Virus record (IMG/VR): IMGVR_UViG_3300033233_000001 | Span: 124,001 to 188,000 of that record | DNA: 64,000 nt | Strand: one strand, 5' to 3' | Shown: piece after piece, positions 1 through 64,000 of the stretch | How positions within the stretch are numbered: the first letter of the stretch is position 1 | Layout of the letters: every line of letters begins with the position of its first letter | The notes under the pieces: model-generated | Databases searched by the model: none | What the model was told of the DNA's origin: nothing | What the model saw: only the letters and a program-made list of their open reading frames with translations | Translations under genes and position numbers: made by a program

Positions 1-630
1 TCAGGAACTTGAATAGTTGTCCGAGGCAGTGCCCTGTTCCGGCAAGCTCTTGAGCGCGCACAGACGGCACGTAGCCAGGATGGCCGCCGTGCCAGAAGTT
101 GACGTGATGCCCGAAGGCCGCGATGAAACCGTCCTTGAAGGCGTGGTGCTCTCGATAGCGAACCCAGTCGCGCGCTCAGAGTATCCGCCCCACTCGTTCT
201 TCGGCTCCTGCGGCACGAAACTGTTGTCGTGGTAGAGCGGCCTGCCAGCAATGCGCTCGAACAGGTTGAGGTACGCAGCGTGACAGCCGTGATCGACGGC
301 GGGGTCAGCGACGCGCGTGGTCTTGGGCCAGACGTGAACGCTCATCCAGGGGGCGGCGAGGATGCGTTGAAGCTGCTGGAACTTCTCCTCGAACTCGGCG
401 TTCGTCTCGGTCGTCGCCCACTTGTAGCAGGAACCGTTGGGCCACGAGTACTGATGATGGAGCTTGAGCCCCACCGTACGCGCGGCGTTGTACGCGACGT
501 TCTCGACGAGCGTCAGCAGCTTGTTCTCGGCGTCTTCGTCTACGGCCAGCTGCACGTGGATGCCGTCAGCAAGCGAGCCGAATCCGCGCGGCGCTGACTG
601 GTAGCGGAATTGGATCGAGAAGTATTCCAC
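1..630 (-). CDS. hypothetical protein
   Basis: Long ORF. The upstream TTGACG-17-TACAAA promoter suggests a GTG start at 630 rather than the ATG at 639. Confidence 0.55.
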   Translation of the reverse strand: MEYFSIQFRYQSAPRGFGSLADGIHVQLAVDEDAENKLLTLVENVAYNAARTVGLKLHHQYSWPNGSCYKWATTETNAEFEEKFQQLQRILAAPWMSVHVWPKTTRVADPAVDHGCHAAYLNLFERIAGRPLYHDNSFVPQEPKNEWGGYSERATGFAIESTTPSRTVSSRPSGITSTSGTAAILATCRLCALKSLPEQGTASDNYSSS

Positions 631-1424
631 GCTGCGCATTTGTACCCGGTGTCGGACATGCCGTCAAGAGAGCTTGCGACACGCCGGCCACTAACCGGAA
701 CAAGGCTCTCCGGCGCAGTGTCGTCGGTAGGTCTCCTGCATCCGCTTGATGTCCTTGTCGTCCAGCGGCTCGTGCCAGCCCCAGTCCGGCCGGATGTCGA
801 GGTGGATGCCGAGATCTCCGGCTGCGTTCCGCAACGCGGACTTAGCGACGGCGCCGGCTTCCTTGTGCGTCTCGGCTGCGACGACGAGTCTGATGGACGA
901 CGGCCCCATTTCTTCGCGTGGCACGGCTCAGGCGACGCCTGGTTCGAGAGCCAGAAGAATGCACAGATTTCTCAGGTCGTCGTGCGGCGCGTGTTGTAGG
1001 TCCCACCAGTACTTCATCGTGCCCTCCTGTGCGATCAGAAGACCGAAAAGTGCGCAAGTGTCCCGTAGGCGGAGGACTCGCACTTCCCGCGGAAGAGCGC
1101 GTGCGCCTGCTTCAGTTCGGATTCGTCCGGCCATTTGTGCCGGTCGCGTGGCCACGCGCAGACGTAGAGGGCGCGCATCCCGCGCACCGTGTGCGCCGTG
1201 GCGTGGACCGACTCGGCCCAGGACGGGAGCCGCTGCACGGCGAGCGCGAGATAGGGCTCGGCGGCCGGGCCTGTGCCCGCGGGCATCTCGGTCCAGAGCG
1301 CGGGCTCGACCGCTAGCCAGTCGATTGCTGCTCGTAGCGTCATGTGTCGGACAGTACCCGATTGCAACGGCCGACGTCTATGGAGGTGAGACGCGCGGTA
1401 CCTGGACTTGGAAGGCGGCGTGCG

Positions 1425-1646
1425 ATGGGCTGGATCTCGGACAGGAAGATGCGCTCTGGCTCCGGCGTCGGCGGCAGGCGGAAGGGCCGCGTCTACGCGA
1501 AGGACGGCGCGCCGCTGCGGAAGGTCGTCGCCATCCGGTGGCACTCGGGCTCGATGTTCGTGCCGGACCGGGTGGCGCTCGAATGCGGGCACGAGGCTGA
1601 ATCGTGGGGAGGCGTGCGAGCGCGGTGTCCGGCCTGCAAGCCGTGA
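1425..1646 (+). CDS. small Zn-ribbon protein
   Basis: LECGH...CPAC motifs. Confidence 0.45.
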   Translation: MGWISDRKMRSGSGVGGRRKGRVYAKDGAPLRKVVAIRWHSGSMFVPDRVALECGHEAESWGGVRARCPACKP

Positions 1647-1846
1647 GGTTGCGGTCGGCCGGCGGCGATGGTACCGTCCGCAGACCATGCACGACAACGC
1701 CAAGACCTCCGAGCCGATCGCACCGACGCGTCCGCGCGTGCTGCTCGCGTGGCCCGAGGGGCGCGGACCGCTGCTCGCCGGGCAGCCGGCGCGGTGCCGG
1801 GTCGCCGGTCAGGCGCGCGGGCACTACGCGTTCGCGTGAGCACCGC

Positions 1847-2908
1847 GTGTCCTGGGACCTCGTCGAGTCTCTCCGTGGCCCGGAGGGGTATCGGCTCGTA
1901 CTGAGCCTCGGCGGCGGCGACAGGAGACGAGGCGAAGAGATTGCGCGTCTGATGGCCGCGTTCTTCGCGAACAAGCCGCCAACCACGCGTCGCACGTATG
2001 GTTACGGGGTCCGATACTTCCTGGATCTGGTGCAGTGGAAGGACATCCGCACTATCTCGTTGGCTGATGCGGTTCTGTACAAGCGCTATCTGATGGAGCC
2101 AGAGCGCAAGTACAGCAATAGCACGATCTGCACATATTTGGCGGCCATCGACAGCTTCCTTGCGTTCTTGACGAGGCCGGTTGGCGACAACGCAGCGCAG
2201 GTGATTCCGCGGAATCCATTCGACTTCATCGATCGCAAAGACGTGTCGCCGACGGCCTGGGCAAAGTCGCATTCCGACGCGGTAGCGCAAGATGACCTCA
2301 AGAGGATGCTCGACGCTCTGCCGACCGACCCGGTCGGCATGCGTGACCGAGCCGTGCTCGTCTTCCTGGCCAAGACTGGTCGCCGTCGTTCGGAAGTGGC
2401 AGGCCTGCGTGTCGGCAATCTCATCAACGTCAACGTTGAGGGCGTGCGTCCGAGTTATCGCTGCAAAGTGAAGGGCGGCAAGGACAAGGAGTTCGAGTTG
2501 CCCGCTGAGGCATACGAGGCGATGCGTGTGCATTGGATCAGCAGCGGTCGCCTCGACCGACTGAGGCCCGAGAGCGCGGTGTTCGGTGAAGCGGCTCCTT
2601 GCGCGTTGTCGGTCGGGCTCGACCTAGAGCGGCCGCTCCATCATACCGTGATCTGGAAGATTGTGAAGAACGCCGCGTCGCGCGCCGGGCTCGATCCGAC
2701 GAAGATCAAGGTACATGGCCTTCGTCACATGGCAGCGCGGACTCTGAACCGCGGCGGCGCCCGTCTCCAGGACATCCAGCAGTTCCTTGGTCACGAGCAT
2801 CCGAACACGACCGGTCGCTACCTCGGAAAGCTCGAAGGGCCCGCGCCCGCGCTCACGGAGTACATGGAGCGGGGTCGAGAGGCGGAGACGACGGGCCGGG
2901 ACGGCTAG
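1847..2908 (+). CDS. tyrosine recombinase/integrase (XerC/D-like)
   Basis: RDRA..TGRRRSE, KGGK, HGLRH and LGHEHPNTTGRY give the R-K-H-R-H-Y catalytic set; start uncertain. Confidence 0.93.
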   Translation: MSWDLVESLRGPEGYRLVLSLGGGDRRRGEEIARLMAAFFANKPPTTRRTYGYGVRYFLDLVQWKDIRTISLADAVLYKRYLMEPERKYSNSTICTYLAAIDSFLAFLTRPVGDNAAQVIPRNPFDFIDRKDVSPTAWAKSHSDAVAQDDLKRMLDALPTDPVGMRDRAVLVFLAKTGRRRSEVAGLRVGNLINVNVEGVRPSYRCKVKGGKDKEFELPAEAYEAMRVHWISSGRLDRLRPESAVFGEAAPCALSVGLDLERPLHHTVIWKIVKNAASRAGLDPTKIKVHGLRHMAARTLNRGGARLQDIQQFLGHEHPNTTGRYLGKLEGPAPALTEYMERGREAETTGRDG

Positions 2909-3357
2909 CTCTTCTTTCGCGTGCGCTTCAGGTAGTCGGCCGCAGCGCGCAGGAGAGCGTCGTCATCATCGGCACTGCGCACGATGGCGGCGCAGGTTCG
3001 GCAGAGGAAGCCGCGCAGGTTTCCGTGCTGGTCGACGTCGGCGATCTTCTTCGGTGCACGCGCACCGTCGCTGTCGGAGCCGAGGTTATCCATGCAGATC
3101 GGACACGCGTCGCCCTGGCGCGTGAGCGTCTCGCGTCGCAGGACCGGATCGATCGCGGGCGTTGCTGCCGGCGCCTCTCCCTTCTTCTGTGCACGGTAGT
3201 ACGCGCGCAGATGATCGAGACAGAGCCCGCTTCGTCTGTCTGCGAACGCGGCGCTCCAGTCGAGGTTGCACTCAGAGCAGTGGACGAACGTGCCGCGCTT
3301 CCGTTCTTCAGCGGTCGGCGCGGTGTACGGCACCTCGGGCTTCCTCGGCCTTCCCAT
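2905..3357 (-). CDS. Zn-finger plus degenerate endonuclease VII-like protein
   Basis: QGDACPIC...RGFLCRTC...LLRAAADYL pattern, but the catalytic DH and N are replaced. Confidence 0.7.
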   Translation of the reverse strand: MGRPRKPEVPYTAPTAEERKRGTFVHCSECNLDWSAAFADRRSGLCLDHLRAYYRAQKKGEAPAATPAIDPVLRRETLTRQGDACPICMDNLGSDSDGARAPKKIADVDQHGNLRGFLCRTCAAIVRSADDDDALLRAAADYLKRTRKKS

Positions 3358-3366
3358 CCTCAGATT

Positions 3367-3392
3367 CTACCATTTCTCCGGCCAGAGTGCCC
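3367..3392 (-). promoter_or_regulatory. 26-bp repeated promoter element, copy 1
   Basis: GGGCACTCTGGCCGGAGAAATGGTAG, identical to 20643-20668; runs into extended -10 TGgTAGAAT 6 nt before the ATG at 3357. Confidence 0.6.
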
Positions 3393-3916
3393 CGTCCGCG
3401 TTCCCTGGCGCGACTGTCGTGGTCGGCAAGCCCTTCAACGACGCCGCAGAGCATCTCGGTCGCAAACAGGCTCAGCAGGTCTCGTCGGCCTCGAACGCGA
3501 AGATCATCCATCAGCTGGGCTACAAGTGTTTCGGTGTTCGTGAAGTAGACGAGCACTACACCTCGCAGACCTGTCCGGTATGCGGGGAGCGTCGCCGCAT
3601 GAGGCGAGAGTACGAGTGCAAGCAGTGCGGGTTTCGGGCCCCACGAGATGTCGTGGGGCTGACGAACATCCGCAGCATCGGCCTGCATGGGAAGATGGTC
3701 TTCCCTGCCGAGGTGCCGAAGCGGGTCGTGTTCGTGCGGCCTGCCTCGGCCTTCAGGCCGAGGAGGGTCACCACCGGGAAACTTTCTCGTCTGGAATACT
3801 ATTCGTCTGGAATAAGGGCACGCTCGATAAGGGCCACTAAAGAGATCGCCGACGCTAAAATAGCTTGTTTTCCGGCAGAAAACCTAGTAGAACGCGGGGA
3901 TGGCTCGGCCGCGTGA
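3393..3916 (+). pseudogene. tnpB: N-terminally truncated TnpB (RuvC-II/III and Zn ribbon)
   Basis: VVVG..VDEHYTSQTCPVCG..YECKQCG..RDVVGLTNI; no RuvC-I and no credible start. Confidence 0.75.
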
Positions 3917-4274
3917 ACTTCGTGTCCTGCACGAGGCTCCGACTGAAGAGGAGGAGCGCTTGGGGTCCTTCTTCGAGTGCGCTGGTTGCGATCCGCCGCG
4001 CCGCTGGCCGCTGCGATTCAAGCACTCGCGCGAGAAGCTCTGCGTGAACTGCGGCCGGGACTTGAACCGCGCTCGGAAGGAAGCGCGTCGACAGGACGCG
4101 CCTATGCCGCGAGTGCCGCAGACGCGCGCGATCGATCTCGGCGACGGGCGCGTGGAAGTCATCGACGCTCCGTATGTGGCGTCGCCAGAGGCGAACGCCG
4201 CAGCGGACCGGAAGGTCGCGGCAGCGACGCGCGGTCGAAAGTCGAACAACACAGCCGGGCTCGTCCGGAGATAG
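3900..4274 (+). CDS. Zn-finger protein, paralog of the N-terminus of 2905-3357
   Basis: MARPR..APTEEE..GSFFECAGC..W..F..R..LC aligns with MGRPR..APTAEE..GTFVHCSEC..W..F..R..LC. Confidence 0.65.
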   Translation: MARPRELRVLHEAPTEEEERLGSFFECAGCDPPRRWPLRFKHSREKLCVNCGRDLNRARKEARRQDAPMPRVPQTRAIDLGDGRVEVIDAPYVASPEANAAADRKVAAATRGRKSNNTAGLVRR

Positions 4275-4279
4275 GCACA

Positions 4280-4774
4280 ATGCGCCCGCGAGAGCCAGAC
4301 GACGTATACACGTCACCGAGCGAAGCCGACCGCGCTCGCGCCTCGAAAGTTGCGATGAGGTGCTCCTACTGCAAGTCTCCGCTGCATCGCGCGCCCGACT
4401 GCCAAGCGCTGGCCGACGCCCCGATGATCGGCGGCCACGACATCATCGTCGACGGCAAGGTCTCCTCGAAGGCGCCGGATTTCGTGCGCCTGCGCTTGTT
4501 CGCCGTCTGGCCGCGCGGCGTGGTCATGCGCGCCGACGACAAGAAGGAAGACCTGCGTCCGCTCTCGGAGCCCGCTCCGTTCTGGCGCACGCGTCCGAAG
4601 TCCGAGCTTCTCGTCTGGCGATTGAAGCGGCTCGCCGCTGCCGACTACCCGTACCCCGGCATGCTGCACCTGTTCTTCGGACCGAAGCAGATCACGCTCG
4701 TGGCCGGTGACGACACGCTGGCGCTGGCGCGTGAGATTGCCGTCGCGCTGCGTACGGAAGGATTCGTCCGATGA
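4280..4774 (+). CDS. CCHC zinc-knuckle protein
   Basis: CSYCKSPLHRAPDC fits C-x2-C-x4-H-x4-C. Confidence 0.6.
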   Translation: MRPREPDDVYTSPSEADRARASKVAMRCSYCKSPLHRAPDCQALADAPMIGGHDIIVDGKVSSKAPDFVRLRLFAVWPRGVVMRADDKKEDLRPLSEPAPFWRTRPKSELLVWRLKRLAAADYPYPGMLHLFFGPKQITLVAGDDTLALAREIAVALRTEGFVR

Positions 4775-5112
4775 AGACGCGTCGTCGCATCCGACGCGAG
4801 CGCGTCGCGTTGAATCTCTTCGCGCGCTGGATGTCGGCCTTGGCCCCGAAGGAGACGCTGGACAACTCACCGTGGTTCCGCGAGCGCGCCGCTAAGAGCG
4901 CCGCTCAGCATCGCGCTGACGTAAGGGCGAGCCCGATGTACCTGCTGAGTGCTCATGCTTGGTGCGGACCGATCCCGGAGCCGTATTGCGCGCGTTGCGG
5001 CACATGGGTAGGGCGGTGGCCGAGGTTTGCCAGCGCTAAAGACGTCAAGAGCCGTCGCTCCTGCCACTTCTGTTCCGAACGGTGCATGCGAGGGCTCCCG
5101 TGCCGCGACTGA
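4771..5112 (+). CDS. Cys-rich hypothetical protein
   Basis: ATGA overlap with the previous ORF; CARCG and FCSERC motifs. Confidence 0.55.
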   Translation: MKTRRRIRRERVALNLFARWMSALAPKETLDNSPWFRERAAKSAAQHRADVRASPMYLLSAHAWCGPIPEPYCARCGTWVGRWPRFASAKDVKSRRSCHFCSERCMRGLPCRD

Positions 5113-5804
5113 TCTTCGTCTCGGACACGCACACGATGCACGGCCGTCTCACTCAAGCGATCATCGCTGCCAAGGCCGACATCCTCGTGCACTGCGGCGA
5201 CTTCACCGGCACCGGCAGGCTCACCGAAGTCGGCGATTTCGCAGACTGGTGCGCGGTGCTCTTGAAGAAGGGCTACGTAAAGCGCGTCGTTGCCATCGCC
5301 GGCAATCATGATCTTCTCTTTGACGAGACGCATCCGCGTACGCGTCGCGACTGGCCCACTGGACCAGAGATGTGCCGCAAGCGGCTGCGTGATGCCGGCG
5401 TCGTCTACCTCCGTGACTCGGCGACGATGATCGAGGGCTTGGTCTTTCACGGTATCCCCTGGACCGGCCGCTTTTACGACTGGGCCTTTCAGATCGACTC
5501 GCCCGAGCAGGACGAAGAGGTCTTCGGCGGACTGAGGCCCGGCATCGACGTGCTCATGACGCACGGGCCGCCGCATGGCATCCGAGACCTCGTGCCGCGC
5601 GGCGAGAACACGGGCTCTCCCGCGCTGCTGCGCGCACTCGACCGCGCGCGACCGCAGGTCAACGCCTTCGGCCACATCCATGAGGGCTACGGCATGACGC
5701 TCATGCCCAACGGCGCCCTGTGCATCAACGCCTCGACGTGCACAGGCGACTACAAGCCGACGAACCCGCCGATCGTTCTCGATCTGGAGCCTCGCGCGCG
5801 ATGA
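5100..5804 (+). CDS. calcineurin-like metallophosphoesterase
   Basis: SDTH, GDF, GNHD, THGPP and GHIHE motifs. Confidence 0.92.
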   Translation: MPRLIFVSDTHTMHGRLTQAIIAAKADILVHCGDFTGTGRLTEVGDFADWCAVLLKKGYVKRVVAIAGNHDLLFDETHPRTRRDWPTGPEMCRKRLRDAGVVYLRDSATMIEGLVFHGIPWTGRFYDWAFQIDSPEQDEEVFGGLRPGIDVLMTHGPPHGIRDLVPRGENTGSPALLRALDRARPQVNAFGHIHEGYGMTLMPNGALCINASTCTGDYKPTNPPIVLDLEPRAR

Positions 5805-6369
5805 GAGCGCGCGAGACGCTCGTGCCCGGCGGCTGGGTGCTCTACGAGCCTGGCTTCGTGCGCTCGTCCGGCGCGCTCATGGAGGCCCTGCTCGCCGTCC
5901 TGCCGCTGCGTGCAGAGACTCTGCGCGTTGCCGGCCGGGACGTGCTCACGCCGCGCTTGGTCAGCTGGCACGGGGATCCGGGCACCTCGTACGCGTACTC
6001 CGGAAGCCGCTTCGAGCCAGGGCCCTGGCCAGCCGTGCTCGACGTGCTGCGTGCGCAGCTGGCCGAGGTCGGCGTGTTCAACTCGATGCTAGCGACGGCC
6101 GCGACTCTATCGGCTTCCACGCTGACGACGAGCCCGAGCTAGGACCGGCTGCGCCCGGCGACGTACTGATCGCTTCGATCTCGCTGGGCGCGCGCCGCCG
6201 CTTCGTACTGAAGAATCGGACGGGCGAGAAGCGCGAGTACCCGTTGGGACTCGGAGACCTCCTCGTCATGGGCGGGACGACGCAGCGGCACTGGGTGCAC
6301 GGCGTACCGAAGACGTCGCTCGCGGTCGGTCCGCGACTGAACCTTACCTTCCGGCAGGTGCGAACGTGA
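5801..6369 (+). pseudogene. alkB: frameshifted AlkB-family 2OG-Fe(II) dioxygenase
   Basis: The N-half (TPRLVSWHGD..YAYSG..FNSML) and the C-half (DSIGFHADDEPELG..HGVPK..RLNLTFR) are in different frames; junction near 6093. Confidence 0.85.
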
Positions 6370-6731
6370 GCGTGCCTGATATTCTCTACTATGGTTGCTA
6401 CGGGGAAAGCGGGCACCACTTCTGGACCGAAGACCTGTTTTTGAATCCGCGATGGGCCATGGTTACGAAAGAGATCCCCTGGGGCACGGAGGTCGACGGC
6501 GGACTCTGCCCGCGCGGCCGGCAAGTTCAGGGGCTCGCGCTCCTTCACCAGAAGGATGGGTGGACGGCGCTTGCGTTCTGGGATCGGAGCGTCGACTCTC
6601 GTCCGGGGTCGCACAGCGCGTTCTTGGTGCGCCAGACGCTTGACTTCGAGGCCATGGTGGCCGTGTGCAAGGAGACGTTCCCGCGGGTGTGGGACAGGTA
6701 CACGTTCGAGGTGGTTACGAGCGATGTCTGA
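6366..6731 (+). CDS. hypothetical phage protein
   Basis: GTGA coupling to the previous gene; protein-like composition. Confidence 0.65.
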   Translation: MSVPDILYYGCYGESGHHFWTEDLFLNPRWAMVTKEIPWGTEVDGGLCPRGRQVQGLALLHQKDGWTALAFWDRSVDSRPGSHSAFLVRQTLDFEAMVAVCKETFPRVWDRYTFEVVTSDV

Positions 6732-6966
6732 CGAGGTCTATCTTCAGATCCACGCCGCCCTCGAACAGGTGCAGCGCGCGGAGCCGCACCATGGGCAGAT
6801 CGGATCTGTGGACAAGGACGGCGCGCGCATTCCGATCGACCTCATCTGTCGCGACTGCTCCTCGCGCCGGCCGTGCTGGAAGATCAGCCTCGTGCTCGGC
6901 GACCTCGGCAGCGGGCGCCTCACCGACGAGCAGGCGCTCGCTGTCGTCGAAGACGCGCGACGATAG
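6724..6966 (+). CDS. hypothetical protein
   Basis: Overlapping ATG start (MSDEVYLQ); CxxC motif. Confidence 0.55.
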   Translation: MSDEVYLQIHAALEQVQRAEPHHGQIGSVDKDGARIPIDLICRDCSSRRPCWKISLVLGDLGSGRLTDEQALAVVEDARR

Positions 6967-7000
6967 CGAAGACAACCAGCTGGCGCTGATCTGAGCGCCT

Positions 7001-7192
7001 CGCGAGCGGCCCCGATGCTCTCAAAAGTACCGGACCCGCTCGCAACGACCGAAAAGACGAGGCAAAACAAGCAGATGTCGGATACTGGCTGGACGAACAC
7101 GGGCCTGCTGCTAGAGTCGACGAGAGACCAAAACGGACCCGCTCGCAAGACGGCACCGAATGCTGCGTAATGATTGGAGTTTTTCAGAGTCT
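7001..7192 (+). promoter_or_regulatory. CRISPR leader
   Basis: GCGAGCGG..CCGCTCGC inverted motif and a second GGACCCGCTCGCA ending 46 nt before the first repeat. Confidence 0.65.
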
Positions 7193-7376
7193 ATCGCAAT
7201 GGCTGCCCGGTGCCCTGAAACCGGTGACACGTCGGCGTCCTGCTCTGGTTTCAGCACGGCATGGCCGATCGCAATGGCTGCCCGGTGCCCTGAAACCGGT
7301 GACGAGGACAAGCCGACGCGCGCGTTCCAGCTCGGCCAAGATCGCAATGGCTGCCCGGTGCCCTGAAACCGGTGAC
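7193..7376 (+). CRISPR. orphan CRISPR mini-array (3 repeats, 2 spacers)
   Basis: Identical 36-nt repeats ATCGCAATGGCTGCCCGGTGCCCTGAAACCGGTGAC at 7193, 7268 and 7341; spacers of 39 and 37 nt. Confidence 0.9.
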
Positions 7377-7389
7377 TTGCAGTACTCTG

Positions 7390-7749
7390 TCATGGCTGGC
7401 TCCGTGGTGAGTCACTCGCGTGCATGAACGTGACCGCATCGATGGAGATCTGCTCCCGGAAGAGCTTCGATGCGTTCTGGACGGCCGCGCGCAGCGTTTC
7501 GACGTCCGGGCCGACCCAGTCGACGTGCATGAGCGAGTCGTCGGACGGCCGTTCTCCGTCGCCCTCGGGCCCCAGCGGCGGCGCCTCTCCGCTTGTCTCG
7601 TTGCGTGAGTACGCCGCGAGCGACATGGCCGCCGTGTTGGCGAACGCCCGGAACTCGTCGGTGCGAGACGTGAAGTCCGATCCGCACTCGAAGCGGACGA
7701 GCACGCCGATGCTGCCGTCGTGGTGCACGTAGCTGACGATGGTCTTCAA
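7390..7749 (-). CDS. truncated elongation factor Ts-like protein
   Basis: SYVHHDGSIGVLVRFECGSDFTSRTDEF..AMSLAA resembles the EF-Ts core (SYIH..IGVLVE..CETDFVAR..F..AMHIAA). Confidence 0.7.
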   Translation of the reverse strand: MKTIVSYVHHDGSIGVLVRFECGSDFTSRTDEFRAFANTAAMSLAAYSRNETSGEAPPLGPEGDGERPSDDSLMHVDWVGPDVETLRAAVQNASKLFREQISIDAVTFMHASDSPRSQP

Positions 7750-8177
7750 AGCGAGTCCTTTCTGTCAGGAGCTACCTGTCGGCGGCCCCACATGAAGCGT
7801 CTTGTTCTGCCTGAAACTGACGTCTCTGTCCACGTGTCTCGCCAGGGACCGCAGATCGTTACGGACACGGCGTTCTTCGTAGACTTCATGATGCGGTGCT
7901 CCAAGTGGCGCGGCAGGTACATGACGTCGCGGGTGCGCAGCCGGGTCTCGACGACAGCGTCCTGGCGGCGGATCTCCTCGGCGTACGAGCCGCGTAGCAT
8001 GACGGACCACGCGTTGAACGCGTGTGTGTGAAAGCGGTCTTGTTCGATCGAGTTGAACACGTTGAGGATGATGCCGCCGATGGGCTTGAACTCGAAGAGG
8101 GTGAAGCGATCGATGCGACCTTGTCCGAGGCGTACGCTGTCGAAGTGCATGAGCTTACCGTAACGACCGAGGCGCAT
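7746..8177 (-). CDS. cupin-fold protein
   Basis: FHTH..LRGSYAEE..HLEHRI motifs. Confidence 0.6.
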   Translation of the reverse strand: MRLGRYGKLMHFDSVRLGQGRIDRFTLFEFKPIGGIILNVFNSIEQDRFHTHAFNAWSVMLRGSYAEEIRRQDAVVETRLRTRDVMYLPRHLEHRIMKSTKNAVSVTICGPWRDTWTETSVSGRTRRFMWGRRQVAPDRKDSL

Positions 8178-8581
8178 CAGCGCGGATTCTTCGGCGCGCT
8201 CTCGATCGCGTTCTTGAGCGCGATGTAGACGCGATCGCAGACCGGCGATTCGTTGCCGGTGTTGGCGTTCGACTCGGCCAGGAACTCGCGTGCGGCAGCG
8301 AGTAGGATCTCGTAGGCACGCTCGGCCTTCTGCGCTCGGTCCAGCGTTGCCGATGCGTCACGGGTTGATGGGTCGATCACGGCTGCCATGCTGAGGTGTA
8401 ACGTCGCCGTCACTCCATCGCGGAGCGCCGCAAGCTCGCGTTCGGCCTTCTCAGCGCGAGCTTGCCATCCTAGCGCTTCGTCGAGTGCGTCGAACACCTC
8501 GGCCATTTCATGGGCCTGCGGGATGCCGCGCTCTTTGTGGCGAATGTCATCCAGCCGTTTGGTCAGCTGACCGACCGTCAT
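8177..8581 (-). CDS. hypothetical protein
   Basis: Coupled ORF in a minus-strand gene run. Confidence 0.5.
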   Translation of the reverse strand: MTVGQLTKRLDDIRHKERGIPQAHEMAEVFDALDEALGWQARAEKAERELAALRDGVTATLHLSMAAVIDPSTRDASATLDRAQKAERAYEILLAAAREFLAESNANTGNESPVCDRVYIALKNAIESAPKNPR

Positions 8582-8957
8582 CGCGCGCTCGCCTTGGCTC
8601 GACGAGTCGCTCGCCGCCGCTTCGGGGTGAGAAACCGCGCAGCCTTCCGCAGTTTACTGGCGTCGGTGGCGAAGTCGGTCCCGAAGCCGTGGAGGCACTC
8701 TTCTGCGTCGCCGAGGCGGCTGGCGAGCGCGTGAAGGCGGCTGCCGGCGCGCACGACGCGCTCCTCGCCATGTTTCCGCACGGCGAGGTCGAACTCGCGC
8801 CGACACTCGTACTTAAGCGCCGCCCGCCAGCGTTTGACGATGCGTTTCCAGGCCAAGAGATCGACGGCGATGGATTCTAGCTCCTGCGCGCATGTCTCGA
8901 TGTCGAGCACGCCCTTGGTGTCTCGCAGGTCGTCGTACGGCAGCTTTCGCGCTCGGG

Positions 8958-9359
8958 TCACCACACGTCCTCCGAAAAGAGCCCGATGTGCGGCCCGGTC
9001 TCGCGAAGCACCTGTCCGGCCGCACGCGCGACGAGAAGGGCCTCGCGCCGCGTGGCGAACGTCCCGTCGCTCAGCAGAAAGCCCTGACGCCACGACTCCT
9101 CGCTAGGATAGTCGGCCTCGCCGAGCGCGCGTATGACGTGGTGATGCCGTGCCGGAGGCGGCAGCGAGTGCGTCACGAGATCGTCGCCGGTCTGCACCGC
9201 AGCGGCTACGACACGCGCTGCCGAGTACTCGTGCACGGCCGACCTCGCGACGATAGCGCGGACGTGCTCGCGTTCCAGTGTGTGTGGCTGCGCGTCGAGC
9301 CATGCGATGTCTTCGGCGATCATCGCCTCATAGGCTGTGCGCGTTAGCGGTCCGGTCAT
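8958..9359 (-). CDS. conserved hypothetical phage protein
   Basis: RHHHVI..QGFLLSDGTFATRREA..LFSEDVW motif. Confidence 0.65.
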   Translation of the reverse strand: MTGPLTRTAYEAMIAEDIAWLDAQPHTLEREHVRAIVARSAVHEYSAARVVAAAVQTGDDLVTHSLPPPARHHHVIRALGEADYPSEESWRQGFLLSDGTFATRREALLVARAAGQVLRETGPHIGLFSEDVW

Positions 9360-10345
9360 CGTCCACCCCGCGCAATCGCAGCGCGTATGACGTCGGCTGC
9401 GGTGGCCAGGCCTCTGTCGAAGTTCTCGGCTTCGAGGCCGCTCGCGTTGCGCGGACCCTCGTGGGTACGCTCCTTCTCGATCAACGCGACTGCTTCGTCG
9501 AACGCCCGCGCCCGCGCCTCGCGTAGTTCGGCCAGCGCCGCGTCGGCGTCGGCAATCGCCGCGTTCGTCGTACACAACTGACACCAGACCTGACGGCCAG
9601 GCGCGTCGACGACCGGATGGCCGCACTTAGGACATGTGCCGAGTCTCTCGCTCGTTGGTCGGTCGAGGGCTTCTCGAAGCCGAGCGAGTTCGGCATTCAG
9701 GCTCGTCGCGGCGGTGAGGGCGGTGTCGCGCTCGGCGCGTAACGTCGTATTCCGACTCTCGGCGGCATCGAGGTCGGCAGCCCATGCCGCCAGATCGTTG
9801 CCCGCCTCGGCTGCTACACGAGCCAGGGCGGCGTCGCGCTCGGCCTCGGCCTTCTCGGCTTTGGCGCGCAAGGCCGCGACTCCCTCGATCTCATCGCGGA
9901 CCTTCGCGACCTCTTCTGGCGTCGGGTTCGGCGTACTGCCACGGAACGGATTGCGACCGTGAAGCAGAGACACAAGCTCTACGGGATCGAACCCGCCGCG
10001 CTCGCAGAGCCGCTCGTGCGATTGATTCTCGTGGCCGAACGCCGCGTACTGCGACCACGCGCGCTCCGAGAGCGCCCACGGGACTCGCGGGGGGAACGAG
10101 AAGCCTGGGATCTGCTTGACCGGGGCCCAGCGCTCCTTGGTCGGCGGCGCGGCCGGTGCGGTCGCAGCGGCTGTCTCACCTCGGGCGAGCGCGGCACGCC
10201 GTTCTTGGGCGAGCGCGGCACGCCATTCTTGGGCGATCGTGGCACGCCGCGGGCGATACGAACACGAGTCCGCCGTACAGCCGTCCTCCACGCGCTCGTG
10301 CAGCGGCCAGTCGCAGATCGCGCACCGTGATGTCGTGTCGGTCAT
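9356..10345 (-). CDS. Zn-finger/coiled-coil hypothetical protein
   Basis: CAIC, CPKC and CQLC motifs; coupled to neighbours. Confidence 0.55.
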   Translation of the reverse strand: MTDTTSRCAICDWPLHERVEDGCTADSCSYRPRRATIAQEWRAALAQERRAALARGETAAATAPAAPPTKERWAPVKQIPGFSFPPRVPWALSERAWSQYAAFGHENQSHERLCERGGFDPVELVSLLHGRNPFRGSTPNPTPEEVAKVRDEIEGVAALRAKAEKAEAERDAALARVAAEAGNDLAAWAADLDAAESRNTTLRAERDTALTAATSLNAELARLREALDRPTSERLGTCPKCGHPVVDAPGRQVWCQLCTTNAAIADADAALAELREARARAFDEAVALIEKERTHEGPRNASGLEAENFDRGLATAADVIRAAIARGGR

Positions 10346-10690
10346 CGTCCGGCCTTCTAGTGCGCGCCGAGCGACGCGTTTTTCGTCATCGTCCGCCCTG
10401 CCCACCAGTGATAGGCAAGAACTCTTCCGCCGGCATCGGCAGTCGCCGATCAAGCTCGGCGGTCAGCGCCCGCTTCTTCACCGGGTCCATGCGCCAGGAC
10501 ACCTCATCCGATGCCCACTCGCGGACAAGCTCTTCGAGCAACGCACTCGTCGCCATGGCGCGCGCCTCTTTGGCGGCAACGCGCTCTGGCGGCAGACATC
10601 GGCGGCACAGCTTCTCCGGCGGAATGGTAATGCCGGGAGTGTACCTGTCGACCGTGCCGCACTGCGGACACGCGTGCTCCGTCCAGTTGA

Positions 10691-11164
10691 TCATCGTTCG
10701 CGCTCGTTGACGGCTCGCTCGATGATGCGGGCCCAAGTCTCGATGATCTCGGCCTTGACGTCATCGTCGACGGTGGCCCATTCGCGCTTGAGGCCGCGTC
10801 GGTCGCTCAGGTTGTCCACGATCGCGCGTGCGGCCGCGTAAAACCGCGGTCCCACCAGCGAAACCGGCTTCGCGGAGTCGCGGTAACCGGCGGTCGGCGG
10901 CGAATGACCGGCCGGCGTGCCTCCGAAGCCGAAGAAGTCGGTCGGCGGCTTACTCAGCGTGGCGGCTTCCGCCATGAGATCACGAAGTACCGTGTAGTGC
11001 TGGTTCGCTTGCAGCATCTGCTCTTGGTCGAACGCCATGTAACGTTCGACTGCCAGGCGCGCGTCCTTGTCGGCGAGGTCAGCAATGTACTCATGCGGCG
11101 CACCGTTCACACGACTACCGGCGACCGACGCGGCGTACACGTCGAGGTAGACCTTGACGGTCAC
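10691..11164 (-). CDS. hypothetical protein
   Basis: Coupled ORF. Confidence 0.5.
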   Translation of the reverse strand: MTVKVYLDVYAASVAGSRVNGAPHEYIADLADKDARLAVERYMAFDQEQMLQANQHYTVLRDLMAEAATLSKPPTDFFGFGGTPAGHSPPTAGYRDSAKPVSLVGPRFYAAARAIVDNLSDRRGLKREWATVDDDVKAEIIETWARIIERAVNERER

Positions 11165-11718
11165 GGCTTCCTCTTCGTACGAATCGACGGCAGCGACTTG
11201 AGCGCGCGGTCGAGCGCAGCGCGGATCTGGACGATCGCCTCGATCTTTGCGTCGTCAGCGGTCTCAGCTTCGAGCCCGTAGTTGTCGATGCCGACGTCTG
11301 AGAACAGCCGCCAGCCATCGTAGTGGATGTGGCGCGTGACCGTGATGTCGATCTCGCCGGTGTGGAGCGTCCACGAGCGCGGCTCGTCCTTGCCGCGCAT
11401 GCCTTTCGAGTAGCTGGTGCTGTCGACCCAGTCCGCAAGTGGATGCCGGCGCGTCATAGCGTCAGACCTCGCCGTCGCGGTCGACGGAGACCTCGACGAT
11501 CAGCGCGATCGGTATCGCCAGCCGGAACGCATCGTCGAGCCAGGTCAGTTCGGCCTGCTCGTGCTCGCTGTCGTCGATGTGCTGGTTATCGACGAGGTAG
11601 TTGAAGATGGCACTCGCCACCTCTTCCTTCGTCAGCTGGAACTTGACTCGCATGTCGTCCTTCGCGTTTTCTCGGCAGACCATACTTCTCTCTGTAGACC
11701 TGTAGACCAATAGCAGTT

Positions 11719-12081
11719 CTAAACGAACCGCACGTCGAAGCCGTGCTTACGGAGGTACGTCTTCAGCTGCGGGAACTTGCGAGCGTCCGAGAGTCCGTAG
11801 ACCCGTTCGATCCACGGGAGCAGCGGGTCGATGGTCTCGTCGAGGTCATAGCTGTCGACCTCTTCAACCGTCTCGCACTCAAACATCAGGCTCGGCAGGA
11901 CGCCGAGCGCGGCGAGTATGTGCCCGCTGACGCAGCCGCAGAACTCGCCGCGCTCCTTCAATAGCTCCCGGTAGCAGAGCGTGCCATGCACGACGTTCGC
12001 CTTCTTGATCGTGAGCTTGACGGGCTTCGGCTTGGTCGGCTTCGGCGCCGGCTTCTTCTTCTTCGACGACGGCTTCTTCAC
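11719..12081 (-). CDS. hypothetical protein
   Basis: Lys-rich N-terminus; directly downstream of the ligase. Confidence 0.55.
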   Translation of the reverse strand: MKKPSSKKKKPAPKPTKPKPVKLTIKKANVVHGTLCYRELLKERGEFCGCVSGHILAALGVLPSLMFECETVEEVDSYDLDETIDPLLPWIERVYGLSDARKFPQLKTYLRKHGFDVRFV

Positions 12082-12084
12082 GGG

Positions 12085-13068
12085 TCACCTTTCCAGGTAG
12101 CGATTCGAGACGAGCTTGAGCATGACGCGGCCGATCTCCGGGTCGGACCGCTCTGCTGCCGGCTTGATGACGATGCCCTCCGAGAGGTGCTTGGCGATGG
12201 CGCTGTTGCCGATCGCAAGCTCCTCCATCTTGGCCTCCGAGTACGGGCCGACGTAGAGCAGCGGCACGCGCGTGTTCTTCGAGCCCTCTTCGTCCATGGT
12301 GAAGCCCCAGAAGTCGACCGACGAGTCCCAGACGTTGCCACGCAGGATGTCGAAGGCGCGAAAGAAGACCTGCCCCTTGTCCGCATCGTACCGGAGGTCT
12401 TGCACCTGGCCGAAAACCTCTCCGTAGAGGACAGCGTCCTGGTTGGCCTTACACCACTCGGCGATCCACGGGTTCTGCTTCAGCGCCTGCCACCAGGGAT
12501 CTCCCGGCTGCTGGCCTTCGGCCGGCGGGCGCTTCCACTGCGTACGCGAGCCGCACCACATGCGGTCCTCGCGGTAAGCCATGCGAGCGTTCCCTCCGTG
12601 CAACTTCTCGCTGACGTAGACCGTCTCGCCCTCGACGAACAGGTGCTTGTAGCGTCTCCAGTTCTCGACGTCGTACTTCGGGACGTAGGCCAGCGCCTCG
12701 CACGGGCGCTCCGCGTCACCGTCGGTGCCGAACTCGATGGGAGGCTCCCAGCGCTTGATGCCGAGGGCTTCCATGACGTCGTCGCCCTCGGCCGCTCCTT
12801 CGGGAGCACGGATCAGTAGCCCCTGCGACCACGTGCCTCGAAGCCGCTTGGCTTTGATGCGCGTCTTGCCCGCAAGGAAGGCCGCCCAGGGCGCGTCGGC
12901 CGGGACGACGTAGTCGGGCTCGATGTACGCACAGAGGTCACCGGGTGAGAAGTCGCCGAGGCGTACCGCGCAGGTCCAGCCGTGGATCTGCACGAGCCCG
13001 AGGCTGTCGGCGTTCGGGTGCTTGACGATCTCTTTGATGCGGACGACGTCGACGCGGTGCGTGCTCAT
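12085..13068 (-). CDS. ATP-dependent RNA ligase (Rnl5/DRB0094-like, N-terminal OB fold)
   Basis: HPNADSL..LRGTWSQGLL; motif I EKLHG, YGEVFG, FDI, EGIVIK and motif V KLVS. Confidence 0.9.
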   Translation of the reverse strand: MSTHRVDVVRIKEIVKHPNADSLGLVQIHGWTCAVRLGDFSPGDLCAYIEPDYVVPADAPWAAFLAGKTRIKAKRLRGTWSQGLLIRAPEGAAEGDDVMEALGIKRWEPPIEFGTDGDAERPCEALAYVPKYDVENWRRYKHLFVEGETVYVSEKLHGGNARMAYREDRMWCGSRTQWKRPPAEGQQPGDPWWQALKQNPWIAEWCKANQDAVLYGEVFGQVQDLRYDADKGQVFFRAFDILRGNVWDSSVDFWGFTMDEEGSKNTRVPLLYVGPYSEAKMEELAIGNSAIAKHLSEGIVIKPAAERSDPEIGRVMLKLVSNRYLER

Positions 13069-14690
13069 GTTCGGACCTCCGGTCGGTATTCGCCGGGTCC
13101 GACGGACCAGATCCATTCCTGCGCCGCAAGCGCGGTGGGCACTTCTGGCGGTACCGGCATGACGAACATCCGACCTGTCCCGCAGCGCACACGAAGAAAC
13201 CTCTCGCCAGGAGAATCAGGCAGATCGACGCGCAGAAGCGTGCCGATTTCAGGGTCAGGATCGGTGTCGATCGTCTCGTGCGGTAGTGCCGCGAGAATGC
13301 CGTCCCAGCCCACGATCTCTGCGGCCGCGCGCCGCTGTTCGATCTGCGGCCAGGTCAGCGCGGTCGTCGGGTCGAGAGACCCTCGGCGTTCGATCCACTC
13401 CCGCGGAACGCGCGTTCCATGCCATGAATACACCGACCATCCGTCGCGATAGCTGAGTGCCGGACCATGCTCGGCGTGTGAGCGGTGATCGACGTCGCGC
13501 GAGATAGTCTTCGGAAAGTCGGAGACGAGGCAGAAGCGGGAGTGCATGAATCGGTGACAGCCGTAGATCGCAGCACGCTCGTAGTGAATCCAGCGGTCGT
13601 ACTCCGGCAGCCGCAGACCGGCCACTTCACGGAAGAACGATAGGTACGAGCACCATTGCCCCCAGTGATTGCCGCCGTTCCAGTTACGAGACCATTGTGC
13701 CAGCGAAGCGAGTAGAAGCCGGACCAGAGGCCCGTCCGTGGCGTCGTTCGTGGCGTCGTTCGTGGCGTCGCGCGTGGCGGCGTGCGTGGCGGCGTGCGTG
13801 GCGTCGTGCGTGGCGGCGGCGTTCGTGGCGTCGCGCGTGGCGTCGTGCGTGGCGGCGTGCGTGGCGGCGCGCGTGGCGTCGTGCGTGGCGACGTTCGTGG
13901 CGACGTTCGTGGCGTCGCGCGTGGCGTCGTGCGTGGCGGCGTTCGTGGCGTCGCGCGTGGCGTCGTGCGTGGCGGCGTGCGTGGCGGCGCGCGTGGCGAC
14001 GTTCGTGGCGGCGCTCGTGGCGACGCGCGTGGCGACGCGCGTGGCGTCGTGCGTGGCGTCGCGCGTGGCGTCGCGCGTGGCGACGCTCGTGGCGTCGCGC
14101 GTGGCGACGCTCGTGGCGACGTTCGTGGCGGCGCTCGTGGCGACGTTCGTGGCGGCGCTCGTGGCGACGCGCGTGGCGACGTTCGTGGCGACGCTCGTGG
14201 CGACGTTCGTGGCGTCGCTCGTGGCGACGTTCGTGGCGGCGCTCGTGGCGACGCGCGTGGCGACGTTCGTGGCGACGCTCGTGGCGACGTTCGTGGCGTC
14301 GCTCGGCTTTGGCAGCGGATCCAGCGGCAACCCGTGCGCCGCTTTAGCGATCCGAGCGGACGCCACTCGGATGGCAGCCGCGTAGTCCGTCTCGGTCAGC
14401 GTACGACCGCAGAGCGCCACATGCTTTTCGGGATGCTCTCGCAGCCACCAAACCATTGACGCAAAACACCAAGCGGCAGCACCGACGATTGGGCTCGGAA
14501 CGTAGATCACCGGAACCGTCGGCAGCTTAGCTGCCCGGTAGAGCCCGTCGATCGCCTCGGTGCAGAAGCGTCGATCTTCGTCCGTCTGCGGCGCGGTCCG
14601 GAGAATTCTGGAAAGCCACAGATCACGCCACTCCGGCAGGCGAGCGCGGTGCTCGTCCGTCAGCGAGTAGACAGCGCGCTTCTTGGCCAT
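13065..14690 (-). CDS. DUF6745-like protein with an internal tetrapeptide repeat
   Basis: GPALSYRDGWSVYSWHGTRVP..IEQRRAAAEIVGWD..LRVRCGT. Confidence 0.75.
   Translation of the reverse strand: MAKKRAVYSLTDEHRARLPEWRDLWLSRILRTAPQTDEDRRFCTEAIDGLYRAAKLPTVPVIYVPSPIVGAAAWCFASMVWWLREHPEKHVALCGRTLTETDYAAAIRVASARIAKAAHGLPLDPLPKPSDATNVATSVATNVATRVATSAATNVATSDATNVATSVATNVATRVATSAATNVATSAATNVATSVATRDATSVATRDATRDATHDATRVATRVATSAATNVATRAATHAATHDATRDATNAATHDATRDATNVATNVATHDATRAATHAATHDATRDATNAAATHDATHAATHAATRDATNDATNDATDGPLVRLLLASLAQWSRNWNGGNHWGQWCSYLSFFREVAGLRLPEYDRWIHYERAAIYGCHRFMHSRFCLVSDFPKTISRDVDHRSHAEHGPALSYRDGWSVYSWHGTRVPREWIERRGSLDPTTALTWPQIEQRRAAAEIVGWDGILAALPHETIDTDPDPEIGTLLRVDLPDSPGERFLRVRCGTGRMFVMPVPPEVPTALAAQEWIWSVGPGEYRPEVRT
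13738..14304. repeat. 12-bp coding tandem repeat GTGGCGnCGnnC (about 47 units)
   Basis: Encodes ATNV/ATSA/ATRD/ATHD units on the minus strand. Confidence 0.95.
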
Positions 14691-14693
14691 GAC

Positions 14694-15032
14694 TCAGTCC
14701 TCGACGCGACGCCAGCCGGCCGGCGTGTGCTCGCGCGCTCGCCTGACCTCGTAGCAGCCGGGAGCGAGCAACAGAGACTCGTGCGTGTCATGTGGGCGCG
14801 CATGCAATAGCTCGGACGGCTGCTCGCAGCGCAGATACGCGACGAGCGGGCTCTCCGCCGTGAAGTGCGCGACACCGATCGCCGCGAGGTAGTGGTGGTG
14901 ACCGGTCTCGCTGTGCGAGACGATTACCGTGCCATCTGTAGTTGGTGGCTGTCGCACGGCCGACGACGGGATTACGTCGATACGTCGCAGCCAGCAGTCA
15001 CCCTGTGCGCCCTGAAGTCGAAAAGTCTGCAT
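14694..15032 (-). CDS. small partner protein of the DUF6745-like gene
   Basis: QGD..SETGHHH..H..APGCYEVRRARE pattern. Confidence 0.7.
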   Translation of the reverse strand: MQTFRLQGAQGDCWLRRIDVIPSSAVRQPPTTDGTVIVSHSETGHHHYLAAIGVAHFTAESPLVAYLRCEQPSELLHARPHDTHESLLLAPGCYEVRRAREHTPAGWRRVED

Positions 15033-15394
15033 CGCGGCCCGTCCTTCCAGTGGTGTGTCGTAAGCTACCGTGTCCGCCATCTTCGTGCAAGCCAGAAACG
15101 CACGCGTTTTGCCTAGTCTTTCGCGTCGGCCTCCTCCGGATCGGATGGCGTCCAGTCCGGCCGGGCCTCCCGGTAGTCGTCGACCCAGGGCGAAGTAGGA
15201 GCGCGCCCTGCCTCGTGCTCGACAAGGTATTCGAGGCAGTTCACGACGTCTGTGTGGCTCTCTTCGCCGAGCACGAGCAGCGAAACGAGTTTACGCATGA
15301 CGTCGTCGTACCGAAGCGCGGTTGCGGGATCCTGCGGAGCGTGGACGTTCTTCTTGCGGTCGCTCATGGATCTGTTCTCCTTTTCCAGTCGGAG

Positions 15395-15871
15395 CTAGGA
15401 TCGCTCCATGATGTAGGCGACGAAGTCCGCCGGCAGCTGCACGCCGTGCTCCTCGATGTAGTGCGGCAGCCCTTCGGGCCAGACCCAGACGCCATCGGTG
15501 AGGTCGGCGCCGCCGGGCGTAGGCTCTTCGCAGCCGCATCGACAGTAGGATGAGCCCATCCATTGCTGATGCACTTGGCCGCTGCGTAGGTACGCGATGA
15601 CGGCGCGGCGTTCTTTCGGGTTCCACGCGCGGTCGCGCAAGTCGTCTGGGTGCGGTAGGAGCGAGTCTTTTCCCGTCGACCAGAAGCCTGCCGGCTTGAG
15701 CTTACGCGGCGGCTTGTTCCAGTGGTGGATGACCAAGATCGTCGAGGACCCGATCTCACGCTCGACCGGTGAGAGCATCGCATCGAGACGCGCATCATGC
15801 TCGTCCATCTCGGCGATCCTCTCCTGGTCCGTTTTCGAGCGCCAGTCCGCCTCGTCCTGTTCGTCGGTCAT
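15395..15871 (-). CDS. conserved hypothetical protein
   Basis: MGSSYCRCGC..TDGVWVWPEGLPHYIEEH. Confidence 0.65.
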   Translation of the reverse strand: MTDEQDEADWRSKTDQERIAEMDEHDARLDAMLSPVEREIGSSTILVIHHWNKPPRKLKPAGFWSTGKDSLLPHPDDLRDRAWNPKERRAVIAYLRSGQVHQQWMGSSYCRCGCEEPTPGGADLTDGVWVWPEGLPHYIEEHGVQLPADFVAYIMERS

Positions 15872-16217
15872 GAGCGGGCCTGTTCGTCGCGCCGCAGGCT
15901 CGCGAGCGCGATGTCGAATGCCTGCCCAGCCTCGCGTACGAACGCCTCGCGCATCAGCGCCGCGCCGCCGTCGCTGAGAAAGCCGCCCGCTGCGTCTCCG
16001 AAGACCTCGCCGTCGATCATCGTGACGTTGGCCGCGACCAGCAAAAGGACGGTGATCGCCGGCTCGCGGCCGATCTGATCTTCTTGCAGCGCTCTCGACA
16101 CGAGCGCGGCCGCCCGGTCGATCTGTTCATCGCGAGCCGGGTCGCTATGCGTCGTGGGCCTCATCGCGTATCTCCAGAGAGCGCGACCTTCACAGTCCGT
16201 CCTTCACAGTCCGTCCT

Positions 16218-17081
16218 TCACAGTCCGAGCTTCCGCAGGTTCTCGACGTGTTCGACGCGAGCCGCGTCGATCGACTCCTCTAGTTCTTCGCGTGCGAGTT
16301 GGGTCTGCCGGTCTGCATCAGTGCGTTGAGCTTGTAGACGTTCGATACGGAGCACAAGCTCGACGAGCAGCGGCGACGGCACGATGCCGATGTGTCTGAG
16401 AGCGTCTTCGGCCGTCGAGCGCCAGTGGCCGTCCGGTCCACGGCGCGACAGCGCATGACAGCAGAACAGGTCGGGCTGTCCTGAGTCTGAGTCTCTTACG
16501 ACCCACGCCTCACCGACGGGAATGTCGGTCGAGCGGCTCCTGGTTGCCGCGTCCCTGACGGCGACCTTGAACCCGTGAGCACGCAGCATGGTCAAAGCAC
16601 GGTCGTTGCGATTCAGCTGCTCCGTCGACGGCCGTCGCAGGTTTTTCACGTGCCACTGCCAGATATTGCCATCGACGGAAACGTGTTTGCCGAGGGCGCT
16701 GTTGCCGCAGCGATTGACACGCGCGACCGTCCCCACGAACTTGTCCATGGCCGAGGCCCAGTTCACGGGCCGTCCGTCGACCGAGTACGAATCGTGCCGT
16801 CCGAGGACCACGAGGTCGCCGACCTTCGGCCAGTCGTCGGCCACGGGCGTGGCTGCCGTCGAAGCCGCTTCATGGATGAACACGGATTCGATCCTTTCGA
16901 TCGAGTCGAACTGCCCCCACGACGATTCGCAGCCGCTGTCGTGCCTGACGAGGATTCTCCCGTCCTCCAAGACCGCGGTAACGGTTCCCGGGCCGGGATC
17001 CAGTCCGCCGTGGCACCGCACGCCACTTGGGCTCAGCCGCACGCGCGTTCCGACCGGCGGCCACTGTGTGATCGTGGACAT
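16218..17081 (-). CDS. hypothetical protein (SH3-like beta-barrel segments)
   Basis: Leaderless start after TTGACG-17-TAGACA. Confidence 0.6.
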   Translation of the reverse strand: MSTITQWPPVGTRVRLSPSGVRCHGGLDPGPGTVTAVLEDGRILVRHDSGCESSWGQFDSIERIESVFIHEAASTAATPVADDWPKVGDLVVLGRHDSYSVDGRPVNWASAMDKFVGTVARVNRCGNSALGKHVSVDGNIWQWHVKNLRRPSTEQLNRNDRALTMLRAHGFKVAVRDAATRSRSTDIPVGEAWVVRDSDSGQPDLFCCHALSRRGPDGHWRSTAEDALRHIGIVPSPLLVELVLRIERLQAQRTDADRQTQLAREELEESIDAARVEHVENLRKLGL

Positions 17082-17088
17082 CGTAGCC

Positions 17089-17117
17089 TGTCTACACGCT
17101 TACGACACACTCGTCAA
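17089..17117 (-). promoter_or_regulatory. sigma70-like promoter with the GTGTGTCGTAAGC box in its spacer
   Basis: TTGACG-17-TAGACA-7-ATG. Confidence 0.65.
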
Positions 17118-18191
17118 GAGCAGAAAGAAAACACTGTCGAACAGCGGCTTGCGCGTGGTCACGGTCCGTCTTCTTCGACAACTTCGTCGGGCAGTCGTCG
17201 CAGACAATCATGTCCACCGGGCGACATGACGACGAGTCGCAAGATGCGTAGCAGAAACTGTCCCCGCACGGACCCGTGTAGTTCGAGAGCCGCAGACTCC
17301 GATGCCGCGTGGACTACGTCTTCTCGACACCGAGTGTAATCTTCACGCTCACCGCTTCCTCCTCGCGAGTACGTCGCGGATGATCTTGTCGAGGCGATCG
17401 TCTGATGGCGGCACGTCGCGGAATCGCAGATCGAGCACCGTCTCTGCACGTACCTCCCGCGCCACCTCTCGGAGCAGCGCATCGCTGTCGGCCATCAGTG
17501 CATCGATCGCCATGAGCACTTTGTTGAAGGCCCCGCCGGTTCGCGTCAGGTTCGTCGTGGTGCCGGCTGCCGCTGTTTCCGAGAGCAGGCGAATGACCTC
17601 GGCGAGGGCGATGTCGCGTGCTCGGATCTCGGCGTCCGTTGCCAGCGGGATGCCGTCATGCTCGCGCGCAGGTACGAGGCCCGGCGTCTGGTGCGGTCCG
17701 GCATGTCCAGGTGGCAGCACGCAGAGCGACGATCCCGGGTCGCGCGTATCGCCGACGGGGCCGCATACGACCTTGGCGGCGGGCCAACCCCGCAGCACGG
17801 TCCATGAGCCGCAGCACTTGTCCGCCGTCACGCGACTGCCGTCGATCGACACCGCGTAGTAGCCGTGTGCGCGGCACGTCAGGATCTCGATACTCATCGC
17901 CGCCTTGCCGCCTTTCGTAGCTCCACGACCGCATCGCGGAGCGCGCCGTCATGGTGCAAAGCGCGGTAGCCGCCCACGCTATCGGCCCACGCCTTTGCCG
18001 CTGCGATGACCGCGCGCTCGGCGATGGCGATGCGATTCCCAGCGCGGTACTGGCGCAGGTGAGCGCCGCAGTAGAACACGTCGTCGTGTTCGCTTGTTGC
18101 GAGTCGCACACACGCACAACACATGCGATCAGCGGCTATGTGCTTGCGGTCACTGGAGCCTCCGTTGGGGTCCTCCGGTGTGGTCGGTCGG

Positions 18192-18482
18192 TCAGCCACG
18201 TTCGCCGTCCCGATGCGGGGCGCGTAGGCCGCCATCGTTTGCGCGCCGATAGTTCTCGGCGATCATCATCGCGAAGTTCGCCACGTCGGCGGCCTCGGAC
18301 TCGATGTGTTCGACGTTCGACTTCTGCTCGATCGCCGAAGCGAGTTCGCCCATCTCCTGCCGCATCCGATTGAGCAGCCACTTCGGCGAGAGATCCGCCC
18401 ATCCATCCTTGTGGTCGTTTGTTTGAAGTTCGCGCTCCATCGCGAGAGCGAAGTCCACCACTGACTGGCGCATTCTGCTCAT
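18192..18482 (-). CDS. MazG-like NTP pyrophosphohydrolase-fold protein
   Basis: QEMGEL..ESEAADVANFAMM. Confidence 0.6.
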   Translation of the reverse strand: MSRMRQSVVDFALAMERELQTNDHKDGWADLSPKWLLNRMRQEMGELASAIEQKSNVEHIESEAADVANFAMMIAENYRRANDGGLRAPHRDGERG

Positions 18483-19927
18483 CGCCGTCCTCCGAGCGCG
18501 TAATCGACCAGTGCATCGATCGGCATCGACCGCACCGCGTCTTCGTACGCCGCCGGGTCGTAGTCGTTGTCATGCTCGGACATGTGCGAGATCGTGTTGC
18601 CCGCCTTCGCGCACACGCTTTCTGCCAGCCGCAACGCCCACTCGCGCGCGTCGGGGTGCTCGCGCTCAATGAGGTCAGCCGCATCGCCAAGGGTCGTCGA
18701 CATCACCGCTGACCTCTCGCTGATACCGCCTATCGACTCACGGACCCCTGCGGCGTCTGCCCGCAGTTGCGCCACGATCGTGGCGACCACCGGGCTCGCC
18801 GCGACCGGCGGGTGCGGGCGCCCGCGACCGACCTTGGCGATGGCGCGGTCGCACCACGGCGGGCTCCCCGCGTCGGGTCCGTGCCAATCGTTACGCTTCG
18901 AGCCCTCCCGCACGAGTGCCCGGTCCCTTTCGCTCGGCGCAGGCGGCGGATCCGTCGTCTCGACCCACGTCGTGCGGACGTCGAGTTGCGTCGGGTTGTC
19001 GGACACCACGCGAATCTCGCCGCGTCCGCCGGGCGGCACCACAAGCGGCAGTCCGCCTGGGGTCATCCACTGGCCAGGGCCGAGCACGAGCGACGGCGGT
19101 GATGCCAGCGGCTGTGCATCCGCGGCGCAGTGCCCGCAAAGCCAGCCATCGGCGGTCAGCTTGCAGCCCTCGGCGTTCATGGTTCCCGGCATGATCTCAT
19201 CTCCGCAGAGACAAGGAGTGAAAACTACACTCTTCGGATCAGCCTTCATGACTCCACCTCGGACCGTTCGATCTTCGTAGCCTCGATCGCCTCGTACGCC
19301 GCGCGGCACTTGCCGATGACGGCGCGGACCTCCGCGTTGCTCCGTCGATCGAAGAGACCCGGGCCGCTGTAGACCCGCTCCGGAAACGTGCGCGCTCGTC
19401 GCGCGCAAGCCCGAAGCATGTCGCCGGCCCACTCGCAGAGCTTATCCGATCGGTAGACCTCCGTTTCGTGTCGGCAGCGGATGCCCGAAAACTCATCAGC
19501 CTTGCTCAGGGCCCTGTGCTGCGGCTCCCACTTGAGTTGCACGCGGCGACTGTGCTCGACCGCAGCGCGATACGCATCGAGCGCGAGTGCGAAGGCGCGG
19601 TCGTCGACCGGTGGGAGCTTGTACTTTCGCGCCGCCTTGTCAGTCACAGGCGCCCCACGAGTCGGCGCCGACGACGAAGACGACGCCATCGTCTCGGCAG
19701 AAGCATCCGTAGTCGGTCACGTCTGCGTACTCGTCGCCGAGCAACGCGCAGGAACGCCGGCACTCAGCGCTACGGCGCGCGATCACTGGCACTGGCAGCA
19801 TCGGCAGCGGCACGCCGAGCATCCACTGCACGAGACCGTAGAGCATGATGGCAATGGCTGCGACGCTGAAGCAGATGCCCATCACGCCGCCGACTCCGAG
19901 TCCGCCACGTCGTTCGGGCTCCATCGG

Positions 19928-20293
19928 TCAGCCTGCCTTTCTCGTCCGCGGCGTCCTGCGCTTCTGAGCGCGCGCTGCGCGCGCACGCTCTTGCATCACC
20001 CCAAGGGCCGCGCTCTTGGCGTGGAACATGATCGTGTGCATCTCCTCGGTCGTGAACGGCGGGTCGGGTACGAATCCCAGATCTGCCGTCACCCTTCCGC
20101 GCTGCATGTGCGGCTTCTCGTCAGGCCGCTTCGGGTCGAAGCCGCTGTAGTAGACGTGCAGCATGCACTCGGCCGCGCCCCTGATCGGAGCGAGATTCGC
20201 GAACGCCGTCTTGGTAGCCCCGTCTTCGTACCATGGCTTGCCGTCGATGAGCGCTACCGCTCCTTCGGCGCCGGATGTCTTTTTCTTCGTCAT
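19928..20293 (-). CDS. hypothetical protein
   Basis: ATG ORF in a gene run. Confidence 0.5.
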   Translation of the reverse strand: MTKKKTSGAEGAVALIDGKPWYEDGATKTAFANLAPIRGAAECMLHVYYSGFDPKRPDEKPHMQRGRVTADLGFVPDPPFTTEEMHTIMFHAKSAALGVMQERARAARAQKRRTPRTRKAG

Positions 20294-20642
20294 CGGAGTC
20301 AGTCCCTCACGTCACGTCGAAGCAAAACCGGACCGCCCTCACGGAAGTCACCGCGGCAGACGCAACCGTATTCCGTAACGCCGAGGTACTCCATCTCGAC
20401 GAGCATGCACGTCCGCCGGCACTCGTCCTGACGCGCTCGCTCCGGCGCGGTGGCCAGCATGCGCCAGACGAAACAGCCGCCGACCGCGAGCAGCAAGATC
20501 GTGATCGACCAGAAGACGTTTGCAGTCAGCCCAGCCCAGTCAGAGCGCATGAGTCGGTCCTAGCACCTCCGGCAACGGCCGACAAGTGCTTACGACACAC
20601 TTTCGAGCGGATGCCGGAAGCGGCTGGCTTACTTGAAGGACT

Positions 20643-20668
20643 GGGCACTCTGGCCGGAGAAATGGTAG
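20643..20668 (+). promoter_or_regulatory. 26-bp repeated promoter element, copy 2
   Basis: Identical to the reverse complement of 3367-3392; TGgTAGGAT lies 6 nt before the GTG at 20678. Confidence 0.6.
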
Positions 20669-20677
20669 GATACGGCC

Positions 20678-21094
20678 GTGAGCGTCGGGGCCGGCATTTT
20701 GTTCGTGGCCGAATCGACCGGGCGCGTGCTTCTCGCGCTCCGGAGCCGTGAGGTCACGTTTCCGGGCACCTGGTGCGTCGTCGGCGGCATGGTCGAGCGC
20801 CGCGAGACCCCGGCGGAGGCGGCAATCCGCGAGGCCGAGGAGGAGGTCGGGTACTCGGGGCCCATCGACCTCTACCGGGGGCTGGTCTTCAAGAGCCCGA
20901 CCTTCACCTACCACAACTTCGTCGGCTTCGTGCCGGCGCAGTTCCGGACGGTTTTGAACGACGAGTCGATGGAGGCCGGCTGGTTCGATCCGCATCATCT
21001 CCCCGAGCCACTGCATCCGGGGACTGACGAGTTCCTGGCGTCGATCGAGAAGATGCTTCGGCGCGCTGGCCGGACCAAGCTCAGCCGGCGCTAG
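20678..21094 (+). CDS. Nudix hydrolase
   Basis: Nudix box GGMVERRETPAEAAIREAEEEVG. Confidence 0.92.
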   Translation: MSVGAGILFVAESTGRVLLALRSREVTFPGTWCVVGGMVERRETPAEAAIREAEEEVGYSGPIDLYRGLVFKSPTFTYHNFVGFVPAQFRTVLNDESMEAGWFDPHHLPEPLHPGTDEFLASIEKMLRRAGRTKLSRR

Positions 21095-21398
21095 CGGCGA
21101 AGGCGCTCGGTTCTCCTGGCGCGACTGCTAGGCGGTTTTCTTCGGCGACGGCGGAGGAGGAGGCCCCTTCACCTCGCGTTCAGCGAAGTCCTCGCCGCAG
21201 ATGGCGAACGTAGACCAGACGTCGCTGGTCACCTTGATGTCTTCCACTTTTCCGAGTGCCTTGATCACTTGCTGGATCGCCTCATGGCCTTCGTTCGCCC
21301 CCAGGCCCAGCTAGCGTCACTGAACTCGCAGTTGTTCTTCGTGTATGAGTACGATACGTACCAGAGCCGTGGGACTCTAGGAGCAGGCTGTCGGTAGC

Positions 21399-21872
21399 TC
21401 ATGCGTGATCTCCGTCGTCCCGAGCGCCCCGGACATACGTGTTGGGGTCCTTCTCTGGGATAAGCGGCTGCTCGCCCAGGTCTGCGCGCAACTCGGCGCC
21501 GCACGCTGGCGAACATATGCAGTTGCAGACGCCCTTGTCAGCTGGTGCCCAGATCTCATAGCCGCAGTTCATACACCGGCCGAGGCGCACGGGGTCGCCT
21601 TCTTTGAACTCGTCGTACTCGAAGACGCCGCCGGGGAACTGCCGCGCGGTCGGGTCCACGATATCGCCGTCGGGCGTCTTGCACCACCAGTGTGCGCGGC
21701 GGCCCCAGGACGTCTCGACGTGCCCTGGCACTCGCATGAGTTCCGGGAAGCGCTCGGCCATCGCCTGCGTGGCCTCGGCGCATTTTGCGTACGTGCGGGC
21801 GGGGCCGCCGATCTCTTGCTCGTAGCTGCGAATCCAATTGTCGTACGCAGACTTGGACACGGTGACGGTCAC
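21399..21872 (-). CDS. hypothetical protein
   Basis: C..HWW..DPTARQF (transglutaminase-like C-H-D pattern) plus a Cys-rich tail. Confidence 0.55.
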   Translation of the reverse strand: MTVTVSKSAYDNWIRSYEQEIGGPARTYAKCAEATQAMAERFPELMRVPGHVETSWGRRAHWWCKTPDGDIVDPTARQFPGGVFEYDEFKEGDPVRLGRCMNCGYEIWAPADKGVCNCICSPACGAELRADLGEQPLIPEKDPNTYVRGARDDGDHA

Positions 21873-24150
21873 TTGTTCTTCTTCCGCTCTCGGCGCTTCC
21901 TAGCGGCTTCCGCGTTGGCCTCGGTTTCGAGGCGCTGTTTGAGCACGCACGCGGCGCAGCTGACGCCGTCACTGCGCCATCCTGCATATCCGGCATGGCC
22001 GCGCTCCCATCCAGACGGCAGTGTCTCGATCGTGAGCGCCGCTGCGACCTCCGTTGGGATTCCGTTTAGTTCCTGCAAGTCGTCGGTTCCGCGAAGGCAC
22101 GCGGCGTCGGCTTCGCGCTTGCCGCAGCCACCGCATTCGAGCCAGACGCTGCCGCCGCCGATGAAGAATGTCGTCACGGCAGCGCCCACAGGTCGTGCGT
22201 GAGTCCGTCCATCCCGCAGCGCGAGCATGAAGCGCGCGCGAGGCGCCGGACGAGCAGATCCGAACCCTCGCGCGCGCCGAACGCGACGAACTTCGACGGG
22301 CCGTCCCAGACGTGTTCGCACGGGCCTGCCGGACACTTGCAGGCGCACCGCTGGTTCTGCGGTCCGCGCGAGAAGACGGTCACGGGCTGCGGCCGCGTGT
22401 CCTCGGGCTTCATCGAGGTGCACCGCAGCGCGAGCAGGCCGTATCCCCGACCGAGAGCGCTTTGCAGTAGTCGCAGCGCCGAGGCTCAGACCACGACAGC
22501 GCGATCGCGCCGTCTCTGCGACCGCCAGGCGAGACACGGACGTCCGTGTGCGTCACGCCCGCCGGGATAGTGAACGCACCGGAGAGATTGATGACTGCGC
22601 TTTTCTCTTGGTTCCGATGACCTTCGGCATGGTTACTCCTCGGCGGCGGCAGCCTGCCCCGGCCGCTGTGTCTCGCATGCGTCCTTCAAGCGCCGTCCGT
22701 CGTGCTCGCTACGGGCGAGCAGGCGGATCTGCTCGTCCGGCGCCTCGCGCGCGATGCGGTCGAGCGCGTAGCCCGGCAGGCTCCGAAGCCACGCGGTCAC
22801 GGTGATGTCGCTCTGTGCGACCTGATCGACGACGATGCGGGTCATGGGCGACGCGATGTAGCACAGGTCGTTCACGTTGGCATCAGTGCGCTGCTGCGCA
22901 GGTGCAGAACATCAGGCCAAAGCAGACCAGGAACCCGGCCCAGGACACCGCATCGCCCAGCTTCTCGACCGCTTTGATGAGCCGCTCTGCCTGGTGGGGC
23001 GTCATCGGATCCACCACAAGCACGCCGCTGCGAGCGCGAACACGGCGAGTGGCCCAACCACTGGGTAGCAGGCGATTGCCCAGCAGAGCGCGCCGAGGAC
23101 GACCAAGAAGACCGCGAACACGCCGCCGAGGATCCAAGGGCCCCAGCGGTTGTCCCAGTCACGCTGCTTCTTCCGCGCGTCCGTGATCGTTCGTAGTTCA
23201 GGTACTCGCTGCACGTAACCTCGACCCCGTGCAGAAGCACCGTCGCTTCACGAAAGCGCACACGCGGCGCATTGTCAGCAGCAGCGGCATCTCGGTATCC
23301 GGCTGGGTGGATCATGGCTTCGTCTCCACGGTTGCGACAGGGCGCTCCGCCTCGTCGGCGAGAGCGCGGAGATGCGCCGCGTTTGCCGCGGCTTGCTGCA
23401 TGCGCCCCTCCATCCACACGTTCGTGTGTTCACCCGGCGAGTCCTTCCAGTCGATCGCGTCCGCTGCCTCGCGGAGCGCCGATGCCCGTGCCTTGGCGAG
23501 CGCTCGGGCGGCGAGATCGGCGGGGGTCGCGGCGAGAGCGGCACGGGCACGCGGGCGCAGGCTCACGAGTCGCTCGACGGCCTCCGGCGTGTCGCCGGAC
23601 AGATCGGGGTCGAGCACCTCGGCGACGGCCTCCCGTAGCCCGTGCAGCGCGGTGAGCGCGGTGTCGCGTTCGGACTCGGCCTTCTCGGCTCGTTCGGCCC
23701 ACTCCGCGCGTTCCAGCTGGTGCCGTGCGTCGCGCGCGTCGGCGGGCCATTCGCCGAGCGGTAGGCCGTCGAGAGACAGCGCTGTGTCACGCTCGGCACG
23801 TGCCAGATCACGCTCGGCGCGGAGCGCGCTCATTTCCTTGCCAGCCTGTTTGATCGCAGTGATCAACGATTCCAGCGCTTCCCTGATCACAGCCTCTTGC
23901 GTGGGGTCCGTGCCCACGCCTGCTTCTGTGACCGAGGACGGCTTTCCGCCGAAGATCGACTCCTCGTACGTCTTGTCGGCCGCGACCCGAAGTTCGGCGA
24001 CCTCCTCTTCCGTCGGCGGTCGCGCTACAACTCCAGCGAGCGGCGACTTCAGACGCACAGGCGAGCGCGACCAGAGCGAGCCGTTGCGCGCAGACTCGAT
24101 CACGGACACCGGCTGCTCGTCCGTGCTGCCTGCTAACTCCTTCTCGTCGT

Positions 24151-24744
24151 TCACGACGCGCCTCCGTCCGGCGGACCATCGTGAGCGACGATCTCCCCGA
24201 GAGCCGCCTTGAGCGCTGGGATGCACACGTCGCGCACCATCTTGAGCCACCGGGAGTCCGAGTAAACGAGCAGGTTGTGCGCGTCCTCGACAACGTCGTC
24301 GAGAGGGTCGGTCTCTCGTCCGGCTTCGACATCGTCCCAGTCCGCCGTGTCGATCTCGTCTCTGATGAATTCGTCGCCGGCAAGACCGGCTTCCGCTGCC
24401 GCCTCGCGATGCGCGGCAATCGTCGCTGGCTCGTCGAGCGCGAACTTCTTGTCACTCGGCACGAGCTTGTCGGCAAGATAGCCCGCACTCGCCTGACGCA
24501 CAAAGCTCGTCAGCGACTGTGCCGGTCCGTCGGGAGTCTTCTGGCCTCCGAGATGCCGCAGGTCCCAGCGGTGCCCCCAGCAGCCGTCGTACTCGTAGAT
24601 GACCAGCAGGCCGCTCTCGTCGTCCACGAGCGCGATCATCGAGTCGCCGGACGGCAGCTTGATGCGGTAGCTTCGGGCGGTGCCGACCGAGCACCTCGGC
24701 GGGTAGGGCTCCAACAGATCGAGACTGCAATCCGGGTCGGTCAC
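24151..24744 (-). CDS. hypothetical phage protein
   Basis: GTG start overlapping the upstream stop. Confidence 0.5.
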   Translation of the reverse strand: MTDPDCSLDLLEPYPPRCSVGTARSYRIKLPSGDSMIALVDDESGLLVIYEYDGCWGHRWDLRHLGGQKTPDGPAQSLTSFVRQASAGYLADKLVPSDKKFALDEPATIAAHREAAAEAGLAGDEFIRDEIDTADWDDVEAGRETDPLDDVVEDAHNLLVYSDSRWLKMVRDVCIPALKAALGEIVAHDGPPDGGAS

Positions 24745-25040
24745 GTCTCGTCCTCGGTGGTCATCCGGAAGTCGTCGAGGTGCATTCCCCACCAGATCTT
24801 GCCGGCGCCGTCGACGAACGCGCCGTGCCCCGGCATGTTCTCGATCTCGAAGAGGAACAGAAACGTCTGCCCGTTCTTCCACGCGCGGTACTTGTAGTGC
24901 TCGGCGGACGGCAGCGCTTCGAGCACGACGATGCAGCCGGGTCGCAGGTGCCCGTGCAGCGGGCCATGGCCCTTGCTGCGCTTGATTTTCTTCGGCGGCA
25001 CCTGGCGCTTCTCGAACTTCGGGTGCTCGGCCGTGGCCAT
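24741..25040 (-). CDS. hypothetical protein
   Basis: MATAEHPKFEK..EIENMPGH..GMHLDDFR. Confidence 0.5.
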   Translation of the reverse strand: MATAEHPKFEKRQVPPKKIKRSKGHGPLHGHLRPGCIVVLEALPSAEHYKYRAWKNGQTFLFLFEIENMPGHGAFVDGAGKIWWGMHLDDFRMTTEDET

Positions 25041-25063
25041 CGCTCGTTCGTCGCCCTTCACGG

Positions 25064-25435
25064 TCACCCCAACTCGCTGAGGTCGATCTCCTCGCCGGTG
25101 ATCGCCTCCTTGCACACGATGACGGTCCCGATGCCCGTGGGTGTGAAGCTCCACGTGTAGCCGCCGCCGACCGCGCCATAGTACGGAGCCACGCCGAAGC
25201 CGGCCTCTTCGCTGCCGTCGCTGCCGTCTTCCCACGCCGCGACCTGCTTCTGCTTCGCGCGTTCTCGAACCTCCGCATACCAGGCGCGGTAGCGAGCGTC
25301 CTGTTCAGCCGTCAGCGTGAACGTGAGCGATCGGCGCGTCCTGCTCGCCGTGAGCATGTCGCCGATGATGTCGACGGCATCGATTTTCGGGCTCTCGTCC
25401 TCGTTCGGGCCTGGAAACTCGAACCAGTCCTTCAT
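25064..25435 (-). CDS. conserved hypothetical phage protein
   Basis: GAVGGGYTWSFTPTGIG..TGEEIDLS. Confidence 0.6.
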   Translation of the reverse strand: MKDWFEFPGPNEDESPKIDAVDIIGDMLTASRTRRSLTFTLTAEQDARYRAWYAEVRERAKQKQVAAWEDGSDGSEEAGFGVAPYYGAVGGGYTWSFTPTGIGTVIVCKEAITGEEIDLSELG

Positions 25436-25497
25436 CGCCGGCACGTAGGCTTCGACGTCCAGAGACGGCGCAGGCGGAAGCAGCCTGTGCCGCTCTC

Positions 25498-25860
25498 TCA
25501 CGACGCCGCCAGCTTGATGGCCTTGTCGAACGCGGCGACGACCTGTTTTTGCGTGCGCCTCGGCCTGTCGTTCCACTTCGAGACGCCATGGCGTCCGCGC
25601 ACACCGATGCCCTTCCGCAGAACACGGAGGGCCTCGCCCTGAAGACTCGGCGCGACCGACGCTGCGGCCTTCGCACAGGCTCCGCCAGCGCAGAATGCGA
25701 CCGCGGCGGGGTCGTCCCATGCGACGAGCGTGCCGAGATGATTGACGGCGTCCGATCCAGATGTCCAGCCGTTCTTCTTCGCGACCAACTTCTGAGCTTG
25801 GCGAAGAATCTTGGCTGTCAACGCGCTACGATTCTCGACTGTCACCGTCTTTGGCGTCAT
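25498..25860 (-). CDS. DUF6197-like hypothetical protein
   Basis: FCAGGA..WNDRPRRTQKQVVAAFDKA. Confidence 0.6.
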   Translation of the reverse strand: MTPKTVTVENRSALTAKILRQAQKLVAKKNGWTSGSDAVNHLGTLVAWDDPAAVAFCAGGACAKAAASVAPSLQGEALRVLRKGIGVRGRHGVSKWNDRPRRTQKQVVAAFDKAIKLAAS

Positions 25861-25889
25861 CGTCCCCTCGTACGTACGACCTGAAGAAG

Positions 25890-26430
25890 AGAAAGGGTAA
25901 GCGCTGGAGTCGAACCAGCCTTTGTCCCGTCACGGTCTTCCGTGCACCGGGGCGTGCCCACGCACGCTCACCCATAGGCGGGCCGAAGTGAAAGTAACCT
26001 TTCCATCCCGGCCCTGTTTGTCGTTGTATAGCTTGGTAGCCATAAGACGCGCACCTAGCGCTGTTCACGTCCGGCATGGGGCACCCTTAGATCGGAGTCC
26101 CGGCGCTCTGCCTCTGAGCTACCTCTCCGTAAAAGTGGAGAGGGCTGGATTTGAACCAGCGACCTCCGGAAATTTGGATACCGTAGTGATGACGTGTCGA
26201 GCAGTGCGTTCTCAGCTTGTCCACTAGAGCTTGACGCTGCGATTCACCTTGAATGGGCGTGTGCGAAACCTTGCCTCTGCTATTCGGCTACTCCCCGGAG
26301 ATGTCGTCAGAACGGAACGAGTGTTCCGATCGGGGAGGCAGGACTTGCACCTGCAAATTTGGGTTACGCGCCCGAGATTGAGATTGGTGGTCCTTTGGCG
26401 ACGAGCACCATTGCCCGCCGCGCCATCTGT
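25890..26430 (-). ncRNA. long structured RNA with permuted tRNA-like modules
   Basis: T-arm / closed acceptor stem / D-arm modules at 26273-26354 and 26100-26169; a further T-arm at 25903-25919. Confidence 0.7.
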
Positions 26431-26440
26431 GTGCCGGGGA

Positions 26441-27184
26441 TCAGCCCAGCAGGTAGCCGAGCAGCTTCTCGCCGATGCGCCGCTCCTCGACCTCGAACAT
26501 GTTGGCGCGCTCTCGCGCCTCCTTCACGGCCTTCTGGAGGATCGCGACGCGCCGGACTAGACCGCGACGCGCGTCGTCAGGGATGGCCCCCGAGTGCTTC
26601 ACCATCGTCCAGGTGCCGACCGTGACGTCGTCGTCGATCAGCTGGGTCTGCGCCGGGTGCTTGTCCGAGTGCGGGTAGAGTACGATCGCCTTCTTGACCT
26701 TCTTCGTCTTGATGGTCTCGACCGGCGGCGTGACGTGATAGCCCTTGGCATTGTCGAACGTCCAGGCCTCGGCCGGGTCGAGCGTCGGCAGCTTCTCGCA
26801 GAAGGTGTGCAGGTCCGTCAGCTGCTTCTCCAGAAAGAGCAGCGTCGGCGCCGGGATGTCCTTCCCGATCTCGGTCCCGTCGTCGAGCACGATGTCCGCG
26901 CCGGTGCCACGGTTGCCGTGGTCCTTCGTGAGCGTCGCGTCGAACAGGTCCCGCATGTCCTCGCCGAACAGCTGCTTGAGCGCGTCCATCACGCGCATCT
27001 GGACGAGCTTGCTCTCGGCCGGGAAGCGCTCGCCCTCCTCGTCCTTCGGCGAGTACGTCTTCGCGAACCCGAAGACGACGTCCGGCCTCTGGAGCAGGTG
27101 GTGCTCCTTCGTCAGGTCTTTGTACGCGCGCGCCTTGATGTCGCGCTCGGTGGCAACCACCGCATTCAGCCTCTTCTTGCCCAT
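26441..27184 (-). CDS. conserved protein of unknown function (DUF7873-like, from recollection)
   Basis: LLFLEKQLTDL..KLPTLDP..KTKKV..KHPAQ..HSGA..AVKEARERAN. Confidence 0.75.
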   Translation of the reverse strand: MGKKRLNAVVATERDIKARAYKDLTKEHHLLQRPDVVFGFAKTYSPKDEEGERFPAESKLVQMRVMDALKQLFGEDMRDLFDATLTKDHGNRGTGADIVLDDGTEIGKDIPAPTLLFLEKQLTDLHTFCEKLPTLDPAEAWTFDNAKGYHVTPPVETIKTKKVKKAIVLYPHSDKHPAQTQLIDDDVTVGTWTMVKHSGAIPDDARRGLVRRVAILQKAVKEARERANMFEVEERRIGEKLLGYLLG

Positions 27185-28125
27185 GATCTCGTCGTCCCTT
27201 CCGTGCGCCCAGCACGAGAGCCCTGTCTACCACGCTTGGAACCGAATGCAACAACAAAACGCAGCATCGTCGGACGATTTTCCTGCCGCTAGACCTTCGT
27301 CAGGCCTCCGGTCGTGGCCGGTGTCCAGCCGAGCTTTACCGCGAGTACGTTTGCCTGATCGCCTTCGACCTGAAACTCGTCGCCGCTGAATGTCCGGAGA
27401 TGCGTGCGGCGCGTCTCCGAATTGTACATGACGCTCTCGATGCGGTCCGACCGGAGGTAGTACACCTGCCCCTGGCCGACGATCTGCAACGTCCCGATGG
27501 CCGAGACGCTCTTCGTGTGCGTCGCGCACATCGGAAACACGCAGCGACCGCCCATGAGCGCCATGCCACAGACAGGACAGAGCGGTGTCATCAGGCGCTC
27601 CTCGTCAGTCATGGTCCGAACGTCTCCTTCGCCTTGATCAACAACTCGTCGATGCGCTTGACGACTTCTGCCGTACTGCCGGCCGGGCCTGTGACATCGC
27701 TCCTGTCGCTCCTGTCGCTCCTCATCGCCGCCCGAAGCGCGTCACGCAGGCCGGCGCGGTACGCCTGTTGAACAGCATGGCGCGCAGAGTCCGCAACAGC
27801 GCCGCGCAGACCTGCGTCCGAGAGAATCGCGTCGAGCCGGTCTTTCAGGCCGTCGCTCATCGGCTCGTAACCCAGCCACCCGTCATCTCGTGCAACCGAA
27901 CGCGCGCCATGTCGAATGCCTCTTCGCGCCTTGTTAGCGGACCGACGCTCTACCGTTGGACATCTGGCGGACCGTCGGTGTCCTCGTCGTAGATGTGCGC
28001 CATCCACCCCTCATCCACGCGTTCCAGAAGGATCCAGAGCGAGGAGCCCCGTACACACGGATACGCGACGACGACATCTAGCAGCACGTGAGTCGGGCTC
28101 GTAGGCGGAATCCGGTGCCCCTCGC

Positions 28126-28896
28126 TCACGGCGTCCCCTTGAGCGGCGCGCCAAGCCAGCCACCAATCTCGTCTTCGCGGCCGGTGAACAGCGCGCGACG
28201 ATAGAGCGCAAGCTCGTCGCGCGACCAGAGGCAATCCGGAAGTGCCCGATGCACCGTCTCGCCCTTCGGACCCGCGTAGCCCGGCAGCACCCAGCGGCGT
28301 ACGAGGCCTCGCAGCGCGCTGACGTCGACCATGCGGTACGACAGGAACTCGTGAAGCGCCGGCATCTGCGTCGCGATCCAGACCCTGTCTACCCCGATGC
28401 TGCTGCCAGCGATGACCGCCTCGCCCTTCTTGAAGCCCTGTGCCTCTAGCCAGGCGATGAAAGCGCCTTCGACGACGTTCAGCGGCACGCGCCGGTCTGC
28501 TGCCAAGCTCTCTGCGCGCAGCCCGGACTCTGTGTGCATCTTTGCGACGACTTCGTGTACGTCGTTCCACTCGACCTCGTGCTGGAAGACCACGGCGGTC
28601 TTCGTCGCGAGCACGTTCAGGTCCGGCGAGCACGCCGCCATCGCGATCTCCACGATGGACGAGTTCGGCATCAGCCCGAGCGTTTCGAGGTCGGTGAAGA
28701 CCAGCCGGTCACGCACCTCGGGCGGCGAGCGCGGCGCCTCCTCCGGCACGGCGATGGCAGCGCCGAGCGCGGCGCGCGCGTCTGCGCAGGCGATTACCCA
28801 CGCGTCGTGCGTCTCGGCTGTAGTAGCGTGGCCATGCGCCGCCATCAGCGCGCGCGCGGCTTCCTCGATCGCCTTGTCGCGTTCGCTTCTTGCCAT
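28126..28896 (-). CDS. orn: oligoribonuclease (DEDDh)
   Basis: DLETLGL, MHTESGL, SYRMVDVS and HRALPD. Confidence 0.88.
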   Translation of the reverse strand: MARSERDKAIEEAARALMAAHGHATTAETHDAWVIACADARAALGAAIAVPEEAPRSPPEVRDRLVFTDLETLGLMPNSSIVEIAMAACSPDLNVLATKTAVVFQHEVEWNDVHEVVAKMHTESGLRAESLAADRRVPLNVVEGAFIAWLEAQGFKKGEAVIAGSSIGVDRVWIATQMPALHEFLSYRMVDVSALRGLVRRWVLPGYAGPKGETVHRALPDCLWSRDELALYRRALFTGREDEIGGWLGAPLKGTP

Positions 28897-29154
28897 GGGT
28901 CAGCCCTGCCGGAGACCGAGGCGGATGGCCGCGAGCGCGCCTTCCTTCACGGTCTTGATCCCGGCCCTCTCCATGAACGCGAGCAGCATGGCGTAGGTCT
29001 CTGCGTCGACCTTGACGCCGATCGTCTTCACCGTGCCGGGAAGCGGCACCTCTCTTGTTCCTGTGCTGGGCATAGCCCTCACCTTCTTCTGCGGAAGCGC
29101 GGCCTCGAACGCCGCGAGCCGTCGGTTGATCTGTTCGAGCAACATCTGAAAATC

Positions 29155-29682
29155 CTAGCCTTCGTCCTCGCGAGTCCGCCACTCCTCTTTCCAGGAGTCG
29201 TCTTGTTCGTCACGGTCGTTCCACGTGGACATCGAGCCTATCAGCGCCAGCAGCGGCTCGGTACGACGACCCGACTCCACCATCCAGTCGAGCAGCCTCC
29301 CCGCCGCTGCAAGACGAGTCAACGTTACGTTCCTGCGCCCCTCTGGACTGCCGTAGCGCTCACGCTTTTTCTGCCACTCCGGGAACTTCCAGTACTTGCA
29401 GAGGTTGATCGGCAGAAAGAGGTGCTGCTCCACACTTTCAAGCGTGGTTTCCAAGACGATGAGGTCGTTGTACACGAGCCCCAGCATGTTGTGACTGTGA
29501 TTGACCTCGCACTCGGCGCGCAGCAGGTCTTGCTCGGTGGACGCGAGAGCGTCGCGTGCGGTATTTCGTTCGTCGACGAGCTTCTCGATCTCGGCATACG
29601 CGGCGGTCGCCGGCATGCTCGGCGGCACGAATAGCATCTCGCACAGGCGATCGTAGGCAGCGGCTTTCTCGTCGTCGGTCAT
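29155..29682 (-). CDS. hypothetical protein
   Basis: Coupled ORF. Confidence 0.5.
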   Translation of the reverse strand: MTDDEKAAAYDRLCEMLFVPPSMPATAAYAEIEKLVDERNTARDALASTEQDLLRAECEVNHSHNMLGLVYNDLIVLETTLESVEQHLFLPINLCKYWKFPEWQKKRERYGSPEGRRNVTLTRLAAAGRLLDWMVESGRRTEPLLALIGSMSTWNDRDEQDDSWKEEWRTREDEG

Positions 29683-30736
29683 CGCTCGCCCTCGGCCATG
29701 CGGCGTCCCGCGTCAGTGATTCGCAGGTACCGGACGGTGCCCCTCTTGGTCTTGTACGGGTTCGGAAGCCAGCAGGTCTCGACGAGACCGCCTTCCTCCA
29801 GCTTCCAGCATAGCCCAGCGTTGATTTCCTGCCGAGGGACAGGCGCTGTCAGCAGCGACCGAAGCGTCTTCTTGGCCAGTGCCGAAAGTGGCTTCGCCGG
29901 ATTGGGCCTACCCGGATCGGAAGCCGTCACGGTGCGATCTCCACTCCGCGCTCGGTACTACACGAGATGCCGTAATGTATGCCGCCGATCGTGATGCCGA
30001 AGAGCAGTGCCCACGCCAGCAACACGAACACCACGCATCCGAGACAGCCGCCGCAACCAGCACTTCCGCTCATGCTCGTCTTGTCGCTCATCTCGCGCGC
30101 TTCCTCTCCGACTGCGGCGCCGGATCGGGCGTGGCGACAAGGGCGCTTCGCAGCGCGTCGATCGCATCGGAGTATCGCTGCTCGGCCGGCGACATCTGCT
30201 CCCTGTCGACCCACCACGACCCCATCCCGCGATCGGCCGCGCTGACCTTCTCCGCCGCCTCGCGCAGCCCCACAAGCGCCTGCTTGGCGTCCCACTCACG
30301 CGCCGCAGCCTCTCTCTCGGCCTGCTGCGTGACCTCGCAGAGGGCTCGGGCGTCCGCCAGCGCCGCCTGCGCCTCGTTGCGGTCGGCCTCGGCCTGCTCA
30401 GCGCGAAGGAGCGTGATCGCAAGCAGTCGGTCGATCTCCGACTTCGGAATCGGAAGACCGGTCATCGAGACCTCGGCGTGTACCAGTAAAACTGGTCGCA
30501 CTCGGCAACGGACACGCCGTTCTCCAGATGATGATGCAGGCACTCGTGGTCCTTGTGTGCCGGACACGCCTGCCGATCGGAAGACCGTACACGCACCTGC
30601 CCTCCGCCGAGACTCGCCGGCAACCGAACCCAATCCGGTCGGTCAGTTCCGATCAGCAGCATCTTGCCGTCGCCCTCGTGCTCGGCGTCCCCCTGGGCGA
30701 CTGTGTCCCCCGGGCCCCGGTCGAACCACTCGACAG

Positions 30737-31561
30737 TCATGGCGCTGCCTGCAACTCGACGCGCACGACGCGGTCCTCCGGCGACGACCGTCTCGGCATG
30801 ATCGCCAGGCGCCAGCGCGGCAGACCATGTCCGCACGCGCGGAAGCCGATCGGATCGAGCGGATCTGCCGACTTCGAGACGAAGAAGCCGCTGTCGAGCC
30901 AGCGCGGCATGAAGTGATGGACGAGCAGCGGATCCACATGCGTTTCACCGAACACGAGGTCTGCGCGACACGTCCCGCCGTCTCGGTCATCGCCCGTCTC
31001 CGTCATCGCGTACGCAACCAGCGGCATGAAATCGTCGTACTGGAGAACCCACGGCATGTTCGCCCAGTCGACATCGCGCGTCGTCGCCTCCCATGGAGTC
31101 ATGTCGACCGTCACACCGGCCACCACGAGGCCCTTCCTCGGCGGTGGCCGCCCGTTCTCGACTACGCGGGCTCCGACGACCGAGAGGATCGCGTTACCGT
31201 CCGTCACACACGCGTGTTCCGTCTCGCCGCTACCCTCCATCCACGAGCGCATACGTCGGGCTCCGACATCGTGACCGTTCAGCGGACGACGACAAAGCCA
31301 GGCCGGCGCGTCCAGAAGTGACGCTAGCCCCGCCTTCGGACGCGCGGCCAGCCACTCGGCGCACTCGCTGTCGTAGAGCGCCTCTCGCAGTGACCGGACG
31401 TGCCCGTCGACGTCGTTTCTGTCGTCAACCGCTCCGCTCACGAGCGAGCGAGCCGCCTCGTGCACTCGCCGAAGCCGCTCGACCTCGACCCGCAGACGAT
31501 TCGCTTCCGAGACGGCCCACGCGGCAACTTCTTCGGCCTCCTCACGCTTCTGATCGGTCAT
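30737..31561 (-). CDS. hypothetical protein
   Basis: ATG just downstream of a box-containing promoter. Confidence 0.55.
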   Translation of the reverse strand: MTDQKREEAEEVAAWAVSEANRLRVEVERLRRVHEAARSLVSGAVDDRNDVDGHVRSLREALYDSECAEWLAARPKAGLASLLDAPAWLCRRPLNGHDVGARRMRSWMEGSGETEHACVTDGNAILSVVGARVVENGRPPPRKGLVVAGVTVDMTPWEATTRDVDWANMPWVLQYDDFMPLVAYAMTETGDDRDGGTCRADLVFGETHVDPLLVHHFMPRWLDSGFFVSKSADPLDPIGFRACGHGLPRWRLAIMPRRSSPEDRVVRVELQAAP

Positions 31562-32070
31562 GGTCGAGTAGTGTGTCGTAAGCTGCGTAGGCAGTCAACT
31601 AGTTCGAGACGCGGGTCCGCAGGTGCGTCCGCACTTTTTCGATCTGCGCGAGGTCGGTCTCGGACAGCGTGGCGACATCGAACGCTCGCAGCTGCATCGC
31701 CTGGTCGTACTTGCTGACGGCGAGGCAGTAGACGCACACAGTGAGGTCTTCGGGCTTCGGACCGAGATGGCCCTCCATGACGCCCGCCGCGTCGACCTGA
31801 GTCTTACACTCGGGACACGAGGTCAGCGAGAGACGCACGGAACGCAGCGTCATGGATTGTCGCTGGCGTCATCGTCAAGACCGCCGCCTGCAATGTAGAG
31901 CAGGCCGCACTCGGTGCAGTGCGTCTTCATCAGCATCATCACGCCGCGCTCGTGGTCGTCGCCGTACGTCCAACGCCAGATCTCGACCAACGGCTCGTGA
32001 CACACCGAGCAGTAGCGGTTGACCACGCGGTCGGCGTTCTCCTTCGGCGGAACGTACTCGTCATCGCTGC

Positions 32071-32670
32071 TCACAGGAGTTCCTCAGCTTTCTCGCCGTA
32101 CTGCGCCTTCACTCGCGCGATCCACGCCTCGGACTTCCACTTGTACATGTACGGCGGCGTCCACTTTTTCTCGGACGGCACCTTGCACACGACGCCCTCG
32201 AACGTCTGGCCCTCGAACGCACCAGCACGCACGGCATCCTGCGATTCCTTGTTGAAGCGTCGGCCGATGCACGGCGCCGAATGGGCGTATCCACCGAACA
32301 GCGCGATGAAGTCCCGTGGGTCGATCTGACCGCGCTTGTAGACGTCGACGTCGATCAACGTCGCGACCTTCGGTTCGCCTGGTACATGTAGACCCGCGAA
32401 CGAACCGTCGCCGTAGAACTCGAAGAAGCACGTCACCCTCTCCCAGCGCTCCTTCTCGAAGATCGGAACGAGCGCAGACTCCTGCTGCTCGATGAGCGCG
32501 ATGGCGTCGCCGAGATGGCTGTCCGAACCGATGAGCACCTTGCGCGAGCCGAACTTGTCGAAGCCGCGCTTCTTCGTCCACTCGACGCGGACGTTCGAGC
32601 CGTCGTACTTCGGAAACACGTAGCACGGTCCGTAACGCGGCTCTCGGCTGATGCTCGGATACTGCTTCAC
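32071..32670 (-). CDS. minimal RNA-ligase-like nucleotidyltransferase
   Basis: Motif I KYDGSN, FGSR, FEFYG, EGVVCK and KWKS. Confidence 0.75.
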   Translation of the reverse strand: MKQYPSISREPRYGPCYVFPKYDGSNVRVEWTKKRGFDKFGSRKVLIGSDSHLGDAIALIEQQESALVPIFEKERWERVTCFFEFYGDGSFAGLHVPGEPKVATLIDVDVYKRGQIDPRDFIALFGGYAHSAPCIGRRFNKESQDAVRAGAFEGQTFEGVVCKVPSEKKWTPPYMYKWKSEAWIARVKAQYGEKAEELL

Positions 32671-33862
32671 AGGGCGAGACTTCTAGCACGCTGTCAGACA
32701 CGCCGCAACAAACCGCAGCAGCACGGTCCGGGGTGCTCAGGCTGAGCGGGCCTCGCCATCGATGCCGAGATGCTCACTCGCGGCGTACAACGCGCGGATG
32801 ACGCTCGTCCGGAACTCGGACTCGGTGTGAAACGCCGCCTTACTTCCGACGGTCATGCCCTTGACCGCGCCAGAGCCAGCGCCGGCTCCCATGAGTTCGA
32901 GACCAGCGCCCATCGTAGTCGCAGCATTTGCAAGAACTGCACGCGATGACTGAACCGTGCCGGAGTACCTCAGCACCGCGACCTCGCGCTTACACGCTTC
33001 CGACCGCAGCCTCGTGGCGAGCAGGCGACGCACGGTCTCGTCGAGCGTCCGCCACACATCGCTCTCGCCACGAAGGAACTGGAGCGCGAGCGAACACGCC
33101 GTGATCTCGGCGACAGCCGCCATCGCCTCGGAATTCGCGGCCGTCGTCAACGCCTCGCCCTGGGGGACGCTACAATCGCACGGACCATGTCAGCCATCTC
33201 CGCGTCGACGCCCATGCTCTGCATCAGCGCGTCGATCGCGATGGCCGACGATGCGACGATGCGCGCGGCACGCAACTTTGCGACCGTGAACGTCTCGTCC
33301 CCTTCGGCGTGGAACCGACGGAGCACCGCGTACACGACCGCGCGCAGTTCCTCCGGCACTTCCGCCCACGTCTTCACGGGCGTCCGCCGTGAGTGCGCTC
33401 GATTCCGGCCTCGCGACACGCGCGACAGCAGCGCTCCGGCTCGTCCTCGAAGCACACGGTCACCCCCTGGCACCTCGGACACGTACCAGACCGAAGCCGC
33501 TTCCACTCGGGCCCGAGCTTGTCGGCACCGCCGGTCTCGTGGCACTCCTCGCAGAGATAGGGGTACGAGCGGATCGCAACGACCCGTTGGCCGTTCGGCA
33601 GCTTGATTGACCCCTCGCTTTTGAGGTGCCGATGATCTATCCCGCCCTTGCGAAGAACGATGCCGACGCGTCCTTCGATGACAACGCGGGCCGGCGCCGC
33701 GCCATCGCCGGGGTACGACATCCACTTCTCGGCATGATCGCTCGCGACGACACACACGGCACGGCACGCGTCGCAGCTGATGGTCATCGCCTGCTCGGTC
33801 TTCTCGTACATCGCTCTGGAGTACCAGGAGCGGCTCGCCGGTGTCAACGGGGCCCCGGCGCC

Positions 33863-33919
33863 GTGTGTCGCAAGCGGCTTCCGATCGCGCTTGACTGTCC
33901 GACAGCCCGCACGTAACCT
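33863..33919 (+). promoter_or_regulatory. promoter with operator box upstream of the XRE regulator
   Basis: GTGTGTCGCAAGC, then TTGACT-17-TAACCT with TGTCCGACA in the spacer. Confidence 0.65.
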
Positions 33920-33972
33920 CGCCCCACGGTTGGGCGCCTCGGTTTTGCACTCGTTTTCGCACGGAGGAAGAA

Positions 33973-34575
33973 ATGACGGAGTTCGGAGATCGAATCAGGG
34001 AGTTGCGCGTGAAGAACGGCTGGACCGGGGCGGACGCCGCCGACAAGCTCTTCCCGGTCACGCACGCGAGCAGCACGAAGGCCTCGAAGATCAGCTACAT
34101 CAGCGGCTTCGAGACGAGTCGGATGGTGATGCAGGAGTCGAACCCCGACTTCATCCACGTCGCACGCGCGTTCCGTTGCACCGAGACGGAACTGTTGAAG
34201 CTGATCCACCAAGGTCAGAAGGAGATCCGCGCGAAGAAGGCGTCGGCGCCGGCCGAGGCGTCGTCGTCCGTCACTGTCGACGCGCTCGCTGGTGATGCTG
34301 CGGCAGCTGCAACGCCCACCGCGAAGCCGAAGGGCAAGAAGAAGAAGTCGACGAACGGGGCGGCGAAGGCCGTGTCCTCGACGGCGTTCTCCGATGCGAC
34401 ACAGGGCGCATCCGGGGACGACGTGGCACACGATGAGACGCTGCTGTTTGCGATCGGACTACTCCAGAAGCAGTCGCGGTCGGCGCACATCCGTGACGCG
34501 CAGCGCGAAACGCTCGCCTCGTTCGTCGTGAACGCAGTCGAGATGGCGGCAAGGATCGCGGACGCGGTTCGGTGA
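33973..34575 (+). CDS. XRE-family HTH regulator
   Basis: FGDRIRELRVKNGWT..SYISGFE..VARAF; GGAGG ribosome-binding site. Confidence 0.75.
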   Translation: MTEFGDRIRELRVKNGWTGADAADKLFPVTHASSTKASKISYISGFETSRMVMQESNPDFIHVARAFRCTETELLKLIHQGQKEIRAKKASAPAEASSSVTVDALAGDAAAAATPTAKPKGKKKKSTNGAAKAVSSTAFSDATQGASGDDVAHDETLLFAIGLLQKQSRSAHIRDAQRETLASFVVNAVEMAARIADAVR

Positions 34576-35036
34576 TCGACAACGAAAGCCAGGCCAGCGC
34601 GGGCACGCCGCGCGGCAAGATCTACATCGCGGCGTGGTCGAACGACGTCGAGCGTGCGCGACGCTGGATGCACGAGATCGCCGCTGCCGGTTACGTCATC
34701 ACGTGCGACTGGACGCCCGAGGTCGAGCGCTTCCGCGGTCTCGGTCGACCGGCGACGTTCGAGGAACGCAAGGTCGCGGCCGACATGGACGCCGAAGGCG
34801 TACTGACGGCCGACATCGTCTGGGTCCTCTGTCCGGCCGAAGGCGGCGCGGGTGTGCACAGCGAACTCGGAATCGCCATCGGCTGGAACGCGGCGCTTAC
34901 TGCGTTCGGCAACGACGTCGAAGATCCTATCCGCATCGTCGTCAGCGGCGCGCATGCCCGCAACGTCTTCGGCACCCGTGCTGATCACTGCTTCGACACT
35001 GACGAGCAGGCGTTCGAGCACCTGACGCACTGGTAG
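34572..35036 (+). CDS. nucleoside 2-deoxyribosyltransferase-like protein
   Basis: KIYIAA..D..ADIV..GVHSELGIA. Confidence 0.7.
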   Translation: MIDNESQASAGTPRGKIYIAAWSNDVERARRWMHEIAAAGYVITCDWTPEVERFRGLGRPATFEERKVAADMDAEGVLTADIVWVLCPAEGGAGVHSELGIAIGWNAALTAFGNDVEDPIRIVVSGAHARNVFGTRADHCFDTDEQAFEHLTHW

Positions 35037-35469
35037 TAGGAGGCTCGGCCGGCAAGCTGCGTCCCTACAAGTCGTCATCAAGGCGGCGCAGAAGAAGGCC
35101 CGAAGTTCGTGGGGAAGAAGCGGAAGAAAAGAGGTAGCCCGTGGCACGCCCACCGAATAGAGCGCATCTGATCTACGGGCCGAACGGCGCGAAAGGCAAC
35201 AGATTCGACGCGTTCTTGCCAGTGAGCGGAGCGCGTTGGATCCGAACGTCCTGGCATGCGTTGTTCGCCGACTGCCCGGCATGCGGCGCGGTTGTCGGCA
35301 GGCCGTGCACCAATGACGCGCAGGACTGCCCCGAGATCCACTATGCTCGGCGCGCTCCGGCCATAGTAGCCGTAGCAGGCATGCCGATGGTCAAGGTGCA
35401 GAACGCAGAGCCGTCGGCAGCGCTCCTGCTCCAGTCGCTGCGTGACGCCGTGAAGGGCAAGGCCGCTCG

Positions 35470-36234
35470 ATGACGACACGAGTCAAGAGTCGGGCGCCGA
35501 GTGTCCTTCCGAGCGCGCCGCAATTCCTTCAGTTCAAGATTGCGCCTCATGTCACTCTGCCGCTGACGCCCGAGCAAAGCGGCCAGGCGAATCTCGATTT
35601 GCTTGCAACATCCAGCGACGACGCGCTTTCGACGTCGGTCGACCCTCCTCCGGCAGACGGCATGAAGTACCAACGCGGCGATAAGGTCCAAGCGCGACGG
35701 CCCCATGGCGGTGACTGGCAGAACGCGGTCGTTGACTGGGTCTATGCCGTCTCCCAGACGTACCGGGTCGTCTTCGACGATGCACCAAACCTTCCCGGCT
35801 ACCGACTGTACGCGTATGAGGTCCAACCGCGCCCGATTTACGGGCCGTCGGCCACGGAATACAAGTGCGGTGACAAAGTCCAGGCGCGCTTTGGCGGCCG
35901 CGCGTGGCGAGACGGTACGGTCCGCCATGTCTATGCGAAAGCGCGTCCACACAGCAATCAGTACCGGATCGTCTTCAACGACGACCGGACCGCTCATGTC
36001 GTTTCCGCGCCTGACGTTCGACCGAGAACGCTAGACGAGACGTCGCCGGCCGGAAACCTAGACCTAGATCGAGCACGAGAGGAGATCGCGCGACTCAAGA
36101 GGGCCAACTCCGCAGCTGCCGTGCTGCTCGAACGACTCGGCATCAACAACGAGGAGAACGGCAACGCCGTGCTCGCGTGGCTTGACGGAGAAGGACCAGA
36201 GGTCGCGCGATCAAACGAGGGAGACGGCACGTGA
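35470..36234 (+). CDS. tandem Tudor/Agenet-like domain protein
   Basis: Two YxxGDKVQAR..W..V..YRxVFxD repeats. Confidence 0.6.
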   Translation: MTTRVKSRAPSVLPSAPQFLQFKIAPHVTLPLTPEQSGQANLDLLATSSDDALSTSVDPPPADGMKYQRGDKVQARRPHGGDWQNAVVDWVYAVSQTYRVVFDDAPNLPGYRLYAYEVQPRPIYGPSATEYKCGDKVQARFGGRAWRDGTVRHVYAKARPHSNQYRIVFNDDRTAHVVSAPDVRPRTLDETSPAGNLDLDRAREEIARLKRANSAAAVLLERLGINNEENGNAVLAWLDGEGPEVARSNEGDGT

Positions 36235-36605
36235 CACTACGCAAGCTATCTGGCGCCGCCAAGCGGAGCGTCGATAACGCTGCGCCACGGACTGACCTCG
36301 GGTCGAAGAAGGCGTATATGATCGCCTGGCTCGGCGAGCTAGGCGGCATCCAGCGCATCCAGATCACGAGCGACTCGCCATGGACGATCACACGCGTCTC
36401 GACTTGGCCGGTACCAGTGCTCGTTGTCGAAGGCGAGGGGAAGTCTTACGACGCGGCCGCCAAGCGCTGCATGGAATATCTGCGTATCTACATTCCCAGC
36501 TGGACGAGCTTCATTCGCGGGCCCGTCCGCGCACAGAACAAGGGCCTGCTGGGGCACGCCGCGCCACCGAAGGACTGGTCGAAGAAGCCGTCCACGAGCA
36601 GGTAG
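36231..36605 (+). CDS. hypothetical protein
   Basis: GTGA coupling. Confidence 0.5.
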   Translation: MTLRKLSGAAKRSVDNAAPRTDLGSKKAYMIAWLGELGGIQRIQITSDSPWTITRVSTWPVPVLVVEGEGKSYDAAAKRCMEYLRIYIPSWTSFIRGPVRAQNKGLLGHAAPPKDWSKKPSTSR

Positions 36606-37389
36606 AGCATGACCGCTCCGGACGCTAGCCGACTGACTCGCCTCGTAGTAGACTCGGGGCCATGAGCTACCACGGCGTGCATCCCTCGACCGACGAGTAC
36701 TGCTTTCCCGAGCAAGCCATCCTGCGGCTTCAGCCGCGGGCGGCCGGACCGCTGTACCGCGAGCTTGTCACACAGACAGGACCGTACGAGACCTATCCGA
36801 TCTCGTGGGATCGCGGCCTACTCGTGATCGACCCGCGCTACGACAACCTGCCGATCGGGCGCGGCTGGGAACCGAAGACGGTCTGACCATGCCGACTATG
36901 TTCATACTCGGGTTTGTTGTCGCCGGTCTGCTTGCTGGCGTCACAGATGACGTAGACTTCATGTCTGTCGACGAACTTCGAGCCGAGGTACGACGACTTC
37001 GACAGGCGTGTGCACAGCAGGAATGGAGGCCATGAACGTCGAGGTTTACGATGGCAGCCGCCGACTCGGCGAGATCTTCGTCGAGAACGGCCGCCGCATC
37101 TACGAGCCGAAAGACGTCTGGAAGCTCGCGGTCCGCCGCTACCCCGACGCGCAGCGGCTGACCGTGACGGGCCGCAACGGCTGGCTGCTCTACGAAGAAT
37201 ACGTCCGGCGCTCGGACGGCGCATGGGTCAACATGCACGAGAAGCCAGCAGCAGAAAACGTCGGCAGTGCGCTAATAGAAGTGCTCCGACTGCTGCTTTC
37301 CAGGCGCCGCGGCTGACCGTCCGCTCCGGCAGACGATGCTGCGTTTTGTTGTTGCGCGGCGGTCGACGCTCGCGTAAGAAGTGTGTCGT

Positions 37390-38025
37390 ATGCCGCCCTA
37401 TCGGACGAACCCGCTGGCCGAGGAACGTGAGAGGCTCGCCCGCGCCTGGGACGAGATCCAGGAAGACCGCGACGATCTCGAACAAGAGAGAGAACGGCTC
37501 GACGAAGACCAGGCCACTCTGTCCGCGCGGCAGAAGGCGGAGGACGAGACCTGGCATCGCAAGTCTCGTTCCGATCTCCGACGCGGTGGAGCATTGCTGC
37601 TCTGGACGTTAGTGCTCGCCGGCTGGGCCGGCCTGAACGCCGCGTGGTCGCACAACATCGAGGCGCGCAACACGTCGATACACGTGGTCATGCCGGCCGA
37701 CTTCTGCGCCCCCGAAGTCATCCGAGAGCATCAAGAGCAGCGTGACTCGCAGATGGAGTTCTTCGGCTGGTGCGTGGACGACCTGGAGGATGCCGAGGCC
37801 GAACGCGACCATCTGCGTGTCTCGGTCAGCGAGCTAAACGACATGATCGCGAACGACGAGATGGCGCTCTATACCTTCCGAGAGGACGCCAGGGCCTACC
37901 GTCGCGAGTGTCGCAGTCTTGGCGGGTGCCGGCACACGACCTGGAACGAATGGCCGCACTGGGGCGACGCGCACGAACACGAAGTGGAAGTGTTCGACGA
38001 GCCCTACCGAGAGCCGGACGAATGA
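37390..38025 (+). CDS. membrane-anchored coiled-coil protein
   Basis: TM segment GALLLWTLVLAGWAGL flanked by coiled coils. Confidence 0.6.
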   Translation: MPPYRTNPLAEERERLARAWDEIQEDRDDLEQERERLDEDQATLSARQKAEDETWHRKSRSDLRRGGALLLWTLVLAGWAGLNAAWSHNIEARNTSIHVVMPADFCAPEVIREHQEQRDSQMEFFGWCVDDLEDAEAERDHLRVSVSELNDMIANDEMALYTFREDARAYRRECRSLGGCRHTTWNEWPHWGDAHEHEVEVFDEPYREPDE

Positions 38026-39335
38026 CCCGCGTCAAGCGACGCTGGTCGGTCGAGCACACGTGGACGTGTTCCGCGTGCAGAGCGCTCAACAAGGGGCGAG
38101 ACCTCTCGTGCACGAAGTGCGGAAAGCCCAAGAGCGACGAGTCGTACGACGAGCGAGATGCAGTCGGTAAGCCGGCAGTCACTGACCCGAAGCTCGTCGC
38201 GATGTCCAAGGCTGGCCCGAACTGGGACTGCGTGTTCTGCCGCTTCGAGAACAGGGCCGGCGCGGCGCTCTGCGTTCAGTGCGGTGCGGATCGTGCGCTC
38301 GCAACAACGGCGACAGTAGACGCCGAGAGACGGTCTATCGATCGCCACATCGATGACGTGATGTCCACCTACGAGGCCGCCCGGTCGGACGAACCGCGGC
38401 GCTCGGATGCCATCTTCCCGCCGCCGCCAGATCCCACGCCGCCCCCAGATCCGCCGCGCACTCAAGTCGCAGGCGCCGGCTACCGCGACGCGGCCGTGCT
38501 CCCGATCGACCCTCTGCCCGCGCCGGAACCGTCTGATGAACCACAGGAGCTTCCCCTCCGGCCGCTTCCGTTCTACTGGCGCGCCGCCATCGCCCTGACT
38601 GACTACGATCGGAATCGGCCGATCCTGATGGCCACACTCGCGCTCGCCGCCATCGCTCTGTTCGCGTGGTTTCTGATGTGGCTCTTCATGCCCTGGCACG
38701 AGCACGTACGCGTGACCTCCGCCACGTGGCAGCGTACGACTGAGCTTCAGCACCGCGTCACGCTGCACGGTCAGGACTGGGGGACGCCGCCCGGCGCATT
38801 CAACACGTCGTGCGTGACGCGGCAGCACGGTACGCACGACTGCAACCCCTACGACTGCAATCCGCACTCCGTCAACTGCCACTGCCACGACGTCGAGACC
38901 GGCGAATCGTGCTCGACCAGCTGTACCTCGGGCGAGAACGGCTTCAGCGAGTGCGAGGAGTCGTGCTCGCCGACGTACACGGAAGAGTGCGATACCTGCA
39001 CCGAGTACGACACGTGCTACGAGCAGTGCCCGACGTACGACCAGTGGTGCGACTACGACTACTACGACTGGCCGACGGTCAGAACCGAGCACACGTCGGG
39101 GACCGATCGCGATCCGATCGTCTGGCCGGCGATCTCGATGCCGGACGACGGCGAGACGTACCGCTTCGAGCGCGCCGAGCACTACGACGTGCACTTCGGC
39201 AACGGCAACGGGACGTGGACGACGACGCCGGATTCGGCCAGTACGTTCGGCCACTACCATGTCGGCGCACGCTGGGACATCGAGGTCACGCATGCCGGGT
39301 CCGTGAGCCCGGTACGAGAGGAAACAGGAACATGA
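38022..39335 (+). CDS. RanBP2-type Zn-finger, TM and Cys-rich repeat protein
   Basis: WTCSAC..N..CTKCG and WDCVFC..N..CVQCG, a TM helix, then a Cys-rich region. Confidence 0.75.
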   Translation: MTRVKRRWSVEHTWTCSACRALNKGRDLSCTKCGKPKSDESYDERDAVGKPAVTDPKLVAMSKAGPNWDCVFCRFENRAGAALCVQCGADRALATTATVDAERRSIDRHIDDVMSTYEAARSDEPRRSDAIFPPPPDPTPPPDPPRTQVAGAGYRDAAVLPIDPLPAPEPSDEPQELPLRPLPFYWRAAIALTDYDRNRPILMATLALAAIALFAWFLMWLFMPWHEHVRVTSATWQRTTELQHRVTLHGQDWGTPPGAFNTSCVTRQHGTHDCNPYDCNPHSVNCHCHDVETGESCSTSCTSGENGFSECEESCSPTYTEECDTCTEYDTCYEQCPTYDQWCDYDYYDWPTVRTEHTSGTDRDPIVWPAISMPDDGETYRFERAEHYDVHFGNGNGTWTTTPDSASTFGHYHVGARWDIEVTHAGSVSPVREETGT

Positions 39336-39806
39336 ACGAGACCGAAAAGACGAGAACGCTGTTCTGGCTGCGCCGCATGCTCCGCGACAAGGAGGCGCTC
39401 GTCGCGGCGCCGTCGCACGAGCAGATGGCGGAGGCCGGCATCACCTACGGTGACCGCGCCGAGCGCGAGAAGGCGGTCGAGCGCATGCGGGAGAAACTCA
39501 CGCCGGAGATCGAGGCGCTGACGAATGCGATCACCGCGGTGGAGAAGGCATGACCAAGCGCGTGTTGATAGGCGACTTCCTGGCCGACACGCTCGCAGCG
39601 GCCGGCGTAGCACTCGGATTCGCCTACTCAGACAGCGCCTACTGTCGCGCGTTCGCCGCGTTCACCGCCATGCTCTTCCTCTCGCGGAAGTTCAGCGCCA
39701 TCAGTCACGAAATCCGGATGGTGCGCTTCGGCACCGACGCATCTGCTGACCGGCTGTTCACGATGGCCACCGGTCGTGCGCCACTACCGCGCGACAAAGA
39801 CATCGA

Positions 39807-40400
39807 ATGAGCCGACCCGAGATCTACATCAGTCTCGACATCGAGGCGGACGGACCCTGCCCCGGCGTCAACTCGATGTTGTCGCTCGGCGCGGCCGCGT
39901 TCGATCCGACCAAGGGCGCCGGCCTCGCCGGCCTCATCGCACAGTGGGAGTCCAACTTCGAGCTACTGCCTGGCGCGGCGCAGAACGCGGAGACGATGGC
40001 CTGGTGGGCAACAAAGCCAGAGGCGTGGGCCGAGTGCCGGAAGAACCCACAAGACCCGATCTTCGCGATGGCCTCGTTCGCGGCATGGGTCAAGGCACTG
40101 CCGGGTAAGCCTATCGCGGTCTGCTATCCAGCGGGCTTCGATTTCACGTTCGTGTATTACTACCTGATGCGCTTCAACAGAAGTTCGCCGTTCGGGTTCT
40201 CCGCGCTCGACGTCAAGAGCTACGCGATGGGCTCGCTCGGAACGGGCTTCGCGGAGTCGTCCAAGAGGAACTATCCGAAGACGTGGTTCGACACCAGCCT
40301 GAAGCACACGCACAAGGCGATCGACGACGCGATCGAGCAGGGCGTGATGTTCATGAACGCGCGCGCGAGTCGACTCGCGACGCTGCAAGAGGAGCGGTGA
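39807..40400 (+). CDS. DEDDh 3'-5' exonuclease
   Basis: LDIEADGP, GFDF and HKAIDDA. Confidence 0.85.
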   Translation: MSRPEIYISLDIEADGPCPGVNSMLSLGAAAFDPTKGAGLAGLIAQWESNFELLPGAAQNAETMAWWATKPEAWAECRKNPQDPIFAMASFAAWVKALPGKPIAVCYPAGFDFTFVYYYLMRFNRSSPFGFSALDVKSYAMGSLGTGFAESSKRNYPKTWFDTSLKHTHKAIDDAIEQGVMFMNARASRLATLQEER

Positions 40401-40402
40401 GT

Positions 40403-41245
40403 ATGACGAAGAAAAGAAAGATTCTCGGGGTCTGCGCCAGCGAGACCTCGGAGCCCGGAGACACCGGCGGTCCGATGATTCGCGTGGGACGTAGCGCACG
40501 AGGCGACGAAGACGCTCCGATCGGACTCAACTGCGTCTACCCGACTCTACTTCCATCGCCTGGTGAGGAGGTCGTCGAGATCTGCGTCCGCCGCCATGTC
40601 CATCCCAACGGCTACGTCGTCGTTTCGGCATGGGCGGCCGAGGCGATCGAGGCGCTCGATGCGGCGAGATTCGTCGTGCGCAAAGGGACGCCAGGCAGGA
40701 CAGTGCCGGACGGCGAAGTATGGCTCAGCGGCCATAGATATAGATGCGATCAATTTCATACCATCGGTTTTCCTGGTACCGAGTGGGGCAAGTATCGGAT
40801 CTGTATGCTCACCGCCGAGAACGTGAAGCAAGAGATCGAGCGCTGGCGAGCGATCCGCGTGAGCGGCGAGAAGGCCGATGCTCCCGCTGGCGACGTGCCG
40901 GCTCCGACGTCCGTTCAACAGGCAGCGATTCAGCAGGAAGCGCCGCTCGCACACAAACAGCGCTGCCCGCGCTGCGGCGGCCACGCGTACGTCGGGCTTC
41001 TCAAGGTCGAGTGCGAACGCGTCGGAGGCTGCCAGACGCTCGACGAGCGGATGGGTGAGCCGTCGGTCCAGTCGACCTCGTTCGGCCACGGCGAGGTCTA
41101 CTACATCGCGTACGGCGAACACGAGGAGAGCCTCGGCGAGGCCGCGCGGAAGGACGAGGTGGGCACGCATCCGACGCGCGATGGCGCGATCGAGGCATGG
41201 CGCGCGAAGATGCGCACGAAGCTCATCAAGGAGGACGCGTCGTGA
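40403..41245 (+). CDS. hypothetical protein
   Basis: ATG after the previous stop; CPRCG motif. Confidence 0.5.
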   Translation: MTKKRKILGVCASETSEPGDTGGPMIRVGRSARGDEDAPIGLNCVYPTLLPSPGEEVVEICVRRHVHPNGYVVVSAWAAEAIEALDAARFVVRKGTPGRTVPDGEVWLSGHRYRCDQFHTIGFPGTEWGKYRICMLTAENVKQEIERWRAIRVSGEKADAPAGDVPAPTSVQQAAIQQEAPLAHKQRCPRCGGHAYVGLLKVECERVGGCQTLDERMGEPSVQSTSFGHGEVYYIAYGEHEESLGEAARKDEVGTHPTRDGAIEAWRAKMRTKLIKEDAS

Positions 41246-41711
41246 CCTGGGCAGAAGCAGATCCCATGACCTGGGCAGAGGCGCTGTCCGCGTGTCTCTG
41301 TCTCGGCGTCGGTTGGGTCAGCGGTTGGATCGCACGCAGTCGATCCGTGCCGCCACCCGCGCATCTCGCACCAGCGCCGAAGCCGCCGCCCGAGCCCATC
41401 GCGTTCGAGACGGAGTACAAGATCGGCGCGCGCGTGAAGTGCCATCTCCGCAAAGGCGGCTACTTCATCGGCACGATCGTCGATTTCGAGAGCGAATGCG
41501 ACGACTGCGATTGCGACGATAGGAAGTCCGCACACGCCGAGGTGCTTCCGGAAGGACGGCCTTCAACTGACGACGAACGGCTGTGGGCTTTCAAGATCGG
41601 CAGTCCGGAAATCGCGCTGATTCCCCCAGGTCCAGACCCAGGCTATCGTGAACCTGCTAAGCCGGACGCATCGTCCAGCGAGTCACGGCCACCGGCGAGC
41701 GAGCCACAGCC

Positions 41712-42347
41712 ATGACGTATCGCGAGGAGACGGTCGACACTCTGCGCGCGAAGCTCGACGATGCCGAGCGCGAGATCGAGCGCCTGCGGACTGACAAAGA
41801 CGGACGCGCCGAAGCGCGCGAGAAAGAACGGCGGACGCAGCGATGGGCGCTCTTGCGCCGTGCAGTCGCGGTGGTCCTCGGCGGTGCGGCGATCTGGTTC
41901 GCGATCTTCGCCGCGCTGACGTGTGTCGACAGCTGCAACGCGACGATGGCGGCCGACAGAGAGGCGCGTCGCGAAGCGCACAGACAGCACCTCGAACAGA
42001 TGCGCGCACACGTGCCAGAGCACGTCGATCCACGCCTCTGGTCCTGGTGCATCGACCACTGCGAGCGCTGGCATGCCGAGGGCGTCGCCGAAGGCGTACT
42101 CGTTCAGGCCTTCGTGGACTACGGCATCAACGGTCAGACGACTACGCGCGTAACGGTGCGCGGTCCGTGGATGACTTCCGAGGGCGCCGACGTCATCAGC
42201 GTGTCGCTAACCAGCAGCGGCGTCGACGCGTCGAGCGTTCTACACGCTGGCGACCTCGTAAGGCTTCATTCCATCGGCGGGGAGAACAATGACGAGCGGG
42301 TAGAGTTCATCCCGTCGCCGTTCACAGATCTGCCGCCGACACCGTGA
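41712..42347 (+). CDS. membrane protein
   Basis: TM segment AVAVVLGGAAIWFAIFAAL. Confidence 0.6.
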   Translation: MTYREETVDTLRAKLDDAEREIERLRTDKDGRAEAREKERRTQRWALLRRAVAVVLGGAAIWFAIFAALTCVDSCNATMAADREARREAHRQHLEQMRAHVPEHVDPRLWSWCIDHCERWHAEGVAEGVLVQAFVDYGINGQTTTRVTVRGPWMTSEGADVISVSLTSSGVDASSVLHAGDLVRLHSIGGENNDERVEFIPSPFTDLPPTP

Positions 42348-42865
42348 CCACGCACGCAGAACTCGTACTGCGCGCGGTACGCTGGCTGCGCAACACGCGG
42401 AACTGCAACCCCGTGTACGCCGAGATGGGCACGCAGTCGGGAGAGATTCCGGACGCCATCGGCTGGCGTAACGGCCGCTCTCACGTCGTCGAGGCCAAGG
42501 TTTCGCGCGCAGATCTGTTTGCCGACAAGAAGAAGGCGATCCACGGTGCGGGCATCGCGATGGGTCGACAACGCTGGATTCTCGTCCCCGCCGGCCTCGT
42601 CAAACCAGACGAGGTGCCGGAGTCGAGCGGGTTGCTCTACGCACACGCACGCAGCGTCGTAGCCGTGAAGGACGCGCCGGCACGTGACATCGGCGAGACC
42701 GCGGCGATTCGCGAGGCCCTGATGCTCGCGAGCGCCATCCGCCGTCTAGAACTCGGGACGCGCTTCGATGCCAACACCGGCCGCTGGGAAGGGCTGCTCG
42801 TCCGGATGGCCAGAGAACAGGCCGACACGGCTACCCCCGTTGCAGTCGACGAACCGGAGGTGTAG
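42344..42865 (+). CDS. MmcB-like PD-(D/E)xK nuclease
   Basis: EIPDAIGW..VEAKVSRADLFAD. Confidence 0.75.
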   Translation: MTTHAELVLRAVRWLRNTRNCNPVYAEMGTQSGEIPDAIGWRNGRSHVVEAKVSRADLFADKKKAIHGAGIAMGRQRWILVPAGLVKPDEVPESSGLLYAHARSVVAVKDAPARDIGETAAIREALMLASAIRRLELGTRFDANTGRWEGLLVRMAREQADTATPVAVDEPEV

Positions 42866-42877
42866 CTTCCGTCCACG

Positions 42878-43786
42878 ATGTACCGAACTCGGAACGGAGA
42901 CGGGCGCTCTCACGGCAACAACATCTCGTACGGCGGCAACACCTCTCCGCCAACGCCACGACAGGGTTTCGCTGGCGGCATCTTCGCCGAACACGCTTTC
43001 AGCGAAGGCACGATCGGCGACGACGCGCTCGGAGAGGACTTCGTCAACGACGTGCTCGACCGCTCGGAAGAGGGGGTGCGTCCCGAGCATCTGCTCCATC
43101 ACGACGACCAGGAGGCCCTGGCGCTCGGCAGGAGCGTTCTCGGCGTCGCGAAAGCCGTCGGCGGGCTCGTGCGCGCGGTCGCCTCTGTGGGCCGTGTAGC
43201 GGCCGGCGACGTCGAGCGCGGCGGTCTGCGCGGAGCACTCGTCGAGGGACTCCGGCGGGCGGCCGACAAGTTCGACCCCGGAACGCGTCGAGCCAAGCCC
43301 GGCCTCGTCGAGAACCAGCCCGGAAACTTCATCGAGGACCAGGCCTGGCCATCCCGTCACTGGCCATCGAGAGCCGCGGACGAGGCGTACGCAGAAGCAC
43401 ATGCGGAAGCGGCGATGTCTACGCCTTGGCCAGAAGAGGACCCGTACACTGCTCGCGCGTCGCACGACCCTCGTGACCCGTACCGGCGGTTCGAGCGCGA
43501 TTACGTCCGACCACGTCGACCGCTTTCGACGCCCGCAGGCATCGGCTGGTCGCACTTGGCCGCGGCCGAAAAAGACATCCGACCGTCCACAACGACGACC
43601 GTCGAGAACGCGGCCCTCGGCGGTCGACCGCCAGGCGATCCAGAGCACGAGATGCTCGGCGACGACCTCGACGACCTCTACCGTGAAGCCGAGCGAGACG
43701 GGCCGCTCGTGATCCCCGCGACCGGAGCCGCGGAAGAAGACATCTTCCGTGAAGAGCCTTCCGAGACCGAAACCGAGACGCCCTAG
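42878..43786 (+). CDS. hypothetical protein
   Basis: 302-aa acidic ORF. Confidence 0.5.
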   Translation: MYRTRNGDGRSHGNNISYGGNTSPPTPRQGFAGGIFAEHAFSEGTIGDDALGEDFVNDVLDRSEEGVRPEHLLHHDDQEALALGRSVLGVAKAVGGLVRAVASVGRVAAGDVERGGLRGALVEGLRRAADKFDPGTRRAKPGLVENQPGNFIEDQAWPSRHWPSRAADEAYAEAHAEAAMSTPWPEEDPYTARASHDPRDPYRRFERDYVRPRRPLSTPAGIGWSHLAAAEKDIRPSTTTTVENAALGGRPPGDPEHEMLGDDLDDLYREAERDGPLVIPATGAAEEDIFREEPSETETETP

Positions 43787-44384
43787 TCGTCGTCTGGCTC
43801 GTCACCACCTACGGCGCTGCCGAGAGCATCGAGAGCACGCGACGCGTGCTCTCGCGCGGCTGCCGCGTGCTGCGCCGCCTCGCCGATAGCTGGCAGCGCT
43901 GTCACGGAGATGCGGCGACCACGGCGCGCAGCGCCGCGTACGAGCCGCCAAGCGACGCGCTGGTCCTCCGGCCAGGAGACCGCGGCGTGATCGAGCAGAG
44001 CAACGGCGGCATCTAGATCTGGCTGCATGGCCGCAGACTAGCAGCCCGGTCGCGTTTTACCTACTCGTCGTCCTCGTCGTCCGGGGCGTTCTTGTTCGGA
44101 CGCGTTGGATTGCGATACGGCGAGCGCGGCGCGGTTCCTGGCGGCGGCGACAGAAGCTCGTCGTCGAGCATGCGCATGAGTTTCACGTTCTGCGCGACGA
44201 TCTTCCGCGCCGCGAAGAAGCCGGTTACGCTTGCCAGCGCCCAGCCGAGCACGCCCCACCATGGCACTGTGCCGGAGACGGCCGTCAGAAACGTCATCGT
44301 GCCCGCTCCGCCCCCGACGGCAGACGAGAGAATCACCACCCGCCAGCCGGTCGCGAGCAACCGCGCGTCGCGCGCCTGCACCAG

Positions 44385-45206
44385 TCACTTCTTCTTGCTG
44401 CTGCCGCGCGGCAGCGTCGAGCGCTTGAGCGGCACGCCCTTCGGCACCGAGCCGAGCGGCGGCGCGATGCCGACGCTCACGCTGGCCCCGGAAAACCCGA
44501 CGAGCGACGACGACGCGTCGCCGGTCGCCATCGCGTGCACCTCGTTCTGGCTGAAGAACGACGACTCGCCGCGCACGACCGACTCGTAGCTCTCGGACTT
44601 CATCCCGCGACTGCGCAGCACGGCTGCACTCGTCGAGCCATAGAGAGCCTTGACGCCACCAGCATGGCCCGCGTAGTTCGCGGTCGACATGCCCTTCATG
44701 CCGTAGCTCTGGCCGGTCTGGAACGAGTCGATGTTCGCGCCAGCGAAGACGAAGAGCCAGCCGGCTTCCTGCTGCTGCTCCTTCACGAGCGTGCGGACCT
44801 GCTCGATCTTGTACTCCTTCGACGCGTTCTCCTCGCCGTCGGTGTGCACGATGACGATGACCTTCTCCGGTCGGTCCTTCGCAGCGAGCTTGTCGACTCT
44901 GGTTCCGAGCGAGACGATCGCACGCCCGAGCGCGTCGAGAAGCGCGGTGCCTCCGCGCGGCTCGTACGTCAGCGCCGTGAGCGCCGGCACGTCCGCGAGC
45001 GGCATGTCGAGGTAGTTCTCTTCGTACGCGTTATCGAACTGCACGAGGCTGACCGAACACGGGCTCTGGTCTTCGCGCTGGTCAGCAATCAGCTTGTTGA
45101 AGCCATCGATCACGGCGTTTCGCAGGCCAGCCATCGAACCTGACCTGTCGAGCACGAACATGATGTGCGTGCGCCCTGCTTCCATCGCCTTCTTCTTCGT
45201 CATCAT
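44385..45206 (-). CDS. vWA domain protein
   Basis: MIDAS DRSGSM, GGTALLDA and TDGEENAS. Confidence 0.9.
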   Translation of the reverse strand: MMTKKKAMEAGRTHIMFVLDRSGSMAGLRNAVIDGFNKLIADQREDQSPCSVSLVQFDNAYEENYLDMPLADVPALTALTYEPRGGTALLDALGRAIVSLGTRVDKLAAKDRPEKVIVIVHTDGEENASKEYKIEQVRTLVKEQQQEAGWLFVFAGANIDSFQTGQSYGMKGMSTANYAGHAGGVKALYGSTSAAVLRSRGMKSESYESVVRGESSFFSQNEVHAMATGDASSSLVGFSGASVSVGIAPPLGSVPKGVPLKRSTLPRGSSKKK

Positions 45207-45625
45207 TTCCTGCGCAAAAAGGGTCGGTCATCGATGTGCGCGCTCCGCTCGCACCTTCTCAGTCGCCGTCTTCTCGTCGTAGCCGCACGTCTTGCAGTGC
45301 CTGCCGTCCTCCGCCCAGTCGATGTCGCAGCACCACTTGCACTGCTCTGGACGAAGCGGTGAGATCGTCACGTGCCGGTCGTCAGAGGGGCCGCCGCGAC
45401 CGCCGCGAATCGCGACGAGCGCGTCGGCAGCGCTGTAGGCCTCAAGCGCGCTTCGCATGCCGCCGCTGCCGCCGCCGAGACGCCAAGCGGCCTCGTACCA
45501 GCGCGCCGTAGCTCGATCTGGATGCGCGACGGTTTCCAGCGCTGTCGCGACGCGACCGAGACGCTCCGCGATCTGTTCGAGAACGGCCGCGTAGTTGGGC
45601 TCGTAGTGATCTGCCACGACTGCCG

Positions 45626-45670
45626 AATCTACGGCGTGTCGGACAGAATGTCAAGCGGCTTCCGACACAC
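45626..45670 (-). promoter_or_regulatory. promoter with operator boxes
   Basis: GTGTGTCGGAAGC, then TTGACA-17-TAGATT-8-GTG. Confidence 0.7.
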
Positions 45671-45724
45671 CAGCTTCCGGCCATACCGCCACGCAGTCCG
45701 ACGTAAGGCCTGGGGCTTCATCGC

Positions 45725-46028
45725 CCCGACGCACCTAACACTTCGATCTCGCATGTGTCGTACCAGCATGAGTCCGAGCGACCTGACCTGCTTGACCCTT
45801 CGATCTCGCCTGTCGAGGGGCGCTGGCGTGACGCGCGTCACGGCCCGACCTGCTTGACCCTTCGATCTCGCCTGTCGAGCAGCTGGCTAACACTGCGTGG
45901 CCATCCGATCAAAGACTACCCGACCTGCTTGACCCTTCGATCTCGCCTGTCGAGGCCTACGGCGACCTCGACGCCGGGGCCCGCGACCGTGTCCCGACCT
46001 GCTTGACCCTTCGATCTCGCCTGTCGAG
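45725..46028 (-). CRISPR. Cas12f-associated array (4 repeats plus a divergent terminal repeat)
   Basis: 36-nt repeat CTCGACAGGCGAGATCGAAGGGTCAAGCAGGTCGGG at 45993, 45919, 45844 and 45782; variant at 45725; spacers of 38, 39, 26 and 21 nt. Confidence 0.92.
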
Positions 46029-46090
46029 AGCCGTCGAAAAACACCAGCGATTCCGCGGGCCTCGTAGCCGGTCTGCGAGCGGTCCCTGTT

Positions 46091-46287
46091 CTCGACATGT
46101 GAGATCGAAGTGCCAAGCACGTTCGAGCGCTTCGTGGCCAACGCATCGAACTGGATTTCCGAACAAGTACCATTACTTGCTACGGTCCACGTACCTTCGC
46201 GAGCGGGTCCGGTACTTTTGCAAGCACCGGGGCCCCTCGCGTTCGTGCCCATCGGGGGGCACATCACCGAACTTGCGTTCGGAGAAA
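46091..46287 (-). ncRNA. tracrRNA, copy 1
   Basis: Inverted repeat copy (anti-repeat) at 46091-46126 plus hairpins; paralogous to 48632-48812. Confidence 0.8.
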
Positions 46288-47805
46288 TCATTCGGCCGCC
46301 TGCGCCTTCTCCGTGCGGGCCTTCTTTCGGATTCGACCGGACGCGCGCTTGATCGCTGCGATCTGATCCGGCAGCGGCAGCGGCTTACCGTCCCGCAGGA
46401 GCATGTTCCACGCGTAGATGACGTCGACGGGACGCTCTAGCCTGCACGTCACGACCTCACAGCAGAACTTGCCGCTCTTGCCGAAGGTCGCGCTGACCTC
46501 GGCCGAGTGCTCGTGCAGGCACGACGGACACGTCCGCGAGTTCATGTCGCTCGGCACGATCTCGACCGTCAGCCCCCGCTTCTTCGCCGCCCACTCGATG
46601 GACTCTCGCAGCTGCGCGAGCGGGAAGCTCCGCACGAGGTACTCGACGTGTTCGCCAAGCTCGGGAGCGCCATCCTTCGCTGGATTGCCCCAGTCTTCGA
46701 CGAGGATCCGCGACACGCCGCGCCTTTCGGCGAGGCGCATCGCGTGCGACGCGATCTCCTGGCACTTCGTGCGTACCCACCTGGCCTCCGCGTCTTCGAG
46801 TCGCGTGAAGTGCTCTTCGCGCCGAGCAGTGCCGTGACCCTTGGCACCGTCACCAAGCTCGCGCTTGTGCCGACCGAGTGACGAGCGCCGCGCACGGTAC
46901 GCCGCCTTGTGGGCGAGCACGTCGCCGCCGTCGGCGAGCACAGTCGTGTACGCTTCACGCCCGTCGTCGCCGCGGGCGATTGCCGCGGTCAGGAACGTCC
47001 GCACGCCTCGATGCAGAGCCATCGTGCGGCCGGTCTCGGTCTTACGGACCTCGGAAGTGAAAGACACGAAGGCCATCCACTTCCGTTTGCCATCGCGATC
47101 GTCGTCTTCGACCAGGCGGCAGTCGCCGAGGCAGGCCGGATCGGCCAGAACACGCTTCAGCGACGCGAAGCCGCTTCCGCCGTAGGGCTTCACGACCAAG
47201 CGCACCTGTGTCGGCCGGTCGCTGTCCTCGCCGAACAACGGCAGCGTCAAGATCGCCAGGCCGTCGCTCGGTTCGAGACGGATCGCGCCGTTGCCTGACG
47301 CGATGTAGATCGGAGAGCCACCCCTGAAGGTGGGAAGCGACATCTTGCCCTTCCATTTTTCCTTCCGCCACTTCTTCCAGCGCGTGAAGGCCGCACCGGC
47401 CGTACCAAGCAGGACTTTCGCGCCGGGGTACGTCGTCGCGACCTTCTCGTCGCCGTAGTACGGCTTGCCCTTCTTGACGCGTGCGGCCGCGGCCTCGCGT
47501 TCGTTGAGCCAGAGGTCACGCGTCAGCTGGTAACTCCGCGACCGCGCTAGGATCTTTCCGGCCTTCTTTGCGCCGAGCTTGCCGGCGCGCTCCTCGACTT
47601 CGAGATCGGTGATCACGCCGTTGAGGACGCGATGGATCGGAGCGCGCAGCGCGCGCAGGAGCGGCCCGAGTGCCGCCCAGTCGTGGTCGAGCGGGCGGAT
47701 CACCTCCAACCGCAGGGTCGAGACGATCTGCGCATCGACCGCCGCATCGTCTAACGCGGCCTCGACGACGAGCGGCCCCGTCTCTTCTTCAGCGGGCTCA
47801 GTCAC
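46288..47805 (-). CDS. cas12f: Cas12f1-like effector, predicted nuclease-dead (about 505 aa)
   Basis: Colinear with AsCas12f1 as recalled (LEVIRPLDHDW, GKMSLPTF, DGGD..GHG, ILVED, CPSC/CCEV Zn ribbon); RuvC-I reads MALHRG in place of MGIDLG. Confidence 0.85.
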   Translation of the reverse strand: MTEPAEEETGPLVVEAALDDAAVDAQIVSTLRLEVIRPLDHDWAALGPLLRALRAPIHRVLNGVITDLEVEERAGKLGAKKAGKILARSRSYQLTRDLWLNEREAAAARVKKGKPYYGDEKVATTYPGAKVLLGTAGAAFTRWKKWRKEKWKGKMSLPTFRGGSPIYIASGNGAIRLEPSDGLAILTLPLFGEDSDRPTQVRLVVKPYGGSGFASLKRVLADPACLGDCRLVEDDDRDGKRKWMAFVSFTSEVRKTETGRTMALHRGVRTFLTAAIARGDDGREAYTTVLADGGDVLAHKAAYRARRSSLGRHKRELGDGAKGHGTARREEHFTRLEDAEARWVRTKCQEIASHAMRLAERRGVSRILVEDWGNPAKDGAPELGEHVEYLVRSFPLAQLRESIEWAAKKRGLTVEIVPSDMNSRTCPSCLHEHSAEVSATFGKSGKFCCEVVTCRLERPVDVIYAWNMLLRDGKPLPLPDQIAAIKRASGRIRKKARTEKAQAAE

Positions 47806-48422
47806 GCTGCATCTCGACGTGACGTGCGCTTCTGTGCCTCGACGGCCGACGGGCTCGTCTCCGAGCCGGCGGCGCGCTTCGGCGTCTTCCGCAGCTGCCT
47901 GATCTCGGCACGCAGCGTGGCGTTCTCGACGCGCAGACGGTCGCACTCTTCCTTGGCCGCGACGAGTTCACTCGCGAGCGCCGTGTAACTCTTGTGACCC
48001 GCGCCCGCTCCGAGAATTCGAGAGCGCAGATCGCTCGCGAGACGACTCACGGTCTGAGCCGAGATCGGCGTCCCGTTCGTACGCTCCCACGTCCGCGCCT
48101 CGTCGAGCATCTCGCGCTGCTTGCCGGCGTCGCGGAAGCGACCGGCGGCCACAACCGCATGAATTCCCACGCCTTCGATGCCCTTCGCGCCCAGACCGTT
48201 ACGCGCTGCCCTGTACCCGTCGTATCGCGACGGGCGGCACAGGTTCGTCTGCTCCAGGAACTGGAGGAACGTGAGGCCCGTGTCCTTCCACAGGCCGGTC
48301 ACCTGTTCCGCCTCGTAGAGATACGAGAGGAAGTCGCCCTCTGCATCGTCCGCCAGCGTTCGGAGACGCTTGGCCTCGGCGATGAACTGTTCGAGCGTCG
48401 TCGACTTGTTGATTCGCGGCAT
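47802..48422 (-). CDS. 206-aa protein translationally coupled to cas12f
   Basis: GTGA overlap with the cas12f start; C-terminal coiled coil. Confidence 0.75.
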   Translation of the reverse strand: MPRINKSTTLEQFIAEAKRLRTLADDAEGDFLSYLYEAEQVTGLWKDTGLTFLQFLEQTNLCRPSRYDGYRAARNGLGAKGIEGVGIHAVVAAGRFRDAGKQREMLDEARTWERTNGTPISAQTVSRLASDLRSRILGAGAGHKSYTALASELVAAKEECDRLRVENATLRAEIRQLRKTPKRAAGSETSPSAVEAQKRTSRRDAA

Positions 48423-48429
48423 GTTCGTA

Positions 48430-48473
48430 GGTCTACACGGCCCAGGACCGTGAGTCAAGAGCTTGCGACACAC
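48430..48473 (-). promoter_or_regulatory. promoter of the partner-cas12f operon
   Basis: Box GTGTGTCGCAAGC, then TTGACT-17-TAGACC-7-ATG. Confidence 0.7.
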
Positions 48474-48506
48474 CTCGTTCCGTGAAGTCGCGAACGCTGG
48501 AACCTA

Positions 48507-48594
48507 CCGGCACGGTCGACCTCTCGATCTGGCGCTGCGAGGTCGCTCTTGCGGCTCGCCCGACGCGCTTGACCATCGATCTCGCCGTCGCGAG
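48507..48594 (-). CRISPR. second degenerate mini-array (2 variant repeats, 17-nt spacer)
   Basis: 48559-48594 resembles the main repeat; 48507-48541 pairs with the anti-repeat at 48632-48666. Confidence 0.7.
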
Positions 48595-48631
48595 TGAGGA
48601 TGGATCGCTCTGGACCGATTACCCCGTCACG

Positions 48632-48812
48632 CTCGCAGCTCCAGATCGAAGGGCCGAACGTGTCCGAGCGCTTCATGGCCAACGCATCGAACTGGATTTC
48701 CTCATGAGCACCAGCGCTCACGAGGTCCACGTACCTTCGCGAGTGCGGCCGAGACCACCTCGCGTTCGGGCCAATCGGGTGGCCCATATCGCCGAGCTTG
48801 CGCTCGGAGAAG
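48632..48812 (-). ncRNA. tracrRNA, copy 2
   Basis: Shares GAGCGCTTC.TGGCCAACGCATCGAACTGGATTTCC, GGTCCACGTACCTTCGCGAG and CTTGCG.TCGGAGAA with copy 1. Confidence 0.8.
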
Positions 48813-49059
48813 TTCTTGTCGGACGTCATCGGCCGTCCCAGCCCTCGCGACGAGCGCGCTCCAACAGGTCGACGCGCTCGGGTCCGACCGCTGCGTGCTG
48901 CCACATCTGGACGTGGGCCTCCTCGACGTCGACGAGACGCACGATCTCGGCGTCCTCGCCGGCAAGCTGGACGAAGCCGGCCTCCGGGCGCCAAATCCAG
49001 ATCGGCCCGCAGAGTACGTTGCCGGACTTTAGCTTGATGGTGGCGTCACGCATTGGGCA

Positions 49060-49131
49060 TTCGGGGGCCAGGACTCGAACCTGGACGGGCGACTTCAAGG
49101 GACGCTGGCCTGCCGATTAGCCGAACCCCGA
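49060..49131 (-). tRNA. tRNA-Gln(TTG), atypical loop
   Basis: Cloverleaf; loop CCTTGAA. Confidence 0.7.
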
Positions 49132-49515
49132 GCAGCATTCAGGCGCTGGCTCGTTGGCGTTCGGTCTTCGCCTTCCGTCTCTCGGCCGAGCGCGCCTTGC
49201 GTTCCACAGCAAGCCGTATGCGCTCTATGCAAACCGAACACGAGTCGGACGAGAAGTCCAAGTGGACGCCGTACTCGCAGCCGTCGCTACACGCCCAGTC
49301 GTCTTCGACGTAGGGGCGCGCCTGCTCGTGCCGCATGCTCAGCATGGCAGCGGCAGGATCGAAGCCTGCCCTACGCGCTAGCGCCGCAAGCCCTTCAAGC
49401 GAGACCGCGAGGTCGCCGAGATCGTCGACGGTCACCGAGCACGTCACGCCCCGACGACGACCACTGCCATCTACGGCGTGGTTCACGTGCGGAGGCCGAT
49501 CTTCGTCCTTGGCCG

Positions 49516-49848
49516 TCATGCGGCGCTCTCCCGCGTCCGCTCGGCACGCTCGGCCTTCTCCGCCAACTCCGCATCGAAAAGCCGGCGTGCGCGTCGGCAC
49601 ACCTTGCACGCGTCCGGCGAGCAGCAGAGTTCGATCTTGTAGCCGTCCTCGCACCACTCGGTGATGTAGTTATGCTCGATCCACACGTCGCTCGGCTTGA
49701 AGCCAGCACGTTTCGCGAGCGCGGAGAGATCTGCGAGCGACCAGCCGTTCGCGCCGTCGCTGATGATGACGCAGCACTTGCCGGCGATCCAGCCGGTCCG
49801 CTTCGGCATGTCATGGACGACAACTACGGTCTTTTCAGTCTTGGCCAT
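49516..49848 (-). CDS. hypothetical protein
   Basis: MAKTEKTVVVV start; similar layout to the neighbouring ORF 49139-49519. Confidence 0.5.
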   Translation of the reverse strand: MAKTEKTVVVVHDMPKRTGWIAGKCCVIISDGANGWSLADLSALAKRAGFKPSDVWIEHNYITEWCEDGYKIELCCSPDACKVCRRARRLFDAELAEKAERAERTRESAA

Positions 49849-49850
49849 TA

Positions 49851-49921
49851 TACCCCGTACGGGAGTCGAACCCGTCTCGTCTGCGTGAAAAACAGATGGC
49901 CTCCCAGAAGCCGAACGGGGC
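49851..49921 (-). tRNA. tRNA-Glu(TTC)
   Basis: Cloverleaf. Confidence 0.8.
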
Positions 49922-49925
49922 AAAA

Positions 49926-50008
49926 GTTCCTGACAAGGGGTGCCGGCGGAAATGGGCTTGCGCCCAGTTTGTTTGGTAAACGGTAACCGCGTAGCGTCGG
50001 CCAGGAAC
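49926..50008 (-). ncRNA. Y-RNA-like element
   Basis: GCCGA..GGTTACC..CCTTGTC within a closed terminal stem. Confidence 0.7.
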
Positions 50009-50079
50009 CGGGAAAGAATACACAGGCCGAGGTCTTGCGACGAACCTCATCGAGCACGGCCTGTGGGGGAGTGATTGAA

Positions 50080-50169
50080 GTCGAGCAAGGGGAGTGACCT
50101 CGGGATCGGTGCGTGCCGGGTTAAATGCCCGGTGCGATTGAGGTGATAACCCGTGATCGTCGGCTCGAC
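50080..50169 (-). ncRNA. Y-RNA-like element
   Basis: GCCGA..GGTTATC..CCTTGC within a closed terminal stem. Confidence 0.72.
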
Positions 50170-50209
50170 TGTTGGTTTTGGTGAGACCCTTTCTAGCTGA
50201 TTGAAACTC

Positions 50210-50266
50210 CGAGCAAGGTGGTGTCCGACGGGTTTCAACCAAAGATAACCATCGGACTTCGGCTCG
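50210..50266 (-). ncRNA. Y-RNA-like element
   Basis: GCCGAAG..GGTTATC..CCTTGC immediately after the Ro60 stop. Confidence 0.72.
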
Positions 50267-50274
50267 AAGCAGAA

Positions 50275-51999
50275 CTAGTCGCGGATGAAGTCGGCGATGA
50301 CGGCCGGCGCCGCTGCGTCGAAGCCTACCACGTCGATCATGCCGGCGTCGGTCGGATCTGCGATCGTGAACTCCGACGCGTCGGTCGCGACCACGATGAG
50401 CTTGGACGCGATGCCCATGTTCTCGCGGTACTGCTTGAGCGCCACGTGCGGATGCACGGCGCCGGCCCACGTCTCGTTGTCCGTCGCGACGTAGAACGCC
50501 TCGACCTTCTGCTTCTGCGCGAGCGCGTGGAGCATCGGCAGCGCGCAGTCGGTGCCGCCCATGGGAACGGCCTCCATGGCCTTGATGACGTCGGGCAGCG
50601 TCGTCTTCGCCGTGATGTTGACCGGGAGCAGACGCGAGGGCTGGCCGCCCCAGCGTCCGCCGTAGCCAGCCGCGTGACCGGCCGAGCCGCTCGCGAAGCC
50701 CACGATGTCGTAGTCCGACTCGCGCCGCGCCGTGACCATCGCCATGCAGCCGACGGCCTCGCGTGCCGTGAGCGTCGTGCCCGCGATGAAGCTCGACGCC
50801 ATCGAACCTGACACGTCGAGCGCGAGCATGATGGACTTGCCGGTGGGCTCGACAGTCTCGAACGCCAGGTAGAACGCGTCGTCGAGGGCGTCGATGATGG
50901 ACTGCACCGGCGACCACGTCAGCTTGCCCTTCTCGCCGTGGCCGGCTGCGTACGTCTTGAGCGCGAGGAGCACTGCGATCGGATGCAGCCGCGACTTCTT
51001 GATGGCGTCGGCGTTCTTCAGCTGCTTCACGACGAGCTTCGATGCGTCCGAGCCAGGAACGAGCAGGCCGTTCGCCGTCATGCGCCCGAGGTTGCGCACG
51101 CAAGCGTGCATCGGCATGCGCTGGAGCAGCGCATCCCATACAACCGCGTGCTTCTGGTGCTCTGACGGCACCATCTCGTGAGTGAGCCCGTACTCACGGA
51201 TGATCGTGGCCGCCTCGTTCGCGTCCTTCGCAGCGCGCACCTTCTCGACGCCCTCGATCAGCGCCGGCAGGGCTCCGGCGGCGACCGCCTCGTACGAGAC
51301 GCCCGCCTCCTGCTGCTTGCGCTTGACGGAGCGCTCCCCGAGGCCGTCGCGTCCCGCGATGGTCCAGCGCAGGATGGACGAGACGATCGGATCCGTCGTC
51401 TTCGGGTGCGCCTGCCGAAGCAGGTCGCGGTGCGAGCGTCCGCCGCGCTGCTGGTACTTCAGCAGCTGGTAGGCGAGGTCTCGCCCCTCCTTGCTCGTGT
51501 ACCACGCGCCGACCGCGCGGCGCAGGCCCGAGCCCCAGCCGCGAAGCTGCTCGACCTGAGCGACGAACTCGAAGAGGTGCGTGCCGGTCCGGCACACGCG
51601 TGGCAGCGCGGCAAGCGCGAGGCGCCGCACAACCGCGTCCTCGTGGGCAGCGGCGACGGCGAGCGCGAAGATCGCCGCATCGTTCTTCGGCGCGCGACCC
51701 GACTCGCTGAGCGCAGCGATGTGCTCGACAGCGGCCGCAGCGTCGTCCTTGAGGCAGCGGCCGAGCGCGGTCGCGTTCTCCTTGACGAGCTTCTTCTCGC
51801 CGACGTGGAACGTCCCGCCCTCGGCGCCGAGGATCAGAAAACGGTCCAGCCGCTTCCAGTCGTCCACTTCAAACGTGAAGCCACCGGCCGCGTTCTTGAC
51901 CTGACGCACGTCGGCCTTCGCCGACTGCGGCGCGTCCTCGCGCGCAGCGGACACGGACTTCTTCTTCGACGCACCGAGGTGCGCGGCGTAGTTGGACAT
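50275..51999 (-). CDS. rsr: Ro60/Rsr TROVE-vWA RNA-binding protein
   Basis: NAAGGF..RFLILG, KYQQRGG..HRD, DVSGSM, GGTDCALPM, TDNETW and GFD. Confidence 0.95.
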   Translation of the reverse strand: MSNYAAHLGASKKKSVSAAREDAPQSAKADVRQVKNAAGGFTFEVDDWKRLDRFLILGAEGGTFHVGEKKLVKENATALGRCLKDDAAAAVEHIAALSESGRAPKNDAAIFALAVAAAHEDAVVRRLALAALPRVCRTGTHLFEFVAQVEQLRGWGSGLRRAVGAWYTSKEGRDLAYQLLKYQQRGGRSHRDLLRQAHPKTTDPIVSSILRWTIAGRDGLGERSVKRKQQEAGVSYEAVAAGALPALIEGVEKVRAAKDANEAATIIREYGLTHEMVPSEHQKHAVVWDALLQRMPMHACVRNLGRMTANGLLVPGSDASKLVVKQLKNADAIKKSRLHPIAVLLALKTYAAGHGEKGKLTWSPVQSIIDALDDAFYLAFETVEPTGKSIMLALDVSGSMASSFIAGTTLTAREAVGCMAMVTARRESDYDIVGFASGSAGHAAGYGGRWGGQPSRLLPVNITAKTTLPDVIKAMEAVPMGGTDCALPMLHALAQKQKVEAFYVATDNETWAGAVHPHVALKQYRENMGIASKLIVVATDASEFTIADPTDAGMIDVVGFDAAAPAVIADFIRD

Positions 52000-52037
52000 G
52001 ACGAATCTCCCAGAGACAAGAGCCCAGAGAATCAGAG

Positions 52038-52112
52038 CGTCCCATGGGGGACTCGAACCCCCGTTGCCGACGTGAGAGGCCGGCGTCCTTTGGCCATCTA
52101 GACGAATGGGAC
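52038..52112 (-). tRNA. tRNA-Glu(CTC)
   Basis: Cloverleaf. Confidence 0.88.
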
Positions 52113-52409
52113 AGGGAACTGTACAGGAACCGAAGACGAGATCAGGCCGCGACTTCTTCACCCGCGCGCGCCGGGGGCTTCGCTTCGACCTTCGGCGCGC
52201 ACTCCTTGCACACGAGCTTTTCCTTGGCGACCTCGTGTCCGAACCGCGTGTTCATCGGCCGGTCGAGGTGGTCGCGCTCGTACATGGCCACGCGGTACGA
52301 CGAGACGACGCGGACTGGGCGCGGGTCGAGCACGGTGCCGTTACGCATCGAGCCGTCGAACGCGATCCGGCAGACCTCACAGCGATAGCTCATCGGAATC
52401 ACCTTTTTC

Positions 52410-52492
52410 TGGAGAGCGGAGGACTCGAACCCCACAGCCGAAGCTGCTAACCGGTCTTCAAAGCCGGGCCGCGCCTTGCGACTTCGCCCTCC
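52410..52492 (-). tRNA. tRNA-Ser(TGA)
   Basis: Long variable arm. Confidence 0.72.
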
Positions 52493-52758
52493 GGATACGA
52501 CACACTGACATGCTGCGAAACGCTGTGCAAGCACAAACACTGCCCCCCCCCCGCAATAGACCAAGCCGCTCCGTCGCTCGCGCCGACTCGGCTAAAGGAG
52601 GCCCCAGATACGACCACCGATCTCCCAGCCGATCCGCAAGACGCATCCGCAGACCAACATGCCGAGCGTCCAGAGCAGGAAGCCGGCCGGCGTTTTCATG
52701 TCTGGCATCGCAGGTATCCTTTCGTGGCGTGACTAGGGGCTGACCAGGGACAGGAGAC

Positions 52759-52840
52759 AGGAAGGAGGAAGAGTCGAACTTCTGCGCCGAAACGCCGCGG
52801 GTTTTCGAGGCCCGTCCCACGCCGTGTGGGTTCACCTTCC
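52759..52840 (-). tRNA. tRNA-Ser(CGA)
   Basis: Long variable arm. Confidence 0.75.
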
Positions 52841-52844
52841 AGAA

Positions 52845-52932
52845 CGGAGAGAGGTGGTATCGAGCCACTGCGCCGAAGCGCCACGCGGTATTCCAAACCG
52901 GCCCGAGACCTTCTCGGTTCACCCTGCTCTCC
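52845..52932 (-). tRNA. tRNA-Ser(GGA), 5' end altered by insertion
   Basis: Anticodon GGA; the 5' strand GGAGAGCAG is supplied by the element end. Confidence 0.65.
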
Positions 52933-54223
52933 AAAATGTGATCGAACGTGTTCGTTCGGTCACGACTTGGCTCCTGCTTCCGCCACGACACTTGCTCGAC
53001 GCTGAGGCCGTCGAGTAGAGGCAGCCGTGTCCACAGGCGTAGCCTTGCGGCTGTTCCCCGAAAGCCTCGGGTACGCTTCCAAATTCAACGCGGCGTTGCG
53101 GTCTCGGTCCAGGACCAGACCGCATGCCTCGCACTCGTACGTCCTCGTGCCCAGCGACAACTCGGCCTTCACGACTCCGCAGCCGCTGCACGTCTTACTC
53201 GACGGGAACCACCGGTCAGCCACGATCACCTCGCAGCCGTAGACAGGTCCCTTCTGTATCAGCAGCGTCCTGAACATCCCCATCCCGACATCCGAGAGCG
53301 CACGCGCCAGCGAATGGTTTCTGAGCATCCCTGCCACGTTCATGCCCTCGATGACCGCCGCTTGGGTTTCACGCGCGATCTTCGTGGTCGTCTTGTGCAG
53401 GAAATCCTTCCGGATGTTCGCGACGTCTCGGTGAATCTTCGCCAGTTCCTCACGAGCCTTACGCCTGTTCGCGCTTCCCTCCTGTCTACGATGGAGCTTC
53501 CTGTTCGCACGCCGCAGCTTCTTCAACGCCTTCCGAAGCGGCTTCGGCGCGTCTAGGGGCTCTCCTCGTGACGGCACGACCGCAGTCTTGAGGCCCAGGT
53601 CGATGCCGAGGATCTCGTGCTCCGGGACGTTCGGCACCCGGAAGTCGCCCTCGACCTGAACCGACAGATACCAACGGTCGGCGATGCGCTTCACGCGACC
53701 GCCGAGGATCTTGCCGTGCAGCCTGAGCGGCTCGCGCGTCTTCACGCTGCCGATGACCGGGAGGTGAACGTGCTTGCCATCGGCAAGGAAATGGAATTTG
53801 TCGTTCGCGACGTAGAAGGCGTCACGGGTCTTGCCCTTCTTCTTGAAGTTCGGTGGTCCGACGCGTGGGCCCTGGCGCTTTCCCGTGATGCTCTTGATGT
53901 AGTTCGAGAACGCCGTGTCCAGGTCGGAGAACGCGCCGGCATTCGCGTCTCGCGGCGACTCGAAGATCCAGGGGAACGCTTCGCCCTTGATGGCGTTGAA
54001 CTGCTTCTTGAGCTTGGTCCCGCTGGGCTTCTGGCCGGCCCTGTACTGGCGGTTCCACTCGTGAAGTGCCCAGTTGTACGTGAAGCGCGCGACACCGCAT
54101 GCACGCAGCATCGCCTGGCGCTGCCGTACTGTCGGGTCGAGAGCTATGACGTGTCCGTGGATCATGTGATCGTGCGTCTGTAGTTTGTCCGTAAATGTCC
54201 GCGAAGACAAGAGCTAGCTATGG
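52924..54223 (-). mobile_element. non-autonomous IS607-like TnpB element
   Basis: Removing it rejoins GGAG|GGTGAACC, the tRNA 5' end; CGATCACAT occurs near both ends; no tnpA. Confidence 0.65.
52960..54165 (-). CDS. tnpB: TnpB RNA-guided endonuclease (intact D-E-D)
   Basis: N-terminal HTH, GIDLGLK, IEGM, CSGC/CEAC and DRDRNAALNL. Confidence 0.93.
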   Translation of the reverse strand: MIHGHVIALDPTVRQRQAMLRACGVARFTYNWALHEWNRQYRAGQKPSGTKLKKQFNAIKGEAFPWIFESPRDANAGAFSDLDTAFSNYIKSITGKRQGPRVGPPNFKKKGKTRDAFYVANDKFHFLADGKHVHLPVIGSVKTREPLRLHGKILGGRVKRIADRWYLSVQVEGDFRVPNVPEHEILGIDLGLKTAVVPSRGEPLDAPKPLRKALKKLRRANRKLHRRQEGSANRRKAREELAKIHRDVANIRKDFLHKTTTKIARETQAAVIEGMNVAGMLRNHSLARALSDVGMGMFRTLLIQKGPVYGCEVIVADRWFPSSKTCSGCGVVKAELSLGTRTYECEACGLVLDRDRNAALNLEAYPRLSGNSRKATPVDTAASTRRPQRRASVVAEAGAKS

Positions 54224-54474
54224 CTCCTACCAGAACCAGCCAGCGTCGCGCTTCGGCGGCACGATGCGCTCGTACCGTGCGATGCGGATGAGATGCGCGA
54301 CACGCGCCCGGTAGCGCTGGTTCAACCAGCGACGATACCATGAGGGCGAGCCGTCCGGGAACCGTCCGTTCTTGCCGACGCTATTGTGATGGAACGTCCG
54401 AGCCATGGTCCTCCAGGCTCGGGGCGATAGGCCCCGGGCACTAGAAGACCGCGCCTTTTCGATCACAGCGCACG

Positions 54475-54774
54475 TCAGCGTCGCCGATCGTCTCGGCGCT
54501 CGTAGCCGCCGCCGCCGCCAGGCCGCGGCTTGTCCTGCGCCTCGTTCACGTTGATCGTGCGCCCGTCCAGCGTCGAGTTGTTCATGCCCTTGATGGCGGC
54601 CTCCATCTCAGCCGGCGTGTTGTACGACACGAAGCCGAAGCCGCGCGAACGGCCGGTCTCTCGGTCGGTGATGACCTTGGCCTCGGTGACCTTGCCGAAG
54701 GGCGCGAACGCCTCCATCAGCCCCTCGTCATCGATCGACCACGGCAGGTTACCTACGAACAGCTTCTTCGCCAT
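54475..54774 (-). CDS. RRM RNA-binding protein
   Basis: RNP2 LFVGNL, RNP1 RGFGFVSY and a Gly-rich tail. Confidence 0.93.
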   Translation of the reverse strand: MAKKLFVGNLPWSIDDEGLMEAFAPFGKVTEAKVITDRETGRSRGFGFVSYNTPAEMEAAIKGMNNSTLDGRTINVNEAQDKPRPGGGGGYERRDDRRR

Positions 54775-55533
54775 CGCTCTCTCCTCAGCTAGAACAGATC
54801 ACTCATCACTCATCGGTCTCCGGCACAGGCTCGATCAGCCCAGCCTTCTCCGCTTCTTCTCTTAGCACGCCCATCGCGCAATGACACGGACCCGGATACC
54901 AACCGCCGGCACTGTACCCGGTGTCGTTGCACAAGGGACACTCGGTTGTCGAACGGTTCGGTGGCTCGTACGAGTCTGCCACGTTCTCCGCGGCGGCGTC
55001 GATCGCGTCGGCAGTCACGCGACCGGCCTCGCTCATCTTGTCGGTTGCGATGCGCACGGCGTTCGCAAGCGCTTCGAGTGCGCGCACTACGGCACGTCGA
55101 CCGCCAAGTAGCTTTCGTGCGCGCATCAGCATCGTCGTGCCCTGCTAGTAGTATCGGTTGTACGAGCACTCGGAACGGTGCCCTCGCGGCCGCATGCAGA
55201 AATCCGCACCGAGACGAGAACGCAAAAGCGGCTTGCCGCACGGCGGCTCTTCGTGACGGCTCGACCCGTCAAACCGCGACAGGCTCGGCTCGCCGATCAG
55301 TTGCGTCGGCACCGCAAGACCAAGCCGCTTCGCGGTTGCCTCACCGCGCTTTGGGCTGACCCGCCAGAGCACGAGGAGCGCTCGCGTCCGGGCGTCAGCC
55401 GCCTCATACCAAGCAGAGTGCAAGCAAAGCGGAGTGCCGCGCCTACGAGGAGGCTCAGGCGGAACGAGCGCGTGCAGCCGTGCGACCTCGGCCTGGAGAT
55501 CGACGACACGTAGTGCGCCGCGGAGCTTGCGCT

Positions 55534-55806
55534 TCATGTCTCGCGCCAGCCTTCGAGGTCGTCGATCCAGATCGGCGTCCCAGGCCCAACCCAGCCGCCG
55601 CCGATATTGAAATCGAAATACTCGTTCGCCTCCTCGTAGGTCATCCCATCACGCGTCATCAGGATGTCGAGGATCTTCTTCGTCGAGTACGCAGCCAGCG
55701 TCGGCTGACCACACCGTCGCGCGAAGCCGATGAACGCGTCGTCGAGGCCGTCAGCCGTCAGGGCATCTGGGTTCTCGTCGGCGAGTAGCTCGCGCCAAAA
55801 GATCAT
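55534..55806 (-). CDS. conserved hypothetical phage protein
   Basis: ADGLDDAFIG..EEANEYFDFNI..TP. Confidence 0.7.
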   Translation of the reverse strand: MIFWRELLADENPDALTADGLDDAFIGFARRCGQPTLAAYSTKKILDILMTRDGMTYEEANEYFDFNIGGGWVGPGTPIWIDDLEGWRET

Positions 55807-56882
55807 CGTGAGGCCTCACGTTTGTGGAAGAACCACCTTCCGAGCAGGCGTGTTTGGTGCTCCGCCTGAGCACGCGCCGCCTCAGTAAAGATCGGCGCGT
55901 CCTCTACCTGCTTCGCCAAGTGCAACATTTCCGGCTGACGGTCGAGGAACGGCATCCACTCGACCGCGATGCCGCACTGCCAACAGAACCGATCGAGCCC
56001 CCGCAGTAGCTCGTCGCGCGACATGCTCGACCAAAGACCGTGGTCCAAGCGCAAGCGCGGGAGCGGCTCCGGAAGCGACCGCGCTTGCAGCCATGCACCG
56101 CAGGAGCCGCAGCAGATTGCCAGGCCGGTCGGATCGCCACCGACCCTAGGCCCGTCGAGCATCGGCCAGCACCAGGTTCCCGGCGAGTCACTCATCGCGA
56201 GAACTCCCGCAGACGAACGACCTCATGGAGCAGCGCGCGGACGAACATCGCGTGCCGCGAGCGGTCGATCTTCTTGTCGTTCTGGACGTACTCGTGGACG
56301 ATCTCCATCGCGGCGTACCACTCCGGACTCGTCGCCCCAGCGCGGAGATATCCTGGATCGGACTCCGCGAGCTTTAGCCACGAGCGGATCGAGGTAAGCA
56401 TCTCGTCAGTCAGCGACTCGCCCTGTGCAGCGGTGATGAGCTTCCGCTCGCTAGCCTCCTCACCGGTTTTCGTTCGCTCCGGACCGGTGACCGGATCTAC
56501 CGCGCGCCCGAGCCCGCGGTTCGCCCACCACCACGTCCAATGATCTTCGGTACGGTCGACGATGGTCTGCAAGCTCTCGGTTGCCACGGCGCACACAGCA
56601 TGCATCCGCTTCGCCCACTCGCGCAAAGCCTCTGGAGTCTTCAGCTGGTCGAGTTCGTCGTAGAGCGAACACGTCGGGAGATGGTTGTCCTCCCAGAGCC
56701 CGCACTGGATGCAGCGATCGACGCTCACGCCGAAGCCCTCTTCGAGACGACGACCGTGCGCACGTACGGGCCGTCCCCTGGCACGCGTACGATCGTCGTT
56801 ACCTTGACGCCTCCGCACTTGACGCAGACGCGCGTCCTGTCCTTCTGGACATTCCAGCGCTTCCACTTGTGCTTGCAGGCGC

Positions 56883-57395
56883 TCACGCCGCCACCAGGTA
56901 CGGCCGCCAGGTTTCCGGCACCGTGCTCATGTCGAAGCGCTTGCTGACGATCGGCAGCCACTCGGGCTTCCGAGGTGCACGCCTGAGTGGCATCTTGGCC
57001 TCTGCCGGCGTCCGGTCACCCTTCTTGGCGTTGCAGACGTAGCAGGCCATCACGATGTTGTCCCACTCGGTCCGGCCGCCACGCGATCGCGGCAGCACAT
57101 GATCGTAGTTGAGAGCGCGAGGCTCGAAGACATGATGACAGTACCCGCACTCGTTCCCGTCGCGGAGAAGTACGTTCTGACGCGAGAACTTGATCGAGAC
57201 CTTCCGCGTCCTCGACTTCTTCACCTTCCTGATGACGGAAGGCATTTTCATCGAGACCGAAGGCGAGCGCAGCACCTCGTCGAATTCCTCGATCACCTCG
57301 ACCTTGTTGTCGTAGATGAGGCAGACCGCGCGCTGCCAGTCGACGATGCGCTCAGGTCTGTAGAACATGTCCAGTACCAGTACTCGGGTCTCCAT
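56883..57395 (-). CDS. HNH endonuclease
   Basis: RDGNECGYC..DHVLPRSRGG..NIVMACYVCNAKK. Confidence 0.9.
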   Translation of the reverse strand: METRVLVLDMFYRPERIVDWQRAVCLIYDNKVEVIEEFDEVLRSPSVSMKMPSVIRKVKKSRTRKVSIKFSRQNVLLRDGNECGYCHHVFEPRALNYDHVLPRSRGGRTEWDNIVMACYVCNAKKGDRTPAEAKMPLRRAPRKPEWLPIVSKRFDMSTVPETWRPYLVAA

Positions 57396-57414
57396 GACGA
57401 ACCTCGTTCAGTTG

Positions 57415-57487
57415 TGCGGACCGTGGGAGTCGAACCCACACTTTTCGGTATTTGAAGCCGATGCCTCTGCCGTTGGGCTACGTCCGC
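57415..57487 (-). tRNA. tRNA-Leu(CAA), short variable arm
   Basis: Cloverleaf; loop TTCAAAT. Confidence 0.78.
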
Positions 57488-58194
57488 AGGGTTACTTCTT
57501 CTCGCTCTCGTCCTTCTTCTCCTTCCATCCGATACGTCTTGTCACCGACCTTGATCTCGGTGTCACCGATCTCGACCGTCAGCGTCGTCTTGTACGTCGG
57601 ATTGTACCGCGGATCTGCGTCGACGCCGTTCTTCTCGGCCTCGTCGTCCGCTTCTTTCATCAGCGCGAGGAAGAGGCGCATCCAGGCGATCTCGGCGTCG
57701 CAGAAGCGCTCGGTCACGCGCAGACGACGAGAACCAGCGCCGACCTCCTTCCAGAGCTTCACGTCGCCGTCGAGCACGTTGGCTTGCTGCCCCGAGACCT
57801 TCACGAGCCGCGCCGCCGATGCCGCACGCACGAGAGACGGCAGCCTCGACCAGTCCTCGATGAAGCGTGATGCGGCCTCAGCGAGTGTCGGGCCGGCGTT
57901 CGTGCCGTTTCGCAGGATCGCGATCTCCGACGCGCCGAGCGACAGCGCCTCGCGTGCCGCCGCTTCTAGCATCTCGACGGTTTCGGCCGACGACCCCGAG
58001 CCCGACGACCCCGAGCCCGGCACGCTCAGCGTGCCGAAACGCGTCGTGACGTGTGCGCTCCACGAGTCCGGTGCGGTCGCGATCAGCGTGATCTGCACGC
58101 CGATGCCTCGACGTCCGCCCTCGTAGATGCCTTTGCTCTTGCGTGCACACTCGATGCCCAGGAACGTGATGCTAGTCTTCGTCTCGTCGGCCAT
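57478..58194 (-). CDS. hypothetical protein
   Basis: MADETKTS start with GGAGGG ribosome-binding site. Confidence 0.55.
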   Translation of the reverse strand: MADETKTSITFLGIECARKSKGIYEGGRRGIGVQITLIATAPDSWSAHVTTRFGTLSVPGSGSSGSGSSAETVEMLEAAAREALSLGASEIAILRNGTNAGPTLAEAASRFIEDWSRLPSLVRAASAARLVKVSGQQANVLDGDVKLWKEVGAGSRRLRVTERFCDAEIAWMRLFLALMKEADDEAEKNGVDADPRYNPTYKTTLTVEIGDTEIKVGDKTYRMEGEEGREREEVTLRT

Positions 58195-58272
58195 GGTGAA
58201 CCCTCCGGGGCGGAGAGTATGTCGTAAGCGGCTTCGGAGCAAGCGCGAACGGCATGTGGTAGCATCCAGCCC

Positions 58273-58938
58273 ATGCCCACGTACTCGATGAGCCCAAGCC
58301 GTCTCGGTTACACCTGCGACTCCGGCGACGATCCGGTGCACGACCGGATCACCGGCGACTGCTACGACAACGCCTGCGAGGCCGAAGCGGCTGGCGCCCG
58401 CCTCTGGGACTACGGGTGCGCAGAGCCGGTCGCGGAGCCGGCGTACGCCTGGGGACCAAGCGGCTGGTGGGGCGGCGACGGTGGCTGGTGGGGCGGAAAC
58501 GGTGGCAGCGCGTTTCCGTGGCGTCGTCGCGGTCGACGGCACGGCGGCGGCGGAGTTCCACGCGCTGGTGGTCCGCGCGGCGGCGGCCGGCTGCGCCTGC
58601 CTAGCCCTGGACAGCCGGGCATCACGATGCCGCCGGTCGGCACGCCGGGAACGCATCCGAACGTCTCGTTCCATCCATCGCCGCGGATGACCGCGCCGAC
58701 GACGACGACTCGCATGCAGATCTCGCCAGCTGGCAGCGGAGCCCGAACGATGCCGTCGCGCGGCGGCGCCGCACGCATGGCCAGCCCGACCAGCCGCGGC
58801 ATGCGCGGACTCGGACAGGACACCGCGACGGTCGACACGAGATGGAAGTACGCCGCTCTCGGACTCGGCGCGCTCGTGATCGTGCAAGCGTGGTGGTGGA
58901 ATAAGAAGGCCCCGAACGTCTTGAAGCTCGGCTACTAA
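58273..58938 (+). CDS. Kazal-like, Gly-rich protein with a C-terminal TM
   Basis: C..DPV..G..Y.N.C.A..AG..GC pattern. Confidence 0.5.
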   Translation: MPTYSMSPSRLGYTCDSGDDPVHDRITGDCYDNACEAEAAGARLWDYGCAEPVAEPAYAWGPSGWWGGDGGWWGGNGGSAFPWRRRGRRHGGGGVPRAGGPRGGGRLRLPSPGQPGITMPPVGTPGTHPNVSFHPSPRMTAPTTTTRMQISPAGSGARTMPSRGGAARMASPTSRGMRGLGQDTATVDTRWKYAALGLGALVIVQAWWWNKKAPNVLKLGY

Positions 58939-58939
58939 C

Positions 58940-59023
58940 TGGGGTCGACAGGAGTTGCACCTGCACGTCCTTTCGGACACACGGCCCTCAACCGTGCTCG
59001 TCTGCTCGTTCCGACACGACCCC
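58940..59023 (-). tRNA. tRNA-Leu(GAG)
   Basis: Cloverleaf with variable arm. Confidence 0.8.
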
Positions 59024-59027
59024 AAAG

Positions 59028-59110
59028 TGCGGAAAAAGGGAGTCGAACCCCCACGGGCTTTCGCCCACACCGGCCTGAACGGTGCGCGTCTTCCATTCCG
59101 CCATTCCCGC
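59028..59110 (-). tRNA. tRNA-Leu(CAG)
   Basis: Cloverleaf with variable arm. Confidence 0.85.
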
Positions 59111-59118
59111 TTATGTGA

Positions 59119-59190
59119 TGCACGGTAAGGGATTTGAACCCCTGTAAACCTGCGTGTAAAACAGGCGCCTCGCCTCTCGGCCAACCGTGC
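59119..59190 (-). tRNA. tRNA-Val(TAC)
   Basis: Cloverleaf. Confidence 0.85.
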
Positions 59191-59310
59191 AGTTGCTCGT
59201 CAGGGTCCGGCGGCGACAGTCCTAGGTGCCTTACCCGGTTTTACGGGAGAGAGCTAGGGCTGGCATCCGCTAATCGTCTGACGAGCGCCCCCGGCGCGAG
59301 CCGTGAGCCA

Positions 59311-59382
59311 TCGGGGTAGCCGGGATTGCACCGGCGATCTCTCCGCCCCGAACGGAGCGCGATACTACTTCGCCATACCCCG
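59311..59382 (-). tRNA. tRNA-Pro(CGG)
   Basis: Cloverleaf. Confidence 0.85.
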
Positions 59383-59546
59383 AGAAAGCTCTCGCGTCGT
59401 CGAGCCCTGCCTCGCCGCCTTGCTTAGAGGCGTTTGTCGCATTCGTGCATCCGGTGATCAGGTCGGCTTGCACGAACGTCTATGCGTCGCTCTCGGACTC
59501 GACAAACGTCGCGGGCTTTTCAGGCTTGCGCGACGCTGACGCGAGA

Positions 59547-59616
59547 TCGCTACGGTCGGAATCGAACCGACGTACAAGCCCGTATGAGAGGCTGCCCTGA
59601 CCATCAGGACGTAGCG
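59547..59616 (-). tRNA. tRNA with CAT anticodon (Met/Ile2)
   Basis: Cloverleaf. Confidence 0.75.
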
Positions 59617-59620
59617 TTGG

Positions 59621-59692
59621 GAGCGAGGGCCGGAGTCGCACCGGCGTTCTTCGGCTTATGAGGCCGACGGATTACTGCTTTCCCACCTCGCA
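59621..59692 (-). tRNA. tRNA-Met(CAT)
   Basis: Cloverleaf with a 1:72 mismatch. Confidence 0.75.
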
Positions 59693-59697
59693 CAAGA

Positions 59698-59766
59698 TTG
59701 CGGTCGCCGGAACTGCCCACGGTCCTAAGCGTTATGAGCGCTTTGTGCACTGTACACCACCCCGCA
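59698..59766 (-). tRNA. tRNA-Met(CAT)-like, degenerate T arm
   Basis: Clear anticodon arm, poor T loop. Confidence 0.55.
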
Positions 59767-59838
59767 CGTTCCCACGGTGAGTTGAACACCGATTCCTAGC
59801 TTCGGAGGCTAGTGCCCTTCCATTTGGACGATGGGAAC
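59767..59838 (-). tRNA. tRNA-Arg(CCG)
   Basis: Cloverleaf. Confidence 0.82.
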
Positions 59839-59847
59839 AGATCGTAT

Positions 59848-59919
59848 CGCTCTCGGACTGAATCGAACAGTCGTTCCTGGTTTCGTAGACCAGTGCCCTA
59901 TCCGCTGGACGACGAGAGC
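59848..59919 (-). tRNA. tRNA-Arg(ACG)
   Basis: Cloverleaf. Confidence 0.85.
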
Positions 59920-59924
59920 ATCAG

Positions 59925-59999
59925 CACCCCTGGCGGGACTCGAACCCGCGGCCTCTCCGTCCGTAGCGGAGCACTCTGATTCCACTGAGCTACAGGGGC
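59925..59999 (-). tRNA. tRNA-Arg(ACG)
   Basis: Cloverleaf. Confidence 0.88.
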
Positions 60000-60000
60000 A

Positions 60001-60074
60001 CGCTGCGGACAGGAGTCGAACCTGCAACCTCTCGTTTAGAAAACGAGCGCCGCTTCCGGTGCGGCTTCCGCAGC
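60001..60074 (-). tRNA. tRNA-Arg(TCT)
   Basis: Cloverleaf. Confidence 0.82.
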
Positions 60075-60076
60075 AT

Positions 60077-60206
60077 TTCTGGCAAGGGATGCAGACCGGC
60101 GTTTAGCGTTCTAACCGTTTAAACTACCGCCGCCTTTCGGCCGCGACCGGGAGTCGAACCCGGACCTCTCGAATACAAGTCGATAACCGCTCTGCTTCGG
60201 CCAGAA
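60077..60206 (-). ncRNA. yrlA: YrlA-type Y RNA
   Basis: GCCGAAG..GGTTATC, then T arm, closed acceptor stem and D arm, then CCTTGCC. Confidence 0.82.
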
Positions 60207-60207
60207 G

Positions 60208-60276
60208 AGGCGCGAGCCAGGGTCGCACTGGCCTTCATCGGGTTGCAGCCGATGTCCTTCGCTGGAAGATCGCGCC
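60208..60276 (-). tRNA. tRNA-Cys(GCA)
   Basis: Cloverleaf with U73. Confidence 0.78.
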
Positions 60277-60280
60277 TAAC

Positions 60281-60318
60281 TCTCGGGCAAGGGGCGTCGT
60301 CGGAGATTCGGCCCGAGA
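60281..60318 (-). ncRNA. minimal Ro60-binding-stem hairpin
   Basis: TCTCGGGCCGAA..CCTTGCCCGAGA. Confidence 0.5.
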
Positions 60319-60390
60319 AGCGACAGGCGAGACTCGAACTCGCGTAGACCTGAATGGAAGTCAGGCGCCTTACCTCTAGGCTACTGTCGC
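60319..60390 (-). tRNA. tRNA-Gly(TCC)
   Basis: Cloverleaf. Confidence 0.85.
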
Positions 60391-60393
60391 GGA

Positions 60394-60465
60394 AGCCGCC
60401 ATCGAGATTCGCACTCGACTAGCCCGCATACCAAGCGGGTACCTCGCTATCTAGGATTTGGCGGC
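60394..60465 (-). tRNA. tRNA-Thr(GGT)
   Basis: Cloverleaf. Confidence 0.78.
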
Positions 60466-61044
60466 CAAGATTCGTGCGATTCGCCTGTGAACCGCCTGGT
60501 TTGAGCAGCCGACCGTATCGGCGATAGCCTGTAGCGTCATGCGCTGACGCATCTCAGTCAACACCGCATCCGGCGGCCACCGAACGCGCCTGTTGGACGG
60601 GTGTTCTGGCTGCCTTGCTCGCGGAGGCATGCGGCGCTCCGCCGCATGCAGGTTGGCATGCGCCATCTTGGTTAGCACCTCCAGATTGTCCGGATTGTCA
60701 TTCTCCCTGTTCTTGTCCCTGTGATGGACTTCTTCGTCGCGATAGAGGGCACGCCCGATCTTCGCCTCGGCCACCAATGTGGCTCGCTTGACGTAGCCGG
60801 ATTTCATCGCCCGGTGATGCGTCGGCGCCTTCACGTACCAGTATCCACGACTCCCTCGCGTCTCGCCGCCCTTCCAATGCCCGTTCTTGTCCCCCGGTCC
60901 GCTGGGGGGCACATGTCCAGAGTGGAGTGACCTACAGGAGCGGCCGCAGAACCGCGCAAAACCGCGAGCGCGATCTGTTGTTCGCGCTGAGAATGCGGCC
61001 CCGCAGTGATCGCAAAAGTAGGCTTCCTTTTTTGGAATCGACAC
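60451..61044 (-). CDS. HNH homing endonuclease with C-terminal HTH
   Basis: CDHC..FCGRSC, WKGG, EEVHHRDKNRENDNPDNLEV..HANLH. Confidence 0.85.
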   Translation of the reverse strand: MSIPKKEAYFCDHCGAAFSARTTDRARGFARFCGRSCRSLHSGHVPPSGPGDKNGHWKGGETRGSRGYWYVKAPTHHRAMKSGYVKRATLVAEAKIGRALYRDEEVHHRDKNRENDNPDNLEVLTKMAHANLHAAERRMPPRARQPEHPSNRRVRWPPDAVLTEMRQRMTLQAIADTVGCSNQAVHRRIARILAAKS

Positions 61045-61091
61045 CCGATCACCATGAACCGTGCGGAGATTCTCGTCAACCGTTTATTTGA

Positions 61092-61163
61092 AGCCACCGG
61101 AGGTGCTCGCATCCTCCTCGCCGGTCTACAAGTCCGGCACGTCGCTTTCTACGCTTCGGTGGC
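61092..61163 (-). tRNA. tRNA-Thr(TGT)
   Basis: Cloverleaf, atypical T arm. Confidence 0.68.
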
Positions 61164-61173
61164 ACTACGAAAA

Positions 61174-61245
61174 AGCTCGCAGTCGAACTCGAATCGACCT
61201 TTCCGACTTACGAGGCCGGCGCGTCGCCATCTACGCTTTGCGAGC
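61174..61245 (-). tRNA. tRNA-Thr(CGT)
   Basis: Cloverleaf. Confidence 0.82.
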
Positions 61246-61251
61246 CAATAC

Positions 61252-61325
61252 TGGACCTGACCGGCTCCGCCCCGGTCGCCTCCTGAGTGCAAGTCAGGCG
61301 CTCTCCTAAAATGAGCTACAGGCCC
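61252..61325 (-). tRNA. tRNA-Ala(TGC)
   Basis: G3:U70; atypical T loop. Confidence 0.78.
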
Positions 61326-61390
61326 TTGGAGCCGGACCGTCAGAGGCGTTTGTCCCGTCCCTGGGCGCGTGACGGTGGGATTCCGGCGTA

Positions 61391-61464
61391 AGCGGCGCGG
61401 GAGACTCGAACTCCTTGTTTACCGGTGTGGCACACCGGTGGCAGACCTTCCGCCTGCGCGCCGC
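61391..61464 (-). tRNA. tRNA-Gly(GCC)
   Basis: Cloverleaf. Confidence 0.72.
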
Positions 61465-61472
61465 AGAGACTT

Positions 61473-61543
61473 TGGAGTCGGCGGGAGTCGGACCCGCACT
61501 TCGTCGATGCCATCGACGTGTGATCCCGCTTCACTACGACCCC
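61473..61543 (-). tRNA. tRNA-Ala(GGC)
   Basis: Cloverleaf with G3:U70. Confidence 0.78.
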
Positions 61544-61545
61544 GA

Positions 61546-61631
61546 TGGAGCGGACCGGGCTCGAACCGGTACCTCGTCCGGGGCCACTCGCCCCGGTCGC
61601 GCGCTGCCGTTGCACTTTGCGCTACCGTCCC
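61546..61631 (-). ncRNA. tRNA-like RNA with Ala acceptor identity and a non-canonical anticodon arm
   Basis: G3:U70, A73, normal T arm; extended stem CCGGGGC-GAGTG-GCCCCGG. Confidence 0.6.
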
Positions 61632-61644
61632 GTATCGTCGGCCA

Positions 61645-62055
61645 ATGCCGACCACAGATCTGCCCGCGAAGCTGCTTCAGGAACTCTCTGACGGCCTGCT
61701 CATCGCCTACCGCGTCAAGAACCACAAGCTCGACTACTCGCTGATGAACCGGCCCGAGCCGACGCTCAGTGGCGTCGATGACCACGCGCTCGCGACCGCC
61801 ATCATCATCGCCGGCCGAGAGTTCGATCTCGTCGTCGACGAGAACATCATGCAGTCCGAGCGCGTCGTCCGCAGCGACGGTCGAGAGGTGACGTACAACG
61901 AGGCGATCGACATCAACTGGGAGGATCGCGTCATCCGGTCGAGCCGCCGGAAGGAGATGACCATGGACGTGCTCGCCGGGATCGTCACCGCGCTCATGCA
62001 GCAGGCTGCGGCGCCGACGCCGGATGCGCTGGCGCCCGAGTCGAAGTCGAACTGA
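61645..62055 (+). CDS. hypothetical protein
   Basis: Fills the gap between two tRNAs. Confidence 0.6.
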   Translation: MPTTDLPAKLLQELSDGLLIAYRVKNHKLDYSLMNRPEPTLSGVDDHALATAIIIAGREFDLVVDENIMQSERVVRSDGREVTYNEAIDINWEDRVIRSSRRKEMTMDVLAGIVTALMQQAAAPTPDALAPESKSN

Positions 62056-62126
62056 TCGTCGCGCCGAGAGTCGCACTCGGGTCTTCCGCGTGTCGGGCGG
62101 GTACTCTTCTGTTGAGCTACGCGACG
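62056..62126 (-). tRNA. tRNA-Val(GAC)
   Basis: Cloverleaf, atypical loop. Confidence 0.68.
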
Positions 62127-62198
62127 TTGGTCCAGACTGATTGCGATGGCCATCGCTGCTCGGCCCAAGCCGGCCGACACGGAACGAGCCCAGCTGGA

Positions 62199-62270
62199 TC
62201 GGCGCAGGTGGAATCGGACCACCAACTCAACCTTATCAGGGTTGCGTTAAGACCACTTAACTATGCGCCG
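62199..62270 (-). tRNA. tRNA-Ile(GAT)
   Basis: Cloverleaf. Confidence 0.8.
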
Positions 62271-62273
62271 CGA

Positions 62274-62346
62274 CGTCCTCGACAAGAATCGAACTTGTGG
62301 CCTGCTTTTTAGGAAAAAGCTGCTCTTCCAGCTGAGCTACGAGGAC
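62274..62346 (-). tRNA. tRNA-Arg(CCT)
   Basis: Cloverleaf. Confidence 0.88.
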
Positions 62347-62351
62347 AATAA

Positions 62352-62426
62352 GGGTGACCAGGGGGACATCGAACCCCTCATCCTCCGGACCACAACCGGA
62401 TGCTCTACCTTTGAGCTATGGCCACC
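62352..62426 (-). tRNA. tRNA-His(GTG)
   Basis: Cloverleaf with G-1. Confidence 0.85.
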
Positions 62427-62434
62427 ATGAACCA

Positions 62435-62507
62435 TGGAGTTAGCCGGGATCGAACCGGCGACCTCTTGAGTGCGATTCAAGCGCTCTCCCAGCTGAGCTA
62501 TAACCCC
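62435..62507 (-). tRNA. tRNA-Ala(CGC)
   Basis: Canonical cloverleaf. Confidence 0.9.
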
Positions 62508-62618
62508 TCTTTCATTAAGACTGCGACGATCGAAGTGTTCCTCAGTCTTAGTTTTGCCGCATTTAGGACAGCGCTTTGTCCTCATCTTCAACCTCATCGG
62601 GGTGCCCTCACCCAGTTA

Positions 62619-62692
62619 CGCCCCCACGGGGAATTGAACCCCGCTCGACCCTGCTTGACAAGCAGGCGTCCACGCCAGTGGACTTTGGAGGC
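62619..62692 (-). tRNA. tRNA-Asp(GTC)
   Basis: Cloverleaf. Confidence 0.82.
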
Positions 62693-62821
62693 ATTGGTGT
62701 GGCGGGTCCTACTCAGCGCGGACGCTGAGCCTTCGGTACCAAGGTGGACCTCACCACGATCACGCCGAGAGCTACCCGGCATGACTCGACGCAACACGGA
62801 GAGCTACTCCGCCTTGGCCGA

Positions 62822-62894
62822 TGGGACGCCCTGGAGTCGAACCAGGTTCCGCGGCTTTTCAGACCGCTGCAATGACCGCACTTGCTCACGTCCC
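62822..62894 (-). tRNA. tRNA-Phe(GAA)
   Basis: Cloverleaf. Confidence 0.82.
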
Positions 62895-62898
62895 GTGA

Positions 62899-62969
62899 CA
62901 GGCCAGGCAGGCGTCGAACCTGCTCGACGCGCGATTTGGAGTCGCGCCGGCTACCTCAGCCTCTGACCT
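62899..62969 (-). tRNA. tRNA-Trp(CCA)
   Basis: Cloverleaf. Confidence 0.78.
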
Positions 62970-62974
62970 AAGGA

Positions 62975-63258
62975 CTCCTGGGGCTGGAATCGAACCAGCG
63001 ACCACTCGGTTACGTACCACTTCGGCTTTCGCCGCCCGCAGGCGCGGTTCGTGGTCTGGACTATCCCATCGTCCTCGACTTGCAGTCGGTCGGACGTCGC
63101 CCCTCTAGTCTCTACACCTTCCCCCGAGGGGGCTTGGCTCGGGATTGCCACGTCTCTTGCGACGAGGGTTCCCCGAGTTTGGGCGATTTTCACCGGCCGA
63201 TTACTCGGTCGGGCTGCCAACGGACAGCCGAGCGCTCTTCCATCTGAGCTACCCAGGA
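62975..63258 (-). tRNA. tRNA-Asn(GTT), intron-containing
   Basis: Exons 63224-63258 and 62975-63012 join to give CTCGG-CTGTTAA-CCGAG. Confidence 0.88.
63013..63223 (-). ncRNA. group I self-splicing intron (211 nt)
   Basis: P1 U-G pair (GGCTGT/GCAGCC), AATCCCGAGCCAAG, GTAGAGACTA, GATAGTCC and terminal G. Confidence 0.88.
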
Positions 63259-63339
63259 ATGTGGCTGGCGCCCGATGGCGCCAGCCGTCTTCTTCGGTTC
63301 CTATTCAGTTTTCAAAGAGGCCGCCGTGAAGCGGCTTCA

Positions 63340-63412
63340 TTCCGGGTCGAGGACTCGAACCTACGATTTTCTGAGTCAGAGTCAGACGGCCTGCCGATTA
63401 GCCGAACCCGGA
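63340..63412 (-). tRNA. tRNA-Gln(CTG)
   Basis: Cloverleaf. Confidence 0.85.
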
Positions 63413-63485
63413 TGGGATGGACGGGACTCGAACCCGCTTAGGCCGATGTAAGAAACCGGTGTAGTTCCTGATCTACATCCATCCC
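63413..63485 (-). tRNA. tRNA-Lys(CTT)
   Basis: Cloverleaf. Confidence 0.78.
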
Positions 63486-63494
63486 GAAAAACCA

Positions 63495-63566
63495 TGGGAG
63501 CGACGGGGGTCGAACCCGCGACCGTCCAGTTAAAAGCTGGCTGATCTACCTCTGATCTACGCTCCC
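63495..63566 (-). tRNA. tRNA-Lys(TTT)
   Basis: Cloverleaf. Confidence 0.85.
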
Positions 63567-63778
63567 GCTTTCACGCGGCAGCGCGTTTCTCCTCTCGTCC
63601 CTCGACGCCCAGCACGGTGCGCCGATCTGCTCCCGACATGAGCAGCCACAGGCCGTCGACTTCGTCCTGAAGCCGATCGACCTCGTCCTCTCCGCCGCGG
63701 GCGCGCGCAGCCCGAAGCCGCTCGCGCGCCAGCCGGTACCTCTCCACGATGTGCACGGTAGTCATGATCTTTCTCGAT

Positions 63779-63858
63779 TGGAGCCGGAGGGAATTGAACC
63801 CCCTGTGCCGTGAGGCGCCCGGTCTACAGCCGGGTGGGGACCATTCCCCATCGACTCC
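63779..63858 (-). tRNA. tRNA-Tyr(GTA)
   Basis: Cloverleaf with variable arm. Confidence 0.78.
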
Positions 63859-64000
63859 AGAAATGCGAAGAGGGCGCTCGGTTTCCCGCGCGCCCTCGTA
63901 GTTTCTGGATGGTGGTCCGTACTTACGAGGGCGATCTGGGCTTCCGATTCTGGTGCGCGTAGAAGCCCGTCCAGGCGCACACGACTCCGCGATCGCAACC

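Follow-up and report, generated by a model that had tools for sequence, protein, structure and literature searches.

Why a phage gene for a Cas12f-like effector should be accompanied by two tracrRNA genes, and whether the second of them is functional, is the question raised by the segment 48480-48812. The DNA studied is a window of 64,000 nt from IMG/VR record IMGVR_UViG_3300033233_000001 (positions 124,001-188,000; position 1 is the first letter of the 64-kb stretch); the parent contig is 298 kb and the carrier is a high-GC huge phage. The answer reached here, with moderate confidence, is that the segment holds a functional second cassette for guide RNA, belonging to a phage type V-F-like system whose Cas12f-derived effector lacks the RuvC-I aspartate.

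The effector, its partner and the layout of the locus

All features of the locus given here are on the minus strand. A tRNA-Gln(ttg) gene (49060-49131; ARAGORN and sequence views) is the final gene of a long tRNA cluster. Between it and copy 2 lies a small ORF of 75 aa (48826-49053), which had no match in Pfam, NCBIfam or PHROG, has a 60%-identical homologue 3′ of the array in the related locus L014, and ends with its stop codon immediately 5′ of cassette 2. The cassette opens with tracrRNA copy 2 (48632-48812; alignment, BLAST, covariance model and fold) and a 37-nt gap from anti-repeat 2 to the first repeat (48595-48631). The mini-array reported in an earlier note on this DNA was confirmed, with the 36-nt diverged main-type repeat RA (48594 to 48559), the 17-nt spacer CGAGCCGCAAGAGCGAC (48558 to 48542) and the 35-nt variant repeat RB (48541 to 48507; duplex energies and compensatory pairs), and in the spacer position 3′ of RB there is a putative fixed guide, TAGGTTCCAGCGTTCGCGAC (48487-48506). 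Next come a promoter-like site of the partner-effector operon (48430-48473), assigned by eye and uncalled in the consensus scan, the partner gene (47802-48422, 206 aa) and the Cas12f-like effector gene (46288-47805, 505 aa). TracrRNA copy 1 (46091-46287) begins at the effector stop codon and is followed by the leader of the main array (46029-46090), with the family-wide motif GGGACCGCTCGCA and a T-run, and by the main CRISPR array itself (45725-46028; array detection, spacer search and duplex energies). This array has four 36-nt repeats, at 45993, 45919, 45844 and 45782, a terminal repeat (45725-45760) that is diverged yet pairs with anti-repeat 1 (-48.1 kcal/mol), and spacers of 38, 39, 26 and 21 nt. 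A strong sigma-70-like promoter (TTGACA, 17 nt, TAGATT) is found 3′ of the array at 45626-45654, and the motif GTGTGTCGGAAGC just 5′ of it is the same as at the operon promoter. With Rfam, tRNAs alone were above threshold in the window.

The effector is closest to AsCas12f (profile against PDB sequences, E 4e-38, two stretches, residues 4-436). It scores 25.9 bits with Pfam Cas12f1-like_TNB, just below the cut-off of 26.3; the Cas12f2 and TnpB models of NCBIfam give weak matches that fall far short of the respective cut-offs. The RuvC-I aspartate is changed to arginine in the motif ALHRGV, the IDLG of AsCas12f aligning to HRGV, and H-R-G is invariant in 22/22 aligned members. Retained are the RuvC-II glutamate (EDW), the RuvC-III aspartate and the zinc-ribbon TNB domain, which leaves two of the three residues of the RuvC triad (D, E, D) that is intact in cleaving Cas12f. 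The earlier designation as a dead protein is thus right about the lost RuvC-I aspartate but not about the other two acidic residues, which are still present, and loss of nuclease activity is predicted from the one substituted catalytic residue. That the protein is nevertheless functional, as the same note had proposed, agrees with purifying selection (dN/dS 0.19-0.29) and with conservation in at least 39 metagenomic homologues. A single gene of the effector family is encoded in the window, in line with the suggestion of one effector for two cassettes, and we infer that both would be used by the same protein. The family occurs in phage-like contigs, and no member was found in GTDB genomes.

Adaptation genes (cas1, cas2, cas4) were found neither in the flanking ORFs scanned nor in the gene tables of related loci, and the neighbouring genes, both here and in related loci, include no Tn7-like tnsB, tnsC or tniQ. 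The flanking ORFs scanned match VWA, Ro60, TnpB and metallophosphatase families and nothing else. A link between copy 2 and the canonical TnpB gene at 52960-54210 was rejected because this TnpB and the effector are unrelated (BLASTP E 0.44) and the contact blocks of copy 1 are kept in copy 2.

The effector is always translationally coupled to a coiled-coil partner of about 200 aa, here with the partner stop overlapping the effector start (GTGA), and the partner was found solely beside this effector family. It is modelled (pLDDT 83) as an all-helical N-terminal domain with a C-terminal leucine-zipper coiled coil. Searches of Pfam (weak coiled-coil matches), NCBIfam, PHROGs and the ESM Atlas gave nothing significant, Foldseek against PDB and BFVD gave no structural match at E <= 0.001, and no sigma, HTH or other recognisable fold was seen. 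Atlas feature matches to DUF3102-like clusters are candidate leads.

The two scaffolds and their repeats

That 48632-48812 is a diverged copy of 46091-46287 was already noticed earlier and is borne out by BLAST (E = 3e-27, 72.7% over 187 nt); in the MAFFT alignment column identity is 77%, with gaps of 2, 17 and 1 nt. Both copies are read on the minus strand (46287 to 46091 and 48812 to 48632) and fold with an identical order of helices, P0 to P4 and then the anti-repeat, which answers the earlier demand that folding should support a shared structure. The predicted fold places the elements of copy 2 approximately at 48810-48789 (P0), 48785-48768 (P1), 48764-48738 (P2), 48729-48693 (P3), 48692-48662 (P4) and about 48666-48632 (anti-repeat); in copy 1 the order is the same, with an insert in P2 that is 17 nt longer and an anti-repeat at about 46135-46091. 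Fold energies are -90.9 kcal/mol for copy 1 and -85.0 kcal/mol for copy 2, with z values against dinucleotide shuffles of -5.3 and -3.2. Both hairpins described before as altered but still paired are correct: GTGCCC/GGGCAC in copy 1 against GGGCCA/TGGCCC in copy 2, and CAAGTA/TACTTG against GTGAGC.../...GCTCAT, the copy 2 stem here being 10 bp. An extra 5′ GNRA hairpin, absent from that description, changes from CCGAAC-GCAA-GTTCGG to CCGAGC-GCAA-GCTCGG.

When 20 members of the family were used to build a covariance model, it detected exactly 2 copies in the window, copy 1 with 140 bits and copy 2 with 118 bits (E 5e-24, full model length). Compensatory change maintains the helices both between the copies and across 19 family members, as expected from the earlier claim that the scaffold is under selection. 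Across the family 98.3% of cells are paired and 15/22 pairs are compensatory, the latter also by RNAalifold; 0/500 shuffles were as good and slid controls were 22-50% paired.

A protein-coding reading would make this segment part of a 124-aa minus-strand ORF (48829 to 48455) and copy 1 the start of a paralogous ORF (46291 to 45887). The ATG of the 124-aa ORF overlaps the stop of the preceding ORF and both copies adjoin an ATGA start/stop overlap, gene callers put ORFs on the equivalent stretch of L007 and L017, and the conceptual peptides are partly alike, e.g. EIQFDALA(T/M)KRS. Measured against the homologous block, however, the two ORFs do not begin in the same frame, and variation in the family is compensatory in helices. 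The gaps between the copies cause frame shifts, codon positions 1, 2 and 3 carry 14, 15 and 10 substitutions, and the copy 1 ORF crosses the CRISPR repeats in changing frames; by these three observations coding is ruled out for both copies, its probability being practically nil. The stretch 48632-48812 is a structured RNA and not a gene, and the sole ORFs it holds extend across CRISPR repeats.

RB was said to pair with the anti-repeat of its own scaffold, and the duplex of copy 2 with RB indeed has 31 bp and -55.9 kcal/mol; that of copy 1 with RB has -24.4 kcal/mol, which is at the shuffled level (mean -21.0 +/- 3.3). Anti-repeat 1 and the main repeat form 32 bp with -49.4 kcal/mol, against -21.7 for shuffled controls. 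Between the copy 2:RB and the copy 1:main-repeat duplex 6 base pairs are altered on both sides, and 6/7 of the changes at paired positions in anti-repeat 2:RB are compensatory. Anti-repeat 2 has co-evolved with its private repeat RB, and the tracrRNA2:RB pair is therefore orthogonal to tracrRNA1. This co-evolution suggests that the effector probably has two guide channels, each with its own wiring. For RA the duplex has -44.0 kcal/mol with anti-repeat 1 and a weaker -36.8 kcal/mol with anti-repeat 2; RA thus prefers copy 1, so that RB alone is private to copy 2 and the mini-array is not cleanly private. Attribution of the mini-array to copy 2 consequently stands for RB and fails for RA, the better partner of copy 1. 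In these duplexes the anti-repeat uses its 3′ end to pair with the repeat's 5′ end, and the guide follows the repeat on its 3′ side. Cas12f sgRNAs have this same topology. A connection between the second array (7192-7376) and the tracrRNAs was rejected, because its duplex energies with both were those of shuffled controls.

Anti-repeat 2 is also predicted to pair with main repeats (-42.1 kcal/mol, shuffled mean -24.7), as a decoy or buffer RNA might, by which copy 2 would bind the effector or main-type crRNAs without steering them to a useful target and, as a regulatory sponge, draw off the complex or be a competitor of tracrRNA1. Inhibition of Cas proteins by phage RNAs that mimic CRISPR repeats has precedent (PMC11656645). 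A private co-evolved repeat would be unnecessary for such a decoy, as would a conserved guide-like segment behind the scaffold, and this role is considered very unlikely.

Decay after duplication has to be weighed on the same comparison. Here scaffold, leader and first repeats of cassette 1 would have been copied upstream and be drifting, and their structure would reflect recent ancestry. In the scaffold tree copy 2 falls together with copy 1, as downstream-type, on a longer branch (0.30 vs 0.13), its P2 is 17 nt shorter, the 37-nt gap is without the family leader motif, seen in cassette 1 as GGACCGCTCGCA, there are two repeats only in the mini-array, and neither target nor promoter was found for it. 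The long branch together with the shortened P2 could mean relaxed constraint. But the copies differ at about 23-27% of positions and keep all helices, with compensatory pairs in P0 (1), P1 (2) and P3; the conserved single-stranded, protein-contact-like blocks are nearly identical, and the compensatory changes in the anti-repeat:RB duplex are not a product of drift. Every close relative examined also keeps a second scaffold, and we regard decay as unlikely.

Second scaffolds in sister phages and the segment behind RB

A second scaffold is present in 5/5 other close relatives with enough upstream sequence (L007, L008, L013, L014 and L015), and L015 has two. These scaffolds have a single-guide-like form and precede odd short units. 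In L013, L014 and L015 the second scaffold starts a few nt past tRNA-Gln, and in L007 and L008 it is about 4 kb off, ahead of other genes. Copy 2 occupies the site where sister phages have a different, single-guide-like second scaffold, and it is therefore the second cassette that is maintained and not this particular copy. The downstream array of L014 has spacers of 17-18 nt; short guides are natural in this family.

The segment AGGTTCCAGCG is found 3′ of RB and forms the same end to the second scaffolds of L013, L014 and L015. The first 11-17 nt of the post-RB guide are conserved behind the upstream scaffolds of these three, while the flanks are not. The promoter-like site that follows has the motif GTGTGTCGCAAGC, TTGACT (48458-48453), a 17-nt spacer and TAGACC (48435-48430), and would put the ATG at 48422 at or beside the transcription start. 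GTGTGTCGCAAGC is a phage motif with 11 occurrences in the window against 0.56 expected. As a promoter element AGGTTCCAGCG is disfavoured, because it is missing at the same promoter in L007, whose scaffold sits elsewhere, and because its spacing to the promoter is variable. No promoter of cassette 2 was detected in the consensus scan.

Target searches were all negative or at chance level. They covered the 64-kb window with all guides and with mismatches allowed, 50,697 phage records with both arrays, IMG/VR with exact words from the 17-nt spacer, from spacer 2 and from the post-RB guide, and GTDB genomes with spacer 2; an exact 17-mer scan with the post-RB guide gave no second site on its own 298-kb contig. 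The single match outside the phage, 19/20 for the post-RB guide in the replication-gene region of Pseudomonas phi297-like phages, is at chance level; it was set aside because it is one independent match and several are expected by chance for a 17-mer. The array of Rctr197k has no self-targets within 50 kb of its genome, and a weak covariance-model match at Rctr197k 105650-105758, inside coding sequence and with P1 and P2 alone, was judged spurious.

The position of the segment invites an autoregulatory explanation, in which the tracrRNA2:RB effector would bind the guide-encoding DNA itself, 65-84 bp ahead of where the partner-effector operon is predicted to begin, and block read-through from the tRNA cluster or tune the operon promoter, as a type V analogue of the long tracrRNA by which Cas9 represses its own promoter. 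In L013, L014 and L015, as in the window, the cassette immediately precedes the operon promoter, the guide is kept where its flanks are not, and the searches of window and contig gave no other match to it. Nuclease-dead dCas12f-sigmaE systems often aim at their own upstream region (PMC13472631), and the Cas9 precedent with a natural single guide is cited in the same source. However, arrays normally do not target themselves, the end of the repeat being no PAM, and the site is 5′ of the -35 box, so that RNA polymerase would not be occluded. The spacing to the promoter motif also varies (21, 11 and 13 nt), and the second scaffolds of L007 and L008 are far from this promoter. Autoregulation is accordingly given a small chance.

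In the favoured explanation, that of a functional second guide-RNA cassette, cassette 2 would be transcribed through read-through from the upstream unit of tRNA and small ORF, and the tracrRNA2 and RB duplex would be loaded by the same effector. The delivered guide would be the 16-20 nt past RB (UAGGUUCCAGCG...). This guide would be hard-wired: its sequence would also be provided in the sister phages, by the single-guide-like scaffold found at the equivalent genomic site, whereas the downstream array would give variable guides. The complex, probably with the coupled coiled-coil partner, would bind DNA without cutting, and we therefore propose that it could serve transcription control of a conserved target. 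RA and the 17-nt spacer may be a second short guide, used mainly via tracrRNA1, or a remnant of duplication.

A further step, put forward tentatively, is that this is a natural two-channel system in which RB is readable by tracrRNA2 alone, the fixed guide is independent of the array, and dual and single forms interchange. If RB is read solely by tracrRNA2, the fixed guide could be made and regulated independently, through the tRNA-cluster transcript, with the array guides coming from the effector operon. If true, the orthogonal tracrRNA:repeat pair would show insulation of guide channels inside one cell and offer a ready-made template for multiplexing guides under separate control on one miniature DNA binder. 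A huge-phage Cas12f minus a catalytic residue would then be an RNA-guided device for DNA binding that is maintained together with a new, obligatory partner, and the conserved fixed guide a concrete handle on what such phages control.

Comparison with known systems

In the literature searched, no type V locus is described with two tracrRNA genes and no type V tracrRNA as co-evolved with a private repeat; closest come some Cas9 loci, for which a second tracrRNA is mentioned as possible, and crRNAs of atypical form that share the single tracrRNA. Type V-F Cas12f, AsCas12f in particular, is alike in size class (about 500 aa), in the zinc-ribbon TNB and in the near full-length match. The AsCas12f dual guide is also alike, with a tracrRNA adjoining the effector gene, then the array, and the same duplex polarity. 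The locus differs from V-F Cas12f in the arginine at the RuvC-I aspartate in all members, irregular spacers of 17-39 nt, an obligatory coiled-coil partner gene, two scaffold genes of which one has a private repeat, and flanking ORFs without adaptation genes among those scanned. An adaptation module is present in many, but not all, V-F loci.

The dCas12f-sigmaE systems and the cluster of CRISPR-associated dCas12f (PMC13472631) likewise have a Cas12f-derived binder with an incomplete RuvC site. In these nuclease-dead systems short guides suffice, a protein partner is operonic, single-guide-like and array-like guide genes both exist, and the guides of some loci target their own upstream region (PMC13472631). 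The dCas12f-sigmaE proteins are, however, C-terminally truncated and weakly similar to the effector here (9n9c, E 8e-6), their partner is an ECF sigma factor, which the partner here is not, and their hosts are Bacteroidota chromosomes and not a high-GC huge phage. For these systems PMC13472631 describes no dual tracrRNA with a private repeat. A huge-phage 'dCas14' without one catalytic residue was suggested to be a host-gene repressor (PMC7162821, Al-Shayeb et al. 2020). It is alike in having an array without adaptation genes and in being proposed to repress rather than cut; the likeness is one of description, from a remark in PMC7162821, where second tracrRNA, private repeat and partner are not described.

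Type V-K (Cas12k) CAST is alike in that a pseudonuclease uses an extra-array guide with a diverged repeat and a short spacer (PMC11656645), and the delocalized or atypical crRNA of Cas12k aims at a fixed conserved site (PMC11656645). The atypical V-K crRNA shares the single tracrRNA, whereas the extra guide here has its own tracrRNA gene, and V-K CAST has transposition genes, which are not present here. Long-form tracrRNA of Cas9 and Francisella scaRNA re-direct the same effector to a fixed regulatory target, with binding but without cleavage. They are cited in PMC13472631 and, like copy 2, are an extra scaffold-type RNA. Both belong to type II and not to type V, and accompany a single tracrRNA as its isoform or partner; neither is a duplicated tracrRNA gene whose repeat has co-evolved with it.

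TldR is also a phage-borne, nuclease-dead relative of TnpB/Cas12 that represses a conserved target, its guide being a scaffold with a short guide RNA at the 3′ end of the gene. It derives from another TnpB branch, has known targets, namely host flagellin or opp genes, and uses one guide per gene without CRISPR array or tracrRNA:repeat duplex, both of which are found here. The present locus would fit the exaptation of TnpB/Cas12f relatives as transcription regulators, here on the virus side. A TldR-like feature is again the single-guide-like form of the upstream scaffolds in sister phages, and the replacement of dual RNA and single guide for one another at one site would, if true, be a living intermediate from CRISPR arrays to omega-RNA-like single guides.

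Layout of the dCas12f locus and the two scaffolds

The window comes from a 297.7-kb phage contig, IMGVR_UViG_3300033233_000001. Its G+C content is 65%, and of the 33 tRNA genes in it all but one are on the minus strand, mostly at 49-64 kb. All elements of the dCas12f locus are likewise read on the minus strand, in the order tRNA-Gln (49131-49060), a 75-aa ORF (49053-48826), cassette 2, the region of the finding (48812-48480), the 206-aa partner ORF (48422-47802), the 505-aa effector ORF (47805-46288), whose GTG start overlaps the partner stop, copy 1 of the tracrRNA scaffold, a 197-nt non-coding stretch (46287-46091), and the main CRISPR array (46028-45725). The 75-aa ORF has a 60%-identical homologue in the related phage locus L014 (5614-5829), there 3′ of the downstream array, and the final 12 nt ahead of its stop resemble the effector-gene 3′ end ahead of copy 1, which hints that the duplication creating cassette 2 took flanking sequence along. 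The tRNA region also holds a canonical IS605-type TnpB of 416 aa (52960-54210, minus) with HTH_OrfB, OrfB_IS605 and TNB domains and intact RuvC motifs (GIDLG, E, DRDRNAA), unrelated to the dead effector by BLASTP. A phage-encoded Ro60 orthologue (50275-52161, minus; TROVE and Ro60 vWA domains, E 4e-57) is flanked by tRNA-Glu genes and is syntenic in the sister phages L007, L013 and L015, which carry release-factor-like genes near it.

Copy 2 (48812-48632, minus) matched copy 1 with a BLAST E of 3e-27, and in the MAFFT alignment diverged segments lie between long identical blocks, with gaps of 2, 17 and 1 nt. Each folded alone, the copies adopted the same helix order (copy 1, -90.9 kcal/mol, z = -5.3; copy 2, -85.0 kcal/mol, z = -3.2), namely a 5′ GNRA hairpin (P0), P1, P2, P3, P4 and a 3′ tail, P2 being closed in both by GCGAG/CUCGC with a hairpin inside. 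It is the helices that diverge between the copies, with pairing retained throughout: A-U becomes G-C in P0, both strands are altered at two pairs in P1, P3 is remade as a 10-bp stem in copy 2, and one U-A becomes U-G in P4. The earlier note had described copy 2 as a diverged copy 1 with near-identical blocks and re-sequenced hairpins that still pair; alignment and folds agree with this, and its quoted hairpins, two repeats and 17-nt spacer were found exactly where it placed them.

ORFs can be drawn across both copies, with an ATGA overlap at each start. Their start frames differ relative to the homologous block, the frame is broken by the three gaps, substitutions are spread 14/15/10 over codon positions 1/2/3, and the ORF of copy 1 continues through the CRISPR repeats, all of which argues against coding and for neither copy being a gene.

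A second CRISPR-like array unrelated to the dCas12f array is present at 7192-7376 (plus; leader 7001-7191), with three 37-nt repeats (GATCGCAATGGCTGCCCGGTGCCCTGAAACCGGTGAC) and spacers of about 37 nt; its repeat pairs with neither tracrRNA and no ORF above 365 aa was found within about 4 kb. In the leader of this second array, which is similar to the dCas12f array leader (GGACCCGCTCGCAA ... GTTTTTC ahead of the first repeat), a hairpin (7001-7043) shares 90% identity with the copy 1 P2 insert.

Scaffolds in related phages

The effector has at least 39 metagenomic homologues, and relatives occur in Virus Rctr197k and one 392-kb IMG/VR phage; none was found in one-genome-per-species GTDB. Rctr197k (KX853510.1), the only deposited relative, has a second, 1.5-kb CRISPR array with differing repeats (110803-114219 region), 7 kb from its dCas12f locus and adjoining a 'similar to transposase' feature of about 620 codons. 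Among the 14 related loci compared, the same scaffold RNA follows the effector gene wherever sequence is available there. RNAalifold on a 20-scaffold alignment gave compensatory change at 15 of 22 pairs. In the model-derived alignment, which is fitted to the model and so biased toward it but agrees with the MAFFT-based result, 98.3% of cells were paired and 60 were altered on both sides; none of 500 shuffles matched the observed covariation, and sliding the partner strand lowered pairing to 22-50%. Run over the whole 64-kb window, the covariance model built from this family hit the two copies and nothing else. In downstream cassettes the P2 3′ strand recurs between anti-repeat and first repeat as (A)CCGCTCGCA(A), seen in every family member (window 46068-46080, minus; L002, L003, L007, L009, L011, L012, L016, L017), and could pair alternatively with the P2 5′ strand; cassette 2 of the window is without it.

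A second scaffold was present in all five other close relatives with enough upstream sequence (L007, L008, L013, L014 and L015; effector 68-77% identical), L015 having two upstream, and none was seen within the flanks examined of the distant relatives L002, L003, L011, L012, L016 and L017. In L013, L014 and L015 it begins a few nt past tRNA-Gln, which is the window's site. Upstream scaffolds of the sister phages cluster in a separate clade, have neither P0 nor an anti-repeat and resemble single guides. Copy 2 falls with copy 1 on the downstream-type side of the scaffold tree, so that the window phage carries a duplicated dual-RNA cassette in the position of a single-guide-like one.

The single-guide-like scaffolds are followed by 2-6 short units (L013 5240-5300, L014 2690-2745, L015 4340-4490, L008 520-620) of 12-20 nt, often starting with AAAATCC. 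Each unit closes with the final 4-7 repeat nucleotides, (GT)CGG(G/T), and the units look like arrays with repeats reduced to a 3′ tag. L015 also has tandem paralogous partner genes (4545-5162 and 5387-6004), each preceded by its own scaffold and promoter-motif copy.

The variant repeat and the guides of cassette 2

The main repeat was predicted to pair with anti-repeat 1 at -49.4 and with anti-repeat 2 at -42.1 kcal/mol, and the main-type repeat of cassette 2, RA (48594-48559, minus), at -44.0 and -36.8; RA is a diverged main-type repeat not private to copy 2. The variant repeat RB (48541-48507, minus) gave -24.4 with anti-repeat 1 (shuffled -21.0 +/- 3.3) and -55.9 with anti-repeat 2, as the claimed pairing with its own anti-repeat would predict. 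Position by position, the duplex of copy 1 with the main repeat and that of copy 2 with RB share 26 pairs, of which 19 are unchanged, six are altered on both sides and still paired, and one becomes a wobble. No other single line of evidence speaks as strongly for use of copy 2 as the RB duplex, in which pairing between two separate genes was kept despite change; together with the compensatory helices it supports selection on the scaffold.

The copy 2:RB duplex has the topology of Cas12f guides, with the 3′ end of the tracrRNA paired to the 5′ end of the repeat and the guide placed 3′ of the repeat. The guides of cassette 2 would thus be the 17-nt spacer 3′ of RA and UAGGUUCCAGCGUUCGCGAC 3′ of RB, and short guides are normal in the clade, the downstream array of L014 having 17-18 nt spacers. 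Directly 3′ of the last repeat-like tag, 'AGGTTCCAGCG' occurs in the window, L013, L014 and L015, the post-tag segment having 17/17 nt in common between window and L015. L007 has the same promoter without an adjacent scaffold and without this segment, so that 'AGGTTCCAGCG' can be assigned to the RNA cassette, behaving as a fixed guide would, with its 5′, seed-side part conserved.

An effector predicted to be catalytically dead and its possible regulatory role

AsCas12f was the best match to the effector profile among solved structures (E 4e-38). Its catalytic IDLG aligns with HRGV, in which H-R-G is invariant among 22 members, the RuvC-II Glu with EDW and the RuvC-III Asp with a conserved Asp; the effector is predicted to be unable to cut DNA. 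With dN/dS of 0.19-0.29 at dS 0.6-1.0 in the close clade it is evidently maintained by purifying selection. The partner is always immediately upstream, translationally coupled, and occurs only with this effector family (dN/dS 0.33-0.71); its model has an all-helical domain and a leucine-zipper coiled coil (pLDDT 83), and sequence-family and structure searches matched no known protein.

The predicted operon promoter, read by eye, consists of TTGACT, 17 nt and TAGACC with GTGTGTCGNAAGC ahead, a motif with 11 occurrences in the window against 0.56 expected. These sites, with the pattern GTGTGTCG(N)AAGC, are mostly intergenic and include 48461-48473 (minus), 45658-45670 (minus), 33863-33875 (plus) and 20588-20600 (minus). 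The motif often sits directly ahead of TTGAC and is paired with an inverted GTCCGACAC placed between the -35 box and the -10 box; it looks like a phage promoter/operator class common to sister phages. The stretch encoding the post-RB guide is located 65-84 bp upstream of the point where the operon is predicted to start, so that autoregulation, in which the effector would be directed to this DNA, is a live alternative whose standing would hinge on the PAM.

The sequence shows two scaffolds that are homologous and structured, a co-evolved repeat private to one of them, a single effector gene and purifying selection, and both a second cassette and a post-repeat segment are conserved in the clade. 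The observation is correct, and the proposal of two guide cassettes serving one effector is supported as far as sequence analysis reaches. Cassette 2 would be transcribed with the tRNA cluster, tracrRNA2:RB would be loaded into the effector, and the complex would bind DNA without cleavage, giving effector and partner a putative regulatory role. The system is best read as dCas12f-type and phage-borne, with two guide cassettes that are partly orthogonal. In one open-access collection the sole mention of natural loci with two tracrRNAs was of possible second tracrRNAs at some Cas9 loci, and neither a tracrRNA duplicate that co-evolved with a repeat of its own nor the partner protein was found described there. 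Known systems include nuclease-dead Cas12f relatives with partners and also CRISPR-associated dCas12f (PMC13472631), a 'dCas14' of a huge phage with one catalytic residue missing (PMC7162821), and the pseudonuclease Cas12k with extra atypical guides (PMC11656645).

What the first reader, a model, noticed from the sequence alone, without database searches (positions are those of the whole stretch)
49926..51999. Phage Ro60 with a family of about five Y-RNA-like elements
Seen: three tandem RNAs follow rsr directly and share GCCGA..GGTTA(T/C)C..CCTTG(T)C with different inserts and no tRNA module. A full YrlA-type RNA (60077-60206) and a 38-nt stem-only version (60281-60318) lie in the tRNA array. 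Known: Rsr-Y RNA complexes act in RNA decay and repair. Inference: a modular set of adaptors or decoys linking one Ro60 to different partners.
Basis: partly seen in the sequence, partly recalled or inferred. Interest (0 to 1): 0.68.

Follow-up and report, generated by a model that had tools for sequence, protein, structure and literature searches.

The report
Viral Ro60 gene with five Y RNAs
A 298-kb virus contig encodes a Ro60 RNA-binding ring protein plus four intact Y RNAs and one deleted copy; the kind of system is known, but the short RNAs look unusually like animal Y RNAs and lie among the virus's tRNA genes.

Summary
Window 50275-51999 (-) encodes a full Ro60 (TROVE + vWA_Ro60). Five minus-strand elements carry the canonical Ro60-binding helix NNNGC(C)GA/UUGCNNN: Y1 50207-50269, Y2 50079-50170, Y3 49927-50007, Y4 60077-60206 and Y5 60281-60318.

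A covariance model built from short elements of 14 contigs finds exactly these five in the 64-kb window. Across 26 elements from eight related contigs, 94% of model pairs are standard, against 35-44% in slid controls.

Y1-Y4 share CCGA-N8-GGUUAYC, the layout of the Rfam nematode sbRNA and vertebrate Y RNA consensus. Y1 passes the sbRNA gathering score. Y4 adds a tRNA-like T and D arm (YrlA architecture) but scores far below Rfam's YrlA threshold. Y5 is an internal-deletion remnant of a second YrlA-type gene that is intact in a relative.

Y3, Y4 and Y5 abut tRNA genes, so tRNA-processing enzymes probably cut their ends. The same RNA type occurs at many viral and bacterial Ro60 loci.

No RNA data exist, so expression, Ro60 binding and the adaptor idea remain untested. 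Verdict: real Y RNAs, a new variant of a known kind.

The parts
50275..51999 (-). rsr / Ro60 gene (574 aa): TROVE ring plus vWA domain with an intact MIDAS motif (DVSGS...T...D)
   Evidence: Pfam TROVE 163.2 bits and vWA_Ro60 193.5 bits. phrog_850 RNA-binding protein, 9.3e-82. Full-length match to human Ro60 9nen (2.5e-122), Xenopus 1yvp (3.6e-120) and D. radiodurans Rsr 2nvo (4.9e-102).
50207..50269 (-). Y1: short Y RNA. Lower stem with bulged C, 9-bp upper stem, GGUUAUC, small loop. It starts a few nt after the rsr stop codon.
   Evidence: R1 68 bits. Rfam RF01656 (nematode sbRNA, a Y RNA homologue) 39.3 bits, above the gathering score of 38. Fold -21.1 kcal/mol, z -2.1. Orthologues in L003-L009.
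50079..50170 (-). Y2: short Y RNA with the same stems and GGGUUAUC. Its apical module holds a conserved 5-bp hairpin, CCGGG-loop-CCCGG.
   Evidence: R1 42.2 bits, E 1.5e-7, and not in the training set. RF01656 24.3 bits. The hairpin columns are invariant in 5 relatives, with a U:A compensatory change in L006.
50021..50065 (-). Conserved hairpin between Y2 and Y3, followed by a U-rich run. It has no Ro60-binding motif. Role unknown: possibly a terminator, a processing signal or a further small RNA.
   Evidence: Fold -23 kcal/mol, z -2.6. The core sequence is conserved and the outer stem covaries in L005. No Rfam match.
49927..50007 (-). Y3: short Y RNA (GGUUACC variant). Its apical module has an A/U/C-rich single strand and a GCAA-tetraloop hairpin. 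It ends 2-4 nt before tRNA-Glu(UUC).
   Evidence: R1 23.9 bits, E 0.0027. Orthologues in 6 relatives show GNRA/UUCG tetraloop swaps and a covarying stem. All of them abut a tRNA 5' end.
49850..49922 (-). tRNA-Glu(UUC) directly after Y3. Its RNase P site would define the Y3 3' end (inferred).
   Evidence: ARAGORN and Rfam tRNA 46.9 bits. The same junction is present in L003-L006.
52037..52112 (-). tRNA-Glu(CUC) directly upstream of rsr. It places rsr inside the minus-strand tRNA island.
   Evidence: ARAGORN. The same gene order is found in L003-L006, L008 and L009.
60077..60206 (-). Y4: YrlA-type Y RNA. It has the same Ro60-binding helix, upper stem and GGUUAUC, plus a tRNA-like module (T arm, GAAA-capped acceptor-like stem, D arm). 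It is wedged between tRNA-Cys and tRNA-Arg(UCU).
   Evidence: R1 26.2 bits. Rfam YrlA 22.6 bits, below the gathering score of 69. T-loop and D-arm columns are invariant among 12 such elements. Fold -52.9 kcal/mol, z -2.6.
60281..60318 (-). Y5: 38-nt hairpin holding only the lower stem and Ro60-binding helix. It is the deletion remnant of a second YrlA-type gene, between tRNA-Gly(UCC) and tRNA-Cys.
   Evidence: R1 26.7 bits. Both flanks align to the ends of the full 137-nt element L003:2900-3036, with about 97 nt missing. The sequence is confirmed by a second assembly.
60000..60390 (-). tRNA frame of the upstream pair: tRNA-Gly(UCC) 60319-60390, Y5, tRNA-Cys 60207-60276, Y4, tRNA-Arg(UCU) 60000-60075, with 0-4 nt spacers.
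   Evidence: ARAGORN. The same order, with one or two full YrlA-type elements, is found in L003, L008 and L009.

Best explanation
The locus is a Ro60-Y RNA ribonucleoprotein system carried by a large virus.

Shown:
- One Ro60 ring protein is encoded together with four intact Y RNAs and one decayed copy, all on the minus strand inside a tRNA island of 34 tRNA genes.
- All five RNAs keep the helix that Ro60 proteins recognise: paired 5' and 3' ends, a bulged C, then G-U and A-U pairs.
- Y1-Y4 add a 9-bp upper stem closed by GG/CC and the loop motif UUAYC, at the spacing seen in the animal Y RNA and sbRNA consensus.
- Above that shared base each RNA has its own apical module: a plain loop (Y1), a CCGGG hairpin (Y2), an A/U/C-rich strand plus a GNRA hairpin (Y3), or a tRNA-like T arm, D arm and acceptor-like stem (Y4).

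Inferred:
- The RNAs are made as parts of long transcripts together with rsr and the tRNAs.
- RNase P and the tRNA 3' processing enzymes cut Y3, Y4 and Y5 free, because these abut tRNA genes within 0-4 nt. Y1 and Y2 are trimmed back to the stem that bound Ro60 protects.
- Each RNA docks on the outer face of Ro60 through the shared helix and so gates the ring.
- The different apical modules bring in different partners, for example host PNPase or tRNA-handling enzymes. This would aim the complex at structured RNAs, most plausibly tRNAs damaged or misfolded during infection, alongside the virus's two RNA ligases.
For: - Ro60 identity.
- Shared motif far above chance.
- The model finds only these five elements in the window. 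Nothing further was found elsewhere in the genome.
- Covariation: 94.2% of cells paired against 35-44% when slid; 118 double-change cells against 15-29; 13 of 19 pairs have compensatory changes; the C:G, G-U and A-U core is invariant.
- Conserved order in relatives whose Ro60 is 57-79% identical: rsr, then 2-4 short Y RNAs, then a tRNA.
- Type-specific conservation of the apical modules.
- Rfam Y-family matches: RF01656 at 39.3 bits for Y1; RF00019 at 30.8 bits for a relative's element.
- tRNA-like module of Y4.
- The same RNA type lies beside Ro60 on the same strand in 122 of 122 descriptor hits at 57 of 80 bacterial loci, and at many viral loci.
- RNA-repair context: RtcB with an intein and a second RNA ligase.
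- No PNPase-type RNase PH domain in the virus, so any nuclease partner would be the host's.
- Literature: Y RNAs tether Ro60 to PNPase and gate its cavity; several Y RNAs per species; a Thermus phage Ro60 binds two Y-like RNAs and host PNPase (PMC4201824, PMC12135203, 10.1101/312249).
Against: - There is no expression or binding evidence. The only public run holding this DNA is the probable source DNA sample.
- No sigma-70-like promoter was found within 49000-52600, so the transcription units are inferred.
- The structural alignment used for the pair counts was fitted to the model, which favours the structure.
- Y4 fails Rfam's YrlA threshold, and Y3-Y5 score only 24-27 bits with R1.
- The partner-specific role of the apical modules is pure inference. 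The modules could matter only for folding or stability.
- The viral nature of the record was not independently confirmed by structural genes.
Confidence: 0.72

Rival explanations
1. Redundant gates. The several Y RNAs are interchangeable copies that only raise the dose of a Ro60 lid and stabiliser. Their different inserts are tolerated variation, not partner-binding sites.
For: The Ro60-binding base is the only part shared by all five. The two YrlA-type paralogues are lost in turn in different relatives: the window keeps b, L008 and L009 keep a, and L003 keeps both. This suggests redundancy. Copy number varies from 2 to 6 among loci.
Against: Each short type keeps its own module across relatives whose Ro60 has diverged to 61-79% identity. 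Hairpin columns are invariant and stems change in a compensatory way. That argues for selection on the modules themselves.
Confidence: 0.15
2. Cis-acting mRNA elements. Y1-Y3 act mainly as the structured 3' untranslated region of the rsr mRNA. Ro60 binds them to stabilise or feed back on its own message, and they are not released as free RNAs.
For: Y1 starts a few nt after the rsr stop codon, and no promoter-like site lies between rsr and the elements. In the bacterial loci the short element lies 100-200 nt upstream of Ro60 on the same strand.
Against: The same element type also occurs 8 kb away inside the tRNA array (Y4, Y5), and before or after Ro60 in different genomes. Position relative to the coding sequence is therefore not conserved. 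In M. smegmatis, Y RNAs are processed out of a precursor shared with rsr (PMC4201824).
Confidence: 0.07
3. Decoys against the host. The RNAs, especially the tRNA-like Y4, soak up host factors such as a host Rsr, anticodon nucleases or other tRNA-targeting defences, rather than serving the viral Ro60.
For: They lie inside a tRNA island, next to RNA-repair genes of the kind that jumbo-phage surveys link to RNase attack (PMC7824862). Y4 has a tRNA-like module.
Against: The strict linkage with a Ro60 gene on the same strand in viruses and bacteria, and the invariant Ro60-binding helix, point to the cognate Ro60 as the primary partner. The short Y RNAs have no tRNA mimicry.
Confidence: 0.05
4. Non-functional leftovers: decayed tRNA or Y genes, or repeat elements with no present role.
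For: Y5 clearly is a deletion remnant. There are no expression data.
Against: For Y1-Y4 there are strong compensatory changes, conserved position, and a conserved motif at fixed spacing: 8 nt in 97 of 122 bacterial hits.
Confidence: 0.02

Closest known systems
Bacterial and phage YrlA Y RNAs with Rsr (Chen et al. 2014, PMC4201824; Rfam RF02553)
   Same: A Ro60 orthologue with Y RNAs on the same strand. Y4 has the 5' GNCGAA(N)G motif (GCCGAAG), a T arm, an acceptor-like stem and a D arm in YrlA order. At least one tRNA-like Y RNA is kept per genome, and more than one Y RNA per locus.
   Different: Y4 scores 22.6 bits against the gathering score of 69 and lies 8 kb from rsr, outside the 4-kb criterion. 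Both strands of the Ro60-binding helix are kept, whereas in the Salmonella and M. smegmatis RNAs only the 5' strand is recognisable. GGUUAUC follows the upper stem and is absent from the Rfam YrlA consensus. Y1-Y3 have no tRNA-like module at all.
Metazoan Y RNAs and nematode stem-bulge RNAs (Rfam RF00019, RF01656; Kowalski and Krude 2015, PMC4726728)
   Same: A lower stem with a bulged C and the CCGA/UUG core, a 9-bp upper stem, the UUAUC loop motif at the same 8-nt spacing, and a variable loop. Y1 passes the RF01656 gathering score. A relative's element aligns to the RF00019 consensus at 30.8 bits. The viral Ro60 matches human Ro60 better than it matches D. radiodurans Rsr.
   Different: No RF00019 match in the window itself. 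No GUG-CAC upper-stem motif. No Pol III-type oligo-U end. The RNAs are encoded next to Ro60 and tRNAs in a virus, and the DNA-replication role described for animal Y RNAs has no basis here.
Deinococcus radiodurans Yrn1/Yrn2 and the Ro60-Y RNA-PNPase machine (RYPER)
   Same: A metazoan-like Ro60-binding helix with both strands kept, several Y RNAs beside rsr, and a model in which the Y RNA both gates Ro60 and tethers it to an effector.
   Different: Only a weak RF01053 match (16.2 bits). The virus has no PNPase-type domain of its own. The Deinococcus Y RNAs lie upstream of rsr, whereas Y1-Y3 lie downstream.
Thermus phage phiLo Ro60 with Yrl1/Yrl2 (PMC12135203)
   Same: A phage-encoded Ro60 with more than one adjacent Y-like RNA. 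Host PNPase was shown to join that complex.
   Different: phiLo Ro60 is too distant to appear among the solved-structure matches at E<=0.001. phiLo has two RNAs upstream of the gene. Here there are three downstream plus two inside a tRNA array.

Membership tests
Ro60 / TROVE protein (Rsr) | TROVE domain above Pfam's curated cut-off | tested here: met
   PF05731 163.2 bits against a cut-off of 23.
Ro60 / TROVE protein (Rsr) | C-terminal vWA domain with a MIDAS motif (DxSxS, T, D) | tested here: met
   PF25045 193.5 bits. DVSGS, GGTDC and TDNET align with the human and Xenopus Ro60 motifs.
Ro60 / TROVE protein (Rsr) | Full-length similarity to solved Ro60 rings | tested here: met
   9nen 2.5e-122, 1yvp 3.6e-120 and 2nvo 4.9e-102, over residues about 25-573. 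The structure itself was not modelled.
Y RNA (metazoan type / sbRNA; Rfam RF00019, RF01656) | 5' and 3' ends pair into a lower stem that holds the conserved bulged helix (CCGA / UUG with a bulged C) | tested here: met
   Present in all five elements. The C:G, G-U and A-U pairs are invariant in 25-26 of 26 related elements.
Y RNA (metazoan type / sbRNA; Rfam RF00019, RF01656) | Upper stem followed by the loop motif UUAUC | tested here: met
   Y1, Y2 and Y4 have GGUUAUC and Y3 has GGUUACC, each 8 nt after CCGA. The upper stem covaries. Y5 lacks both.
Y RNA (metazoan type / sbRNA; Rfam RF00019, RF01656) | Score at or above the Rfam gathering threshold | tested here: inconclusive
   RF01656: Y1 39.3 bits against 38 (met), Y2 24.3 bits (not met). 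RF00019: no match in the window at E<=10, and 30.8 bits against 38 for a relative's element.
Y RNA (any type) | Bound and stabilised by the cognate Ro60 in cells | not testable with these tools
   No RNA run holds this DNA, and no RNA-protein prediction tool was on hand.
YrlA (Rfam RF02553; Chen et al. 2014) | Rfam gathering score of 69 bits | tested here: not met
   Y4 scores 22.6 bits, E 0.011 in a 271-nt search.
YrlA (Rfam RF02553; Chen et al. 2014) | tRNA-like module: T arm, acceptor-like stem and D arm between the two strands of the Ro60-binding stem | tested here: met
   Y4 has CCGGGUUCGACUCCCGG, a GAAA-capped stem and a D arm. The T-loop and D-arm columns are invariant among 12 such elements. 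Y1-Y3 and Y5 lack the module.
YrlA (Rfam RF02553; Chen et al. 2014) | Encoded within 4 kb of Ro60 on the same strand (the search criterion of Chen et al. 2014) | tested here: not met
   The strand is the same, but Y4 lies 8.1 kb upstream of the rsr start, inside the tRNA array.

The most novel reading that the evidence does not exclude
The short elements belong to a large family of animal-type Y RNAs that neither Rfam nor the papers I could read describe. The family has a bulged lower stem, a 9-bp upper stem and UUAUC at fixed spacing. It travels with an animal-like Ro60 through viruses and bacteria (Verrucomicrobiota, Myxococcota and others), usually inside tRNA arrays. If these RNAs are homologous to animal Y RNAs rather than convergent, the Ro60-Y RNA pair moved between cells and viruses as one unit. 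The UUAUC/upper-stem module, so far tied to DNA replication in animals, would then be an ancient Ro60-linked feature. This contradicts the published view that bacterial Y RNAs are not homologous to the vertebrate ones.
Probability: 0.3. Interest if true: 0.78.

Novelty: new variant of a known kind. Interest (0 to 1): 0.55.

Why it matters
Ro60-Y RNA particles are known in animals, some bacteria and a few phages. Outside Deinococcus and Salmonella, however, their RNA partners are poorly catalogued, and homology searches have so far found only the tRNA-like YrlA class.

This locus and its relatives show a second, compact class that keeps the hallmarks of animal Y RNAs. It occurs in tandem sets of two to six and sits among tRNA genes and RNA ligases.

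That gives a concrete set of natural variants with the same Ro60-binding base and different apical modules. They can be used to test whether Y RNAs really work as exchangeable adaptors. It also points to tRNA quality control or repair during infection as the likely task.

In addition, it offers a covariance model that finds such RNAs at many Ro60 loci where none are annotated.

Tried and rejected
- **Close relatives by DNA or protein.** A near-identity DNA search of the phage collection found nothing. A single-protein scan of viral contigs also found nothing. Relatives came instead from the word-based protein search and its contigs.
- **Loose stem descriptor.** A bare CCGA...TTG descriptor gave 166 mostly chance hits in the genome, so I tightened it. 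The collection-wide pattern scan was also largely chance: most of the 118 stretches had no stem and no Ro60.
- **Alignment method.** A plain MAFFT alignment with RNAalifold gave a shifted structure. I replaced it with a manual structure and a model-based alignment.
- **Expression.** It could not be tested: the only run listed is a DNA run that may be the source sample. Laying its contigs only confirmed the assembly.
- **Promoters.** The sigma-70 scan found none near the locus.
- **Viral hallmark genes.** Four Pfam families (capsid, two terminase domains, sheath) and PHROG scans of 29 large reading frames gave no structural gene. The viral label is therefore not independently confirmed.
- **Literature.** Two reviews on bacterial Y RNAs (PMC10870794, PMC6047535) are not held. 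I cannot exclude that this short class is described there.
- **Not used.** I ran no structure prediction and no complex prediction. The protein is clearly Ro60, and the complex tool does not take RNA.
Full report
**Where the window lies.** The window is bases 124001-188000 of a 297,749-bp IMG/VR virus record (65% G+C, CheckV completeness 90%). The 15 kb from 49000 to 64000 is a minus-strand tRNA island. ARAGORN tRNAs there. Rfam adds one more at 62056-62126, and I found a further, intron-split tRNA-Asn. HNH endonuclease and TnpB-like genes are interspersed.

**The protein.** Window 50275-51999 (-) encodes 574 aa with Pfam TROVE (163 bits) and vWA_Ro60 (193.5 bits) and PHROG 850, 'RNA-binding protein'.
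- It aligns end to end with human Ro60 (9nen, 2.5e-122), Xenopus Ro60 (1yvp, 3.6e-120) and D. radiodurans Rsr (2nvo, 4.9e-102).
- The MIDAS residues are kept. There is an 18-residue insert in the vWA domain.
- Known phage Ro proteins are at most 45% identical.
- The nearest sequences are metagenomic, at 57-79% identity on virus-like contigs. Next come Verrucomicrobiota and Myxococcota proteins at 50-54%.

**The RNA elements.** On the minus strand, three elements follow the rsr stop codon, and two lie 8 kb upstream between tRNA genes.
- All five pair their ends into a stem that finishes with C:G, a bulged C, G-U and A-U (5' NNNGC(C)GA, 3' UUGCNNN). By comparison with the Rfam Y_RNA and sbRNA consensus and the literature (PMC4201824), this is the Ro60-binding helix.
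- Y1-Y4 continue with a 9-bp upper stem closed by GG/CC and the motif UUAYC. The string GCCGA-N8-GGTTAYC occurs four times in the window, against 0.00 expected from shuffles.
- Each element folds with its ends paired.
- My descriptor found no further copy in the whole record. The genome-wide model search also found nothing outside the window.

**Relatives and covariation.** Seven contigs carrying the closest Ro60 proteins keep the same order: tRNA-Glu(CUC), rsr, two to four short Y elements, then a tRNA. Where the contig is long enough, one or two tRNA-like Y elements sit between tRNA-Gly(UCC), tRNA-Cys and tRNA-Arg(UCU).
- I built covariance model R1 from 20 short elements of 14 contigs, with a hand-set structure.
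- At E<=10 it finds exactly the five elements in the window.
- On the model-based alignment of 26 elements from the window and seven relatives, 94.2% of cells form standard pairs, against 35-44% when the 3' partners are slid.
- There are 118 cells with changes on both sides, against 15-29 in the slid controls. Thirteen of 19 pairs show compensatory changes.
- This alignment is fitted to the model, which favours the structure. The margin over the slid controls is nevertheless large.
- In one relative (L008) every element has U:A where the others have G:C next to the core, giving the vertebrate-type GGUCCGA/CUUGAUC.

**Resemblance to animal Y RNAs.**
- Rfam's nematode stem-bulge RNA family (a Y RNA homologue; PMC4726728) matches Y1 at 39.3 bits, above its gathering score of 38. 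It matches Y2 at 24.3 bits.
- The vertebrate Y_RNA model aligns to a relative's element at 30.8 bits. That alignment shows the same lower stem, spacing and GGGUUAY.
- No Y_RNA match was reported in the window itself.
- The UUAUC motif is described as conserved in sbRNAs and vertebrate Y RNAs. The same review describes bacterial Y RNAs as highly divergent from the vertebrate ones and not homologous to them (PMC4726728).
- The Rfam YrlA consensus has no UUAUC at this place.

**Y4 and Y5.**
- Y4 has a perfect T arm, a GAAA-capped stem and a D arm, arranged as in YrlA. These columns are invariant in 12 such elements from viral contigs.
- Y4 nevertheless scores only 22.6 bits with Rfam YrlA (gathering score 69) and lies outside the 4-kb window used by Chen et al. 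2014. It works like a YrlA but is not a member by the curated test.
- Y5 aligns on both sides with the ends of the full 137-nt element at the same position in L003. About 97 nt are missing, covering the 5' strand of the upper stem, GGUUACC and the tRNA-like module.
- It is therefore a deletion remnant that still forms a perfect Ro60-type stem.
- The short form is also present in a second assembly.
- Relatives keep one or the other of the two YrlA-type genes, or both.

**Apical modules.** The short types are orthologous across relatives and keep their own features.
- Y2 keeps a CCGGG-loop-CCCGG hairpin, with a compensatory U:A in one relative.
- Y3 keeps a hairpin whose tetraloop swaps between GNRA and UUCG while its stem covaries.
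- This favours selection on the modules and so fits the adaptor idea. It does not show what binds them.

**Processing (inferred).**
- Y3 ends 1-4 nt before a tRNA in seven of seven genomes.
- Y4 and Y5 are separated from their flanking tRNAs by 0-4 nt.
- RNase P and the tRNA 3' end enzymes would therefore release them.
- No sigma-70-like promoter lies in 49000-52600, which is consistent with long transcripts.

**Wider occurrence.**
- R1 finds two to six elements beside Ro60 on many viral contigs, and two beside the Ro gene of mycobacteriophage ET08, where none is annotated.
- In 80 bacterial Ro60 loci it gives 112 matches, all on the Ro60 strand.
- My descriptor gives 122 hits in 57 of those loci, again all on the Ro60 strand. 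The 8-nt spacing holds in 97 of them.
- These bacterial loci are also rich in tRNA genes.
- The window is thus one case of a widespread arrangement that is not in Rfam. I could not read two key reviews, so the novelty claim is guarded.

**Functional context.**
- The record encodes an RtcB ligase interrupted by an intein and a second RNA ligase.
- It has no PNPase-type domain and no CCA-adding enzyme.
- Together with the tRNA island, this points to RNA surveillance or repair during infection, using host nucleases, as shown in vitro for Thermus phage phiLo (PMC12135203).

**Limits.**
- Expression and binding are untested.
- I found no capsid, terminase or sheath gene, so 'phage' rests on the IMG/VR label and on auxiliary genes.

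Noticed in passing
window 62975-63258 (-), intron about 63013-63223: A tRNA-Asn(GUU) gene is split in its anticodon loop by a group I intron-like insert of about 211 nt. The Rfam group I intron match is 36.4 bits, below the gathering score of 50. The two exon halves align to the intron-less tRNA-Asn that a relative has at the same place in the array (L008:4405-4478). ARAGORN does not call this gene.
   Followed up: partly
window 50021-50065 (-): A conserved hairpin with a U-rich tail lies between Y2 and Y3. Its core sequence is kept and its outer stem covaries in L005:4700-4750. It has no Ro60 motif and no Rfam match.
   Followed up: partly
G000:C1:113858-116569 (+), outside the window (L214:1228-3939): The RtcB RNA ligase is a 903-aa reading frame whose RtcB match is interrupted by a Hint plus LAGLIDADG segment. 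This is very probably an intein.
   Followed up: partly
window 12085-13116 (-): A second RNA ligase (phrog_968, 1.1e-36). The genome therefore carries two ligases besides Ro60.
   Followed up: no
window 52960-54210 (-) and 46288-47946 (-): TnpB / IS605 OrfB-like genes flank the rsr block. The first is clear and the second is weak. In relatives a release-factor-like gene (PCRF/RF-1 domains) lies upstream of rsr. No RF-1 domain was found anywhere in this genome.
   Followed up: partly
window 62056-62126 (-) and 52760-52840 (-): Rfam calls a tRNA at 62056-62126 (51.6 bits) that ARAGORN misses. A weak tRNA-Sec-like match (35.9 bits, below the gathering score of 47) lies at 52760-52840.
   Followed up: no
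L134-L213 (bacterial Ro60 loci), e.g. L157 and L181: Ro60 genes of Verrucomicrobiota and other bacteria also sit inside dense same-strand tRNA arrays. ARAGORN tRNAs in 536 kb of flanks, and 12-14 tRNAs in 7.6 kb on contigs of 0.6-1 Mb. The Ro60-Y RNA-tRNA array linkage is therefore not confined to viruses.
   Followed up: partly
L131:3560-3632 and 3836-3905 (Mycobacterium phage ET08): Model R1 finds two Y-like elements just upstream of the Ro gene gp220. The second overlaps the annotated hypothetical gene gp219, which may therefore be a miscall.
   Followed up: no
whole record G000: No capsid (PF05065), terminase (PF03237, PF17289) or sheath (PF04984) match was found, and no structural PHROG among 29 large reading frames. 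Helicases and a nicotinamide phosphoribosyl transferase are present. The structural genes are either very divergent or lie in the missing part of the genome.
   Followed up: partly

What the first reader, a model, noticed from the sequence alone, without database searches (positions are those of the whole stretch)
52845..54230. TnpB element inserted into a tRNA-Ser 5' end, with its terminus mimicking the lost acceptor strand
Seen: joining the flanks gives GGAG|GGTGAACC, matching the neighbouring tRNA-Ser start (GGAAGGTGAACC). An AG dinucleotide occurs at both junctions, and the element end GGAGAGCAG can pair with the tRNA's CTCTCC. TnpB has an intact D-E-D triad and there is no tnpA. Known: TnpB guides derive from the right flank. 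Inference: the guide is tRNA sequence with a TAM near TAGGAG, so the element could home into empty alleles in co-infecting phages while possibly leaving a usable tRNA.
Basis: partly seen in the sequence, partly recalled or inferred. Interest (0 to 1): 0.62.

Follow-up and report, generated by a model that had tools for sequence, protein, structure and literature searches.

The report
IS607-type TnpB element splitting phage tRNA-Ser
A 1.3-kb transposon remnant carrying an RNA-guided nuclease (TnpB) sits exactly four bases into a serine tRNA gene of a giant phage, so its guide RNA reads tRNA sequence; it is a clear but fairly ordinary case of a known transposon family in an unusual place.

Summary
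The element spans window 52924-54223 on the minus strand. It is a tnpA-less derivative of an IS607-family transposon, the family whose transposase is a serine recombinase.

- **Right end:** it finishes with ...GAGAGCAG, as in 28 metagenomic relatives, and their flanks diverge completely after it.
- **Left end:** it starts directly after GGAG, as at 20 of 21 relatives' left ends. This matches the experimentally known IS607 TnpB target-adjacent motif (TAM), AGGAG.
- **Nuclease and guide RNA:** TnpB keeps its D-E-D triad and zinc finger. The guide-RNA (omegaRNA) scaffold keeps helices that covary across relatives.
- **Target:** the flank, and so the guide, is nucleotides 5-24 of tRNA-Ser(GGA). 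Related phages without the element carry this tRNA intact, starting GGAGGGTGA or GGAGAGTGAACC.

Two refinements:

- A covariance model of this phage family's Ser tRNAs still scores the interrupted gene at 82.5 bits. It aligns the element's last four bases, GCAG, in place of GGAG, leaving one mismatch (C2xC71).
The same GGAGAG end occurs in the closest relative elsewhere, so it is not an adaptation to this tRNA.

No exact empty allele was found. Homing and tRNA usability remain inferences.

The parts
54227..54406 (-). Conserved 59-aa phage gene. Its stop codon TAG (54229..54227) overlaps the GGAG next to the element.
   Evidence: Homologues of 57-60 aa at 63-78% identity. The gene ends at the same codon in relatives L105, L112, L115 and L196.
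54224..54228 (-). AGGAG: left flank and predicted target-adjacent motif (TAM). GGAG equals tRNA nucleotides 1-4 in the rebuilt gene.
   Evidence: GGAG lies 4 nt before the left-end core motif at 20 of 21 sites. The IS607 TnpB TAM is AGGAG in 18 of 22 strains tested (PMC11061315).
54166..54223 (-). Left end of the element (58 nt), starting CCATAGCTAGC.
   Evidence: L121 and L143 have the same start after GGAG, while their upstream flanks differ.
52960..54165 (-). tnpB, 401 aa, RNA-guided nuclease with an intact RuvC triad and zinc finger.
   Evidence: Pfam domains. NCBIfam IS607_TnpB is the best hit at 298 bits, and guided_TnpB passes its cut-off. D189, E273, D355, C326, C329, C345 and C348 are invariant in relatives.
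52924..53080 (-). omegaRNA scaffold, overlapping the 3' end of tnpB. The 5' limit is approximate.
   Evidence: In the alignment of 29 elements, 25 pairs are predicted and 22 of them show compensatory changes. The window keeps these helices.
52924..52934 (-). Conserved right-end terminus TTGGAGAGCAG. The last base of the element is 52924.
   Evidence: Mean pairwise identity 0.89 here against 0.26 beyond it. Flanks are unrelated in all relatives.
52904..52923 (-). Predicted 20-nt guide, equal to tRNA-Ser(GGA) nucleotides 5-24.
   Evidence: These are the first bases after the conserved right end. The guide position follows established TnpB biology (PMC11061315, PMC13565253).
52845..52927 (-). tRNA-Ser(GGA) gene as it now stands. 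The first 4 nt (GCAG, 52927..52924) come from the element and the rest is original tRNA.
   Evidence: The family-specific covariance model, built without this gene, scores it 82.5 bits with a single C2xC71 mismatch. The anticodon GGA and the gene order match relatives.
52927..52932 (-). GGAGAG inside the right end: an alternative, out-of-register partner for the tRNA 3' strand CTCTCC.
   Evidence: The minimum-free-energy fold pairs it with the 3' strand. The same GGAGAGCAG terminus occurs in the closest relative L220.
52759..52840 (-). Neighbouring tRNA-Ser(CGA), starting GGAAGGTGAACC.
   Evidence: Rfam tRNA-Sec model 35.9 bits. Family covariance model 89.2 bits.

Best explanation
**What it is.** A non-autonomous IS607-family element lies between nucleotides 4 and 5 of the phage's tRNA-Ser(GGA) gene. 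It consists of a left end, tnpB and an omegaRNA/right end, with no tnpA.

**How it got there (inferred).** A serine-recombinase TnpA supplied in trans placed it 3' of the motif (A)GGAG, which here is the first four bases of the tRNA. AG is the two-base overlap shared by both junctions.

**What the sequence shows.**
- The element's boundaries.
- An intact TnpB catalytic set.
- A conserved, covarying guide-RNA scaffold.
- A flank that is tRNA sequence.

**What follows from known TnpB biology (inferred).**
- Transcription through tnpB gives an omegaRNA whose roughly 16-20-nt guide is tRNA nucleotides 5-24.
- TnpB would cut any allele reading AGGAG plus that sequence. That means the uninterrupted tRNA gene after excision, or in a co-infecting sibling phage.
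- Repair from an occupied copy would restore or spread the element.
- The occupied site is protected because the motif there reads GCAG.

**Consequence for the tRNA.** GCAG differs from GGAG by one base. The gene therefore keeps full length with only a C2xC71 mismatch. Whether it is still processed and charged is unknown.
For: - **Right-end boundary:** 28 relatives end ...TAGAGAGCAG and then diverge. Identity is 0.89 before the boundary and 0.26 after it.
- **Left boundary and motif:** GGAG at 20 of 21 left ends, including autonomous copies with tnpA. The published TAM is AGGAG, and single TAM mutations abolish cutting (PMC11061315).
- **Family:** the relatives' upstream gene is an NF033518 IS607 transposase at 190 bits, with Resolvase and MerR HTH domains. 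The window TnpB's best NCBIfam hit is IS607_TnpB.
- **Activity potential:** D189, E273, D355 and four Cys are invariant. The scaffold has 22 of 25 pairs with compensatory changes.
- **tRNA identity:**
  - Relatives keep the order 59-aa gene ... Ser(GGA), Ser(CGA) ... Ser(TGA), Glu(CTC), Ro60, with no TnpB.
  - Their Ser(GGA) genes start GGAGGGTGA (L105), GGAGAGTGAACCGAGAAGG (L112) or GGAGAGGGAATCGAGAAGG (L196).
  - The family covariance model scores the window gene 82.5 bits with GCAG in place of GGAG.
- **Self-protection:** the only site in the window within 3 mismatches of GGAG+guide is the occupied site itself, with GCAG.
Against: - No exact empty allele was found, in IMG/VR or among contigs carrying the identical neighbouring proteins.
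- In relatives, about 0.6-0.75 kb lies between the 59-aa gene and Ser(GGA), holding an ORF and a fourth Ser-type tRNA. The window's left flank is therefore not a simple ancestral state, and a deletion must also have occurred.
- The Rfam RAGATH-18 model, which describes the guide RNAs of the characterised IS607 TnpBs, does not hit this element or its relatives.
- By sequence, the closest solved natural TnpB is ISDra2 (E 1e-52), not an IS607 enzyme.
- No transposase is at hand, so present-day mobility is doubtful.
- Nuclease activity, the guide's ends and the TAM are not measured.
Confidence: 0.78

Rival explanations
1. The element first inserted at a ribosome-binding-site GGAG just after the 59-aa gene, as is typical for this clade. 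A later deletion or recombination then fused its right end to nucleotide 5 of the tRNA. On this reading the left GGAG never belonged to the tRNA.
For: 12 of 28 relatives have an ATG-initiated ORF starting 3-13 nt after the right end, against 7.5% at control positions. Relatives carry an ORF plus a Ser(GCT)-type tRNA between the 59-aa gene and Ser(GGA), and the window lacks both.
Against: The deletion would have to end exactly at the last base of the element and exactly after the tRNA's own GGAG. That is expected from site-specific insertion and improbable for a random deletion. The present structure and the predicted guide are the same under both histories.
Confidence: 0.12
2. The element is an immobile relic. 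TnpB and its RNA are no longer used, and the tRNA is simply a disrupted pseudogene.
For: No tnpA in the window or detected on the contig. Only one copy exists. ARAGORN and Rfam do not call the tRNA. The minimum-free-energy fold of the present sequence is not a cloverleaf.
Against: The 401-aa ORF is uninterrupted with all catalytic and zinc residues. The scaffold helices are kept. The tRNA body scores as well as its intact paralogues, 82.5 against 77-89 bits. The uninterrupted orthologues in L112 and L196 are also missed by Rfam, so the failure to call it says little.
Confidence: 0.1
3. GGAGAG is the tRNA's own 5' end, carrying a 5-nt insertion (CAGGG), and the TnpB element merely ends upstream of it.
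For: L112 and L196 tRNAs start GGAGAG. Against L112 the window has exactly five extra bases.
Against: GAGAGCAG is the invariant terminus of 28 unrelated insertions. GGAGAGCAG also ends the closest relative's element next to unrelated DNA.
Confidence: 0.02

Closest known systems
IS607-family TnpB elements, e.g. ISFba1 TnpB with RAGATH-18-derived guide RNA (PMC11061315)
   Same: - TnpB of about 400 aa with a D-E-D RuvC triad.
- The guide is taken from DNA just beyond the right end.
- The TAM is AGGAG.
- The partner transposase in relatives is an IS607 serine recombinase.
- No inverted repeats and no target duplication beyond a shared dinucleotide.
   Different: - No tnpA in this copy.
- The guide scaffold is not recognised by Rfam's RAGATH-18 model.
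- The element ends in CAG rather than the GG usual for IS607 (PMC13565253).
- It lies in a phage tRNA gene.
ISDra2 TnpB of IS200/IS605 (PDB 8bf8, 8exa)
   Same: It is the closest natural solved structure by sequence (E 1e-52). It has the same domain order and the same right-end-derived guide logic.
   Different: ISDra2 uses a Y1 HUH transposase, subterminal hairpins and an AT-rich TTGAT motif. Here the motif is GGAG, and relatives carry a serine recombinase.
IStrons: IS605 or IS607 elements fused to a group I intron (bioRxiv 10.1101/2023.11.20.567912; PMC13565253)
   Same: Both are TnpB elements whose insertion can leave the interrupted host gene product nearly intact. In both, the host-sparing RNA and the guide RNA are made from the same transcript and can compete.
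   Different: No intron is present here. Any sparing would come from the element's last four bases standing in for the tRNA's first four, not from splicing.
Free-standing homing endonucleases in phage tRNA gene clusters (e.g. T4 SegB; from my own knowledge, not checked here)
   Same: A selfish nuclease gene sits among phage tRNA genes and is predicted to cut the element-free allele of a co-infecting relative. The relatives' tRNA arrays carry HNH genes.
   Different: The target is read by an RNA guide rather than by protein. The element has transposon ends.

Membership tests
IS607 family (TnpB-bearing) | Serine-recombinase TnpA (MerR-like HTH plus resolvase domain) encoded in the element | tested here: not met
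   No tnpA lies between the left end and tnpB, which are 58 nt apart, and none is in the window. Relatives with the same ends do carry it: NF033518 at 190 bits against a cut-off of 110. This copy is therefore a non-autonomous derivative.
IS607 family (TnpB-bearing) | Insertion 3' of a G-rich motif, with TnpB TAM AGGAG or GAGGG | tested here: met
   The left flank is T-AGGAG. GGAG is present at 20 of 21 relatives' left ends. The literature TAM is from PMC11061315. This is sequence evidence only, with no biochemistry.
IS607 family (TnpB-bearing) | TnpB with RuvC D-E-D and a C-terminal zinc ribbon | tested here: met
   NCBIfam IS607_TnpB is the top hit at 298 bits but falls below its strict cut-off of 350. 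guided_TnpB passes at 275 against 100.
IS607 family (TnpB-bearing) | RAGATH-18-type guide RNA scaffold | tested here: not met
   No RAGATH-18 hit at E<=1 in the element, and none at E<=0.1 in four relatives. A different, conserved and covarying scaffold is present.
IS200/IS605 family | Y1 HUH transposase, subterminal hairpins, AT-rich 4-5-nt target | tested here: not met
   The partner transposase in relatives is a serine recombinase. The target is GGAG.
Active TnpB-omegaRNA nuclease | RNA-guided, TAM-dependent DNA cutting | not testable with these tools
   Only sequence integrity and scaffold covariation can be shown.
tRNA-Ser (functional gene) | Cloverleaf with a paired acceptor stem, a long variable arm and a Ser anticodon | tested here: inconclusive
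   - **For:** the family covariance model scores it 82.5 bits with anticodon GGA, a variable arm and one C2xC71 mismatch.
- **Against:** default ARAGORN and Rfam do not call it. The rebuilt empty allele is not called either, except at a lowered threshold. The minimum-free-energy fold prefers the out-of-register GGAGAG helix.
tRNA-Ser (functional gene) | 5' processing by RNase P and charging by SerRS | not testable with these tools
   Needs RNA 5'-end mapping and aminoacylation assays.

The most novel reading that the evidence does not exclude
The element's terminal GCAG (or GGAGAG) works as the tRNA's 5' acceptor strand. One primary transcript would then be partitioned between a functional tRNA-Ser(GGA), cut out by RNase P, and an omegaRNA whose guide is the same tRNA's 5' part. 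This would create a TnpB-versus-RNase P competition like the intron-versus-guide conflict of IStrons. More generally, the near-identity of the right-end terminus (GCAG) and the target motif (GGAG) would make this clade's insertions nearly harmless to whatever lies downstream, whether a ribosome-binding site or a tRNA.
Probability: 0.15. Interest if true: 0.7.

Novelty: new member of a known kind. Interest (0 to 1): 0.42.

Why it matters
- **A natural guide with a defined target:** this TnpB guide is aimed at a defined, conserved, non-coding gene, a phage tRNA, in a 298-kb uncultured phage.
- **Mode of spread:** if active, the element would behave as an RNA-guided homing element among competing phages. 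It would sit alongside the protein-guided HNH endonucleases found in the same tRNA arrays of relatives.
- **A concrete test case:** it allows a direct test of whether the right-end terminus of IS607-type elements lessens the damage of insertion.
- **Ready for assay:** the clade's ends, motif and guide scaffold are now defined well enough to be tested.
- **Limits:** family, motif and guide logic are already known, so this is an instructive example rather than a new kind of system.

Tried and rejected
- **Phage records:** searches of 50,697 phage records found no close DNA relative and only distant TnpBs at 40% identity or less.
- **Genome and viral scans:** Genome contigs and viral-contig scans with TnpB gave nothing closer than 46% apart from the source contig itself.
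- **Neighbouring proteins:** viral scans with the 59-aa protein and Ro60 found only the source contig.
- **Empty allele:** an exact-pattern scan for GGAGRGTGAACCGAGAAGGTC in IMG/VR gave 0 hits. Identical-protein look-ups returned only the same context. Two relatives' contigs had no DNA available.
- **A rejected idea:** I had thought the G at right-end position -9 was a compensatory change made for the tRNA, because it is A in all 28 aligned relatives. The closest relative, L220 at 67% identity, also ends CGGAGAGCAG next to unrelated DNA, so I dropped this.
- **A chance repeat:** the 11-nt repeat at 52835-52845 and 54226-54236 is coincidental. Its upstream copy is the conserved W-[YF]-W-stop coding end of the 59-aa gene.
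- **ARAGORN on the rebuilt gene:** the in-silico rebuilt empty allele was not called at default settings. Calls appeared at -ps80 for both the rebuilt and the present sequence, with odd ends, so this was uninformative.

Full report
**Setting.** The window is part of IMGVR_UViG_3300033233_000001 (Ga0334722_10000009), a 297,749-bp phage contig. Everything discussed lies on the minus strand. ARAGORN finds 33 tRNA genes in the window. The local order on the minus strand is:
- a 59-aa gene (54406..54227);
- tnpB (54165..52960);
- a tRNA-like sequence with anticodon GGA;
- tRNA-Ser(CGA) (52840..52759);
- tRNA-Ser(TGA) (52492..52410);
- tRNA-Glu(CTC);
- a Ro60/TROVE-vWA gene.

**The observation.**
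- The left flank ends TAGGAG.
- The element ends GGAGAGCAG.
- The right flank starts GGTGAACC.
- The next tRNA starts GGAAGGTGAACC.
- AG stands at both junctions.
- GGAGAG is complementary to the tRNA's 3' strand.

TnpB has the three expected Pfam domains. Counted from the ATG at 54165, which is also the gene call on record (P0001), it keeps D189, E273, D355 and the four zinc-ribbon cysteines. All of these are invariant among 31 homologues. No transposase gene and no second copy of the element or its ends exist in the window.

**Right boundary.** A protein search found many TnpBs of 50-67% identity, and a metagenome scan fetched 80 loci. In 28 non-redundant relatives the DNA downstream of tnpB shares a conserved stretch. 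It ends ...GAAGTGGGAACTAAACCGTG, a short hairpin, then CACAAATTAGAGAGCAG. After that the sequences are unrelated to each other. The window aligns to this end throughout and finishes TTGGAGAGCAG at 52924. Mean pairwise identity is 0.89 over the last 11 nt and 0.26, the random level, over the next 20 nt.

**Left boundary and target motif.** TnpB-only relatives and relatives with an upstream transposase gene share a left-end core, AGCTAGC or ACTCTAG. It is preceded by four element-specific bases and then by GGAG. This holds at 20 of 21 distinct sites picked without reference to GGAG, and the DNA further upstream is unrelated. L121 and L143 even share the window's GGAG|CCATAGCTAG. The element is thus 52924-54223, 1,300 bp. 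The upstream gene in the autonomous relatives is an IS607-family serine-recombinase transposase: NF033518 at 190 bits, with Resolvase and MerR-type HTH domains. The window's TnpB hits NCBIfam IS607_TnpB best. [quoted passage not shown] The window's flank reads T-AGGAG. The AG shared by both junctions (GG-AG and GC-AG, in all relatives) is what a serine recombinase's two-base crossover would leave. That last step is inference.

**Guide RNA.** An alignment of the last 200 nt of 29 elements gives a consensus structure of 25 pairs, of which 22 show compensatory changes. One example is a long-range helix that switches between CCCA/TGGG and CCTG/CAGG. The window keeps these helices. Rfam's RAGATH-18 model does not recognise this scaffold, so it is a divergent guide-RNA type within the IS607-associated TnpBs. 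By the established rule that the guide is the DNA just beyond the right end, the guide is 52923..52904.

**The target is a tRNA.** The 59-aa protein has homologues in related phages. These keep the order 59-aa gene, Ser(GGA), Ser(CGA), Ser(TGA), Glu(CTC), Ro60 and have no TnpB. Their Ser(GGA) genes begin as follows:
- GGAGGGTGA in L105 and nine other loci;
- GGAGAGTGAACCGAGAAGGTCTCGGGCC in L112;
- GGAGAGGGAATCGAGAAGG in L196.

The window's flank, GGTGAACCGAGAAGGTCTCGGGCC, is this gene from nucleotide 5 onward, and the missing four bases are GGAG. I built a covariance model from ten Ser tRNAs of this phage family, leaving out the interrupted one. It scores window 52927..52845 at 82.5 bits, between its two intact paralogues at 89.2 and 77.1 bits. 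It aligns the element's last four bases, GCAG, to the tRNA's GGAG, and the only defect is a C2xC71 mismatch.

**Mimicry, reconsidered.** The simplest mimic is therefore in register and follows from the terminus (GCAG) and the target motif (GGAG) differing by one base. It is five bases out of register, however, and in that fold it disrupts the T arm. The G that makes GGAGAG is A in all 28 aligned relatives. The closest relative (P0002, 67% identity; L220) also ends CGGAGAGCAG next to unrelated DNA, so this G predates the tRNA insertion and is not an adaptation to it. Whether the tRNA is usable cannot be decided here. Default ARAGORN and Rfam miss it, but they also miss the uninterrupted L112 and L196 orthologues. 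ARAGORN does not call the rebuilt gene at default settings either.

**Mechanism.**
- **Shown:** the boundaries, intact nuclease residues, a conserved guide scaffold and a tRNA-derived flank.
- **Also shown:** the occupied site is the only sequence in the window within three mismatches of GGAG+guide, and it carries GCAG at the motif.
- **Inferred from known TnpB biology:** the ribonucleoprotein cuts AGGAG+guide alleles, and recombination with an occupied genome restores or spreads the element. This is restorative or canonical homing, reported for IS605 and IS607 elements (PMC13565253).
- **Consequence for relatives:** the Ser(CGA) neighbour has GGAA and matches the guide for only 8 nt, and the relatives' Ser(GGA) genes differ within the first bases of the guide region. 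I infer that only alleles of this phage's own lineage would be good targets.

**History of the left flank.** In relatives, 0.6-0.75 kb lies between the 59-aa gene and Ser(GGA). It holds an ORF and a fourth Ser-type tRNA, scoring 69-85 bits with the family model. The window has neither. A deletion has therefore happened as well. Whether it came before the insertion, making the tRNA abut the stop codon, or after it cannot be told. A microhomology deletion between two GGAG motifs would fit either order, but that is speculation. The junction at tRNA nucleotide 4/5, right after GGAG, points to site-specific insertion at the tRNA in any case.

**What was not found.** No exact empty allele turned up in IMG/VR or on contigs carrying the identical neighbouring proteins. 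A profile scan for this clade's TnpA did not return the source contig.

**Verdict.** It is a tnpA-less IS607-type TnpB element in a known family, with the known motif, sitting in an unusual target. The tRNA-sparing idea is attractive but untested, and its one seemingly adaptive base change turned out to be inherited.

Noticed in passing
window 52759-52840, 52410-52492, 52845-52927 (-); L105:5928-6009: All Ser tRNAs of this phage family look tRNA-Sec-like: an acceptor of 6-8 bp, a 4-bp T stem, a 5-6-bp D stem and a long variable arm. They hit Rfam tRNA-Sec at 27-43 bits, below the threshold of 47, rather than the tRNA model. ARAGORN misses two of the three in the window.
   Followed up: partly
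window 50206-50271 (-), next to the Ro60 gene at 50275-51996; also 26101-26168 (-); L105:42-142: Directly downstream of the phage Ro60/TROVE-vWA gene there is a hit to RF01656 (ceN72-3_ceN74-2, a nematode small RNA) at 39.3 bits, just above its threshold of 38. Weak YrlA (Y RNA-like) hits occur at 26101-26168 (32.8 bits) and in relative L105 (36.8 bits). The phage may encode its own Ro60 RNA partner.
   Followed up: no
window 63043-63233 (-): A group I intron-like hit of 36.4 bits, below the threshold of 50, lies in the gap between tRNA-Trp and tRNA-Gln of the tRNA array.
   Followed up: no
window 62056-62126 (-): Rfam calls a tRNA here at 51.6 bits that ARAGORN did not list.
   Followed up: no
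relatives L117-L182, right flanks: This TnpB clade tends to sit between a ribosome-binding-site-like GGAG and a start codon. In 12 of 28 relatives an ATG-initiated ORF starts 3-13 nt after the right end, against 7.5% at control positions (binomial p about 3e-7). The target motif doubles as a Shine-Dalgarno sequence.
   Followed up: partly
L173:1501-2276: A 5'-truncated TnpB of the same clade, with a right-end-like terminus ...AAAGAGCAG, lies inside another tRNA cluster (Trp, Asp and Glu on the opposite strand) on a 22-kb metagenome contig.
   Followed up: no
L220:2270-2300: About 60 nt upstream of the closest relative's tnpB start there is a second right-end-like terminus (CACAAGTCTGAGAGCAG). 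It may be the remnant of a tandem or nested insertion.
   Followed up: no
L105:405-860, 1498-2043 (in L106), 3171-3686; L105:7166-7594: The tRNA arrays of the related phages are interspersed with HNH endonuclease genes and carry a small PCRF/RF-1-domain protein. The window has an RRM_1 protein (54475-54774) and an HNH gene a few kb upstream of the 59-aa gene.
   Followed up: no
L105:5692-5775; L112:3561-3644; L196:2223-2307: Relatives have a fourth Ser-type tRNA just upstream of Ser(GGA): anticodon GCT in L196, scoring 69-85 bits with the family model. No counterpart exists anywhere in the 64-kb window.
   Followed up: partly
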